DNA of 64,000 nucleotides. Source: Azolla caroliniana (lineage: Eukaryota; Plantae; Polypodiophyta). This document shows positions 1 to 64,000 of this stretch, piece by piece. The notes beneath the pieces are model-generated. The model saw only the letters and a list, made by a program, of their open reading frames with translations, did no database searches and was not told where the DNA came from. Position 1 is the stretch's first letter, and each line of letters opens with the position of its first letter. The DNA lies in assembly GCA_043228905.1 (NCBI GenBank), contig JBHGNT010000005.1:4836001-4900000 (forward strand), in the 5' to 3' direction. Position numbers and translations under genes: made by a program.

Positions 1-59
1 ATATAGAATGATATTTGAAGCAATAAAAGAGATTTATAATTATTTGATAAAAGAGTTAC

Positions 60-250
60 AAAATGATTGTACACGTCGTTGAACCTCCGAACTTTGTCTT
101 GCAAGGTGATCGCTCTTCTCTTTCTTGATCGTAGACCACTACAATCTTCACTTCAATATTTTGATGAAGATAAGGCTCGAACCACCTCCCTCTTGTTGAG
201 AGTTGACCACCACGACCGCCAAGCTAGAGCTCCACCTTTATGTTAAACTT
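60..250 (-). pseudogene. Degenerate retrotransposon gag C-terminal fragment, probably part of the copia element to the right
   Basis: The minus strand gives Gly/Arg-rich text (GGRGGQ, RGRWF) followed by EKSDHLARQ, which resembles a decayed zinc knuckle. Orientation matches the copia gag start at 1405. Confidence 0.3.
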
Positions 251-717
251 CTTCCCTTCTTTATCTATTTTTGTGGTATCTCTTATGTAATACATAATTT
301 GATTGATATCTCATACATATCCCCCTTTGGTCTTCTCTTTCACCATTTAAATAGGTGCCCCCATGCATATGATGCATTGGAGGGTACAAGTCATGCATGT
401 AGTGCATGAAATGCATGTGATGCATGATCGCCATTTGGCGTTCATGCATTACATGTGATGCATGATAAACATCTCGCTCATTTGAGCTTTTATGTATGAA
501 ACAATATATGAAATAACAATAAACATAAAAATATAATCTTAAAGAGAAAGGGCCTAGCCTAATGGTAGGTGTGTTGACTTTGGTGTGAGGTTGTGGGTTC
601 GAGTCTCAAAATGTTGTTGAATACAACATACAACTTTATTTTTATATCATGATGCAAATCCTTTATGTAATATAAAGTATGCTTTATTTTATGTATATTA
701 CTAGTATAGAGTAAATG

Positions 718-791
718 GTAAGATTTGAGAGTCATAGGGTGGGGTTATTGGTTCAAGTCCTCTCTTGTTCGTGTAATATAATATATTTATC

Positions 792-822
<31 letters not shown>

Positions 823-1069
823 TTTCTTTACATATATATCTAATATTATCATATGTGTTGTTAATATTATCTTTATATATAAAACATTATCAAATGTTAT
901 TTTAGTTACGTATTTATCTTATTGTAGACTTTTAATGTGAAGCTTTCGTACTTCACGACACCGTGTCGACGGGTTGCTCTTCATGCGCTCCTTTGATGTA
1001 AGATTTGAGAGTCATAGGGTGGGGTTATTGGTTCAAGTCCTCTCTTGTTCGTGTAATATAATATATTTA

Positions 1070-1116
<47 letters not shown>

Positions 1117-1291
1117 TTTCTTTACATATATATCTAATATTATCATATGTGTTGTTAATATTATCTTTATATATAAAACATTATCAAATGTTATTTTAGT
1201 TACGTATTTATCTTATTGTAGACTTTTAATGTGAAGCTTTCGTACTTCACGACACCGTGTCGACGGGTTGCTCTTCATGCGCTCCTTTGAT
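718..1291. repeat. Direct tandem duplication, 2 copies (718-997 and 998-1291)
   Basis: The copies read identically except for the length of the internal (TA)n tract. Confidence 0.95.
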
Positions 1292-1735
1292 GTAGCTCCA
1301 ATAGCCTTGTCTGACAAGGTATTGTTGCATCTTGTACTCCCAAGATGCGAATTTGTTTCGATCCAACTTCTCGGTAGGGAGAGTGCTCCCCATTTGAGTA
1401 TTCATTATGTCAATTCTTCTTCTTCTTCTTCTCTCTTTGAATGCGAGCTATGTAGCGAAGCTACATTAGCGATTAGCCGGTTCTTGGTCGTCAGCGTGGA
1501 GCACAACACATGATCACGATGAGGCGAATGAGCTAGATCGAACTACCAAATCGCTCGGATACCATGTAAAGAATCAAGAGATGGATTCTTGTGAAGCGGA
1601 ATAGCTGTGAACTATGTGTGTGTGTGTGTGTGTGTATGAGATAGAGAGAGACACACACACACACACAAAGTATACGCAAGGCTAAGTATATTAACAAAGG
1701 AGAAAGACACGACGTTATACAAGGTGGGAGGAGGG

Positions 1736-1824
1736 TGTCAGGAATAGTACTAAACTAGAGATGGAATTAGTACTAAAGAAGAGCAGTACTATTAGTACTA
1801 AGAGGACGGGACTGCGTAAGACTC

Positions 1825-1876
<52 letters not shown>

Positions 1877-2208
1877 AAAAGAAAGATAGCGAGGATGAGA
1901 GAGACAGAGAGATGATGATAACAGCCAATATATTATGTGAAGGATAAGTACAAAATGGCTAAGAGGCTTAAGACTGGCATTGAACCAATTTGGTTCAACA
2001 TAATGCCTAGTGCCTTCTTTTATAGTGTTCTCAGGAGTAATCCTGAAACTTCTAGAATGTTCCAGAGAAATCTGGAATATAAATTACTTTCTTATAATAA
2101 AACATAAATGAAAATAATATACTATGAATTAAAATAGATGGTGTGATGGTTAAGAGCTCGACCCATATATCATAAGGTCATGGGTTCGAGTCTTGCCATA
2201 TCATGACA
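1736..2208 (-). repeat. 3' LTR of the chromovirus
   Basis: Direct repeat of 6960-7406 with about 20 substitutions by eye plus a longer (GA)n tract; adjacent to the PPT. Confidence 0.95.
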
Positions 2209-5200
2209 CTATCCCCCCCTTAAGACGACGAGTGGAACGAGCCGACGTTGATTGAGGTCCGGGTTTGTCGGGATACTGTCGGTGAAAATCAGCAAGAAGA
2301 TCCTGAGCATTGACAACATACTCGACGGGCTCCCAAGTACGTTCGCTCGAACTATAGCCGAGCCAATCGACCAAATAGTAAAGTTTGTTGCGAACAAATT
2401 TGGAGTCGAGGATGGCAGCAACTTCATACTCCGGGTCGGCGTCAAACTCAAGCGGGGGCAGTGGTGGTGTAACACGATCGAGAATAGTGTTTGCTTTATA
2501 AGGTTTCCAGAAGAGAACAATGGAAGACTGGATGTATCCGAAGATGCGGAGGAAGATCAAGGCGGAACGTGACATCATTAACCTTACCGGTAATACGAAA
2601 AGGACCGAGTCGTCGATAATCCAACATGTCACACGGTCGAGTAGTCTTGATGTGACGACGTAAGAGCCATACTTGATCTCCGATGGCAAAAGAGGAGGGA
2701 AGCCGATGACGATCCGCGTAAGTCTTCTGTGTCTGTTGAGCGTGACGAAAATAAGTCGAGAGATCCCCGGCACGAGGATTGGTAGGTAGCTCCGGGGTGT
2801 CGATCACCGACCAGCGAGGATGAGAACCGGTATAAGCGTAGAATGGGGAGACTCGAGCCGAGGAGTGAACAACATTATTATACGTAAACTCTGCAAAGTG
2901 GAGAATCTCGGCCCAATCGTCCTGTTGATAACTCAGGAAACACCGGAGATATTACTCCAGTGTTTGGTTTGTTCGTTCTGCCTGCCCATCGGTCTGAGGA
3001 TGGTAGCCGGAGGAGAGGTTGCAAGAGACCTTGAGCATCTTGAAGAGATGCTGCCAAAATTTGGAGACAAATTGTGGTCCTCGGTCACTGATGATACTGT
3101 CTGGGAGACCATGATGCCGAAATACCTCACGCATGACAAGGGCTTCGGTTTCCTCGCTAGTGATAGCCTTAGTACACGGTACAAAATGTGTCATCTTCGT
3201 ATATCGATCGACGACGATTAAGATAGCATCGAACCCCTTCGAGACCGGAAAATCTGTGATAAAATAAAGACAAATAGACTGTCACGGCTCACTTGGAATC
3301 GGTAAGGGTTCCAACAAGCCATATGGATGGTGTCGTGGCATCTTTGCTCGGCAGCAAGCATCACAGGTCCGAACGTAGTCATCGACAAAACGGCACATGT
3401 CGGACCACCAAAAATATCACTGCACTAGCTCCAACGTCTTAGTACTACCGAAATGTCCCGCCGTATGGGTGTCGTGACAATTCTAGACGATTTGAAGGCG
3501 ACAGGAGCAATCGGGAACATATACGCGCTTTTTAAAGAATAACAAACCATCATGATATTCGAATTGTCATTAGTCAATACCTGGTTGTTGAGACTGAGAA
3601 CAAGATGCCTGAGAAGTATCAATGTGCGCCAGGATGTCTTGAGCAAAACTATCCATCTTCAAGTTTGCATGTATGTCATCGGTAATCCATGAATCCAGCG
3701 GGGTGTGAAAAATCCGCGTCATGTGCAATCGTGTTGGTCCCAAGATTACTTACTTTTGATTATCAAATGCTGGATCACCAAGACGAGGTGCAAGATATGA
3801 ACGTCGTGATAGTGCATCTGCTTTTCCTTGTTGCTTCCCTGGTTGATATGTGATTTTGAAGTCGAAACGCATGAGGAATTGCGCCCACCGAGCTTGCCGT
3901 CGATTTAGTACGCGAGCGTTTTGGAAATAAGCAAGATTTGTATGATCACTAAAGACATTGACCTGATGTGGAGAGCCCTCTAAGAAATGCCGCCATTGCA
4001 CAAATGAAACCACGATGGCTAATAACTCCTTGTCATGTATTTCGTAGTTGATTTCCGCGACATCGAATTTGCGCGAATGGAAAACCACAGGATGTAACTC
4101 TTCTTTATCTCCTTGTTGAGAAAGGATGCTACCAAGGGCGAAATCTGATGCGTTGGCCTCCATGATGAATGGTTTGCTTGTATCCACATGAGCTAGAATC
4201 AATGTTGATGTAAAGGCTTTCTTAAGATGTCGAAAAGCCATATCTACTTCATTGGACCAAAGAAATGCTTGTCCCTTCTTCGTAAGTTGTGTGAGAGGTA
4301 AAATAATCTTCGAGTAATCCTGTATAAACTTACGGTAGAAGTTAGCAAAACCTAGAAAACATTGTACATCTCGTACCGACCTTGGAATTTGCCACTCTAG
4401 TACAGTTTGGACTTTAGCTGGATCCATGGCGATGCCCTTTGAGGAGATGATGTAGCCTAGAAATTCCACTTGCTTGCAGTCAAAGCTACATTTTTCTAGC
4501 TTGGCATAAAGACCATTCTCGCGGAGTCGCTTTAGTATTAAAAGTACATGAGAATCGTGCTCTTCCTGGGTCTTCGAATAAATTAGTAGATCATCCAGAT
4601 AGATGATCAAACAGATATCCAAGAGGTCTCTGAATATATCATTTGCCATGTGTTGGAAGACTGCGGGTGCATTGGTTAGGCCAAACGGCATAACAGTATA
4701 CTCGAAATGGCACCCATACCGCGTGCGAAAGGCGGTCTTCCATTCATCTCCCGGTCGGATCCGCACGAGGTTATACGCTCCTCGTAGATCGATTTTGGTA
4801 AAAAACTTGGCACCATTAACTCGCTCTAAAAGACTTGATATAAGAGGAAGTGCATACCTATTCTTGACGAGACGAGAGGAAGTGAGCCATCTTTCTTCTT
4901 GACAAAGAAGATGGGTGCACCAGCCGGAGATTTCGAATGACGGATAAACCCGTTTGCCAAGTTCTCCTCTATGTAGGCTCGAAGGACTTCTAACTCGGTG
5001 GGTGACAAGTTGTAAATTGGTCCCCATGGTGGCTCGGTTCCTGGTTGTAAATCGATGGGACAGTCATAGGGACGGTCATGAGGAAGGGTACCAGCTTTTA
5101 CCTTATCAAATACATCGGCATAAGGATGATATTTTGCCGGAAGTTGTACTGAGGAGTCCTTCTTAATAGTGTTGGAAGGATGTACTGATATTGCAAATAG

Positions 5201-5736
5201 GAACATTGCCTCCTTGTGTCCTTCTTCGCGTAATTGATGGAGTGAAATGGTCGAAACTCGGTGAGTAGATTCTTGGGATGGTCGATATCGGACTTCTCTT
5301 GTTCTCCAATCTATGGTTGGACTATGTAATTCAAACCAAGGTAATCCTAGGACAATGGGATGCTCTGGACTACGAATTATATTAAATGATACTACACACG
5401 CAAAACTAGCTAGGACAACTTGAATGGGTTTTGATTCTTCTACAATATTCCCGGAAGCAATGGGGCGACCATCAATGACTACTACAGATGCGGGACAAGG
5501 AAGTGTTTTCTTAAGGATATCTGAGAAGCTTGGGCAAAATTTTGATCCATCAAATAGGAATTAGCTCCAGAATCTAAAAGTGCTAGGACGGGTACTGGGG
5601 GAGTACTTTTAGTACTAACAATGACTTGGGCTAGGAACACATTGCTAACTTGCTTGGAAGGAATGGAACCACTAATGGGCTGTACAGATCTAGGGTTGTT
5701 GTCCAACCAAACGACTCCTATTTTGGTTGGACTCAA
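2201..5736 (-). pseudogene. pol of the chromovirus (protease, RT, RNase H, integrase, chromodomain), broken by frameshifts and stops
   Basis: Protease ALLDSGA. RT KIDLRGAY, MPFGLTNAPA and YLDDLLIYS. RNase H DKELLAIV and ADALSRR. Integrase HGLPDSIISDRGPQF, HPQTDGQAER and LGPFRI. Chromodomain YEVAAILDS...YLVDWLGY...TWEP. These are spread over several frames. Confidence 0.95.
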
Positions 5737-6890
5737 TCGTTTAACTCTTCATCTAATTGACTAAGGATTTCAAATTTGTTTGAGATACTTGGGCTATTAG
5801 TACTATGAATACTATATGACACTCTATTAGTACTATTAATACTATCAGACACTCCGAAGGGAAGAATTGACTCGGGTTTAGTACAGGCGACGATTTGATT
5901 TACCTGTCTTCTTGGCCTATGGGGACAATTGATGGCGATATGCCCTGGTACATCGCAATAAAGACATAATCGATTGGCACGTCGTCGTTGCTTTTCTTCT
6001 TCCGATAACGGGCCGCGTCGACACATGGTGTCGATCTCCATCGGTGTTGGAATATTGGCTTGAGGTACATCGTGTGCAAACGGTTTAGCCGTGACTGAGG
6101 CGTATGTGGGTTCCAGCCGAGAGTGTGGTATTTGTAACTGACGTTCCAAAAGTCGTTCCAAAAGGCGGTTGTCGCATCGGACCGCTCGACTGATTGCCTC
6201 CGTAAGAGACTTTGGTTCTTCGAGGAAGGTTAAAAGCAAGTCTTTGACATCGTTGCGCAAGCCGTAGCAAAACTGCTCCATGAGGGCCTGATCATCCTAG
6301 GGGATATCTGAGGCGAGTAGACGGAAATCTGCCGCGTAGGCAGAGGCTAGACGATCGCCTTGACGCAATCTTCGGATCTTGTTGATCGTCATCGTGATGT
6401 TGTCGGTATCTCCAAAGCAGGTTTTAAACTCACCAATAAAATCTTCAAAGTTATTAAGCAAGGGCGATTGTTTTTCTAGAAGCGGAGCGAACCATGCCAA
6501 GGCTAAGCCGCTAAGTAACGTGCCTATTAGGCCGACTCGAGATGCATCAGTGGGATATCGGGAAGGCTGCATCTGGATGACTAAGCGTACCTGATTAAGG
6601 AATCCCCGGAATTGCGATCGCGTTCCATCAAATTTCACAGGAAGTCCAATCTTGGGCTCTTTATGAAATCCTTCGGGACTTGATCCTTGTTGTTGCAATG
6701 CCGCTTCGAGTTGTTGCACCCGTAACCCTAACTCCCCATGTTGTTGCTGCGTTTGTTGTTTATCTAGAGCGATTTGTTGCAGATCCCCTATCAGCCGTTG
6801 GTTTTCTTGTTCTAAGGCAACAAATTTTTCTTCTAGGCATTGTAGCTCGGAGAAAACGGATTGGTATTCTTGGGCACTAACAGTAGCCAT
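5733..6890 (-). pseudogene. gag of the chromovirus (PEG10/sushi-like capsid plus CCHC knuckle) with one in-frame stop at 6297-6299
   Basis: EPKIGLPVKFDGTRSQFRGFL, LRQGDR..SAYAADFR, PMEID and CLYCDVPGHIAINC. The two ORFs are in the same frame, separated by a TAG. Confidence 0.93.
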
Positions 6891-6959
6891 AGTATAGGGA
6901 AAAGGGTAGGAGGATGAGGGAGAACGACAAGTAGGCTGGAGGAAAAAATTGGTTCAAAT

Positions 6960-7406
6960 TGTCAGGAATAGTACTAAAGCAGAGATGGAATTAGTACTAA
7001 AGAAGAGCAGTACTATTAGTATTAAGAGGACGGGACTGCGTAAGACTCCCGAGAGAGAGAAAAAGAGAGAAGACAAAAGAGAGATAGTGAGGATAAGAGA
7101 GTGAGAGAGATGATTATAATAACCAATATATTATGTGAAGGATAAGTACAAAATGGTTAAGAGGCTTAAGACTGGCGTTGAACCAATTTGGTTCAACATA
7201 ATGCCTAGTGCCTTCTTTTATAGTGTTCTCAAGAGTAATCTTGAAACTTCTAGAATGTTCCAGAGAAATCTGGAATATACATTACTTTCTTATAATAAAA
7301 CATAAATGAAAATAATATCCTATAAATTATAATACATGGTGTGATGGTTAAGAGCTCGACCCATATACCATAAGGTCATGGGTTCGAGTCTTGCCATATC
7401 ATGACA
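6960..7406 (-). repeat. 5' LTR of the chromovirus, with TATA box (TATAAAAG, minus, from 7222)
   Basis: Direct repeat of 1736-2208; lies upstream of gag. Confidence 0.95.
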
Positions 7407-7989
7407 GAGGGTGCTTTATATAGTCACCCTCTCTCTTCATTAACTACAAGACTCATGGAGCATGGGGAATGTGAAAGCTCATAAGTTATGTGTCATAGAA
7501 TATGATTTTATGACTCATACTAAATGTTAGAATACAAAGAGGTGACATAATAGTGACTCTTGACCGTTAGAGTGTCTATTCACTCTCAAGGTGAGTTCAC
7601 ACACTACACCAAGTTGAGCTTGATTCTCAACACTGATCATCTTATGATAGTTAACCATATGTCGGAGATAGAATTAGTTGACCATATGATAGTTGACTAT
7701 AGAAGACTTAGTTCACGCTTTTGGACCAAAGGATATAGACTCCGAAAGGTTGTAGATGGGTCTTTTCTAATGAAACCATGCAATGTTATGGCAAGACATA
7801 AGGAGTGAAATTGTAGCCACGTGTGGATCTAATATAGTCGATAGATAGTGATTTGCCTTTATCCAACAATGGTTGTCCTCTCGTTTTCCTAAGTTAGTGA
7901 GCCTCCATATAAACTTGAACTATCGTGTCCCTACTAGGGTTCGTATATAACATTCTCATGTATAAAATTTTAACATGTCATTTGAGATA

Positions 7990-8550
7990 CAAATTTTAGA
8001 AATGAAAAGCTATACATATATAATTCACAAAGTATGCAAAGATACTCAAATAACCATAACTACCTCACAAAAATAATGAAATACATGAAATATATATCGT
8101 GTTAAGTTTTTTCAGCCAAAGCCCAAACAAGATATTTATCAATAATCAGAAATCATTCTTGCATAGTAGTTATAATAAGCTTCAAACAAAGAATAATCAA
8201 CATATAACATAGAGAATAATATTAACTTAAAGAACATCGTTTTGAGAATATATAGGACCATTTCTTTAAGTATATTGTACAAAACATAGAATATATACAT
8301 ATGACATGGAAATTAGTTTATTAGCATTTCATTACAGTAATATATAATTTTAAGTGTCCTTTCACATAAAAATGAAATTTAAACTTTCATATGTTACTTT
8401 ATAAACATTTTTGTTGTGTGCATGTTTTTAACATGCAAAATGAGCAAACTGTCAAATTTTTGCCATGGCCTTACTTTCTCTCTCTATCCCAAGATGTAGG
8501 TAGTAGATTTTAACTATTATATTAATAGAGTTGATCAACACCCTCAAAAT
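7990..8550 (+). repeat. Diverged duplicate of the upstream region of HSPA12-like gene 1 (about 10870-11420)
   Basis: Shared blocks such as CTACCTCACAAAAATAATGAAATACATGAAA and CTATCCCAAGATGTAGGTAGTAGATTTT occur in the same order in both places. Confidence 0.85.
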
Positions 8551-9726
8551 GATGCATGTTTGCCATTTGGTGCTCATGCATCACATGTCACTCAATCAAG
8601 CTCTAATATGAGAATTTACATGTAAAATTATAATGATAGGAAAAATATTTTTAAGGAAATGATATAGCCTAGTGGTAAGTATATTGCCTCTTATCTTGGA
8701 GGTGCAAGGTTCAAGCCATGCTTGCATCCATTTGTATACAAACTTTTACTAGGTTTTTTTTAGTCTAGATATTTTGTTCGTTTCACACCGAAATCGTCGC
8801 GATCAACCTATCCGATCGATCCGTCTATCCGGTCCGCTTTTGACCCGGTGATCTGGTCTATCCATTCCAATTTCGGTTCCGTCATCGTCCGGCTCCGTCC
8901 AAAACACTATTTTGAATATTTTGGCTGCATCCTTTTATCCAAGTTAGACAACCCAACCCTTCTATGCTCCTAGCACTTAAATGAAATATAAAGAGATATG
9001 GCTCTACATATATAATCTTACATCCTGATGTTGTTCTATCTATGTGGGATATCTCAATTTTGTTTTTTTCTCTTCTTCTTCTCAAACTTCACATTCACAT
9101 AACTTGACACTAATTTTTCCATTTCACATGTAGTAAAATGCATTCGTAAGCTCTTGAAGACATCCATCTTTTCGTTCCAAGATATAAAATAATATCTTCA
9201 TTATTATTGTTCCATATTGTGTGTGAAGAACCGTGACACTCGATTTTGTACATTCCATGCAAATTTGACACTGTGGGCAAAAATCTTTACGACAACGTAA
9301 ACATTCTATCACAAATCGCGGTGAACATATTACGTCGCTTAGCGTAAGCGGAGGGGAAACGGTACGTGGGAGACGGTTACAACCGATTTCCTTCGCACAA
9401 TGCGTTGCCTTCATACATACATGCTTATGTGATTACCACAGACAAAAAATACGTAAAGAAGAACACTCATACACAGCAAGTCAGAAACAATACGACTATA
9501 TTTCACAGGTTACCCAAACTACACTCCCATTTACAAGTTTTTTATGCCCTTTATATACATGGTCTTGGTCGGTTACGCTTGGTGCGTGAACCATTACAGG
9601 CATTCAAAAACGCTTCATCTTAACACTTCGTCCTCATCATTACGCTACGGATGATTCTGACTCCACTCCTTCCCTTTCTTCCACCTTTTCCCACTTAGGC
9701 GAACAACAATTTGCTATTTCTTCACT

Positions 9727-10740
9727 TTGACAAAGGCGCTAGTTAGTAGGAAGTCTATTTTGCAGTCAACGGTGGCTTTGTCTACAATAGATGTAGAGTA
9801 TATGGCAATTACAGAGGTTGTGAAAGAAGCAATTTGGCTTCATCGGTTGCTTAAAGACTTGGGATTTGATCATAAACAACTTGATGTGTATTCTAACAGT
9901 CAGGGTGCCATGCATTTGGCAAAGAACCAAGTCTTTCACTCACGAAGGAGCACATTGATGCTTATTATCATTTTGTGCAGGAAATTCTAAAAGAGGAGAA
10001 GATACATCTCCAGAAGATTGATACTAAGGAGAATCTTGCAGATATGCTGACCAAGGTGGTTACTGTCAGGGATAGTACTAGAGGCAAGGAGAATTAATAC
10101 CAAAGATAGAGGAGAAGAATGAGGATTAGTAATAAGAAGGGAAATAGTGTGTGAGAATCACGAGAGGTGAAGAGAGAGACTGAGAGAGAGTAGAGAGAGA
10201 ATGATGACAACAAGAAGTATATTATATTATATGAAGAAAGATTCAAGAACAACTAGGAGGCTTAATACTAGCGTTAAACCGAATTGGTTCTGAAAAATGG
10301 CATGTGTCTCTATTTATAGTATTGTCATGAGTACTCCTTAAGTTTTAGAATGTTCTAGAGTAATCTAGAATATATACATGACTTTATTATAATGTAATAA
10401 TAAATTAAAATAATATCTTTTATATTACAATGTATGGTTTAATGGTACGGATTCAACCCTTTTAACACAAGTTCATGGGGTGAAATCCTTTTAGAGCCAT
10501 ACCTTGCCATATCATGACAGTTACAAGGGCCAAGTATGAACATTGTTTACACTTCGTTAATATCCAACACATTTAAAGTTGGCGCCTCACGACGTAGATT
10601 TGAAGGCACGTCGTTTTATTATTTCTTTGAGAAGATTTGTATTCGGAAGGGTTTAGGGTTTAGGGATTGTGCCAAGGTGGAGATTTGTTAAGTTTTTGGC
10701 CCATTCTTTAGCCCACATAGTTTGGGGAGGACATAGTTTT
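9727..10740 (+). mobile_element. Ty1/copia 3' remnant (RNase H, PPT, start of 3' LTR), interrupted by a solo LTR
   Basis: SRKSILQSTVALST..EYMAITE..KEAIWL, AKNQVFHSR and ENLADMLTK. The reading continues after the solo LTR (RAKYEHCL). PPT AAGGTGGAGAT near 10675 is followed by TGTT. Confidence 0.9.
10064..10519 (-). mobile_element. Solo LTR of a related, diverged chromovirus subfamily
   Basis: Same TGTCAGG...TTGCCATATCATGACA ends and internal layout as the LTRs at 1736 and 6960. TSD GTTAC at 10059-10063 and 10520-10524. Confidence 0.93.
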
Positions 10741-12084
10741 AATTGGTTGAACCTCGATAAATTTTGGTAATGATTTCTCTCTCCTTCTTACTCTATCTAT
10801 CTAATATAGCTTTATTCTCTGTTATATATTGTTATTTTGACGCTTCCGCAATAATTCTAAATTGTTATATATTTCATTATTCGAAAAAGTACGCAAAGAT
10901 ACACAAATCATCGTAACTACCTCACAAAAATAATGAAATACATGAAATAAATATCGTGTTAAAATTTTTAAGCCAAAGGCCAAAGACGATATTTGTCAGT
11001 AATCGTAAATCATTCTTGCAAAGTAGGTATAATAAGCATTAAAGAAAGAATAATCAACATTCAACTTAGAGAATAATTAACTTGAAGAATATCGTTTTGA
11101 GAATATAAAGGATAATTTTTTAAGTGTGGTTCTACAAAAACATACAAAATTATATATATGATATGGAAAATAGTTTATTAGCATTTCATTTGAGTAATAA
11201 TAATTTTAAGTGGCCTTTCACATAAAAATGAAATTTAAACTCTTATGTGTCACTTTATAAACATTTTTGTTGGATGCATGTTTTCAACGGGCAAAATGAC
11301 CTTTGATACGCACGAAACCTGTCAAATTTTTGCGATGGCCTTACTTTCTCTGTCTATCCCAAGATGTAGGTAGTAGATTTTAGCTGTTGTTTTGATAGAG
11401 TCATCAAGACCCTCAAAATGAGTAGGCGGGCAGCGGATCATGGGTGGAGTCTTTGATGTGTCCTTTATTGTAAATTAAATTTAGGATTATTGGAAATCTT
11501 GTTCATTTGAACCTCATTGTTAATTCTCGTTATATATTGGTAATTATCATATACATACATGTCCTGTAATATGATAAGCTATATAGTATATGCAGTAAAT
11601 ACATAAATTATTTACGGGGAGGTGTTCATACTCATTACTAAATACAATGTATTTAAAGATCAATGTTTAACTAATATCTCCATAAAGACAGACAGAGTTA
11701 TGTAACTTGATTCTCACTGAAAAAATATGCTAAGAAGTTCAAACCAGTCCGCTTACGACCTGAGTGCCTGCCTGGTTTCCTCATTAGCTCAATTTACTTG
11801 CTGGGTCGAACGAACGAAGTACAACTCGCTTAGCTTTGTTACAACCTGCAACAATAGTTGGTGACATCACCACTCCCAATTATCACAATTCAATGTTTGG
11901 TGGGCCGTGGCCATCCAACAATGGATATACATACCGACACCTATAAAAACACCTCATAAGCAGATCAAGTATTGCATTTCCATTGACGAGAAAGAGAAAG
12001 AGAAACAGAAACAGAAACAGAAACAGGAGCTGTATTTCATTCCATTGCCAGGAGTTTGAATCTGGATTCAGAGAGCCGATACCA

Positions 12085-14097
12085 ATGTGTTCCTCATCCC
12101 AATACTCTTCTTCATCGGGAGGACAAAGAGCTCGTGTTGTGGTGGCCCTCGACTTTGGTACCACGTTCTCCGGCTTTGCGTACGCACGCACTGCTGAGCC
12201 TGACACTATTTACAAGTTCTATGATTGGCCATGTGTGGACAAGGTGGGTGCCAAGCCCTACTGCAAGACTCAGACGGCTCTCTATTATGAGCCCATCATC
12301 AAGCAAGAGCCACAATATGTTGGCCGTAGTCACGTTGCGCCCCCTGGCCCAGCTTTCAAGCTCAAGTCCTGGGGATGGCCTGCTCTTGTCGACTACACTG
12401 ACTCTGCTTGCTCCGCCTCGAAAGCATCCGGCGGTGGTCGCGCCAACTCCATTCGCTCTACTCCTCCCACAATTGCCTCTAGAATGAAAGGTCTACACGT
12501 GGTGGATTCTGAAGGATGGAGGCCATGGGAAGCCATGCTCAAGCCAAGTGGTTCAAACCACATTGGTGTAAACAGTACAGGTAAAGATATTGAACATTGC
12601 AAAGATTGGAGCTCGCGTTGTGGTTTTTTCGCGACGAAGTTCAAGCTCTACCTCGCCGATAACCCTCCCGGCCATCGGAACCTTACCCCTGCGGGCCTCT
12701 CTATGGAGGCCCTCATTGTTGACTACCTTCGAGGCATTTCAGGATTCATCCTCTCCGAGCTCCAACTCCGATATGGCAAGCATTTTGGTATGGATGATGT
12801 GCAATGGTGCCTCACGGTGCCGGCCATATGGGATGAGAAGGCGAAGCAGACCATGAAGGCCTGCGCTGAGAAGGCCGGGATGGTGAAGGGTCCTGGATGT
12901 GATGTGTCGGTCGCTGCCAGTCCCTTCCCTCTAGACATCATCCTTGAGCCTGAGGCCGCGTCCGTCTACTGCCAGGAGAAGGCCAAAGCAAGCCTCCGCC
13001 TGAGAAAGGGTGACAAGCTCCTAATTGCCGATGTGGGTGGGGGCACCATCGATCTCGTCCTCCACGAGAAAGCAGATGACGACCCCCAAAGCCTCAAGGT
13101 GCATGAAGTGGTGGGTAGCTACGGAGAGCTCGGAGGCGGGACGTTTGTGGATTCCCACTTCTTCAGTTTCCTGTCCGAGAAAATCGGATGCTTCAAGGAG
13201 TTCTGCAACAGCCATCCGGACATAGCCATGAGAATCTATGGATGGTGGCAGGACATCAAAACGGGTTTCGATGGTGAAGGCTACAGCGCAGATTTGCTTC
13301 TTCCTCGGAAGCTCAGTGAGGCGTGGGAGAAGTACGACAACGACAGTGGCGTTGGATCTGGGGGATGCAACACAGAAGATTACGATGAAGTGCGATTGGA
13401 AGACTCTGATTTCATGAAGATATTCGGACCGGAGGTGGAGAAGGTGCTGAGGCTAATCGAGAAGCAGGTAGGGGGAGTGAGGGTACTGATGGTGGTCGGT
13501 GGCTTTGCAGCTTCGCCATACCTGAGGAAGAGCATAAGAGACAAGTTCAGGGGAATGGTGGATGAGATCATGGTGCCGGAGGACCCAGGGAGTGCGATAT
13601 GCGATGGAGCCGTGCGCCTTCACATAGCAAGCGACATAATACAGTCGAGGATCGCGAAGAAGACGTACGGAATTGGGACACTTAGACGGGCGGTTGCAGG
13701 AGATCCAGCGGAGTTCTTGGGTGTAGACGATGATGGAGAATTGATATGCAATGACACGTTTGATGTTTATGTTAGGGAAGGGTCGAGAGTTCCTTTGGGT
13801 CACTCTGTGGAGCACACTTTTTCTCCTAGTTTTCATGGGCAGAGGAGTATAGGCATCGATTTGTATAGCTCTGTGAATCGTAATCCGAAGTTCACTAGGG
13901 GAGAGGAAGGAGTGGTGGAGGAAGGGAGTTTTCTGGTGGACATTTCAGAAGAGGCAACGGAGATGGACAAGAAGAGACGGGTCTTAGTGACCATGTGTTT
14001 TGGTGCATCTCTCATTGGAGTGAGTGCTTCGAGGGTGAATTTTGGGAGGTCCAGAGCTGCGGAGCATGGCCTCTCCGTAGTCTTCCAAGCTAGTTAA
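12085..14097 (+). CDS. HSPA12-like atypical Hsp70 family protein, copy 1 (intronless, about 670 aa)
   Basis: VVVALDFGTTFSGFAYA, WCLTVPAIWDEKAKQTM, LEPEAAS, DVGGGTIDL, VGGFAASPYL and SRIAKKTYG. The ATG at 12085 aligns with the ATG of copy 2. TATA-like CTATAAAA at 11941. Confidence 0.9.
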   Translation: MCSSSQYSSSSGGQRARVVVALDFGTTFSGFAYARTAEPDTIYKFYDWPCVDKVGAKPYCKTQTALYYEPIIKQEPQYVGRSHVAPPGPAFKLKSWGWPALVDYTDSACSASKASGGGRANSIRSTPPTIASRMKGLHVVDSEGWRPWEAMLKPSGSNHIGVNSTGKDIEHCKDWSSRCGFFATKFKLYLADNPPGHRNLTPAGLSMEALIVDYLRGISGFILSELQLRYGKHFGMDDVQWCLTVPAIWDEKAKQTMKACAEKAGMVKGPGCDVSVAASPFPLDIILEPEAASVYCQEKAKASLRLRKGDKLLIADVGGGTIDLVLHEKADDDPQSLKVHEVVGSYGELGGGTFVDSHFFSFLSEKIGCFKEFCNSHPDIAMRIYGWWQDIKTGFDGEGYSADLLLPRKLSEAWEKYDNDSGVGSGGCNTEDYDEVRLEDSDFMKIFGPEVEKVLRLIEKQVGGVRVLMVVGGFAASPYLRKSIRDKFRGMVDEIMVPEDPGSAICDGAVRLHIASDIIQSRIAKKTYGIGTLRRAVAGDPAEFLGVDDDGELICNDTFDVYVREGSRVPLGHSVEHTFSPSFHGQRSIGIDLYSSVNRNPKFTRGEEGVVEEGSFLVDISEEATEMDKKRRVLVTMCFGASLIGVSASRVNFGRSRAAEHGLSVVFQAS

Positions 14098-14599
14098 TTT
14101 TGTGACAAGCTAGTATACCCCAAGATTTCCGGTTTGTTTTGGGAATGAATTCTGATGCGATTAGCTCTTTAATGACTTTTCCATGGTGCGCATACATTAT
14201 GTTGTCATGTTGTGAACTTCTTTCGACTTTCTTATGGAATATATTAGCCTTCATTATCCCAACATTTCAGAAATATATTTTCGGACCATAATATATGTTT
14301 TCGTATATCGAAACATGTTTGTGGTTATTGGCACATTTTTGGTCCTCATGTTCTCAGTTTTTGTTCCTTGTACTCATTTTATTGATATGCTTCATCCTGT
14401 AATTAGTCAAGTAGTAGATGAGGTACCTAAAAGCATGAAAATTTTCAATTTTTTGATTGAGCAGTGTTACTTAACTGAGATTCTTTGCATTTAATTGTTT
14501 GAGTGGAAGGTTTTACTTTTTACATTTTCAAAGAATGTTGATTAAGGGTTGTTGTGTTACATTTTCCTAATCAAAACTTGTTGACATAAGTGCCAATTT

Positions 14600-15290
14600 A
14601 CCTTATGTCTATCCAAATTAACAAGGGAATGGAAATAACTCAGGCCACAATTCTAGGTTATGATTTCAGATGCGAAAATGGAATTCTAAGACACGTAGTA
14701 GAACGAACAATGGGAACAATAATAAGTAACATCTCAAACTAGATTAGATAGGAAGCATTTATGTTAGATAACCAAACCTCAATGTATACCAACATCAAGT
14801 ATTGTTATGAACTTGTCAAGTTTGATGTTTGTGGGTCTCATTGCCAATATTTTGGCCAGTAATTGTGGCTTCCTCAAGTACAATACTTGCAAGACACTTG
14901 TACCAAACTACCAAAAGGGCGTCTGAGGGATAATACAATCTATGGGAGAACCAAATGAGCGATGGTGTGACTATGTTGTAGCTAGGATTGCATGCTTCTA
15001 CTTGTCCCTTGATCATCCCAAGCTCTACACATAATCAACTATACCTTTGTATGGCCAACCTCCAATGGCTAATGCTATAGTCTTTATGAAAAGGACTATG
15101 GCAATTTCCCTATGTTTATTTGCCATAAAACATATTAATTCAAACACGGGAATGCCCACTCTTTCAAAACTTACTCATGTAGACATCAGTCTCCAATTAA
15201 TCCTTTCTTGCACACACACACCATGCATCACACACCAAAGGCGAGTGGAACTACTAACAACAAAATAGAGAAGGCATATGATAGAGATAG
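14600..15290 (-). mobile_element. Degenerate repeat, possibly a LINE ORF1 remnant; related copy at about 24210-24930
   Basis: Colinear similarity between the two regions (e.g. AAAACATATTAA, ACTCATGT.GACATCA, AGAGAAGGCATAT). The LINE assignment rests only on weak motif resemblance. Confidence 0.35.
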
Positions 15291-15350
15291 TGAATCATTT
15301 ATAATAGACGGTTTTTGTTTTTGTTTTGTTCTTTTTTAACAAAACTACAC

Positions 15351-15718
15351 CATAGTTTCCGTTACCAATGCAACATTTTTGTAAAATACTTCACATAAAA
15401 TACGCGTACAATACGTATTCTACAAGTATTCTAACTTTTTTTTTAAAAATACTTAGAATACGTATTTTATAGATAAAGTACGTCAAATACTTAGAATACG
15501 TGTAGAATACTTGTAAAATACGTTAAATACTTCTTAAATTTTAAAGTTTATTTTTTCAAAAAAAAGAAAATATTTTTTGAAATGATAAATACTTGTTAAA
15601 TACGTTGAATACATAGAATACGTCAAATTTTTACAATACGTAGAATACGTCCAATTTTAAAAAACGGCAATTCTAAAACGTACTCTAAACGTAGAATACG
15701 CGTTTTTTAACAACTATG
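15351..15718. mobile_element. Putative hAT-type non-autonomous element with many AATAC(G)T subterminal repeats
   Basis: Ends CATAGTT...AACTATG; dense GAATACGT/AAATACTT motifs; no TSD found. Confidence 0.45.
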
Positions 15719-17226
15719 CAGTCCAATAAGTGTATACAAAGCATGTAATGATACAATCTAGTGGAGGGTGAGATAACAGAGAAAAGGTATATCCCCCACT
15801 ATGTCATAATTGAAACCGAACTCCGCCTATGGAGAACCATCAAGGGGGTACATATTGCCAAACCATTTTTGTCTTGTTAAAATGACCGATATTCATAGGT
15901 TTTTGTTTTTTATAATGGCCAATATTCATAGATTTTTGTTTTTCTATAATGACGAATATTCATAGGTTTTGGCTTGTGGCCATCCCATCAACTGGCCTTA
16001 AAGGAATGATCGTTACTTGACTAAGTGATAATGATGTTTACCCTATATAGGCAACCTTCCTATCTAAGGGGGACTTTTAATACCTATCCTATTTGATGAC
16101 CTTCTTAATATTCTAAGCACTATGGCCTTTCAAAATGTTCCCACTTATTTAACAACCAACACATGGGGTCATGGAACTACGAATCCCAAAAACAAACCCA
16201 AAGAATAGTGATCATGAAGGGGAACCCAAAAACCAATTTAATGATCAAGTCAATAGTGGTGGAAAGGATGCTTACACAATTTGAGTAGCTTATGAAGTTG
16301 AGGTGACAATGGAGTGCTTGAGGAAATACATATGTGCTTTCTCTACGAACTCCTACCTTGTGTATTCTCTCGACTTAAATACATAGGTTTTTGTAAGAAA
16401 AACACAAGGGACATGTGGCTACACATAGAATAGTCAAGATTACCCTTTTGTAATTGCCTTTTGAGTTGATATGTCACACTCATAGCCTGTTTTAAGTGTT
16501 AAAAAAATATCACTGACAATCACCTACTTTATACTTCTCGATGAGAGTTTACTTGAAGGTATATTGTCTTCAATGAATGCCCAACAAAAGTAGTCCTAAG
16601 GATGGTAAGATAAGTTTTCGGTTATCATATATCCACGCCAATGTATTATGTTGATGAACACATATTTAAACAACATTTTAAAGGCATTTCTCATGATGTG
16701 GAGTGCGAAGGGAGAAAACGAATAAAATTCACATTCTACAATAGGTCAAGGTTCTGCTTAGTGGAGGGTTCAAAAACCACTTGGGGCAATGAAGGGCGAA
16801 AGATGAGTTACAACATTAATGTGATGACAATGAAGCAAGTGTGAAATATGCACAATGATGTAGTGAACCATTGCTAGTATCTATTGGGTAGATAATGTGT
16901 ATATGGATTCCCTAAACTACCTAGTACCGAGGGCATCAACACTAAAGCACATTTAATGGAAATCCTAGCTAATGCAGGGTGGTGTGCCACGGCCCACACG
17001 AAAAATGTAAGGTGGTGTTGTAAACCAATTCAACTAGCAAGAATTTTACCCAATCTTCTTGTTGAGAATCAAACTCAACTTCCCTAATGAAGTGCTTTCA
17101 TAGTAGGCTAGTTTTATAAATAACAGAAAGGGTTGTTGCCTTGACTAGTTGGTATTTAAACCAACCTTTCGTAACTTAGCTACTGTTGGATGCAATTTTG
17201 TTTTTCACTAATATAGCTTCTTGTTC

Positions 17227-17274
<48 letters not shown>

Positions 17275-17319
17275 TTGTCTTACGTACACACGCGCGGTTT
17301 ACTTCCATTGCACAACATC

Positions 17320-17900
17320 ACCTACGTCATCTTTACACTTCTTGATGATAGCTCGCCATATGTTAGAGATGTTGTTGGAAGACCTCACGAATGCATTGGG
17401 GGAAAAGGTTACCCAGTTCAGACCATGTTCTTCAGCTAAAAGATGTGCCAAGCCCTGCTAAAAGACTTCACTAAGGGATAAACTAACTCGCCTATCTCCA
17501 CTTTTGCATAATGTCTATGTTTTGTTAGACTTTGTGAAAAACCCAAGATACCGTCCATGATAGACCATGATAATTGGTCCATGTATTCCTTGAAGATATC
17601 ATTCCTCTTGTGAGTGTGAACAATATCACCTTATAGTCAAAATCCCATGCCTAGAGAGTATTAGAATGTCGTATTTTATTCATTGTCCATCACACAAACC
17701 AAAATTAGGCCACCTACTAAACAATTTTGGAGAAGGTTTTTTTTAGTTTAAAGATGGTGAAGAGAAATCAGGTTAATGGCAAAAAGTATTGATCCATATT
17801 GTTAGTCAATTCAAGCACGAATTGTACATCGAATGTCCAATCTTGGTTATGGTAAAAGTAATGCAAAAGTCTCCACTGGCCCATGAAATGTCTCCTATCG
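17320..17900 (-). mobile_element. Possible degenerate L1-type LINE ORF2 fragment
   Basis: The minus strand gives NISNIWRAIIK, resembling the LINE SxIWRxI motif; many stops. Confidence 0.3.
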
Positions 17901-18799
17901 TGTTGTGTATTCATGTATGAATCACAAGCCAAAATTTTGATCTAATATAAATCTTGTTTTCCACTCATGTGTGTACTATGTTTTTCTACCCGAAGAATAT
18001 ACGATTATGTAGCCTTCATATTGATAGAGTTACTCCACACCCTCACTATTAGTAGGGGGAATCTTGAGCCTATGTGAACTCATGATCATGGATTGTCGTT
18101 AAACACGTTAATTCATGTTTTATGTCTCGTTCTTTTTTATTAAATTCCAGGTTTTTTGAAAAAAAATTCATTTGAACGTCATTCTTAATTCATCTAATGC
18201 AATCTTACTACTTGTATATAGTAAATGTATAGATTCTTACTACTTATGTAAGGGTGAGGACGCGGCCACTCTTCATGCCTCATTGCCTTCATACAATGTA
18301 TAGACACATACATATATTTAAGGGTCACACATTTAGTACTCAAACAACAGAGAGTAAAATAACTTTCTAACTCAAAACACAGGCTAATTAGGAGTTCCAA
18401 TTATTGCCTCTCTCTACTCTGTCTAACGAGTTACCCTATTTTTTAGAAGGCTCCTTTTCCTCTATGTTAGAGGTTCAGGAGAACGTATGCACACAAAATT
18501 TAAACCGAGGTTTATTTGGGCAGTTGAAAATGCAATGAGTATGGCTGCTCACATACCATCCCTTATCTAGCAATTCAATGCTTTTACAGCCAACAACCCA
18601 TACCCACAACGATAGCCAAATCTTTTTTCTTCGTTTCATGACCACACGCCTACAAAAACAACAACTCAGCTGGCCATGCAACACAAATATTCCTCATCAT
18701 ATTCACATAGATATAGAGAAAGAGAGAGCCATTCATCGCATTCCATTCCATTGCAAGGAGTGCCAATCATCAGAATTCAGAACGTCAAATCGTTGACAA

Positions 18800-18820
18800 A
18801 TGTCTTCCTCATCACAATAC

Positions 18821-18855
<35 letters not shown>

Positions 18856-20728
18856 TGGGGGAGGGGGAGGAGCTCGCATTGTCGCGGCCCTTGACTTTGG
18901 CACCACGTTCTCGGGGTTTGCGTATGCGCGCACCGCCGAACCCGACAAGGTTTTCAAGCACTACGACTGGCCGTGCGTGGGCAAGGTGGGGGCCAAGCCC
19001 TACTGCAAGACGCAGACCAGCCTCTACTACGAGCCCATCATCGCCAAGCCTGAGACACAAGATGTCGGTCCTAATCAAGCTCAACAATCCCCAGCCTTCC
19101 AGCTCAAGTCCTGGGGATGGTCGGCTCTCGTCCATTACACTGAGTCGGCTCGCTCTGCTTCCAGATCATCACCTGCTGCTCACCATAACCCTAATCGACT
19201 GGCGCCTCCGGATTATGAAGGATGGAAGCCATGGGAAGTCAACGTTATGGACAACCCAAGCGGTTCCAACAACCTTGATGTGATCTGCACCGAACTACGG
19301 AGTGGCCCCAGCTCGCTTGTTGGCTTCTTCGCCACCAAGTTCAAGCTCTACCTCGCAGATCAGCCTCCATGCCATCGGAACCGTAGCCCTGCAGGCCTCT
19401 CTGTGGAGGTCCTCATAGCTGACTACCTTCGGTGCATTTCAGGATTCATACTCTCCGAGCTCCAACTCCGATACGGTAAGCATTTGGGTATGGATGATGT
19501 GCAATGGTGCCTCACGGTGCCGGCTATATGGGATGAGAAGGCGAAGCAGACCATGAAGGCCTGCGCTGAGAAGGCCGGGATGGTGAAGGGTCCTGGATGT
19601 GATGTGTCGGTCGCTGCCAGTCCCTACCCTCTGGACATCATCCTTGAGCCTGAGGCTGCATCCGTGTATTGCCAGGAGAAGGCCAAAGCCAGTCTCAACC
19701 TGCGAAAGGGTGACAAGCTCCTAATTGCCGATGTGGGTGGGGGCACCATTGATCTCGTCCTCCACGAGAAAGCAGATGACGACCCCGAAAGCCTCAAGGT
19801 GCATGAAGTGGTGGGGAGCTATGGAGAGCTGGGAGGTGGGACGTATGTGGATTCCCATTTCTTCAGCTTCCTGTCCGAGAAGATCGGATGCTTCAAGGAG
19901 TTCTGTAACAGCCATCCATCCATAGCCATGAGAATCTATGGATGGTGGCAGGACATCAAAGCTGGTTTCGATGGTGAAGGCTACAGCGCAGATTTGCTTC
20001 TTCCTCGGAAGCTCAGTGAGGCGTGGGAGAAGTACGACAACGACAGTGGCGCTGGATCTGGGGGATGCAACACAGAAGATTATGATGAAGTGCGATTGGA
20101 AGACTCTGATTTCATGAAGATATTCGGACCGGAGGTGGAGAAGGTGCTGAGGCTAATCGAAAAGCAGGTAGGGGGAGTGAGGGTACTGATGGTGGTCGGT
20201 GGCTTTGCAGCTTCGCCATACCTGAGGAAGAGCATAAGAGACAAGTTCAGGGGAATGGTGGATGAGATCATCGTGCCGGAGGACCCAGGGAGTGCAATAT
20301 GCGATGGAGCTGTGCGCCTTCACATAGCGAAGGACACAATACAGTCGAGGATCGCGAAGAAGACGTATGGAACTAGCATGCGTAGACGGGCGGTTGCAGG
20401 AGATCCAGCGGAGTTCTTGGGTGTAGACGATGATGGAGAATTGATATGCAATGACACGTTTGATGTTTATGTTAGAGAAGGGTCGAGAGTTCCTTTGGGT
20501 CACTCTGTGGAGCACACTTTTTCTCCTGTTGTTCATGGGCAAAGGGCGATGAGCGTAGACCTGTATAGCTCTGTGAATCCAAACCCTAAGTTCACGAGAG
20601 GAGAGGAAGGAGTGGTGGAGGAAGGGAGGTTTGTGGTGGACATTTCAGAAGAGGCAACGGAGATGGACAAGAAGAGGCGGGTCTCAGTGACCATGTGTTT
20701 TGGTGCGTCTCTCATTGGAGTGAGTTGA
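18800..20728 (+). CDS. HSPA12-like Hsp70 family protein, copy 2 (642 aa, C-terminally truncated)
   Basis: Same motifs as copy 1 and nearly identical over the central region. Poly-Ser from (TCA)n. A TGAGT duplication at 20721-20730 creates the stop codon. Confidence 0.88.
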
Positions 20729-21257
20729 GTGCTTCGAGGGTGAATTTTGGGAGGTCCAGAGCTGCGGAGCATGGCCTCTCCGTAGTCTTCCACGCTCATT
20801 AATGTTGTGACTAACATTCATGTTTGTATATACCTTGCTTCTTCGTTCATTTTCTTTAGCGGTACCTTGAGATATGTTTTTTGGAGGTACCACAATTCTA
20901 AACTTGGAGAGCACGGTTCCTAAGAAGTAATGTTACGAGGGAAATTAGCAACTACTATTATGTCTATCTATAAGAACATAGCAGCTTCTCACTATTAACC
21001 ATATTATGTCCTCGAAGTTTAGTGCTTGCATGTGCACACACGAAGATATATATATTTCTATGTTCAATTAAAATGTTGTTGTTCACTACATCAAGTTTTC
21101 AGATCTGTGCTTTCAATTTTAACATATAAATCAAGTTAATTTGAATATGGCATGATTGATCGACCATATCTTATTGATAATATCTAATGAGATTGAGTCC
21201 TTACAATTGCCCTATGCTTCCCATGCCAACACTTTATGTTGGAGGGTAAACAAGACT

Positions 21258-21575
21258 TTGGCGAAATTTTAACCACATTGTAGAGCTTTATTGGGAAATG
21301 GTTGGTGAGTTCGTTAAAATGCAATTACCATTGATCATAGTCCGAGTCATGGTAATTTAGTGTTGCAATGTTCTAGTGACTTATCACAATGAACAAATCT
21401 TTTTCTTTATTTAATGACTTTTGCGAAATTTTAACCACATTGTAGAGCCTTTTTGGGAAATGGATGGTGAGTTATTTAAAATGCAATTACCATTTATCAT
21501 AGTGTGAATTATTGTAATTTAGTGTTGCAATGTTCTAGTGAATGATCACAATGACCAAATCTTTTTCTTTATTTT
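21258..21575. repeat. Diverged tandem duplication, about 163-bp unit x2
   Basis: GCGAAATTTTAACCACATTGTAGAGC...CAAATCTTTTTCTTTATT occurs twice in tandem. Confidence 0.85.
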
Positions 21576-21706
21576 ATTACTACACCTATGAAAACCTTAG
21601 TTGGCCATGCAAGAAAGATGGAGAGGAATCAAGAGAGATAGGGAGAGATCCAATGGATTCCACTATAATATTTTCAATCCAGCTTTAGAGATTGAAAGTG
21701 ATGTTA

Positions 21707-22870
21707 ATGTCTTCCTCATCACAATACTCATCATCAAGAGGAGCTTGTGTCGTGACGGTGTTCGACATTGGCACCATGTTCTTGGGATTTATGTACATGT
21801 GCATGGATGAATTTGACAAGGTTATCAAACACTGCAATTAGTCATGTGTAGACAAGGTGGGTGCCAAGCACAATTGCATGACATAAATCACTCTCTATTA
21901 CAACGTTTGACAACGTTGGCTTCAGTAATGTTGCATACCCAGCCATCCACATGGTCTTTTAGGTGCCCTTGTTCACTACATGGAGTTGTCTTTGATGTCT
22001 AGTGGTGCTCACAATATCCTAATCTCTCAGGCTCAACCACTATTGCTTCCAGAAGTGGAAACTCCTACTTTATATTATGAAGAAAGGAGTTCATGAAATG
22101 TCAAAACATGGGACCATTTTGGTGATGACTAATTCCAAAATAGCCATGGATAGGGCATCAAAATGGGTTTTGATAATGAAGACTTTAGTGGATGTATACT
22201 TCTTCCTTGGATGCTTAGAGAGGACCTATTAGAAGTATGATAAGGCCTCTAGATGTGGGTGATGCAACAAAGACAATTATGATGAAGTTTGAATTGGAAG
22301 ACTAAAATTTCATGAAGATATTTAGACAAATGGTGGACAAGTGGCTAGGCTAATCCAAAAGGAGATAAGTTGAGTAAGGGTCTTGATGTTGTAGATTCAC
22401 CATACACAATGAAGAACATAAAGACAAGCTCATAGGAATAATGGATGTGATCAATGTAAAGAAAGTGTGTGATGTGCAATGGAGTTGTGTGCCACAAATA
22501 ACAAAGGGACTAATGCAAATAGGACATACAAAATTTGAACAAGTTGATTCGTGGTTAAAATAAGAAGATCTTGTATATAGACATTGATGGGAATTGATGT
22601 CCAATGACACTTCTTTGTATGTTTTTGTTAGGGAGAGTCTAAAGTGCCATTGGGTCACTTCCTGAAGCATTGTTTTTTTCTCTGTGAACGTGGAAAAAGA
22701 AGATGACCATCTGTTTGTGTGGAAGACGAGATGTTTTAAATGGCCAATTCATTTGGGGCCATGGAGATGGACAAAGAGAAATACATATTGGTGACCATGT
22801 GCTTCAATGCATCTCTCATCAATTTGACATCTTTAATGGTCAATTTCGTCAAGTCTAGAGTTGCATGGCT
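21707..22870 (+). pseudogene. HSPA12-like copy 3, heavily decayed with internal deletions
   Basis: Starts ATGTCTTCCTCATCACAATACTCATCATCA like copy 2. Recognisable blocks include GACAAGGTGGGTGCCAAGC, TTTCATGAAGATATT, GGAGATGGACAA and GTGACCATGTG..GCATCTCTCAT. Stops and frameshifts throughout. Confidence 0.9.
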
Positions 22871-23950
22871 TCTCAAGGTGTTGTCTTTAGGTGCACAATG
22901 TCGGGAGCATGTCTATTGATTAGTGGAGTTCTCCCTCCACATCGATGTCATGAAGTGAGGGATTCAAACTATTGTATACCCCATTGGTATCGAGTAGGAT
23001 AGTGGTTGTCAATCACTCGTAAGTCTTTAAATGGGCAACCATAACCTCATTAACTCTCATTCACTTATTTGCGTTAACACTAGATTAAGATACTAACTAA
23101 TATTTCAGACAAGGTTAAGGATTCAACATACACTCCTAACGAGAAACGCACGCAATGTGTATAATAGCATTAACCTCATCTCAATTAATACAAGAGATTA
23201 CAACACACACGAGAAGGAGTGATTAAGGTAAAGCTAAATAGTGCTTAACCTTGATCATTTTACTACTCAAGTGAAAGATCAAGGAGAGGAAAAAGCTCAA
23301 ACTTAGTTTATAAGACAAGAAAAAACTCAAGAGGAAGGAAGACTTACAATACTACAAGTGTCTTTCATAGCTTTTTATGACGAAGGTTGCCCCCTTTCAC
23401 ACTAGGGTGGGCCCTTTGCCCTAGAGCTTTGAAAGGAGTTTTATTCTACTCTCCTTTTCCGTAATGTTTTGTTAGGCTCAATTCCTATACCAATGTCGGT
23501 GCCTTCGTATGAATCATGTTATGTACTACATGTACTTAACAATATCTAAACTATGTTGTTACAAATCTAATGCAATTAAGTATTTGGGGGATTTCAATTC
23601 ATTTTGTGCATTGTCTTCTCAAGTTGGTCACCCACATATTATACATGCATGCTGACATATGTACATTTTCATCTACATATATATCATATTTGGTCGTTTT
23701 AAGTTTATGAACTCCACATTTTGGAAATATAATTTCATATAGATGATTTTGTTTATGGTTCCACGGTTTTTATGTACTTCTCTTTACTCAATATATTGAT
23801 GTGTTTCTAATTGTAATTCTCATGGTGCTAAAGACATAATATACTTGTTAGTTGTTTGATTTAAAGTGTGTTGTAATGAAAATGCTCCAAATTATAATTA
23901 AATTCACTTAGTATGTAGTTAAGAACCATAAATTGTAATATTGTTACATT

Positions 23951-24193
23951 CATAGTACGAACCATACGTGCATTCGTATTCGCGAATGTTTCAATCATTC
24001 GCATAAGAAAAACACCCTCAAAGAATGATAAATACCATACTTTTGGATTAATTATTTATTATGAGGTAAATAAGCTAAAAAAATGGAAAACAACAAAAAC
24101 AAAACACAAGAATGTTTGAATAACATTCACATTCATTTTCCAATGTAGGAAAACGAATGTTATGTTAGACGAACACGAATTTTACGTACTATG
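23951..24193. mobile_element. hAT-superfamily MITE (243 bp)
   Basis: TIRs CATAGTACG / CGTACTATG; perfect 8-bp TSD GTTACATT at 23943-23950 and 24194-24201. Confidence 0.9.
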
Positions 24194-26037
24194 GTTACAT
24201 TAAGATAACCCAAGGTTGTTGACAATGTACCAACTCATGTTATGCATGTCCAATTAAACAAGAGAACATACGATACCCCTTCCAGAATTCGAAGTTCTTA
24301 TTTTGGAGGTGAAAATGGAGATTTGAGAGGAGTTGCTAAAGGAAGCAATACTTGTAGATCTAGTTGTAATAATGAAATCAAAGATAGTGGCATATCACGA
24401 TTCACACTAATGTGAAATGTTTATGTCGAACAATCACCCCACATTTAAGTTTTATTATCAACCTCTTTGGGTCGATGTCGTGGGTTTTGGCAAGTATGTT
24501 TTGCCTAATCATTGGGGTTTCGTCGATTACAATACTACATGACACTTATCCCAATGCAATATTTAACTACTCAAAGGAGGCAAAATAAGTTGGATGTTAC
24601 TTGGAGTACAACAAGGCTCGCTTCAGTGACTACACTATCAACTTGGACCACTTACTTCTACCTGTAATTGATTAGGCATTGTTAGGCCTTGGAATATCAA
24701 AGGCTATACTCTACATGAAAAGAACTCTAGTTGTTTTCCTCCATTTGTCGATCGCAAAACATATTAACAGAAACACCACAATGTCCACTTGCCAACACTC
24801 AATACTAACTCATGTTGACATCATTCGCCAAATAATCCTTTATGGGGCAGTCGTGCATACCATAGAACACAAAATCACGAGGAAAAAAAAGAGAAGGCAT
24901 ATATATAGAAAATTGCGAATAATTTACAAAACTTTACAATCAAAGTTATCTCTTTTTATGCTATGATGGTATTCATAGTTATTGGTTGGTTGACATCCCA
25001 TCAAAGGTAAATATGTTGTTGGTTGAATGTTCAACAAGTGCTTTTAGCCTAAACAAGTAATCTTCCTATTTAAAGGGAACATTTATTTCCAACCCTCTTT
25101 TATGACATTATCACTTTATACATTATGGCCACAACTAATCAACGACCAACACATAGCACACTCGTGGAAAAACAAATCCCACAGAGAAGCTCGGATGTAA
25201 CACGACTAGTTGTTTTCTTTTTGTCTTTTATCACCCAATGTAACACGATTCACAAATCCAATGAGGCTAAGTTGTTGTGTAAAGAGGGCACTAAATCTAG
25301 ATTCATGTCATGGTCTAATAGAAGCATATCATGCACATTTTCTATCAAGAATACCTATCTTGCGAATGGCTGTGCCAAGGTGACATATTGTAGAGAGAAG
25401 TCATGGTCTTGTAAATATGACTCGTGTGCGCGAAGAACCATGCCGAGAATAGATGATGAGATGCTCAGCTGTCATATGAAAAATAGTAGTAGATTGTGTC
25501 AAATTACGAAGATTTCAACATGAGATTCGCGAGTTTTCGAAAAGCTAAAAGTTTGAATCGAGATCATTGGAAGGCTACCGATTTTGGTGATCAAGGCAAG
25601 TTACAACTACACTTCCACATAAGTTGTAAAGTTGGGGGGTGGGCGTAGGCATTAGAGCGGGGTTGTCTCGTATCATCGATGGACGAGGTCGCCGTGTGGG
25701 CAGGGTGAGGTGTGTGGGTGTGATGATGAGAACGGATGGTCTCGGATGAGGAAGGGAAATAAAATCGGAGACAAACGAATTACGAGAGCGAGAAACTAAA
25801 CATGGCTACTTACCGAGGCGTTTTTTGTTTTGAGATGAGAGAGAAGGGCGACTGATTTCCTTGTGAAGGAAGGAAGAAGAATAAAAAGAGTTGGGAGAGA
25901 AGAAAGAGAGATATTCTGTTTGTTGTTCCGCGTGGTGCCCTTCCGTCCTTTTCTTTCTTCGTCGTCGTCTTTTGGGGCGGACTCCAAATGTTTTCCAGAG
26001 ATTTTATTCAATCGGGTTAAGAAAGGTTTTGAAGTCC

Positions 26038-26050
26038 CAGAACCCTAGAA
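26038..26050 (+). promoter_or_regulatory. Telo-box-like motif (AACCCTA) near the presumed eEF2 transcription start
   Basis: GAACCCTAG lies upstream of a pyrimidine-rich leader and a donor CAG|GTATTC near 26183. Telo-boxes are typical of plant translation genes. Confidence 0.4.
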
Positions 26051-26207
26051 AAACATATCCTTTTGAAGCCCCAGCCTCTCTCCCACTGCTTCCTTCCTTC
26101 CTTTCAACTCTCGCCATCGCTCCTCCGTCTCTTTGTGCAGGAGGCAACTCTTCTGCGCCCAAGCTTTCTTCCTCCCATCTCAGGTATTCATCTCTACGCT
26201 ACTGCTC

Positions 26208-26250
<43 letters not shown>

Positions 26251-26901
26251 TCTGTTCAATTCCTTTTGTCTCTCGCATCTCCCTTTCGAAACCTGGTTAT
26301 CTTCATTCTCCTCCTCCCCCCCCTCTCCTCATGTCATTGTCTGATGCGTCATAATGTCTCCACTTCTCTCTTCGATCTTCACGTATTTCTCTCCTTCATC
26401 TGCAGCCCCGAGTATATCCACACGTTTTTCTTCGGTATTCGCGGTTTCTCTCCTTCTCTGTTGTTTAATTAGTATATCTCCTAATGAAAGGTCCGATCTT
26501 TCAACTGCATAACTCAGATCGTTCTTCACTGTCTAAGAATTCCAGGTTTCTTTTTAATTCAGCGTGTGGTTTCTTCTACCGTTTAACTTATCTCCCTTTG
26601 CTTTTCTAAGAATTCGACGTTTACAATATTTTTATAACTTCATTTCGTTTCTTTTATGTAAGAATTGTTCACTTCAACTACATACTTTCTCTCGTTTCTC
26701 TATGTTCGATGTTTGTCTCTTACCCGTTCATATATTTCAGATGTATCTCGTCTTCTCCTTTTCTGCTATCTAGCACTTTACTATTTTCTATATCTGTAAC
26801 TCTACTAGGAGCTTATCAGTAGCTTGGTCCGCGTCACTAGGCGATGTATTCGTCCCTTCTGTGTGTCCGTTTTCTGAAGGATCTGTTGCTATTCTAGCTC
26901 T

Positions 26902-27345
26902 TTTTACAGAATTCAAAGATCTCTTTTACCCACAATTTTCTTTGTTTCTGATGCATACCCTTTGTGATTCACGTTTTTGATTTGCATTCTGAAAATTTCG
27001 CTATAATGTATAAATGCAATGATGAGTTTTTTTCTTAGCTCATCAACAGTGGTGAAGCCTTGAAAGCTGAATCTTTTATCGAAAGTGGCATTTTTATATT
27101 AAAGCTTTCTTGTGTTGCTATTCTAGGTCGTTTTACAGAATTCTTCGAGCCTATTTACCGACAATTTTTTTTCTTCTGATGCATACTCTTTGTGATTCAC
27201 GTTTTTCTTTTGCATTCTGAAAATTTCGCTATCATGTATGAATGCAATCGCGAGTTTTGTTCTGATCTCATCAACAGTGGTGAAGCTTTGAAAGCTGAAT
27301 CTTTTATCGAAAGTGGCCTTTTTATATAAAAGCTTTATTGTGGTG
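26902..27345. repeat. Diverged tandem duplication (about 229 bp x2) in the eEF2 5'-UTR intron
   Basis: TTTTACAGAATTC...TTTGCATTCTGAAAATTTCGCTAT...GAAAGCTGAATCTTTTATCGAAAGTGGC is repeated. Confidence 0.85.
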
Positions 27346-28070
27346 CTCGTTGCATGATCTTGATTCGTCTGCACCTTAACATATCTCAATCTTCTTTTAT
27401 CTAGTAAGAATTTAAGATTAACATTCTGTCTACCCATATGAGCAATTCTAGTCTGTTGACAATAAAACTACATCCTTATCGGTGGCTGTAACCTGAATAT
27501 CTAATTCCTGTGAGATCGTTTCTGTATTATGATCTGTTTCAGGATGTTCTGCAGGGCCCGATTTCGTTATAATATTCAAGTATTCCCCATTGAAATGTTT
27601 ATTTTTATCATTTGTATACTTCATCATGTGTTCCAATATTATTGCTTGATCTATGTAACGAAATTCTAGTTGCCTATTGCGAACAGTCCGGTTGATTCAT
27701 TTGTATTTTGTGATACTTTTAGATTGTGTAATTTCTTTGTTATTCTTAGTTCTGACAGGTCATATGAGCCTGTGTTGGAATGACTTGTATTTACTTTTAC
27801 TGGATCACAACCACAGTGTCTATTTGTGAATCTCATTACAATAACGTCAGTTTCATGATTTGTGTCAAGTTAAATTTTTTATTCCAGATGTTAGATATTG
27901 TATGCGCATTTCTCTCAATGCTATGACAGTAATTTTGGCCGCATGTTTAACTTAATTTATCATCAGGTATTTCTCAAAGTTTTGCATCTCATTTATTCAC
28001 TAACTGATATATTTTTCAGGGTTCTTCAGCTCGTATAATACTTTCTGGGTGCTAACATCAGTTAGCAAAA

Positions 28071-30836
28071 ATGGTAAAACAATAGCACAATTCACTTGAT
28101 TAATGATATACATATCCTTGTGCAACTTCTGATTCCCTGATGTCCTTGTGCGTTCGCTTATTTCCAGGTGAAGTTTACTATTGAAGAGCTTCGTAGGATC
28201 ATGGACAAAAAGAATAACATTCGCAATATGTCTGTTATTGCTCATGTGGATCACGGTGTGACCATTATTCAACACTTCTAGTGTTATTTATGATAATAAT
28301 TCATACCAATTTTGCTGGATTCCGCACTATTCTTTTGTATTGGTTTATATAATAGTTAAAAGAGAACCAACTGTATCTCGTTATATTTGTTGTAGGTAAG
28401 TCTACGTTGACAGATTCCCTTGTGGCGGCTGCTGGAATTATTGCTCAGGAGGTTGCGGGTGATGTGCGTCTAACTGACACACGTCAAGATGAAGCTGAAC
28501 GTGGCATCACCATCAAGTCCACTGGAATCTCCCTCTATTATGAGATGACTGAAGCTTCATTGAAGGATTACAAGGGTGAGAAAGATGGCAATGATTACCT
28601 GATCAACTTGATAGACTCTCCTGGACATGTTGATTTCTCGTCAGAAGTCACTGCAGCTCTACGTATCACAGATGGTGCCTTGGTCGTGGTGGATTGTGTT
28701 GAAGGTGTATGTGTGCAGACTGAAACTGTCCTTCGTCAAGCTTTAGGTGAGAGGATTCGTCCTGTGCTTACTGTTAACAAAATGGACAGGTGCTTCCTTG
28801 AGCTCCAAGTGGAGGGAGAGGAGGCATACCAAACCTTCCAGAGAGTCATTGAAAATGCGAATGTTATTATGGCAACATATGAAGATCCACTCCTTGGTGA
28901 TGTCCAAGTTTATCCTGAAAAAGGAACTGTTGCATTTTCTGCTGGTCTACATGGATGGGCTTTCACCCTTACCAATTTTGCCAAAATGTATGCTGCTAAA
29001 TTTGGAGTTGATGAATCGAAGATGATGGAGAGGTTGTGGGGTGAGAATTATTTTGATCCTGCCACTAAAAAGTGGACGACAAAAAATACTGGGGCTCCTA
29101 CATGTCAGAGAGGTTTTGTGCAATTTATCTACAACCCTATTAAGCAGATAATCAATATCTGTATGAATGATCAAAAGGACAAACTGTGGCCCATGCTTGC
29201 AAAGCTTGGCGTCACAATGAAGGGTGATGAGAAAGAACTCAGGGCAAAGGCTTTGATGAAGCGTGTGATGCAGACGTGGCTTCCTGCTAGTGATGCTCTT
29301 CTTGAAATGATGGTGTTCCACCTTCCGTCTCCCGCTAAGGCACAAAGGTACAGAGTTGAGAACCTGTACGAGGGCCCTCTTGATGATCAGTATGCTAATG
29401 CTATCAGGAATTGTGATCCTGATGGTCCCCTCATGCTTTATGTTTCTAAAATGATTCCAGCATCAGATAAGGGTCGATTTTTTGCTTTTGGACGTGTGTT
29501 TTCAGGGAAGGTTGCCACTGGGTGTAAGGTGCGAATCATGGGTCCTAACTATGTCCCTGGCCAAAAGAAAGATTTGTACACAAAGAGTGTTCAGAGAACT
29601 GTTATATGGATGGGGAGGAGGCAAGAATCTGTTGAGGATGTGCCATGTGGAAACACTGTGGCCATGGTTGGTCTTGATCAATACATAACAAAGAATGCAA
29701 CCCTCACAAATGAGAAGGAGGTCGATGCTCATCCTATCAGGGCAATGAAGTTTTCTGTCTCACCTGTTGTGCGTGTTGCAGTTCAATGCAAGGTTGCCTC
29801 TGATCTTCCTAAGCTAGTCGAGGGCTTAAAACGCTTGGCTAAATCAGATCCTATGGTTGTATGTACGATCGAAGAGTCTGGAGAGCACATCATTGCGGGT
29901 GCTGGTGAGCTTCATCTGGAGATTTGCTTGAAAGACTTGCAAGAGGATTTCATGGGTGGTGCTGAAATCATAGTTTCTGATCCTGTTGTCTCCTTCAGGG
30001 AGACTGTGCTTGAAAAATCTCATCACACTGTCATGAGCAAATCTCCTAACAAGCACAACCGGCTGTACTTTGAGGCCAGACCTTTGGAGGATGGGCTTGC
30101 TGAAGCTATTGATGATGGACGTATTGGTCCCAGAGATGATCCTAAAGTTCGGAGCAAGATCTTGTCTGAGGAGTTTGGTTGGGATAAGGATCTTGCAAAG
30201 AAAATTTGGTGTTTTGGGCCTGAGACGACTGGACCTAATCTTGTGGTTGACATGTGTAAGGGAGTTCAGTATCTCAATGAAATCAAGGATTCGGTTGTAG
30301 CTGCTTGCCAGTGGGCTACCAAGGAGGGTGCCCTCGCTGAAGAAAACATGAGAGGAATTGCTTTTGAAGTTTGTGATGTGGTTCTTCATGCTGATGCTAT
30401 TCATAGAGGAGGAGGTCAGGTTATTCCCACTGCAAGACGTGTGATGTATGCTGCTCAGCTAACTGCTAAACCAAGGTTGTTAGAACCTGTCTATCTTGTG
30501 GAGATTCAAGCACCTGAACAAGCTCTTGGTGGTATCTACGGTGTGTTGAATCAGAAGAGAGGGCATGTGTTTGAAGAAATTCAGCGTCCAGGGACTCCAC
30601 TCTATAACATCAAGGCTTATCTTCCTGTGATAGAGTCTTTTGGGTTTTCGAGCACTCTCCGTGCAGCTACATCAGGACAAGCGTTTCCTCAGTGTGTCTT
30701 TGATCATTGGGATATGATGAATAGTGACCCATTTGAGTCTGGATCACAGGCTGCCCAGCTTATTGTGGATATCCGCAAAAGGAAGGGATTGAAGGAACAA
30801 ATGACCCCGCTCTCTGAGTATGAAGATAAGCTCTAG
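28071..30836 (+). CDS. eEF2: Eukaryotic translation elongation factor 2 (843 aa; coding exons 28071-28073, 28168-28255, 28396-30836)
   Basis: Spliced start [39 protein letters not shown] with GT-AG introns in compatible phase. [19 protein letters not shown] and the diphthamide loop [11 protein letters not shown] are present. Confidence 0.98.
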
Positions 30837-33022
30837 AAATCTTCTGGATGGGAAAGTAACTTGGCAGAGTTTGCATTTTGGTTGTAGTATTTCTTTTTCG
30901 AGGGGTAAAGTAAGGTTATAGGAGGTAAGAGAACATGACTCATAAATCTTGCAGCTCACTTTACGGTTATGCCTTCTGGCAGGGATCATGAGGTGAACTG
31001 TTTTTTCTAATATTTTTGTTGAGTTTTTAGGTTTTCATTGATGCGTTTGCTGGAATTTCGAACTAATTTGTATTATGAAGATCTTGTTTTTGCAAGAGTT
31101 TTGTATGTGGAATCGTGGAATCATGTTTTTGCAGAAGATTAAATGGTATTTACTTAATTATCGTGTGTTTAAAAGTTTCAGGTTTGTCTTTTTGAACTGT
31201 AACTGCATTGTATTTTTAGGTGTTGACATATTTTTCTATGGAAAGTTCAATTAACTTGATCTTTATGGTGTCGTTTTAAATATTGTACTATGAAAATGGT
31301 TTATGCAGAAGTTCTGTGTTAAACGTATTATTTCAGAGTATTATGTAGATATAATTTTTAGGCGGTTTTCACTAAACCGGAACATCCTTATACTTGATTT
31401 GTTCCATCAAAGAAAGGACCTTCCGGCTGACAGTAGAAATATATATGTAGACTTGATGATTATTATGTTCCCTTTCCTATGCTCAAATTAGAAGAATTGT
31501 CTATCTTCGAGGCTCCAGCGTAGGCATTACGTGAAGAACTTGTCTCCTCTGACCTTCTCAAATGAAAGAGGAGTTATTACATCATGAGGTTTTGCAAATT
31601 AACTAAATATCATGTTGCTCTGTTAACTAGTGTATGCAGAAACGGCACTATCATTTTCTGACGTTTCATAATGTCACAGAGAATCATTTCAGTTCATATG
31701 TTTGTTATCGTACACAGCTCTTGAATCTGAAGTTGACACTATCAACTACATTTGGTAGTGATTATACATGTTTGCTAATTGACTTGTGGTTGCATTTGTT
31801 GGTTGTGTTAGAGAGTGATATCCTTCTTAATGAGATGAGTTTCTTGGTGCCATACAATGATTTACTTTAGGGTTGAGTTGCTTTATGATTCCTACACAGT
31901 GGCTAATATAACTTTAGATTGAAGATCAAATCCTCAGTATGAGGGTTCCTATCCCACAAAGTGGTCCCATAAGAGCTCCACCTCATTGTAATAAGGCATG
32001 TAAGATTTCAAGGAGTTAAGAGGAGCTTATTCTTGTTCTTCGAAATTGACATTATCCCCTCACAAATGATAATTGGACAAAAAGATAGTTTTCGTCATGT
32101 CAAAAAGATAGCGAGTTCTTTTGGTGTTGACATCTTATTTTGCTTAGTAGTTGACATCCCCACTTATTCCTATGTCTCGCTAAGTTTGAAACATTTGATA
32201 AGATCTGGTAAAGAGAGCCACAAAAAGGAATATGAAGTAGCGAAGATATTTTTTTGTTGGTTTATGTAGGGGAATGGTTTATTGGAGATTTGCATTAGAT
32301 AATATCTTTGAAAGAGAGCAACAAAAAGAAACAAGAAGACGAGAACATATTTCTTTGCTATAGTGATTACTTTGTCAAATCACATCAAAAGCACGCAAAA
32401 TTTATTTTCGAAACCGACCTCACCTATTATTGCGAAAACAAAAGGCATAAGAAGATAAGAACATATTTCTTTGTTATAGTGATTATTTTGTTCAAAACAC
32501 ACCAAAAGCACACAAAATTTATTTTCGATGCCGACAAAGCTCACCTAAAAATCAATCTATTATTGCCTTGTGATGCTTTGTTGTAGATATTGTCTTTTTT
32601 CTATTTATTTAAAAGGCATCTATTCATTACATTAGGTCCCTTGGTTGACAAGACAACTTTTTTTGTAAGCAAGTAATAGTCTCACGAAATGAGGAGAGAC
32701 ATACATTTCCTATGCACGGAGACATGGAAACGTTTAGCTATAAACAAAGTCGAAGGTTGTGCAACTGGCGCGTGGCGATTATGAAGTTTGTATGTAACCG
32801 AGGGGCCTGTAAGAAAGAGCTAAGAGTGAGGTGAATCAATGTATGTGTTGTGTGGGGCAAAATGCATGTGAAGGACAATCTCTCTGTCTCTCTGTCTCTG
32901 TCTCTTATCGTAATTTCCCGACAGCTGTAAGTTGTTAGATTACTAACACACTATGTCTTGGGTTGGAAACAAAATTTTCTCACCTCTTTATTACTCCATA
33001 GTACATACATCTCTCTCTCTCT

Positions 33023-33058
<36 letters not shown>

Positions 33059-33806
33059 TAAAAACACTGAAAGAAGAAGAAGGAAAGAAAGAGCACAATT
33101 AAAAACACTGTTAAAGAAGAAGAAGGAAAGGGCCAAAAATGGAGGAGGGACAAATAAAAAGTGTGTGGAGAGGAAATGAGGGACAACTGCAATTGAGGAT
33201 AAGTATGCCTGCCTGCCTGCCTCCCCTGCTTCATCCCTTCCTGCTCTGCATCCTCCTCCTCCTCCTCCTCCTCACACTCAAGATTTGATTCAGACAAATT
33301 TTCGGGCTTGCCAAAGTAGATGAAGGTTCTAGGTTTCCAGACAGCTTCCCACCCTCCTCTCATGATAGCAGAGAAATTTAGGGTTTTCTGAGCCCCTGAA
33401 GTGAAGTGGCAACACAAACCTATGGTTTTTAAACACACGACGAAGCAGAGGCGCTGTTAAAGAAGGTCGAGAGCTTCCGGCGCCGCGAAAATAAGGAGCT
33501 GATGAAAAGCAAGAGTTTCGGACACCAGGGAACAGAGAATCTAGCGCTTCAGACACCAGGGAAACAAAAAATGTGAAGCGGTTAGAGTTTCAGACGCCGC
33601 GATTTGGAAGGGGTGAAGAAATTTAGAGTTTCATAGAAGAGGGTAAGAAATGAATGTTTTTGCTTCAGTCTCGGTGCAATAGTAGGGTTTCAAACTCGAT
33701 GAAAGAGGAGATTCAATGCTGAAAAGTTAGGTTCTCAGACATAATGAAATAGAAGATTAGATCATAAAGATGTTAGATTTTCAGACATGATGAAACAAAA
33801 GATCGG

Positions 33807-34475
33807 ATGATACCACTAGTGAATGTGATGGAACAAGAAGATATAGCCATGAGCGTTTCTCATCCCCATAAAGATAATGGAATTAGAAATGGTGGAGTTA
33901 TAGCAGAGTACAAGATTGAAGAGAGTACGAGTAGCAACAATAGTAATAGCAACAATAATTACAGCCATAACAACTACTACGACAACAGTAACAGCAACAA
34001 TAATTACAGCTATAACAACTACGTCAGTGGTAGTATGTGTCCTTATCTGGGTTGTCAACAAAGAGTTAAACCTGCTAAACCTGGTCATGAGACAGCTTGC
34101 AGTCCTCTCCATCATCTGCTTGTTATGTGTAAAAGGTTTTGTACTAAGAACCCGAGCTTCGATACCAGTCTCAAGTGTTTCTATTCGATAGGAGATATTC
34201 ACACAACTCCTCATTGTGCATTTGATACATGCCCTCAAACCCCATGTTATAAAGGGAAATGGTGCTCTGAACAGCACTTCTTGTATTGGCTACAATTCTT
34301 TACCAGGAATTTAGACCCTGTTCAGAGGTGTAAATTCCAGGGCTGTCCTCGGCATGTGTTTGTTGAGGTAAAGAGCGACGGAGTTTCACTTCAAGTCCAT
34401 GATTTCTGTTGTTGGACTCATTGCCAATACCAATATATGCGCCCGAACTCTTTGCCGCTTAGACCAAATAATGAG
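33807..34475 (+). CDS. Exon encoding an Asn-rich tract and three C-x4-C-xn-C-x3-H putative zinc fingers
   Basis: CPYLGC...CSPLH, CAFDTC...CSEQH and CKFQGC...HDFCCWTH. Donor GAG|GTATGC at 34476. Confidence 0.6.
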
Positions 34476-35005
34476 GTATGCATTACTTTTAACTAATTTC
34501 TTTTGTGTGATAACGTCAATATTACCTTATTTTATAGAACCACAATATGAGATAGAGAGGGTTTTTTAAAGCTAGAAAGAGACAGTTTGTTTGAGATTTC
34601 CTCCAAACTTCATAGGTAACTTAGCTGAAGGGAAATCTGTTTATATGTGCACATATAAAGGACATTATATATAGTGCTCCTTGTTTGGGACAGGTACATG
34701 TTAAGCTCCTTGTTTTGAACTACTAACACAGGAAATATTGTTTATATTGCTTAAAATTAGGATTAGCTCTAAAACACTAAAGTCATTAAATATCCTTATC
34801 ACACATGCCAAGTTTTTTGAAGAGAGTGGTTGGTTTAGAGTTCTTGTGAAAGGGAATTGGTAGAGGAGAAGTTAGCTGGCTAGAATTCTCTAGGGGAAAA
34901 TGGGCACCTTTTTTATTCATCTAAATGTGAAGCGCAATCATCTAAATGAGCACTTTTTTCTACTCATTTTTTCCTGCGTTTAGTTTCTTATCTAGTGTAG
35001 TTAAG

Positions 35006-35666
35006 ATGCAGAGCGGCTACTGTGTGGAACTCACACCTAATGCGGCTATAGAGTCCTTGAAGGAATATGTGCGCAATAAATCTTCTCAACCAAAGGGCGT
35101 GCTAGTCGATGAATGCTTTTTCAACAAACATCCAGAGGATGTTCTAAATGAACCTGGTAATTCTTTGGAAAATCTCTTGGTTAGTAAAATATTGTTTCAT
35201 TGATTTAAACGTCTGTCATGTGCTAGGGTATCAATCTTGTTGGATAATTGTAAAGTGCAATTGGAATAAGGGTCAAAGAATGCTGAGGACAAAAGATGGA
35301 TATCACTGGAAACAACATGGCAAGCCTTGTAAGTCCTTTATCAGTGATAGTGAAGTGACTCGAAAACATTTGAGCTATACCAAGTTGGGAGGAAAGAAAA
35401 GAAACTTGGATGATTCTGTTGAATCGAAAAATTTCCATATGGTTGAGTATACTTTAAGTGATGTGGAATTTAAAGATTATTGTGTAGTGAAGCTTCAAAA
35501 AGGGAACTCCTCTAAACAAGGGAGCAAGAGAAAGCGTATCCCAAGCCGTCGATGTATGCCAAGGTTAGGTCGTAATGATTCGAATCGAATGGTGGAGAGT
35601 AATTTGACTGTCCTTGACGATTCATCTTGGTGGGATGCTTACTTTCCCATTAGTCCCAACATTTGA
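35006..35666 (+). CDS. Highly divergent NAC-domain protein exons (about 35006-35156 and 35227-35666)
   Basis: Subdomain-like blocks appear in NAC order: A GYCVELTPNAAIESLKEYV, B FFNKHPEDVL, C WII...RTKDGYHWKQHGK, D TRKHLSY...NFHMVEYTL, E DYCVVKLQK. A 70-nt phase-1 GT-AG intron lies right after subdomain B, as in canonical NAC genes. Basic NLS-like SKRKR follows. Confidence 0.65.
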
Positions 35667-37523
35667 CGAAGAAATTAAGACTACCTGTATATTCTTGTGT
35701 GGATGATTGAAGTATCGATATGTGTGTGTATGTTATTTGGGAATTGTTTTTGAGGAAAAATTATGTTCGTGATGGGAATCCATTTGTTGACTTGTGTGTG
35801 CTATATGTAAAATGGATTTGAGGTTGAATAATCTTCATGAATTCTCTTTTGCCAGTGGGATATTATAAAGTGTTGTACACATTGCAAACCAATGTCGATG
35901 GAGTTCAACAAATGTTACTGAACATTGTTGATGAATGAAAGCGAGCCTTGTCAGTACAATGATGTTACAGATACAATGTGAGTGGGCATGATTTTTGCAT
36001 ATTGTCTTGCCGTTGATTAGGTAGATGAGATACATGAGTCAAAAGGGAAACTTAACAGTGAGTTTATTGGAATCTGAGCTCCAGCCTAGAGTTAACATTA
36101 TCCCTGGTTGACACACTAGGTTGTATGTAGACACCAAGATCGAACAAATTAGAAGATACAATCATTGAACCCTCATCATGAGCATTGAGTATCACTTTCA
36201 TAATGGGTCGAAGAATGATGAATCCATGAGCAGAAAAAACAAGATGCAAACGCGAGTCTAGAGCTTTCAGTGTTTATTGTCTTTATCACAGAATGAAACC
36301 ACTTTTTGAAGTCTACCGTCATCTTTGTTGGCATTGAAGTAATTATATTGTTAGTTGGCATTGAATTTTTGTAGGTAACAATCATCTTTCATTAGCATCA
36401 ACCATCATAATTTGCTTCCTCTCATGGAGTGATCTCTCATCTACTAGAATAGCTCGAGTTGATTTTAAAATGTATATTAATTGTGAGTAGTATTTATTTC
36501 AGTTGCTTTTCCCTTGAATTATGTCTTTTCAAAGCCAAGTTAGCTTAGGTTACAAATGTACATAAATCCTAACTAGTTGTCACGTTTAAGTTCTATTTTT
36601 ACTTTATTTTATTTTAGTTCTGATGATTGGCTAAATACCCATTTTGTTGTAAACCAACTGTCTCATGGGCCAATTTTGGCCTTAATAAGACGTTAATACA
36701 TCTTTCTTTCTCACCTTTGACCATGAACGCTGTCCAAGCAGATTAGATCACCGTCAAAGTGAAATCATAACAGATTAGTTATCCTTTTTATGCCCAACCC
36801 GTCACTGGAAGGGTCAAGGTTGATCCTTGTAGTGCTCAAGAAGAGGAATATCAATCGCTTGGCCAAACATCAGCCTTTATGATGGCGTGTTGTGTGTGTG
36901 AAGGGAGAAAAACTCCTAAAAGCCAAGTTTTACAAGAGGCCAAATTTCTTGACTGAAAGGTCACTAGAAAAAGAGAGGAAATGATGAGTCAGTTCAAGGT
37001 GTTCACAATCTTTGCACCAACAAAGTTATATCTCCACTTTGATACTGCTGATTGAGGGGCGCAGACCATTGTATATCCTATTGAAGACCATTATGCTGCA
37101 ACTGATGTTGCAATTATGTAGAGCATGCCTTATAACAGGAAATTATTATCGTTGACATCTGATCAATGCAGCTGGTAGGGATTTTCAAGGAACAAACCAT
37201 CCATGCAATGGCATTTTATTAGAAAATAAAGAGTAGAGAATGTCACCAAGAGTAGAGAATGTCACCATTTCATCTAGAGTGAGTTCCACTTTTTCCATTC
37301 AAAATGCGATGAGTCTCTTTTTACATAAAATCAACATGCATTTTACATTTGATGTTTAATCAAAGTCTTTCATTACATTCAGATCCCCACACACTAATTT
37401 GATCAGGATTTTGATCTCTTACTTGGACCACTAATTTCATTGGATTTCTACTAAGGCATATAGCACTGTTTGATTTTTTGCAATGCCACTTGGATAATTA
37501 GTTACCCAGAATATAATAATGAG

Positions 37524-40500
37524 CTAAACATTACATCTTTTCCAAATTTCTTTTCGTTTTAGCTTCAAATTTTCATCTCTGAACACTTCAATCTCATATA
37601 GTTTGGGCCAATCTTTTCCAGTAACTGCCAGCAGAAGTCATAAGACACTCGATAAATTATAAGCAGGCAATTACTGGACAGTACAAATTTATTTATGAGA
37701 GCAAATAAACAAAAAGCGCACCGAAAATTCGGTCCTTCTCTGGATCCCAAGCTATACCATTCAATACATCAATGAACTATAAAAGCAAAAAGACAAAGAC
37801 CACGTCAGTTTAAATCTGAAAAAAGAAACTAAAAAAATAAGAGGAAACTCAAAAACCCATGTATGTTTATATCTGAAAAAAATTAACTCATTATCTTCAG
37901 AAGCTCCTACTTTTCCTTTTGCTATACAGAGAAATCCTTACATTGTTGCCTTCAGCAAGAAGATTGCTCCTGTCATTGATACAAATTTAATTACTCAATT
38001 TACTACATTAAAACAAAGATAATTATATGCAAAAACAAAATGCAATGAATTGTCTGTGTTTCTGTACCATTTGAAAAAACCAAACATAAATAAAAACATG
38101 TATATCGCTTTTCTAATGGATTTAAAAGATTACAAGTGCTACCAAACTTGTGCATATGTAAGTGTTTAACCTGAGTCCATGAAGAAGAATCCAACCAAGT
38201 ACCCTTCCGTTTTTAGGGGAGATCCTAACAATACAATCCGTCTGCCAAAAAAAAAATGAAAGGTCAAAAGACACATTTACGTGGAAATTTTGTCAAATTT
38301 CTACGCAATAGTTTTCAATAGAACCAATAGATATATTACCATCCACACATTGGCCCATAGTTCATCATGAACATATTCTAGCTCATTAAGCTGAAAGATT
38401 TCTTTGGTCTCATCCTTCACTACATATTTTCTTTCCTCTGCATAGCATAAACACAGATATTTACAACACATTATGATTGTATTTCCAATGCTCATGTTAT
38501 CTCTTGTAATTAGAGGAGTATACAATATTAAGCTCCCAGTTTATCTTGAGATTGATTGAGACAATGAGTATACACCATATGATGATTATTGAATCAGCAT
38601 AATGGTCTCGTTCACATTATGGAAAATATTACATATCGCAAATTCCTTTCCCTGTCTACCTTCTCCCGTCTTAAAACAATTAACAAATTATAGTTACTAG
38701 TGATTATATGACAATGTGCAAACACGAGTATACAATATTAAGCTCCCAGTTTATCTTGAGATTGATTGAGACAATGAGTATACACCATATGATGATTATT
38801 GAATCAGCATAATGGTCTCGTTCACATTATGGAAAATATTACATATCGCAAATTCCTTTCCCTGTCTACCTTTTCCCGTCTTAAAACAATTAACAAATTA
38901 TAGTTACTAGTGATTATATGACAATGTGCAAACCTTTGAAAGTAGATGGTTCCATCACATATATAGTTGAACTGCCATCACTCCCATATAGGACTTTACC
39001 ATCAGTAGCCAATCCCCATCCATCTTTCATTGGATGTTGGAATTTCCCTGACTATGAAAAATGATATGAAAGCATGATCGTTACCAAAAATTGAGGATTT
39101 ATTACCGAGTTTCCATGTTTTTATAAGTTTTTCTATTATAGGAAAGATAGAGGTACCCACTTACCAAAGAAAGAGTGCTCTCATCATAAATGAACCCATA
39201 TGTGATCTTCCAAGCCACTTGAAGTAATCTAGCAAAACAAAGTAAGTTCATGTTAAAATAAACTGAATATGCAAAGATAATTAAGACTAAAGACAGTTAA
39301 GAAGATCAGTTAAGTCTGACCTGTGATTGAAAAGGGTAAGTCCTTCACCAAAATATTGGCTGCTCATTTTGTTCTCTATTAAAACCTGCAATTTCACTTT
39401 TTCTTTTTTAATCAACGAAAGAAGGATGCTCTTCCAATATTCTGAGGTTTTCAAAACAAAGATATAACACTTTTCCACCTCTTATCCATCATAATCAAAG
39501 TAGGTATGCATATGAGATCCGAGAGATTAAACAGGGATAGCCTATCCAAGGTTTTCAAAATAGATTATAATATAGGTGCTAGAGACGTAAAGTAGGTATA
39601 GACATGAAATCAAGAGACACAACATCAGCTCTCTTTTGGCTGTTTAGCATTTCTATGGTAGAAACTTGAAAGAGCTTCAAAAAAACTGGACAAATGGGTG
39701 GTTATAATTTATAAGATATTAAAGTATATCAAGCACGTACCTTACTGTATATAGGTTCTCACATCCTTATATAATGCAACAGGGATTATTTTTCATGCTA
39801 CAGTAAGTATAATTATTATAAGATCTTGATAGCAACATATTCGTTAGATGAAACTCTAATCAATTAATAGACAACCACTTAATCTGAGAATAATCAAGTT
39901 ATACAATAATCCATCCTTTGATTGTTGGATGTTCTTATATTGGAGTCAGAGAACTACAATGCACTATGAAGCAGAACCAGGGAAGGGGAAGCATAACGTA
40001 AGGAAACACCGCTTCTTGCCATTGCGATAGGCGACCTGCAGCATACAGTTTTGTACTAGGAAAAAAAGTACTATATATTATAATCTGCAATTTGGCAGCA
40101 TGGACACCCATTTTAGAACATGGTTCTTCCATCCTCTTCCATATGGAGGAATATGGATTACTTGGGTAAAGCCGACAAATTAAAGGCAGCAACTTGAGAG
40201 AAAACGTGAAGGAGGATTTGTTGTTTGCATTCCGATAATCTCTTCCCTTACATAATTCCTACAAATTCAACTATTCTGTTGATTTTATTTTCTACGTGAT
40301 TCATGGGTTTGTTTAGTTGAGTGATGTTCGAAACCTTACATGTGGTGGAGACATCCAACAGTGAGTAAACCCTGGTGGTGTTAAGAGTCTACTGCCCGAT
40401 ATATAAGCCCAAGTTACATGGAAAGAAACTATTATTTGGGTGCAGAATAAAATCATCAATTCATACTTCATTAAATCATCTCAAAGTAGAGAATCTAGAT

Positions 40501-42995
40501 AGCTTGACCAAATGCGCAGGCACAACAAAGATCTTTGCGAGCTATACCATGCAGATATAATATGAGAAGTCTATTACACATGAAGTTGCCCTGCCAGCAA
40601 GGGGATGTGAGACACATATAGCAACCTTTAAGTAAGAGTATCATCTTTTCAGAGCTGATGAGAGCACCCAATGAGAGGCAACTAGGTCTCTTCTTACTTG
40701 TGCCTCCCCATTACTGAACTATTCTATTACTATGGCAAGCATGAATGCAAGGCCTATTTAAAGGGTATTCAAAAAATTAACATATACTAGGCACTGCACT
40801 TCCCCAATAGGATTCATGTGTCAATCATCATTCACCAAGTAGTCTAGTTTCTATCATTGTAGCTCCTTGCAACTAATAGTTGTTTCTTTTTCCTGGTCTA
40901 TATGTATATTGTGTCAGAAGAAACATTGTGAGTTTGCAAGCTTTTGAGCATTCATTTTGAGTGTCACTTCATTCCAAAGTTAACAGTTTTCATTGGAATT
41001 AAACAATTTTCTTAATTTCCAAGAGAAATAAGTAAAGAGGAAGCTGTGTAGATATAGAGCTTAAAAGATAGACCATACAGTTTACAATAGAATCTTTGGT
41101 AATGGATTCAAACCTCTCCAGAAGGTGCGTGCACTTTCCTTACAGATGACTGCAAAAATGTAGCATAATGGAAGAAGTAAGATGTTGATATTCCCTATTA
41201 CTGCAAAGACATCACATGCTCATAGTACATTACCCATGATAGATGATGAATTCATAACTTACTAATCCATATAATCCTGTGGACTCGTAAAATGTATCAT
41301 TCCCTGCAAAAACAAGCCCCTGGAAAAGCAAAAAACTTGGGTTTACTGAAAGAATAAAAACCGATAGAGAGGCCATCTTATATGTGAATATGGGTGAAAT
41401 CAAAGCTAGGGATAGGTAAATGAGCCTAATGGGCAACATTACTAAGCAATGAGATGCTTTGCATGATCCATGGGCAGAGATAGTGGCGCAAAAGACATCT
41501 CCATGCCACTAGCAACACAATTGGGTCAAATTCATTCATGTAATGGATCGGGAGAAGAAGATGTTCATTAAAGTAGATATATCCAAGTTTATGAATAATA
41601 ATCCTTAACCTGAGGAGCTAAAACCTGAGCATAGAATAATTTCCGAATCCAGATTATGGCTATCCCCATTTATGGCTGAATGCTGATTGGCTTATCTCCA
41701 GCTTTGATATGAACCTATCACATATAAAACCTGTATCCAGATTATAACTATCCACGCTATAGATGGCTATAAGGCTCCCAGATGCTAATTGGCCTTTTTC
41801 TAGCCCCTGATTTGCCTCTTGTTCTCATGGTAAATGCTTAATTAGTAGTTACACATATGCTCAAAACATCTGAGGAGCATAGACTTTGATAGATGCGTAG
41901 TTAATAGGTACATAGCTTGCTCTTAACATCTATGAAACAGAGAAGTTCATAACCTGTGTGAAGGCCTGTGGATCATGCTCATATTCATTCACGATTTTGT
42001 ATGCATAAATGTCATAGCTGCCCTTATGAGAATCGGAAGATGCCTGATGAAGCAAAGGCAGCAAACATACACACTTCCTTAGAGAAGAAACCCGCTCAAT
42101 TGGAGCAGAAACCAGATTAGAATCCTAATTTAGCAATACATTCTCAGAATTTGACCTTTCTTTTCTGTTCACAATCTTTGTAAAATGACGTAAAATTGAC
42201 AATATATCCTCAGATTTACAAAGTATTTTTATATTGAGAGTCACATAACAGTATCCCCTCATATGCTAATTACAAGATTCGTCTGATTTTTATGAAAATT
42301 CTCTTCATAATCATCATAAAAAATAAATATACAAGTACCATATACAATATAATTGCTAGAAATCTGACCTTTACCATATTTTCTTTCTAAAATCATTATG
42401 AAAAAACCTAGATTTAAAATATCATTGACATGATAGCTAGGGTTCTATCACATATTTCTCGTTAGAATCCTCACAAAAAACTCCAACTTTCAGACATCGT
42501 TCACATGATAATTACAATATTCTTTGATCTCTACAATTTATAACTTTAGAAGGAGAAAAAGAAAACTCAAATTTTACAAATGACAACTGTAAGATCTTTC
42601 GAAACTTCACCACAGTTTCTTTTCCTTAATCTTCAGACAAAAAGAAGAAGAAGAAGTAATTCATTTAAGAAGCACCGTCAATCACAAGAATGTCAAAGAA
42701 GATCAAATAAGCATACCTGCTTCAATCCGAAGCTTCGAGAAGCAGAGTAGATTATGAGGATTAACATCGCGAGAAGGGGACATAGAAACTTAATTAAATG
42801 AGTTTTGTTACTCTGGAGAAAGGAAGGGGTAGCAGGGGAGATACTCAATGACTTGACTGATTCTTGCCTCGCCATGGAGGCTTTAATGGAAGACCTTCGG
42901 GATAAAGATGAAGATGATGGTGATGGTGATGGTGATGGTGATGGTGAAGAGGAGGAGGAGGATGAAATGCGAGATTTAACTTTAGACAGTGGCAT
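37524..42995 (-). CDS. QCT: Plant glutaminyl-peptide cyclotransferase (glutaminyl cyclase), about 12 exons
   Basis: Exons translate to an N-terminal TM anchor, YEHDPQAFTQ (42043-41954), GLVFAGNDTFYESTGLYG, YFGEGLTL, MKDGWGLATDG...GSDGSS, LNELEYVHDELWANVW, DVLNGIAWD and VTGKDWPKLYEI, with GT-AG boundaries. Confidence 0.93.
38516..38933. repeat. Near-perfect tandem duplication, 210-bp unit x2, inside a QCT intron
   Basis: Copies start at 38516 and 38726; one substitution seen (TTCTCCCGTC vs TTTTCCCGTC). Confidence 0.95.
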
Positions 42996-43088
42996 CGGGG
43001 TGGGTGCAGAGTATCAGACAGAGGAAGAGGGGGGAAACAAAAGGGAAGAAAGTGAAACAAACGAAAAAGGAGAAAGCGAATGAAACGA

Positions 43089-43125
<37 letters not shown>

Positions 43126-44575
43126 AGAAAATATGTATCCCTTTGAAGGACACCCAGATTTCCAGAACACATTATAAATTTATATCTATAGCTCAATCCC
43201 CCCGGCACAGGCTCTTTGTGTCTATCGGAGATCGGACAACCTGAAAGAAACCTTAATCCCACGATCCGCCACTACCATATCACATCACTAGAATGTCGTA
43301 GCCTATTGTTCCAAAGATGAAAAAAAGAAAGTTGCATGCTCTCTCTCTCTCTCAAGAATGCCGCACCCTCAATTCGACATCTAACTAACGTAAGGAATTA
43401 TCTAGGATGTGCTATTGTAAAGGTTGACAGAGAGTTGGCAAGCATTAAGGCTCTCATGTCGTATGCTAAATCTTGAATGACATTCGTATTGATCATATAA
43501 AAGGTAAGTCTTCCCCCATACTTGATTCTTGAGAAGATTGTTTATATGTCGTTGATAGTGATCTAAATTTGTGACAAAACCGGCCCTTGAAATTGGATAG
43601 AAATTGAGTTCAAGATGTAGATGTCTCCCCATGTTTGCCAAGGTAGTTCGAAAGCAAGAGATGGTCTTGATTTGGCCATGGAGCAAGTGTCTCAAAACTA
43701 TGATCACACCTCTTGCGTGTTGCAAAATACTAGATGGGATTGTCCAAGCACACATGATGGAATAGGTATTTGCCATTGAAATGCCTCTTGTATGTATAGC
43801 GAGAGAATGATGACAGATCATCACCTCAAGTAAGTCATAGATCTAAATTATTGGGGTAAGTCCAATAAATAATTTATTCACTTATTGTATAGATATCATT
43901 TTATTCACTTCTCACGCATTTTAGTGGTGTAACATACACATTCCATGGATTCTTTGCAATATATTCCAAGAATAATCATGCTTGCACTATGAACAATTGT
44001 GTTGACACAACAATGTCCTTTTGAAACCCTTGGATATTTCTCCCCATTGAATGAACAAAACCAAATAAAACAGACAAACCCACTATACTAATGATTTTCT
44101 TAACGCCTTTTGCACAAAATGAAATAGAAACATACATTAATTAGGAGTTAAACACCAGGTTAACACTTCATAATGCTAGCTACATATACAAAGTAGGCAC
44201 TTCACAACATCAATCAAGTTTGCAAACAGAATTATGATGCATCATCCTGCATTTTATCAATAACCAGTGTGATCACATACAACCTTTCCGTACAACTCTT
44301 GCTGATTCTCACAATATAATTTACAAAAGAGCAATCTGCAATGCTATTTTGACGATCAAAAACTATAATCCGTATTTTGATTGATACCCATCACTTAGAT
44401 CCAACATCTGCCAATAAAGTACCTTTTCATCAACATAAATGCTAGTATCTCATATACAAAGTATTTGAAATCCTTTTCATTCATAATAGTTAAAAATCTG
44501 GAAATATACTCCTTAATCATCACAGTAAAAAAACATGCATCTTTTCATATCTCTGAGATTGTTCAAGATTCAAGA

Positions 44576-45754
44576 CTAAGCTTCTTTCTCATACTTAAGA
44601 GGCTTAACAACCTCCCAAGTGAAATCAGGGTCATTACGACCAAAATGCCCATAGGCAGCAGTCTTCTGATACCTCTTATTCCCACCTCGTCGAAGATCGA
44701 GATCAATGGCAATCATACCAGGGCGGAAATCAAAGTTTTTCTTTACAATCTTCAAGATCTCAGAATCAGGAATGCTACCAGTGCCATAGGTATCCACAAA
44801 CACCGATAAAGGTTCAGGAACACCGATTGCGTAAGAGACTTGTACAAGGCATCGGCGAGCAAGATGAGAAGCCACAACACTCTTAGCAGCTTGCCTCACA
44901 ATATAAGCACCACTTCGATCAACTTTTGTGGGATCTTTACCAGAGAAAGCACCACCACCATGAGCACCCCATCCACCATATGTGTCGATGATTATCTTTC
45001 TTCCGGTTAGACCAGCGTCTCCATGAGGGCCACCAATCACGAATCGGCCAGATGGGTTTAAGTGGAAAATGGTCTTCTCATCCAAATACTTTTCAGGAAT
45101 AACTGGCTTAATCACATGCTCGCGCAAATCAGAAACAATTTGATCATTTGTGACTGTTTCATCATGTTGAGTTGAGATAAGTACAGTATGAACTCTGAGC
45201 GGAACCATAGCACCTCCTTCATTTTTGTATTCCACAGTAACCTGAGTTTTTCCATCAGGTCGAAGCCATGGACATGTTCCATTCTTCCTAACCTCAGTTA
45301 GTTTTGACCCTAGTTTTGTAGCCAAGACATGGCTCAATGGCATCAACTCCTCTGTTTCATCTGTAGCATATCCAAACATATGTCCTTGATCACCTGCACC
45401 AATCTCTTCTGGCTTTTTTGTGAAGTGGCCATGAACAACTTGTGCAATATCAGGACTCTGTTGTTCAATGTTCACCAATATTTTGCAGTTATCAGCATCC
45501 AAACCAACTTCTTCAGATACAAAGCCAATCTCTCTACACGTGTCTCGCACAATCTTTTCATAATCAACCTTTGCTTTAGTTGTGATCTCACCAAATATCA
45601 TCACCATATTCGTCTTAGTACAAGTTTCACATGCTACCTTGCTCTCAGGGTCTTGTTCCAAACAAGCATCAAGAATTGCATCTGAGACTTGGTCACAGAG
45701 TTTATCAGGGTGTCCTTCATTCACAGACTCGGAGGTAAAGAGGAATGTATCCAT
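44576..45754 (-). CDS. SAMS: S-adenosylmethionine synthetase (methionine adenosyltransferase), intronless CDS, 392 aa
   Basis: [42 protein letters not shown] and AAYGHFGR. A 5'-UTR intron acceptor lies at 45770-45769. Confidence 0.98.
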
Positions 45755-47892
45755 TTTTCAGTCCAGTTCTGTAAACGGTTGGTTCAAGACAATGCATCAA
45801 GAGAGGTCTATATTTTAAGCTTGTGTAGATTATGAACCAACATTGCAGAAACATGAAGTGCACAAACTGACCAGTCAGAACTTACCAGCAACACTTGAGA
45901 TTGATTTCAACAAAGAACAATAGCAATGATTCAATTCAATTCATAGTTAAATGAAAAATATAGAGCATTGTTCGCATCATATATATAATGTGTTTCTCCC
46001 GATTGGACAATGTAGAGTTAGTATACATCAGTGGCCTAAATGAGACTAAATATGGAATATTATAAGGTTTCTGTTATTAGCGTTCTTTACAGCCTTATAA
46101 GACAACAATCATACAGTCATGATTCAGTCCTTTATCAGGCTTGAATATGTAAATGCTGTAAAGCAACTTAATATTTATTTTTGTTTTAAAAACCATTAGT
46201 TTTTTATTTATTCAAGCCTTCAAATATTCCTACTTTATTTACTGGGAAAAAGATGGCTTTTAGTTATGTGGAATACCAAAAGATCATGATATAAGAAATC
46301 TATCCACAAAAAAAATAAAATCTTACTGAAACCCTTGATAGATGTTCTTCACCAAAATCAGTCACATGCATAGTTTGGAAATTAAATATTGTTACGATAT
46401 AGACTATTATACAAAAACTGCGAAGAAATTTTTAACGGAGATAAGAACCTGAGAAGCAGAAAAAACAGATAGTTTTAAGTTCTCGATGTGGCAAGAGTTA
46501 TCTGGATAACAATCCTATCGGGAAAGCATTAAAGAGAAACAAGCTTTGAAATGACGAAGCGACCTTGCTAACTGTCAAGAATGCCTCTTAACACTACCAC
46601 GCGTCAGGAGGATAAAGGTAAAGAAACATATTGTAAGCTTAAGGAAGAAACCTTTTTAAGTATCAAGAAAAGCTAATATAGAGAAGAAACACATAGTTTT
46701 CACTTGCTGATATGGCATGAATTATATGCATAATAATCTTATAACAAACATAAAAAAGAAAGAAAATTTAAGAGGAATAATTTATATTAGCGAGCCACTA
46801 CTAAGTGGCAACACATTCTCTGAGGGAATGAGAATCTTTTGCAGGCTAGTAGAGGAAGCTTGCAAAAAAATGCAGTCATCAATACAAAAAGGCCGTAAAC
46901 ATGATTACTTTCCTAATAACCTATGGTATGGCGAGCTTACTTGATTAAACCCCGAGGATATAGAAGGTAAGGAATCTTTCAGATAGGAAGGAAATCGTGG
47001 ACAGGTCACAGAAACAGAAACCTACCGTGATCCATGATTACATGCATACCGTAATAGCTAATGAATACCTAAAAGGAATAAACGGAGATCATGCTAGAGA
47101 AATCGTAAATATCTTGAAAAGAGACAAACTATTCGATTCAGGAAAGGAATACCGTGAACAGCGTGATTACATGCATGATCGTAAGACGAAAACCAATATA
47201 AGGAAGCTTGAAATTGAAGCAAGATATGGCGAGCTTATATGAGAAACAATATACGATATAGCAAAAGAAAACCTTCACGTGATTTTCAGATGATTATACG
47301 CACAGTCCGGTACATGAAGGGAAAATCTAGAATAGAAACAATAGTCTTTCGCATGATTAATCCTGGGAGAAAAACAAGCAAAATAAGTCTAAATTTCTTG
47401 AAAGATATGGCAAACTTTACCTTGCGCACTAAATAGATAATTATAAAAAGAACAAGCCATAGCAAGGATGGCATCCATAGTAATACGAAGAAGAAACCAC
47501 AGCAAGGATTACACCCATAGTAATCAGAAGAAACCACAGCAAGGATTACATGCAAATAAATCCGATAAAGAAACCATTGCAAGGAATACACACATAATAT
47601 TCAAAAGAAGAAATCAATCATATAGCAAGCAGATATTTGAGGGTGTGAATCAAATATATGGCGAGCTTATCTCAGAGGATATAACAGAAGGAAACCATAA
47701 TATTACTAAGAAGAAACAATTGCAGAAGGAACTTGAAGGTGTGCAGAGAAACTATGGCGATTTTACCTGTGGAACCCGTAAGAGCAGAAGATTCAGAGGA
47801 ACGAATCAGATGGAAGAGAAAACAAAACCAGCAGCACCTAACGCCAAGGTTATTCTTATTATACTCCAGCAGAAAAAACCACAAGTTCTTTC

Positions 47893-48098
47893 TTTTTTCC
47901 ATTTTCCATTTCCCATTATTCTTCTTTGTTCTTTTTCTTTTCCATTTTCCATTTTCCATTTCCCATTATTCTTCTTTGTTCTTTTTCTTTTCTATTTTCC
48001 ATTTCCCATTATTCGTCTTTGTTCTTTTTCTTTTCCATTTTCCATTTTCCATTTCCCATTATTCTTCTTTGTTCTTTTTCTTTTCTATTTTCCATTTT
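47893..48098. repeat. Pyrimidine-rich minisatellite, about 4 copies of a 45-55 bp unit, just upstream of the SAMS first exon
   Basis: TTTTCCATTTCCCATTATTCTTCTTTGTTCTTTTTC is repeated. Confidence 0.9.
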
Positions 48099-48899
48099 CG
48101 TTCCTTATATGTTCTACAAGAATGAAGTCCCAACACACACCACAAAGAGAAGCACTTAAGTCTTGGGAGATGGTTCAACAATGAGTGTGCATCACATTGT
48201 CTCATGTCCCATTTCATGCCATGCATTAATCGATCTACCCACCCACCATCATGTTCTTCCGATTAGTGCCCCATTGTGCATCGAATCAACTAACTACTCA
48301 TTCCCATCATCAATTGGGATGTTGTTACAACAACGTCGTGGTCGAATCATTCCATGGTCGGCATGGCATGTGTTCGAGCAATGGAGCCACGATTCATCAA
48401 GGCATACCCCCCCCCCCCCCCTAAAATGGTTTGTGGTAAGAAGTCCTAGCGAGAAAGTAGTAAAAATATAGAGAATTAACTGCTTGCAAAGCTTAGCATG
48501 CAACACCCCTCACTCTCGTCCTCCTTGGATATATTATCTCAACGGCCCTTTATCGAGTGGAATCAATCATTATTACATCACAAATAAAAAATCTCGTGGC
48601 ATGGCATAGGAGATAAGATATCATAAATAGTAAGTGTGTTGATGATTATTACAGAGGAGAAGCACTCTAGCAAAGGAAACGAGTGTTGGGATCAACATGG
48701 CATCATCTTAAAATTTGTGCATACGAACTAGCAGCATTAGAGGAAGAAGCCTTACGAGGCCACACATGAAGAAAATGTTCGCCAATATATGAATGTAGGA
48801 AATGGAAGACAAGGGCACACAAAATTGTGCACGCATGTTGAAAGAGAAAACGTCTGAGCAAAAAAATTATTGTCCATACATCAAACAATGATCCTAGCA

Positions 48900-49380
48900 T
48901 TTGAGCGAAGGCAACTTAATTGGCAAGTGGTGTCTCCTCATTGTCAATTCATCACAAGAACACCCCATAAAAGAAGAGCCAACGAGAGAGTGAGAGAACT
49001 TAGAAGTGGGGAAGATTTAGATGGCACCCCATGTTGAGTGATAAAGATAACAACAAAGCGAATGCAATGTAGTGTAGAGCAAATATAGAAAACAAGGTGG
49101 GATCTTGTTTGGGTTCCATATGTTGAGTCATTGAGTGGGTTACCACAATAATATAGACAACCATTGCACTTGATCGGCAAGTTCTTATTAATCCCCCTTC
49201 ATAAAGAGACACGGAAAACATTTGTTGGAGGAAGAACAACAGCCAAGAAAATTCATGACGTTGCTCTATTAAAATTGTGGCAAAATAAACATGACATGAA
49301 AATGGGGCCATCAATTTCAACAATTGTTGTTGAATAAAAAATTCTCTATAAAGTGCCAAAGGTGACTACAACACTTAAAT
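48900..49380 (-). mobile_element. Possible degenerate non-LTR (CRE/NeSL-like) reverse transcriptase remnant
   Basis: Across a frameshift the minus strand gives LYYCG..LNDSTYGTQ then QDPT..IFALHYIA, resembling the GxxQGDPLxxxLFxL RT motif. Confidence 0.3.
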
Positions 49381-51089
49381 GTGGCATAGACTTAGTTTTG
49401 ACCTCACTAAATGGAAGGAATAGAAAAATAAACCAGAAAATGCCAAATATAGGAAAAAGATATGGAAACTCAATTAATATTGGTGGGTCAGATTACCCAA
49501 GGTTATAACTATACATACATACATACAATTTACAAACAAACAAATATTGGTTTTTGTATAATTATCCAAATAGTTGAACCTACTACTCATCATGGCCCAT
49601 TGTATGAAGTATACCTCACATGAAACCATGAGTCGTACATGGGAACATACTTAGGGTATGTATGCTATGTCATGGGGTTATGCATGCTACAACATGGGCA
49701 TTTTCATTCGATGATCATGTGATTATACATAGTAGATTAGCCACTTAATTTGAGAGGCGAGAGTGACCGACTTTTGGAAGAGTGTGTTCTTTCTTTCCAT
49801 GGTTTATTCATGATCAATGATCCTTTGAAGGCCATCAATGACTCATGGAGGAGAGACACAATGTTGATTTTTGTTTTGATTGTGTTGGCAAGATTTCAGA
49901 TGATACCCTTGGTAAATCACAATTGGTTTGTTATATACTCTATTTGTCTCATTTCTTTGTCATAGGCTTCACTAGAAATTTTTAATGAGCACTTTGGGTC
50001 ATTAAAATATATATGCAATTAGTGAAATATTGATACCCATAATTAAATAATTACATAAGAGAATAATTGTGTTTAGCCATTACTAGAGTGATCAGTGTCG
50101 TAACTAGATCTATTAACAATGTATTAATGACAAATGACATTAGGCTTGATGCTAATGTAGTATGTTTCTTGTTTTTCATTTCAAATGTGAAGTGTTCAAT
50201 ATGAACTATCCTATTTTATAAATTGGACGAGTCCTTTAATATGCAATCATGCACGATGGACTTGTGACCAACTTTCTTCTTCTTCTTTTTTCCAAAAAAA
50301 AACTCCTTCCATTAGTTATAAAATTTTACAAATGAGGCGATTATGTACAAATCCCTAAAGGGACGCGATAGTTCCATCTAATGTGGAAGCCCATTGACTC
50401 AAGAAAGGGAGAGGACGACCATTGTTGGACTTGTGACCAACCTTGAGTTTGCCACTACATTTCCCATGTCAATTTATTAAGTATTAAAATATTGGGTTAT
50501 CATGGATTTGCCTAGGAGAGCGAAACACACTTTAATGCATGAATGAGAAGGTCGCCAAATAGAACTCCATGCAACACATTAAATGTAGCATTTTTGGAAA
50601 AACTCATCAAAATATCACCTAATAAACAAAAGCTCAATTGAGACACGCCATCCACTTGGTAGCAAAGATGCTAGGTGTGTGCCACAACATGTTGATACTC
50701 CAATGTGGCAGATATTTAATGTTCATCCAATCTTCCCCCATATATCAATAATCTTGCTCCATCCCTCTCATGTTTTTCTCTCAACCTCGTTTGTGCCCCC
50801 ATCATTTATCCAGCTAGATGCTTCTCATAGACAAAAACTAAATTGTTGTTACTTTGATAAAAGTTTTTATAGTTTTACGTTTACCACATTAATGTAAATA
50901 GAGATCATCCTTAGGTGTATGGAGGATTAGGAGATATCCTAGGACACGAGGACAACGTAGGAACTAACTTTACGAGTTCATGGGATTTGGCTAAAAAAAA
51001 GGATATAAAATCCTTGTTGGAGGATGCGAGTAAACAAGTCAATCATTAATGAAGAAGTTACCTTTGATTTGAGAGAGAGAAAGAGACAA

Positions 51090-51300
51090 AGCCCGAATGG
51101 ATTTATCTCAGTTGGTAAGGTTGCCCAATGGACACCAGGTGGTCATGGGTTCAACCCCGAAATTCCACAATTAGACAACCAAACCTGAAATAAGAGGTGA
51201 AATAAGAGATGTCTTTGGAGTAATAGAGAGGTGTCAAACCCAAGATGTAGTGCTAGTAATGTAACGACTTACCACTAGGGTAAGCTAATTACGATAGAAC
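51090..51300 (+). mobile_element. tRNA-derived SINE-like element inserted in a (GA)n tract
   Basis: A box TATCTCAGTTGG (51104) and B box GGTTCAACCC (51148) at tRNA spacing; flanked by GA repeats. Confidence 0.5.
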
Positions 51301-52552
51301 AAAGAGAGAGAGAGAGAGAGAGAGAGAGATCGATCCTCACCAAAGTTCCACTCATGTTCCATAGATCATAATTGGTCTCTCATGGTTGTAAAATCGATAT
51401 ATGTGTGTGAAAGTAGGCCTTCTTTCAAGCATTGGAAGTAAATTCGGTATGTGTATGTGTGAAAGCAAAGGCCTTCTTTCAAGCATTTATTCGTATAGAT
51501 GTTGTCATGAGAACCTAATATTAGTGTCGTATCCAATTGGGTGTCTCATAACATGCTATGAGAGATAAATAATGAAGCATTGATTGCACAAAACGATGAT
51601 ATAGATGTTGCTATTTGAACAAGGTATTAGCTCCATATCTAATCTCACTCGTCACGAAGCATCATATGATATGAAGGTATTAGTAACAAATCATTGGAAC
51701 AACAACTACCAATTCAACATAGCTTTTGGAAATTTGTTACTAGCTGCATTTATCAAATATGCTTGTGAGGTTGTTCAATCATATAATATGAGCATGCCTT
51801 AGTTGTTGATAGTAGTGCCTTCTTGTCGCTATCAAGAAATTTATGATTGAATTATATTACATAGACACACCCCAATACATATGAACTTAATATACTACCT
51901 AATAATCTTAGACAAAAACGCGTTCATCTTGATTTTCGTGCAACCAATTACTTCATATGCTTTTGATGGTGTTCAATCTTTTCACTGTGAACGAAACCCT
52001 TAGGTACTCACTCTCCGATGTACTTCTATGTAATTGTATGATCACTCGATCAAAGCCGTTGCCGTAATCACTTGTCTTCATGCGTTTCATCTTCTTCTTT
52101 TTGCTACCCAACATATTATATGTAAGAGGCAATAAAGTTTTTGTTCAACATTACGATACTAAGGTACAACCTACCCACGACATACATACATACAAAGGCA
52201 TATGTATATGTATGTATGTACATATAATATGAGAAGACATGGATGGGATTGGGTTGGGTGGGGTGGGGGAGCCCATTTTATGTATGTATGTATGTATGTA
52301 TGTACATATGTCTCCGTGTGATGGATGTTTTTGAATGGTGGGCGCGAATTTACTTTAGTGACTGCAGTTTCCATCCTATTTTTGCGAACACATAGTATGT
52401 ATGTATTATTGTTTATATACATTTATTTATGTATGTGTATGAAAATAGGTTTGAAAAAAATAGAGCAACACCTGCAACGGCTACATAATCAATCCTAATA
52501 ACAATCAATCATAATAATAGTAGGAGGAAGACAGATGCACAGAGAAAGAGAA

Positions 52553-52583
<31 letters not shown>

Positions 52584-52674
52584 ATTTTTAGGACCGTTTA
52601 CTCTGAGACTTGTTTTCTCTGTCTGTCTCTCCCTTCCCTCCCATCTAGCGAGCTCCGCATCTCGCCATAGCCAC

Positions 52675-52678
52675 ACAC

Positions 52679-52740
<62 letters not shown>
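52675..52740. repeat. (CA)n microsatellite
   Basis: About 30 CA units. Other microsatellites: (GA)n 1827-1872, (CT)n 17230-17272 and 26213-26246, (GA)n 43092-43123. Confidence 0.95.
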
Positions 52741-52741
<1 letters not shown>

Positions 52742-52975
52742 GCTAGATTAGGTTTATTCGTGCATACAGACCTCTCTTTTCTTCTTCTTCTTCTTCTTCA
52801 AACTCTTGCGGAAGAAGGATCTCCGTAGCTGCACTCAAGAACGATCTTCTACCAAAGAAACCCTGTCTTCTCTCCACCTCCTCCCCCCCCCCCCCCCCCC
52901 CCCCCCCATCTTCTTCTATTTTGTTTTTTTTTTCACCCGCTCTGTTTGTTCTGTGAAGCTTTACCCGAATCCACC

Positions 52976-55900
52976 ATGTCTACCTCCGCTTCCCCTCCAA
53001 GCTCTCGTCCTTCGAAGAGCTCCAAGCGGAATTCTGGCTCTTCTTCTTCTTCTTCTTCTTCTTCGAGGCGCGAGCTTTCTTTCCGTGGTTATCAGAGCAA
53101 CGCTTCTGGTAAGTTGTCTTCTTCCTGTAGTACATATTGTTTTCCTCCGAATTCTGTACGAATTGTAATGTTTGTCTCCGGACTTTGTCCATATCGTGTT
53201 CTTTTGTTTGTTCTTGAATTCTGTACGAACTGCTTAATTCCTGAATTCGGCTTCATATTCCTGAATTCTCTATGAATGGCTTCATTCGGGAGGTGTCTTC
53301 TTGTTTGAATTGTCAATTCATTATTTTCGAAAGCATATGAAATCTTTAGTTTACGTCCATTACTTTCTTGTTCTTGGATTCTTTACATTCTCGTTAGTTT
53401 TTAAAATAAATCTGTCCGAATGCTTTCTCTACTTTGTATTCAATTTCATTTCATTTCCGTTCGAATTTCGTGGATATATCTCTTATTTCGTAAATTTCCA
53501 TTGTTTCGTAAAGTTCTATGTTTAATTATGGTTTATTTACTTCTGATTTCTATGTGGATTTGTTTCGTTTTCAGATCGCAATTCTATGGATATTCTTGAA
53601 TTATGTATCATTTGCTTTCTTTCTCTTCACATGTCACTGACTGGTTTTTTCTTTTCAGAAAACTGTCTTACTATCTTCATTATTATCCTTTCATATTCAC
53701 CAGGAAGTTGTTGACTTCTTGCTTAACGGTGTCATTTAATGGTTTCTTTCTTCTCATTTGTCTTCTAAATTTCTCTGTTTAATTCAGGCCATTCTAAAGA
53801 CCCATCTATCCGCGAGAAAATCAGCGATCACAAAGAAAACTCTTCAAACATCACCACGGTGAGCGGACGACCTAGTCTGAATCTCAAGACACCTCCAAAG
53901 AAACCATGGGCACACCACTTTTCTAAAGTCTCCACGACAAGTTCACCAAACCCAAGAATCCTAGGGGAAAGGAACAGGTCGTGTTCTCCATTGAGGTCCG
54001 GATCACCAAAGGTAAGCACAGATCTTACTCCAAGGGATGAGCAGAAAAAACCACAGTCCACTGTAGATCAGCAAGAAAACTTCACACCGAAGGGGAAAAG
54101 TGTCACAGAGCTCTCGAAACGAATTCAGAAATTCCTTGTGGATCAAGAAACACTTTTGGGAGTCACAGATCCTGCAAAAAACGATATAGAAATCATAGGT
54201 GTAGCGGATGGGGAGAGAATCCAGGCTTCTCTTTCATCCCCCTATGATCCTTACTGTTCACCTTTTGCTGAGCGTCCTCAGTTCCTGCGTCTCCATGGGA
54301 CAGTATCTTCAATGGAGACCCCAGAAGTGCCGCATAACACTGTGATGATTTCTGAGTTGGGAGGAGAAATTGCACACAATATTCATGTGATATTAAATCC
54401 ACTAGTTCCACATGCAGAGGCTGAAAGACAACAGTCAGATTGTATCGAAGAAATTGAAGAAGGAGAGATTGTGGGAGTGAATTTTAGCGAGTCGCCACAG
54501 CCAGAGGAAGCAAATGTTCTGCTTGCTGGTGATGATGGTGAAGATGAAAGTATGAAAGGTTCACACCACTTCATCGAAGAAGAACATTCGACTGAGTCAC
54601 TCAAAGAGAATTCATTTGTTCAGGGAGGAGATTTAGGAATTTCCCCATTAATGCAAACTGAAGAACTGTCTGATAAGGATGAAAACCAGAAACATGAGGA
54701 AGAAGCAGCACCACTCCAAGACGATGAAGGAGCCAATGAAGCTCAGGAAACTTTAAAAGAGAAGCTTGAACATTCAATTATATGTGAACTCAGAACGAAT
54801 AAATCTCAGATGGAAGATGTTGAAGGAGTTTCTTCTGTGGAATATGATGATATTTCAGATGCAGAACTGTGCAAGGAAAGAAGCTATACCAGAGATATCT
54901 TGTCTGGTGTTCTACTTCTTTTCTTTATGGCATCAGTTCTCATGGCCTCTGGTAGCCCTGGACTTCTTCCATCATCTCTGAGGAATAACTACATTTCAAC
55001 TGGTTGGCATGGAAGCAGATTCCATCAACCTTTATCAGTATTTCTTCAGAACTTTGAAGCTCTTTGGAGTGAAGAGCAGATATCTCTCTCTGTGGATGCA
55101 CGCATGGCCATAGAAGATGCCAAAAATATCTACAGAAACATGAAAAACTTAACTGATTGGAAAGAACAGATCTATATCCGTGCTATTGAAGGTGGGAAAG
55201 ATGTATACAGGCTCATGAAAACCTGGACTGATCAAGCCATTAGTGAACTTCACCTCCAATTTGAATTAACGTCCCACGTTATGGTCGAATGGTGGCGGAA
55301 AGCCAAGGATTCTGAATTTCCTGAAGGTAGAGCTCAACAATTTGAGTGGATGAAAGAGTATGATTTCAGCAATGAGGAATGGATGAATGAAGAAGAAGCA
55401 AATGCAGAGATTGTACTGAATGACTGGGAATTACTTCACGAGTTTGATTTACAGGAAGCAAACAAACTCTTTCGAGGGTCTGTATCCGATAGCGTATGGA
55501 ATGATCTTCAAAAGAATGTCACTCGCTTGAGTGATATGTCTGCAGTGAAAGGTGTTTTGGAGGGTTTAATGAAGCTGAAAGGAGGGAGAACTGAGGAGGA
55601 TAGGATGGAAGTTTTACAATATTTCTGGGAGTATGCAAGGTTGGCTTCTCATGTTGAAGAAGAATATCTTTCATTACACACAGGAGATCATGAAATTATC
55701 AAGGAATCCCTTTATGAAACAGATTCTCATGTTGACGAAGAATATCTTTCAATACACACAGTAGATCTTTCATTACACACCGGAGATCATGAAATTATCA
55801 AGGAATCCCTTTATGAAACAGATGAAATAGATATTATTGTTGAAGTGGCTCCTGAGGTATCTCAGAGTTCAGAAACAGAATCTGAGTTCTCTGGTAATGC

Positions 55901-57123
55901 TGAAATCCTGGAAGATGTAGAACTCAATACAGAACGCTTCTCTAAGAATACCACGGATGGAGAAGAAGCAACACACTGTGATCTTTCTGAGGACTGTCAT
56001 TTTGATCTCTCTGAGAAACATCATCTCTCTGAAAAATCTCATCTCGAACTTTCAAAGGAGGATGTTCACTCTGATGTTCTTACAGCTGAAGAGGGGTACA
56101 GTGCTCCATCAGAAGAAACATCAACAGAAGAAGTTATGGAGCAGTACCTTGCATCAGTGACTTCTGAAGCCACAGCAATTTTATCTGAGGAAGTTGAAAC
56201 TGGTAAAGAGGTGATGCCAATAGTAACCAAAAATGGCGTTCGGAAGACATTCATTACTCAAATAAATTTCTCTGCAAAATCTATCATTGCAGTTGCCATC
56301 ACCACCCTATTGACCATAGGTGTGACTCTAATATTCTGGGGACGCAAATTCAACCTTTACAATGGAACCTCAGTGGTGACTCCACCGATGCCAATATCAG
56401 GTGTGCAGTTCCTAAAGAAGACACGACAACAGCAACATGAAAGCATCACAGCAAATAATAATGCATTGCGGGAGCGTTACAAAGACATTTCCTCAAATGA
56501 TTTAAGAGCAGAAGAGGTATCGACCAGCTTGAAAGTTGAGCATCATGGTGGAGAGAAGGTCACCATGATTGAGGAATTGAATGGGAAGTTTGCTTCTCTG
56601 CTTCGATCTCCCGAACCAAGCTCTCGACAACAGCGGAATAGCCCACACCATGTGAGAGAGGATGAAGACTTGATTAGAAGTCCCCTTCCTGTTTCCACTA
56701 GTGCACATTCTCCATATGGAAGCTTCACAACCTACACGCTCTTGTCCAAGAAAGAGGTAACAGCAATTGTTGGCTGGTTTTCTATGACATTTTCATGCAC
56801 CGATTCATTGTTTCTATCAAATTTGCAATGATTTGATTCATCAACATTGTTTCTATCAAATTTGCAGTCATTTGATTCATAAATATATCCGGATTGACTC
56901 CTTGTTTCTTACACATCTATTGCAAGCTGCAATTCATTCATGAGCATGCACTTTCAACTCATCGATTGATTCTGGTAGCACAAATTTCTAATGTATCAAT
57001 TTATTTACTTTTTTACAGGGCCAGACAGTGGAGTCAAAGTTGACCCCCGTCAGAAGATCAAGCCGCCTCCGTAACCAAGAACCCACCTCAGTGCAACGAC
57101 GTATTGCCATCTCCCCGCCATGA
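52976..57123 (+). CDS. Uncharacterised acidic two-TM protein resembling the Arabidopsis At1g16630/At2g16270 family (exons 52976-53108, 53788-56756, 57019-57123)
   Basis: Phase-compatible GT-AG introns. Motifs KEN, RILGERN, PYDP...RPQFL, YGSFTTY and TPVRRSSRLRN; two hydrophobic segments. The family match is from memory. Confidence 0.8.
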
Positions 57124-57885
57124 TGGGCAAGATAGAGATGATCATATTGAATTTGCTCTTGCTGAACAATTACTTCTTGTTCTGCTCTACTAGTATTTTC
57201 TTTTGTTTTAGTTTGGTGTGTTTTTCCAAGTTGACAAAACAACAGCCCATGATGGTCTTGTAAGTCAGTAATATCTAATGTAGATTTCCGTGCTTGGTTT
57301 GATTTTTTCTCTCCTTCTCTTCTCTTTTTCTTGATACCATTTAAATGAAGCATGCTTTTGAGAGAAAATTCTCTGTTAATGTAGAAAAGCCTGAAGCTTA
57401 GCTTTCTTTACTTTGTTGCACTGAAAAGCATGAATCTTATATAAGCTTGCTAAATACAAGCCAAGGGTTCTTCTCATTGTGGCAATTTTTCACTTTGATA
57501 TAATGGTATGGTGATTCTTTGCCTAGCCTAACGAACTATAGCTATTATTTATAGTTTTCCATGCGGAGAGATCAAGTATATCCACTTCAACCCTTCATAT
57601 TATTTTCTCAACTAATGATGTCAGAGTGAGGCACAAATGTTGAGGGCTTTTCTAACAAAACTGACATGTACAATCCTTTTAGCATCCAATTCTGCATTAT
57701 TTAGTATTGGTAACATGCATATCAATGTGATGGACAGGATGAGATACAAGAGAATGAAAAATTCCGTATGTGTTTGCATGAGAAAAGGGAGGGAAAGTAA
57801 GTCTTCACTCAAAATAGTTCAGCATATTACATCTATGTGATGGTATTGGTAACATGTGCACCAATGTGGTGAGGTTGGGGTTTGG

Positions 57886-58068
57886 CGGGATTGGTGAGAA
57901 GAGTACCTGTTTACAATACTATATCTAGTAACACAGGAAAATAGGAAACAGGAAACAGAAAAGTAATACATCACCTCGGGATTGGTGAGAAGAGTACCTG
58001 TTTACAATACTATATCTAGTAACACAGGAAGATAGGAAACAGGAAACAGAAAAGTAATACATCACCTC
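57886..58068. repeat. Near-perfect tandem duplication, 91-bp unit x2
   Basis: CGGGATTGGTGAGAAGAGTACC...ATACATCACCTC at 57886 and 57977; one substitution. Confidence 0.95.
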
Positions 58069-58280
58069 TTCAAAGGCTCTTTATTGACATAATGGGAGTT
58101 CAAATATTGCAGAATGAAAGATTCAACATATATTTGGCTTGCCCATTTGTGTCTTTGGAATCTGGAACCTCAAGAATGATAAACACCTCTTTTTCTAATA
58201 GCAGCTTATATCCAAAATGATCATTAATGTTATGTATACTACATTACCATGACGGTATATATCATATAATGTTTTTTATC

Positions 58281-60806
58281 TCAATGATCTTCTACAGGAA
58301 AGGCTCCCGTATGCAAGCTTTCAAGCCGCTTTCTACGTTGAAGTTCTCTCTCTATAGCACGTTTCTTTGCAGCCTCCTCATCAAATTTTTTAATAGGAAA
58401 CCATTCTGGTAGTTCAAAATCTAGCCAAGCTTTTGTTTTTGTTACACTGGTGACAATATCTGTTGATATTCTAGATGTAGGTTCTGTCTCTTTATCAACC
58501 TTGGTGAGAAAATGCCGTAATCTGTATTCAGCTACATGAAGTGAAGCCAATTGAATTCCTGTGCCCACTGTCGCAAATACAATTGCAGTTGGTAAAGCCC
58601 TGGAAGGGCCACCTGTAATGAGTGAGACATGCTCATGTTAGAACTTGATCCAAATCATACACATATTTAAGGCTACTTTGTTGAGTTTAGACAAACATTA
58701 GAACTAATTTTGAAAAATATAGGGACTATTAAATAAAGCTAACCAGGATTTGGTAATAGTTTTTGTTGCTTTTGTACAACATTGTAATTGTACATTTACC
58801 CAGTACAATAACAGATGTTCGTATGCATATTATGTATGTAATAAGTTCAAGTTGTAAGAGAATAAAAAAACAAAGGTCATTTCTCTCCCTATCTTCTTAT
58901 TGCTCAAAGGTCATTTCTCTGTTTCAGGAGAAGCACGGTTTCTTGCAACTATGTCTTCTAGATCTTTATTTTTAACTCATCAAAACCCATATAATAGCAG
59001 CACTTCATGTTATGAGGCACTGTTCGGCTTTTAATGTTTCACTCTATGGAATTCACAGCACCTCATTATGTTTGAAAATGTTACATGAAGAAAGATGAGA
59101 ATGTTTCCTTCTTAATGATTAGCACTAACCATGAATCCTGCCAAGAAGAGCACCGCTTGCAAGCCCTCCAAGAAAAAAATTTGCCCAATCATCTGGATCA
59201 GCAGCTCTAAGTTCACGTGTCAACTCTTGAAATCCTTCAGTTTTACACAAAACATTTTGCAAATCAGGAACTTGATTGGACATATTATTCGCCTAAAACT
59301 AGGAATTCACAGTATAAAATTGAAGCTCTGTTGGGTAGCTAGATAAAGCAAATATATGGTTTAATAACTGATGAATTTTGTATCTATACCACAAAAACAG
59401 CACGTGGCTATGGCACAATTGATTCCAGCTGATGTAAACCAACGTAGAGGGGGTTGTCTTTTATAAATTCCAATGCCTACACCAGCTACTGAGCCAATTG
59501 CAGCTGAATAAAATCCAAAAAGCGATTTTTGTGAGTTTTCAAGCACTTGACTTGCCAAGTCGGGTCCATGTTTATAATTGCAGTGGTTTACCAATTACAT
59601 TTTATGCTATTACAGAAGTCACACGTGCCAGTTACAAGAGTATAAAAAATAATATCAAGAATGAGTTGACCAAAGCAATGTGTTGTATTTGACCATAGAT
59701 TGAAATTGTTTTTGGCTATCAAAACACTATAGTGAACTGAAATTTAGAAACACAAGCAATATCATTAACAATCATTCCGGATGGAAACCAAATCTGAACA
59801 ATGGAGACAAAGAAGGCTGAATTTCTATCAGTCAATCAATCAGCCAACCCTGAATTATATGTACCACAAGAGATTGTCCATTACAGTTAAAATGATGGTT
59901 CTAATCTCGAATTGAGCTGAGCTGTTTTTTTAAATGTTTTTATAGCAAGAAAAGAGCAAATTTTCATCGAAACACAGAAGAAGATGAATAATCACATAAA
60001 AATTTACGGTTAAAAATTTATGCTTTCTAATCTCAGATTGAGTCTGTTCTTGTACTAAGAAAGCAGCATGTTTGGAGTGAAGCATAGTGAGAACTCAAAA
60101 GATTCTTTCATAGACTCCAAAAAAACAGAAGAAGATGAGGAAGGACCTCTGGCGATTTGAAAATCAAAATAAAAACATGGATCAAGAAAACCAAATTTGA
60201 AGACACCTTGAAAAATGTCTACCAAAGAATGAGGTGCAGCTAAAAATAAAGCTTTGGATCTCTAATTGATTTGTTTCTACTGCTTAGAGAAATTCACATT
60301 CTAATAAAGAAGAAGTGATTAAATAAAACAAATTTATCAAAAGATCAAAAAATTCTCTTCTGAATTATACATGGCAAAATAAAACACATGAGAAGAAGGA
60401 AGATGCTTCTTCAGAGAATCAAATCAAGCCGAAACACAATACTAGAAGAAATTGATGTTACAATCACAATCAGAAAATCCGGCCCCAGAGAATATATACA
60501 GAACCGAAACTCGACAGCACAAGGAAACGATTTCACAGAAGATTCGTACACAAGAGGAAAAGAAAACGAAGAAGAAGAAGAAATGCAATTCTGAATGGCG
60601 AAACAAAATTGTAACAAGAGAAAGGAATAACCTGCACAGAGAGAGCGAGAAACGATACGAGCAGGCCATCCCTGGCCTCCTTGATAGTCCAGAGGTCTTC
60701 CTGCGGGACTGATTCCATGACTGCGTGGAGGAGGACTCCATGCCTGGTGAACCTTTCCATCATCTGTTCCTGTTCCTGTTCCTGTTTCTGCGTCTGCTCT
60801 GTCCAT
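58281..60806 (-). CDS. Tim17/Tim22/Tim23 family mitochondrial membrane protein, 4 exons (about 60806-60632, 59503-59389, 59238-59130, 58613-58281)
   Basis: Gly-rich TM segments AAIGSVAGVGIG, GINCAIATCCFCGFQELTRELR..DDWAN..LGGLASGALLGRIHGG, and C-terminal LPEWFPIKKFDEEA; GT-AG boundaries. Confidence 0.8.
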
Positions 60807-62709
60807 GATCGAGAACACGGAGAGAATTTCAGTGGGCCAGCTCCGCCACGAAGAAGAAGAAGAAGAAGAGGAGGAGGAGGAGGAGACGAAATAAAGGTTA
60901 AGGAAATTATAGGAGATACCCTTACTCACTTTTCCAAATTCTTCTCATCGTTCGGACGCACCGGATGTCCACCTAATGTCTCCGATTCTTATCTGCATCT
61001 CTTGTGATGATATATATATATCCATCCATATTCACAAGCTAATTGACACTACCCAATTTAATTAATGTCGCCAATTCATATCTCCATGTCTTGTGATGAT
61101 ATATGCATACATATTCACAAGCTTAATTGACACTAGTTTCCGTTGATGTCATTCCTAATCGTTGATCCTTGGTAGCCCATTCATATGTCATTGGGCATCA
61201 CATCACAACAAATTACTTACCCATGCTAGAGTTAATGTTTCATTAATACCTTTTATCCAATTGTTATTAGACGCATCCCTTTCTCTTCTTCATTTGGCAT
61301 ATAGTACTAGTGGAAGCATTTGTTTTTTTTTTGTTTGCTTTTTTTTGTATTATGTAGACATGGCTAATGCAAGAGTTGTATGCCAAACTTCTCCAAAGAA
61401 ATTACCTCAAGCTCAATTTATAATTAGTTTTATAATGAACAAAAAATCAAGCCTATTGCTTGAGACTCAAACATTCAATGACATCATAAAGCAAAAGCTA
61501 TCACTAAAACAACACAAACATAAATTTGAACTTCTAAAGTTGAAACTAATACTCATGTGAATTTACACTTTCATCAAGGTTTGGTATTTCTAAATGAAGA
61601 AGGTAGTGATCAAAAGGCATTCTTGAATAAGATAGTATATTTTGGTATGGCAACAAAGGCTAGACTTTGAAAGACTTGGAAGCTTAGTATATTTCAGACT
61701 CCCTAGAAATGAACATGAGCATGAATACATCCCATGATTGAGTTCAAGCTTGGGACTAGGCTTGGTCTATCCATTGACTCCTTGACTAGGCCACAAATTG
61801 AGTTTCACACTACATTTTTATTGTTTTGTTTAATAGCCTATTGAAATGTCAAACAAAAAAGAGTTTGTTAACTAAGTATAGATTTTTATGATATACAACA
61901 TTAAAGCTGGGAAACAGTGGTGCACAAACAGGTGAAACCATAACACAAATATACAATATATTAGACACTATGTACGAATCCCAATTACGAAACATTACGG
62001 TAGTACTTGCAATCATAAGTAAGCTGAGGTAATAACATATACTTCGTGCAAAAGGCTCATGAGGTTGAAATCTAGCAAAACTTCGAAATTACAATGTTAA
62101 TTTTCGTGAATAGTCATTTCCTACAGATGGCAAAGTACTTTCCTAGGCAATAGTCATTTGCTCCATCATTGATCACAAGAATTCTACAAAGAAAATGGCT
62201 TGGGAACAAGGTTTATTATGTAGAAAATTCCAATCAATGCAAGAGATGACTAGCAAAAGAATGTGTTCAACAAACAAATACAAAAAATTGTAACCAATTA
62301 ACCACCTATAAACACACAAATGAGGAAAAAACCGAATATTAAATCAACAGTGCTGATATTTTCCCTTACACTCCACTCGAAAGTTTTTTATCATATGCCA
62401 GGTGACTTCCCCCATGACAATTTGAGAACCTTTTGTATATAATAAACACACTAGATATTGCCATGAAGCAGTTTTACAAAACAGATCCCCTTTCTTTTCT
62501 ACAAAATTCTCCATTTCTCTTCATCAAGCTCCTTTCTGTCTAATATAGCAAAAAGGCACATAATGTAGAAGCTTTGCTTTTCGTATCCTGAGGATCATTC
62601 ACAACATCACATTCCCAAAGTGTTTCAGGCAACTTCTAGTATATCTTTAAGATACAGAAAGAAGTTTTAGAACATGTTGAAAAGCCAGACAAATTTGCCA
62701 CCTGTAGAA

Positions 62710-63906
62710 TCAAGCCAGATAGTTGTATATCTGTGGGTTTCCTTTGTCCCTTTCCAGATACTCTCTATCAATCAAGCTCTCTATCCTTTTCTTCAAGTCT
62801 GCGGGCTTTATTGGAAATTTGAGCTATAGACAACCAAACAATAATAAAGCTCGTTACATAAGCATTTACGGCAATACATCACCCACAGAATAATCTAAAT
62901 CCAAGAAACCCGAAAAATGGACGCACAACCTGTTGGAAGAGCTCAGTTATCAGCAAAGTATGGCTCAGAACCTTTCTTGTCTTCATGATGCGAACTATCG
63001 CAGCATCTATCTGCAATGAGACCCACGTAACTTTCAAACCATTTCATAAAACAAAAATACTCTTAATCAGGAATTCTTCATTATGATTTTTGATTACCTG
63101 ATACTGTCTATCCTGAAAGACCCTTTCTGTTGTACTTGTATTTTCTTCAATGGTTTCTTTCAGCTGAATGGCATTGACCTACATCCATAAAAGAAGTTCA
63201 GTTATAATGCTGATCTTCAACATGGGACACATTGCCTTAAAAAGCAGAGAGATCATTGCTTATGCCTTTATTCGGAAAAGGGGGGCAACGAAATCTTCAT
63301 TGAAAGCAAAGGAATCTTCATCCTCAACATCTCTTCCTTTAGGTTCCTGCAAAAAGCACAGAAGGTAATTAGAGCATGCTAACAGCTTCGACCTCACGAT
63401 TCTTGACAACTTTAGTCATTCATCCTTGAAGCTGCAAAGTAAAAGGACTACAATATCATGGAAGCAGATCAAATATGCTAAGATAACAACACATGGAATG
63501 TATAAAAAACATCTTACCTTTCAAATTAATTATATGCGTTCAAATTTTATACCTTTGTCAAGACTCTAACTTTCCCACAGGCTAAAGACTGAAGAGTTCT
63601 GCGAAGCTCTTTGTCCTCAATGGCTGTAGTGTCTTTGATTTCTTGGAAACTTAGCCTATCAACACTATTGAACAGCATCAATACCACTGTCTACACATGC
63701 AGACAGAAATCAGCACAAACATTCGAAAATCTTCGCAATGATATAAACAAAGCTTTTGAATATATGTACATACCTGGAAAAGCGATACTGATAGTTCTTT
63801 CTTCCCCTTGGGATAATCAGCTTTCAAAACACAATGACCCAAAGAGTTCTGCCACATAAGCCTACGCCCACTATGCTTGCTTAGATAGAACTCTTTAAAA
63901 ATGTCC
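62710..63906 (-). CDS. CUL4: Cullin-4, last six exons (the gene continues beyond the window)
   Basis: [47 protein letters not shown], the neddylation motif [13 protein letters not shown], and [17 protein letters not shown]...YNYLA followed by stop. Confidence 0.95.
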
Positions 63907-64000
63907 TGCATCCAAATAAATAATGATCAATGCACTAAAAACTTCAATACAACAAAACCATATGGCTGTTACCAAATGGCATCCCCAAAATACCTCCTTT

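What the first reader, a model, noticed from the sequence alone, without database searches (positions are those of the whole stretch)
33807..35666. Novel architecture: triple CCCH-type zinc fingers joined to a highly divergent C-terminal NAC domain
The first exon encodes an Asn/Tyr low-complexity tract and three C-x4-C-x(9-21)-C-x3-H repeats. The third (CKFQGCPRHVFVE...VHDFCCWTH) recalls Cys/His repeats I associate with fungal and protist ADP-ribosyltransferase-linked proteins. About 530 bp downstream lie exons with all five NAC subdomains in order and the canonical phase-1 intron after subdomain B, but strongly diverged (GYHWKQHGK for GYWKATGK). The phase-0 donor at 34476 can join phase-0 acceptors at 35005 or 35011 to give one ORF of about 420 aa. 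Typical NACs have the domain at the N-terminus and no such fingers, so this may be an undescribed lineage-specific transcription factor class. Caveat: a nearer acceptor at 34537 would introduce a stop, so the fusion is unproven.
Basis: partly seen in the sequence, partly recalled or inferred. Interest (0 to 1): 0.8.

Follow-up and report, generated by a model that had tools for sequence, protein, structure and literature searches.

The report
Fern zinc-finger plus NAC-fold regulator gene
This water-fern locus is most likely one three-exon gene of a small, unstudied fern family whose proteins join two or three zinc-binding modules to a very diverged NAC-type DNA-binding domain. The layout resembles the known plant VOZ regulators, so it is not wholly new.

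Summary
Exon 1 (33807-34475) encodes three C-x4-C-x(10-20)-C-x3-H modules. Exons 2 (35006-35156) and 3 (35227-35666) encode a NAC-like domain, and the phase-0 join is in frame.

The fusion is the rule in a fern family:
- Annotated "hypothetical" genes of Ceratopteris and Adiantum carry fingers and the NAC-like part in one protein.
- So do eight contiguous ORFs on contigs assembled from public sequencing runs.
- All of them map collinearly onto the three window exons.

Pfam NAM never reaches its cut-off (none for the window exons; 26.2-26.5 bits against 27 in relatives). However, an AlphaFold model of the family's domain (pLDDT 87) matches only NAC crystal structures strongly (Z 11.4-14.6; next unrelated 5.4).

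The fingers are not classical tandem CCCH fingers and match no family significantly.

Against a 91%-identical sister copy, omega is 0.33-0.39, both ORFs are intact and all indels are in frame.

Two limits remain. The claim that NAC proteins never carry such fingers overlooks VOZ factors, which have one CCCH-ligand finger before a C-terminal NAC-like domain. Homology to VOZ could not be tested.

Verdict: a real, uncharacterised fern transcription-factor family, and a new variant of a known kind.

The parts
33807..34475 (+). Exon 1 (223 codons). It holds an N-terminal extension with an Asn/Tyr-rich tract, three zinc modules and a linker, and ends on a complete codon before the GT at 34476.
   Evidence: The ORF is. 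Fern fusion proteins align to 34023-34484 by tblastn with E 1e-29 to 4e-5. The finger domain is 27-43% identical to distant fern relatives. The sister copy L001 keeps the ORF, and all four indels are in frame.
33930..34022 (+). Asn/Tyr/Ser low-complexity tract, a 15/45-nt repeat. Its length differs between the two copies by a 14-residue indel.
34038..34112 (+). Zinc module 1: C-x4-C-x14-C-x3-H, followed by a predicted helix.
   Evidence: Coordinates are. The ligands are kept in all relatives that have this module.
34215..34277 (+). Zinc module 2: C-x4-C-x10-C-x3-H.
   Evidence: C64, C69, C80 and H84 of alignment A6 are invariant in 10 of 10 sequences. It has a weak resemblance to the Spp1 C3H finger.
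34329..34421 (+). Zinc module 3: C-x4-C-x20-C-x3-H.
   Evidence: C102, C107, C128 and H132 of A6 are invariant in 10 of 10 sequences.
34476..35005 (+). Intron 1, phase 0, donor GTATGC. The acceptor AG is at 35004-35005, or at 35010-35011 (TGCAG), which would shorten the product by two residues. An alternative 62-nt intron (34476-34537) would end the protein after five more codons.
   Evidence: Sequence is. The intron position matches the one revealed by the Ceratopteris intron-retention isoform P0029 compared with P0030. The intron is 93.4% identical to the sister copy. It was not verified with reads.
35006..35156 (+). Exon 2, the NAC-like N-terminal part. It holds a helix equivalent to subdomain A and the FF-x-K-H-P motif equivalent to subdomain B, and ends one base into a Gly codon.
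   Evidence: tblastn matches the fern proteins at 51-56% identity. Only 2 of 50 residues differ from the sister copy, with dN 0.017 and dS 0.18.
35157..35226 (+). Intron 2, phase 1, 70 nt, GT..AG.
   Evidence: Sequence is. The same position is marked by the 26-residue retained-intron insert of Ceratopteris isoform P0028 compared with P0010.
35227..35666 (+). Exon 3. It holds the NAC-like beta-sheet core (GYHWKQHGK at 35298-35324, FHMVEYT at 35433-35453, DYCVVKL at 35475-35495). A basic KRKR stretch follows (35526-35537), then a short tail with an acidic/aromatic motif (35613-35645) and the stop at 35664-35666.
   Evidence: phmmer gives E 3.5e-15 to 7e-4 to 12 more distant fern relatives, besides the sister copy (P0003, 5.2e-51). 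Protein-language features point to NAM clusters, with a top score of 0.94 and 29 of 30 hits. Homology with the sister copy ends near 35578. dN/dS is 0.28.

Best explanation
The locus is a single three-exon gene of about 417-419 codons. It belongs to a family seen here only in leptosporangiate ferns: the window's genome (Azolla according to an earlier scan note, not verified here), Ceratopteris, Adiantum and several unnamed transcriptomes.

The protein has, in order:
- two or three N-terminal zinc modules of the form C-x4-C-x(n)-C-x3-H, each followed by a helix
- a short linker
- a strongly diverged NAC-fold domain
- a basic stretch (a likely nuclear localisation signal) and a short acidic/aromatic tail

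Shown:
- The architecture and its conservation.
- The NAC fold of the family's domain, modelled on the relative P0006, which is 39% identical to window exon 3.
- Coding constraint on all three window exons.

Inferred:
- It acts as a nuclear, sequence-specific transcription factor.
- The NAC-type sheet contacts DNA. Its R..T..GYHWKQxGK strand corresponds to the DNA-contacting WKATGxDK strand of NAC and to WRKYGQK of WRKY.
- The zinc modules support DNA binding or partner binding. In VOZ2, mutating the Cys and His of the C-x3-H pair abolishes DNA binding.
- A finger-only product, from intron-1 retention or the 62-nt alternative intron, may exist as a second isoform, as annotated in Ceratopteris.
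For: Fusion in relatives:
- P0008, P0009, P0015, P0021 and P0030 are single proteins with fingers plus the NAC-like part.
- The contigs behind the apparently 'NAC-only' hits carry the fingers upstream in the same open frame (L008, L009, L015, L016).
- L009-L012, from four runs, have nearly the same ends, as expected of an mRNA.

This locus:
- Each full-length relative maps collinearly to exons 1, 2 and 3, and there is only one copy in the window.
- Both intron positions coincide with those exposed by the Ceratopteris retained-intron isoforms.

NAC fold:
- The AF2 model has pLDDT 87 and pTM 0.82.
- The top 12 Foldseek hits are all NAC domains, with E 4e-7 to 7e-5, and the next hit is E>0.03.
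- VIA-align gives Z 14.6, rmsd 2.5 A over 129 residues, to ORE1. Other NAC domains score 11.4-12.7, the next unrelated chain 5.4 and WRKY 4.3-4.8.
- The Atlas fold hit is a NAC cluster with TM 0.78.
- Pfam NAM is just under its cut-off, over almost the whole profile, in P0006 and P0030.

Constraint:
- omega is 0.33-0.39 by four methods, and no bootstrap replicate reached 1.
- Substitutions by codon position are 27, 20 and 41.
- All four exon-1 indels are in frame.

VOZ analogy: PMC4081100, PMC3625871, PMC7139294.
Against:
- No transcript-derived fused protein from this genus appeared in the protein searches.
- A good-looking 62-nt alternative intron would truncate the protein after the fingers.
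- The window copy and its sister depart from two family-conserved positions. The Trp of H-P-W is Glu, and the first Tyr of Y-x-T-Y is His.
- First and second codon positions diverge about as fast as intron 1, 6.4% against 6.6%.
- The C-terminal tail beyond about 35578 is not shared with the sister copy.
- No sequence profile reaches significance against NAC.
- DNA binding and zinc binding are untested.
- The fold model is of a relative, not of the window's own joined product.
Confidence: 0.75

Rival explanations
1. [quoted passage not shown] On this reading the third finger plus the NAC-like domain corresponds to VOZ domain B. This concerns classification and is compatible with the main explanation.
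For: - VOZ has one zinc finger made of three Cys and one His, directly N-terminal to a C-terminal NAC-like domain (PMC7139294, PMC10548236, PMC4081100).
- Its essential ligands C249 and H253 are spaced C-x3-H, like each module here (PMC3625871).
- VOZ introns have phases 0, 0 and 1 (PMC6204039). The window gene's two introns are phase 0 and phase 1, in that order.
Against: - No VOZ-length protein appeared among the 19 hits of the exhaustive HMMER search with exon 3.
- The fern proteins start directly with finger 1, so they leave no room for VOZ domain A.
- No VOZ sequence could be obtained with the tools, so no alignment was made.
- The positions of the VOZ introns relative to its domains were not checked.
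Confidence: 0.35
2. At this locus the two parts are not joined. On this reading there is a finger-only gene ending shortly after 34475, by intron retention or the 62-nt intron. A separate NAC-like gene then starts at ATG 34946 or 35006.
For: - The alternative acceptor at 34537 and the retained-intron stop are both conserved in the sister copy.
- An in-frame ATG lies at 35006 and another at 34946.
- Ceratopteris has an annotated finger-only isoform, P0029.
Against: - All eight relatives whose contigs could be read are fusions, and so are the annotated full-length proteins of the fern genes. The apparent NAC-only proteins were truncations made by the gene caller.
- The exons are collinear with the fused proteins, and the linker length fits.
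- A strong TGCAG acceptor lies at 35011, and the frame is kept.
Confidence: 0.1
3. The window copy is a silent or decaying duplicate of the family, an unexpressed pseudogene in the making.
For: - Two family-conserved residues are replaced.
- The C-terminal tail is unrelated between the two copies.
- Non-synonymous divergence is about equal to intron-1 divergence.
- No transcript-derived protein of this genus appeared in the databases.
Against: - Both copies keep intact ORFs in all three exons and both splice-site pairs.
- omega is 0.33-0.39, with a bootstrap upper bound of 0.52.
- The indels are in frame.
- The two replacements are shared by both copies, so they are old and tolerated.
Confidence: 0.12
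4. The C-terminal domain is a zinc-less WRKY-type domain, not a NAC domain.
For: - Family profiles hit only WRKY1 and WRKY18 among PDB sequences (E 0.046-1.1), on the GYHWKQQGK strand.
- Pfam WRKY matches P0021 with E 0.01.
Against: - These hits cover about 40 residues only and are not significant.
- The whole 140-residue domain superposes on NAC with Z 11.4-14.6, but on WRKY with Z 4.3-4.8 over 70 residues.
- The N-terminal helix and the H-P-W element have NAC counterparts but no WRKY counterparts.
- No WRKY zinc ligands are present.
Confidence: 0.03

Closest known systems
[quoted passage not shown]
   Same: - A zinc finger with three Cys and one His lies directly N-terminal to a diverged, C-terminally placed NAC-like domain.
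- The last two ligands are spaced C-x3-H.
- The intron phases are compatible (0 then 1).
- In VOZ2 the finger is needed for DNA binding (PMC3625871, PMC4081100, PMC7139294, PMC6204039).
   Different: - This family has two or three fingers instead of one.
- There is no room for VOZ domain A.
- The proteins are much shorter (about 340-450 residues, and they start at the first finger).
- The family was seen only in ferns.
- No detectable sequence match to VOZ-length proteins appeared in the exhaustive search.
- Homology was not tested directly.
NAC (NAM/ATAF/CUC) domain, Pfam PF02365; structures ANAC019, ORE1, SNAC1
   Same: - The whole-domain fold matches (Z 11.4-14.6).
- The order of elements is the same: helix, then H-P-W, then the R..T..GY-WK..GK strand, then the EY strand, then the final strand.
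- An intron follows the subdomain-B equivalent.
   Different: - The domain is C-terminal, not N-terminal.
- The G-F-R-F-H-P-T-D-E-E-L start, which forms the NAC dimer interface, is replaced by a plain helix.
- An extra His sits in GYHWK.
- Pfam scores stay below the gathering cut-off in every member.
- The second canonical NAC intron is absent.
WRKY DNA-binding domain
   Same: The DGY-x-W-[RK]-x-x-G-x-[KP] strand is similar enough for marginal profile hits, and the beta-sheet core is shared (Z 4.3-4.8).
   Different: There are no C2H2 or C2HC zinc ligands inside the domain. An additional N-terminal helix and strands give the NAC topology.
Rtr1/RPAP2-type and Spp1/CFP1-type C3H zinc modules
   Same: The ligand pattern C-x4-C-x(n)-C-x3-H is the same. 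Weak hits were found: RPAP2_Rtr1 E 0.0018-0.0042, Spp1 profile E 0.47 and Foldseek E 3.2.
   Different: All hits are far below the thresholds (17.8 bits against a cut-off of 33). The surrounding protein context is unrelated.
Tandem CCCH (C-x7-8-C-x5-C-x3-H) RNA-binding zinc fingers, Pfam zf-CCCH
   Same: Only the ligand composition, three Cys and one His.
   Different: The spacing is different and there is no profile hit.

Membership tests
NAC (Pfam NAM, PF02365) | Profile match at or above the curated gathering score (27 bits) | tested here: not met
   The window exons give no hit at E<=10. The best relatives score 26.2 bits (P0006) and 26.5 bits (P0030), and 3 of 17 members match at E<=1. 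The window exons were scanned separately and were not joined.
NAC (Pfam NAM, PF02365) | NAC fold: a twisted antiparallel sheet packed by an N-terminal helix | tested here: met
   The AF2 model of the family domain (P0006:1-140, pLDDT 87) matches NAC crystal structures. Foldseek gives E 4e-7 and TM 0.60-0.71. VIA-align gives Z 14.6 and rmsd 2.5 A over 129 residues. The model is a proxy, not the window's own joined product.
NAC (Pfam NAM, PF02365) | Five conserved subdomains A-E in order | tested here: inconclusive
   Counterparts of B (FF-x-K-H-P), C (GYHWKQxGK), D (x-M-x-E-Y) and E (D-Y-C-x-V-K-L) are present in order. The subdomain A signature is absent and is replaced by a helix.
NAC (Pfam NAM, PF02365) | Domain at the N-terminus, followed by a disordered regulatory region | tested here: not met
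   The domain follows 100-220 residues of zinc modules. A short basic/acidic tail follows it.
NAC (Pfam NAM, PF02365) | Sequence-specific DNA binding as a dimer | not testable with these tools
   This needs EMSA, DAP-seq or PBM.
VOZ | A CCCH-ligand zinc finger immediately N-terminal to a NAC-like basic domain (domain B) | tested here: inconclusive
   The architecture is analogous: finger 3 lies 25-40 residues before the NAC-like domain. There are 2-3 fingers here, and no VOZ sequence was available for alignment.
VOZ | Conserved N-terminal domain A | tested here: inconclusive
   The relatives begin 5-8 residues before finger 1, which leaves no space for it. The window gene has a 77-residue low-complexity extension instead. 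Domain A itself was not available for comparison.
VOZ | Sequence homology to VOZ domain B | not tested
   No VOZ sequence could be fetched with the tools. The exhaustive HMMER search with exon 3 returned no VOZ-length plant protein.
VOZ | Three introns with phases 0, 0 and 1 | tested here: inconclusive
   The window gene has two introns, phase 0 then phase 1. This is compatible with the last two VOZ introns (PMC6204039), but their positions were not compared.
Tandem CCCH zinc finger (zf-CCCH) | C-x7-8-C-x5-C-x3-H spacing and a Pfam match | tested here: not met
   The spacing here is C-x4-C-x10-20-C-x3-H, and there is no Pfam hit.
Rtr1/RPAP2 zinc finger (PF04181) | Profile match above the cut-off (33 bits) | tested here: not met
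   The best scored hit is 17.9 bits (E 0.0039); the lowest E-value was 0.0018. It matched 3 of 10 finger domains, and not the window's.
WRKY | WRKYGQK strand plus a C2H2/C2HC zinc site, and a Pfam match | tested here: not met
   Pfam WRKY reaches 16.5 bits against 21 in one member. There are no zinc ligands in the domain. The fold Z is 4.3-4.8, against 11.4-14.6 for NAC.

The most novel reading that the evidence does not exclude
The fern family, perhaps together with VOZ, is a surviving early branch of the NAC lineage. It still pairs the NAC-fold sheet with zinc modules and still carries a WRKY-like GY-x-WK-x-x-GK strand. If so, it would be a living intermediate for the proposed descent of NAC domains from WRKY/GCM1-type zinc-finger DNA binders. 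It would also show that a zinc-assisted NAC fold is an ancestral state, not a one-off in VOZ.
Probability: 0.12. Interest if true: 0.8.

Novelty: new variant of a known kind. Interest (0 to 1): 0.55.

Why it matters
NAC factors are one of the largest plant-specific regulator families, and their origin and atypical forms are poorly understood.

This family falls outside the curated NAM profile, so genome-wide NAC or VOZ surveys will miss it. It nevertheless has a confident NAC fold joined to a repeated zinc module.

It offers three things:
- a second, independent or related, example beside VOZ of a zinc-finger-assisted NAC fold
- a test case for what the zinc module adds to DNA recognition
- a candidate set of fern-specific regulators, including three genes in Ceratopteris, which is regarded as a transformable model fern (from general knowledge, not checked here)

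For annotation, it shows that the "hypothetical proteins" KP509_37G035000, KP509_37G035300, KP509_18G042900 and L7F22_000847 are probable transcription factors.

Tried and rejected
- **Joined product.** All searches used single exons by reference, or whole relatives.
- **Single-sequence searches of the window exons.** Pfam and PDB sequence searches found nothing.
- **Word-based protein searches.** They returned only near-identical genomic contigs. With the family profile they returned one new member.
- **Profiles against PDB sequences.** They gave only marginal WRKY and Spp1 hits.
- **Finger domain fold.** The AF2 model was poor (pLDDT 55.6), and both fold searches with it were empty.
- **Atlas feature search for the fingers.** No usable hit.
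- **Metagenome scan.** The single-protein scan returned only the same species and the sister copy.
- **False positives.** Five giant Ig-repeat proteins in the HMMER list (P0011, P0012, P0016, P0019, P0020) come from summed weak repeat hits; the two scanned (P0011, P0012) are immunoglobulin-repeat proteins.
- **Transposon cargo.** I considered this and found no terminal repeats around the gene. The only hint is a faint CxC6 (KDZ-associated) hit.
- **VOZ sequence or motif spacing.** I could not obtain either from papers or supplements.
Full report
**What is in the sequence**

The window is plant DNA, and earlier notes of this scan call the genome a water fern, Azolla. On the + strand, an ORF from ATG 33807 runs to a GT donor at 34476, directly after a complete codon.

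Exon 1 encodes:
- a 77-residue N-terminal extension with an Asn/Tyr/Ser tract (33930-34022), a 15/45-nt repeat
- three units of the form C-x4-C-x(n)-C-x3-H at 34038-34112 (n=14), 34215-34277 (n=10) and 34329-34421 (n=20)

About 530 nt downstream lie two more exons. Exon 2 is 35006-35156 and ends one base into a codon before a GT. Exon 3 is 35227-35666 and follows an AG. The acceptors ending at 35005 and 35011 both continue the frame of exon 1. The AGs in between lead into stops. A 62-nt alternative intron (34476-34537) would end the protein five codons later.

**Searches with the window's own exons**

- Pfam finds no NAM, no zf-CCCH and nothing else in any exon at E<=10.
- phmmer against PDB sequences finds nothing.
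- Word-based protein searches find only genomic contigs from metagenome assemblies. One is identical to the window (L005). The others form a sister copy (L001-L004), about 91% identical in exon 1 and collinear through exon 1, intron 1, exon 2, intron 2 and exon 3. Homology with the sister copy ends near 35578.
- Protein-language features of exon 3 point to NAM clusters. The top score is 0.94, and 29 of 30 hits carry NAM. The finger region gave no usable hit.

**The decisive search**

An exhaustive phmmer search of exon 3 against 1.84 billion representative proteins gave 19 hits at E<=0.001.
- Five are giant repeat proteins that matched through summed weak repeat hits; the two I scanned (P0011, P0012) are immunoglobulin-repeat proteins. 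I treat all five as false positives.
- One is the sister copy (P0003).
- The other thirteen are plant proteins of 144-385 residues.

The named ones are "hypothetical proteins" of the ferns Ceratopteris richardii (KP509_37G035000, KP509_37G035300, KP509_18G042900) and Adiantum nelumboides (L7F22_000847). The rest come from contigs assembled from public sequencing runs.

P0008, P0009, P0015, P0018/P0030 and P0021 carry two or three of the same Cys/His modules at the N-terminus and the exon-2/3-like part at the C-terminus of one protein.

Four hits looked NAC-only (P0004, P0005, P0006, P0017). For these I read the contigs. In every case the frame is open upstream and encodes the fingers, so the gene caller had simply started at an internal or non-ATG codon (L008, L009, L015, L016).

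The contigs L009-L012, from four runs of one series, have almost the same ends, as expected of a transcript. Ceratopteris and Adiantum genes span only 230-310 nt more than their coding length, so they have short introns. The contiguous ORFs on 1.2-2.1 kb contigs are therefore most simply spliced mRNAs. I could not check the library type of the runs.

**The window locus fits this architecture**

- By tblastn, each full-length fern protein maps in order onto exon 1, exon 2 and exon 3. For example, the L008 ORF maps residues 5-151, 176-221 and 220-349. There is no second copy in the window.
- The unaligned linker is of similar length on both sides, 16-18 against 24 residues, so no exon is missing.
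- The Ceratopteris isoforms with retained introns mark the family's intron positions. P0029 diverges from P0030 just after the finger domain. P0028 carries a 26-residue insert right after the H-P-W-E-V motif, compared with P0010. These are the positions of window introns 1 and 2.

**Is the window copy under constraint?**

I compared it with the sister copy over 366 aligned codons.
- omega is 0.33-0.39 by NG86, LWL85, YN00 and ML. The bootstrap interval is 0.21-0.52, and no replicate reached 1.
- By exon, omega is 0.43, about 0.1 and 0.28.
- Substitutions by codon position are 27, 20 and 41.
- All four exon-1 indels are multiples of three.

Four cautions apply:
- Intron 1 is unusually conserved (JC 0.069). 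First and second codon positions diverge about as fast as it does. The upstream region diverges at 0.156.
- Two family-conserved residues are replaced in both copies: the Trp of H-P-W and the first Tyr of Y-x-T-Y.
- The last 28 residues are not shared with the sister copy.
- No transcript-derived protein of this genus turned up.

**What the C-terminal domain is**

Sequence profiles do not settle it.
- Pfam NAM reaches 26.2 and 26.5 bits (cut-off 27) over nearly the full profile in P0006 and P0030. It matches only 3 of 17 members at E<=1.
- Family profiles against PDB sequences hit only WRKY1 and WRKY18, marginally (E 0.046-1.1), on the GYHWKQQGK strand.

Structure settles it.
- The AlphaFold model of the family domain used alignment A4 with first row P0006:1-140, which is 39% identical to window exon 3. 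It has pLDDT 87 and pTM 0.82.
- Its twelve best Foldseek matches are all NAC-domain crystal structures (ORE1, ANAC019, SNAC1), with E 4e-7 to 7e-5 and TM 0.60-0.71. The next match is above E 0.03.
- VIA-align gives Z 14.6 (rmsd 2.5 A, 129 residues) to ORE1 and 11.4-12.7 to the other NAC entries. The best unrelated chain scores 5.4 and WRKY domains score 4.3-4.8.
- The Atlas fold search returns a NAC cluster with TM 0.78.

The domain is therefore a NAC fold that lies outside the curated sequence family. The usual G-F-R-F-H-P-T-D-E-E-L start is replaced by a plain helix, and the strand reads GYHWKQxGK, one residue longer than NAC's GYWKATGK and closer to WRKY's motif. That this strand contacts DNA follows from published NAC and WRKY structures, not from a test here.

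**What the fingers are**

In an alignment of ten finger domains from distinct ferns, the four ligands of module 2 and of module 3 are invariant. Those of module 1 are kept wherever the module exists. P0008 has only two modules. The consensus shows a repeated design: C-x-L-P-G-C, a variable loop, [WF]-C-x3-H, then a helix.

- No Pfam family is matched significantly. The best hits are CxC6 (E 8e-4), RPAP2_Rtr1 (E 0.0018; the best scored hit is 17.9 bits against a cut-off of 33) and Zf_WRKY19 (E 0.022).
- The profile and the poor AF2 model (pLDDT 55.6) both touch the small C3H finger of yeast Spp1, at non-significant levels.
- A wide structural search was empty.
- They are not classical tandem CCCH fingers.

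**Comparison with what is known**

- VOZ1/VOZ2 have a zinc finger N-terminal to a NAC domain (PMC4081100).
- The finger consists of three Cys and one His (PMC7139294, PMC10548236).
- Mutating C249 and H253, a C-x3-H pair, abolishes DNA binding (PMC3625871).
- VOZ genes have three introns of phases 0, 0 and 1 (PMC6204039), which is compatible with the 0-then-1 pattern here.
- Reviews also mention atypical NACs with the domain near the C-terminus (PMC10651149).

The fern family differs from VOZ in several ways. It has two or three fingers, it has no room for VOZ domain A, and its proteins are shorter. No detectable similarity to VOZ-length proteins appeared in the exhaustive search. I could not obtain a VOZ sequence with the tools, so homology to VOZ remains an open and plausible possibility.

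No paper mentions the Ceratopteris or Adiantum genes, or a fern zinc-finger NAC family, in the library I could search.

**Verdict**

The finding is real and the fusion idea is right at the level of the family. At this locus the fusion is very likely but unproven by RNA.

It is an uncharacterised family, seen here only in ferns, of probable transcription factors with a NAC fold and repeated C-x4-C-x(n)-C-x3-H zinc modules. I rate it a new variant of a known kind (VOZ-like/NAC). It is of moderate interest to people who work on plant transcription-factor evolution.

Noticed in passing
window 33504-33800 (also L001 about 480-760): Just upstream of the start codon lies a run of degenerate units of about 30 nt. 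They share a core like GTTTCAGACA followed by ATGAAA-type ends, at 33504, 33535 and 33721, with further copies visible by eye. The run is conserved in the sister copy. It could be a cis-regulatory array or a 5' UTR with several upstream ATGs.
   Followed up: partly
window 34476-35005: Intron 1 is 93.4% identical to the sister copy. Exon 1 is 91.3% identical and the upstream region is 86%. Intron 1 is therefore more conserved than synonymous sites (JC 0.069 against dS 0.17-0.19). This is unexplained. It could reflect a regulatory element, gene conversion or local mutation-rate variation.
   Followed up: partly
window 28407-30836 (+), 44576-45754 (-): There are two long uninterrupted ORFs for housekeeping proteins. 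One is elongation factor 2/G-like, with all domains but starting at profile position 19 of the GTPase domain. The other is a complete S-adenosylmethionine synthetase. The absence of introns may be normal for this fern, or the genes may be retrogenes.
   Followed up: partly
window 11983-14097, 18800-20728, 53859-56831 (+): Three ORFs of 642-990 codons have no Pfam hit at E<=0.001. The first two lie in the region another note calls HSPA12-type Hsp70 genes.
   Followed up: no
window 3750-5027 (-): A reverse transcriptase plus RNase H ORF of an LTR retrotransposon.
   Followed up: no
window 38516-38933: Two adjacent, 100% identical 208-nt direct repeats, spaced 210 nt start to start.
   Followed up: no
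window 33010-33056, 33206-33273: There are (TC)8 and (CA)15 microsatellites, and TGCC and TCC repeats, upstream of the gene. The sister copy lacks the long dinucleotide run at the start of contig L001.
   Followed up: no
L002 and L005 (ENA ERZ27227284 and ERZ27227313): The same metagenome series holds both the window-identical copy and the 91% copy. The two may therefore be different species in one sample set, or paralogues or homeologues in one genome. I could not tell which.
   Followed up: no
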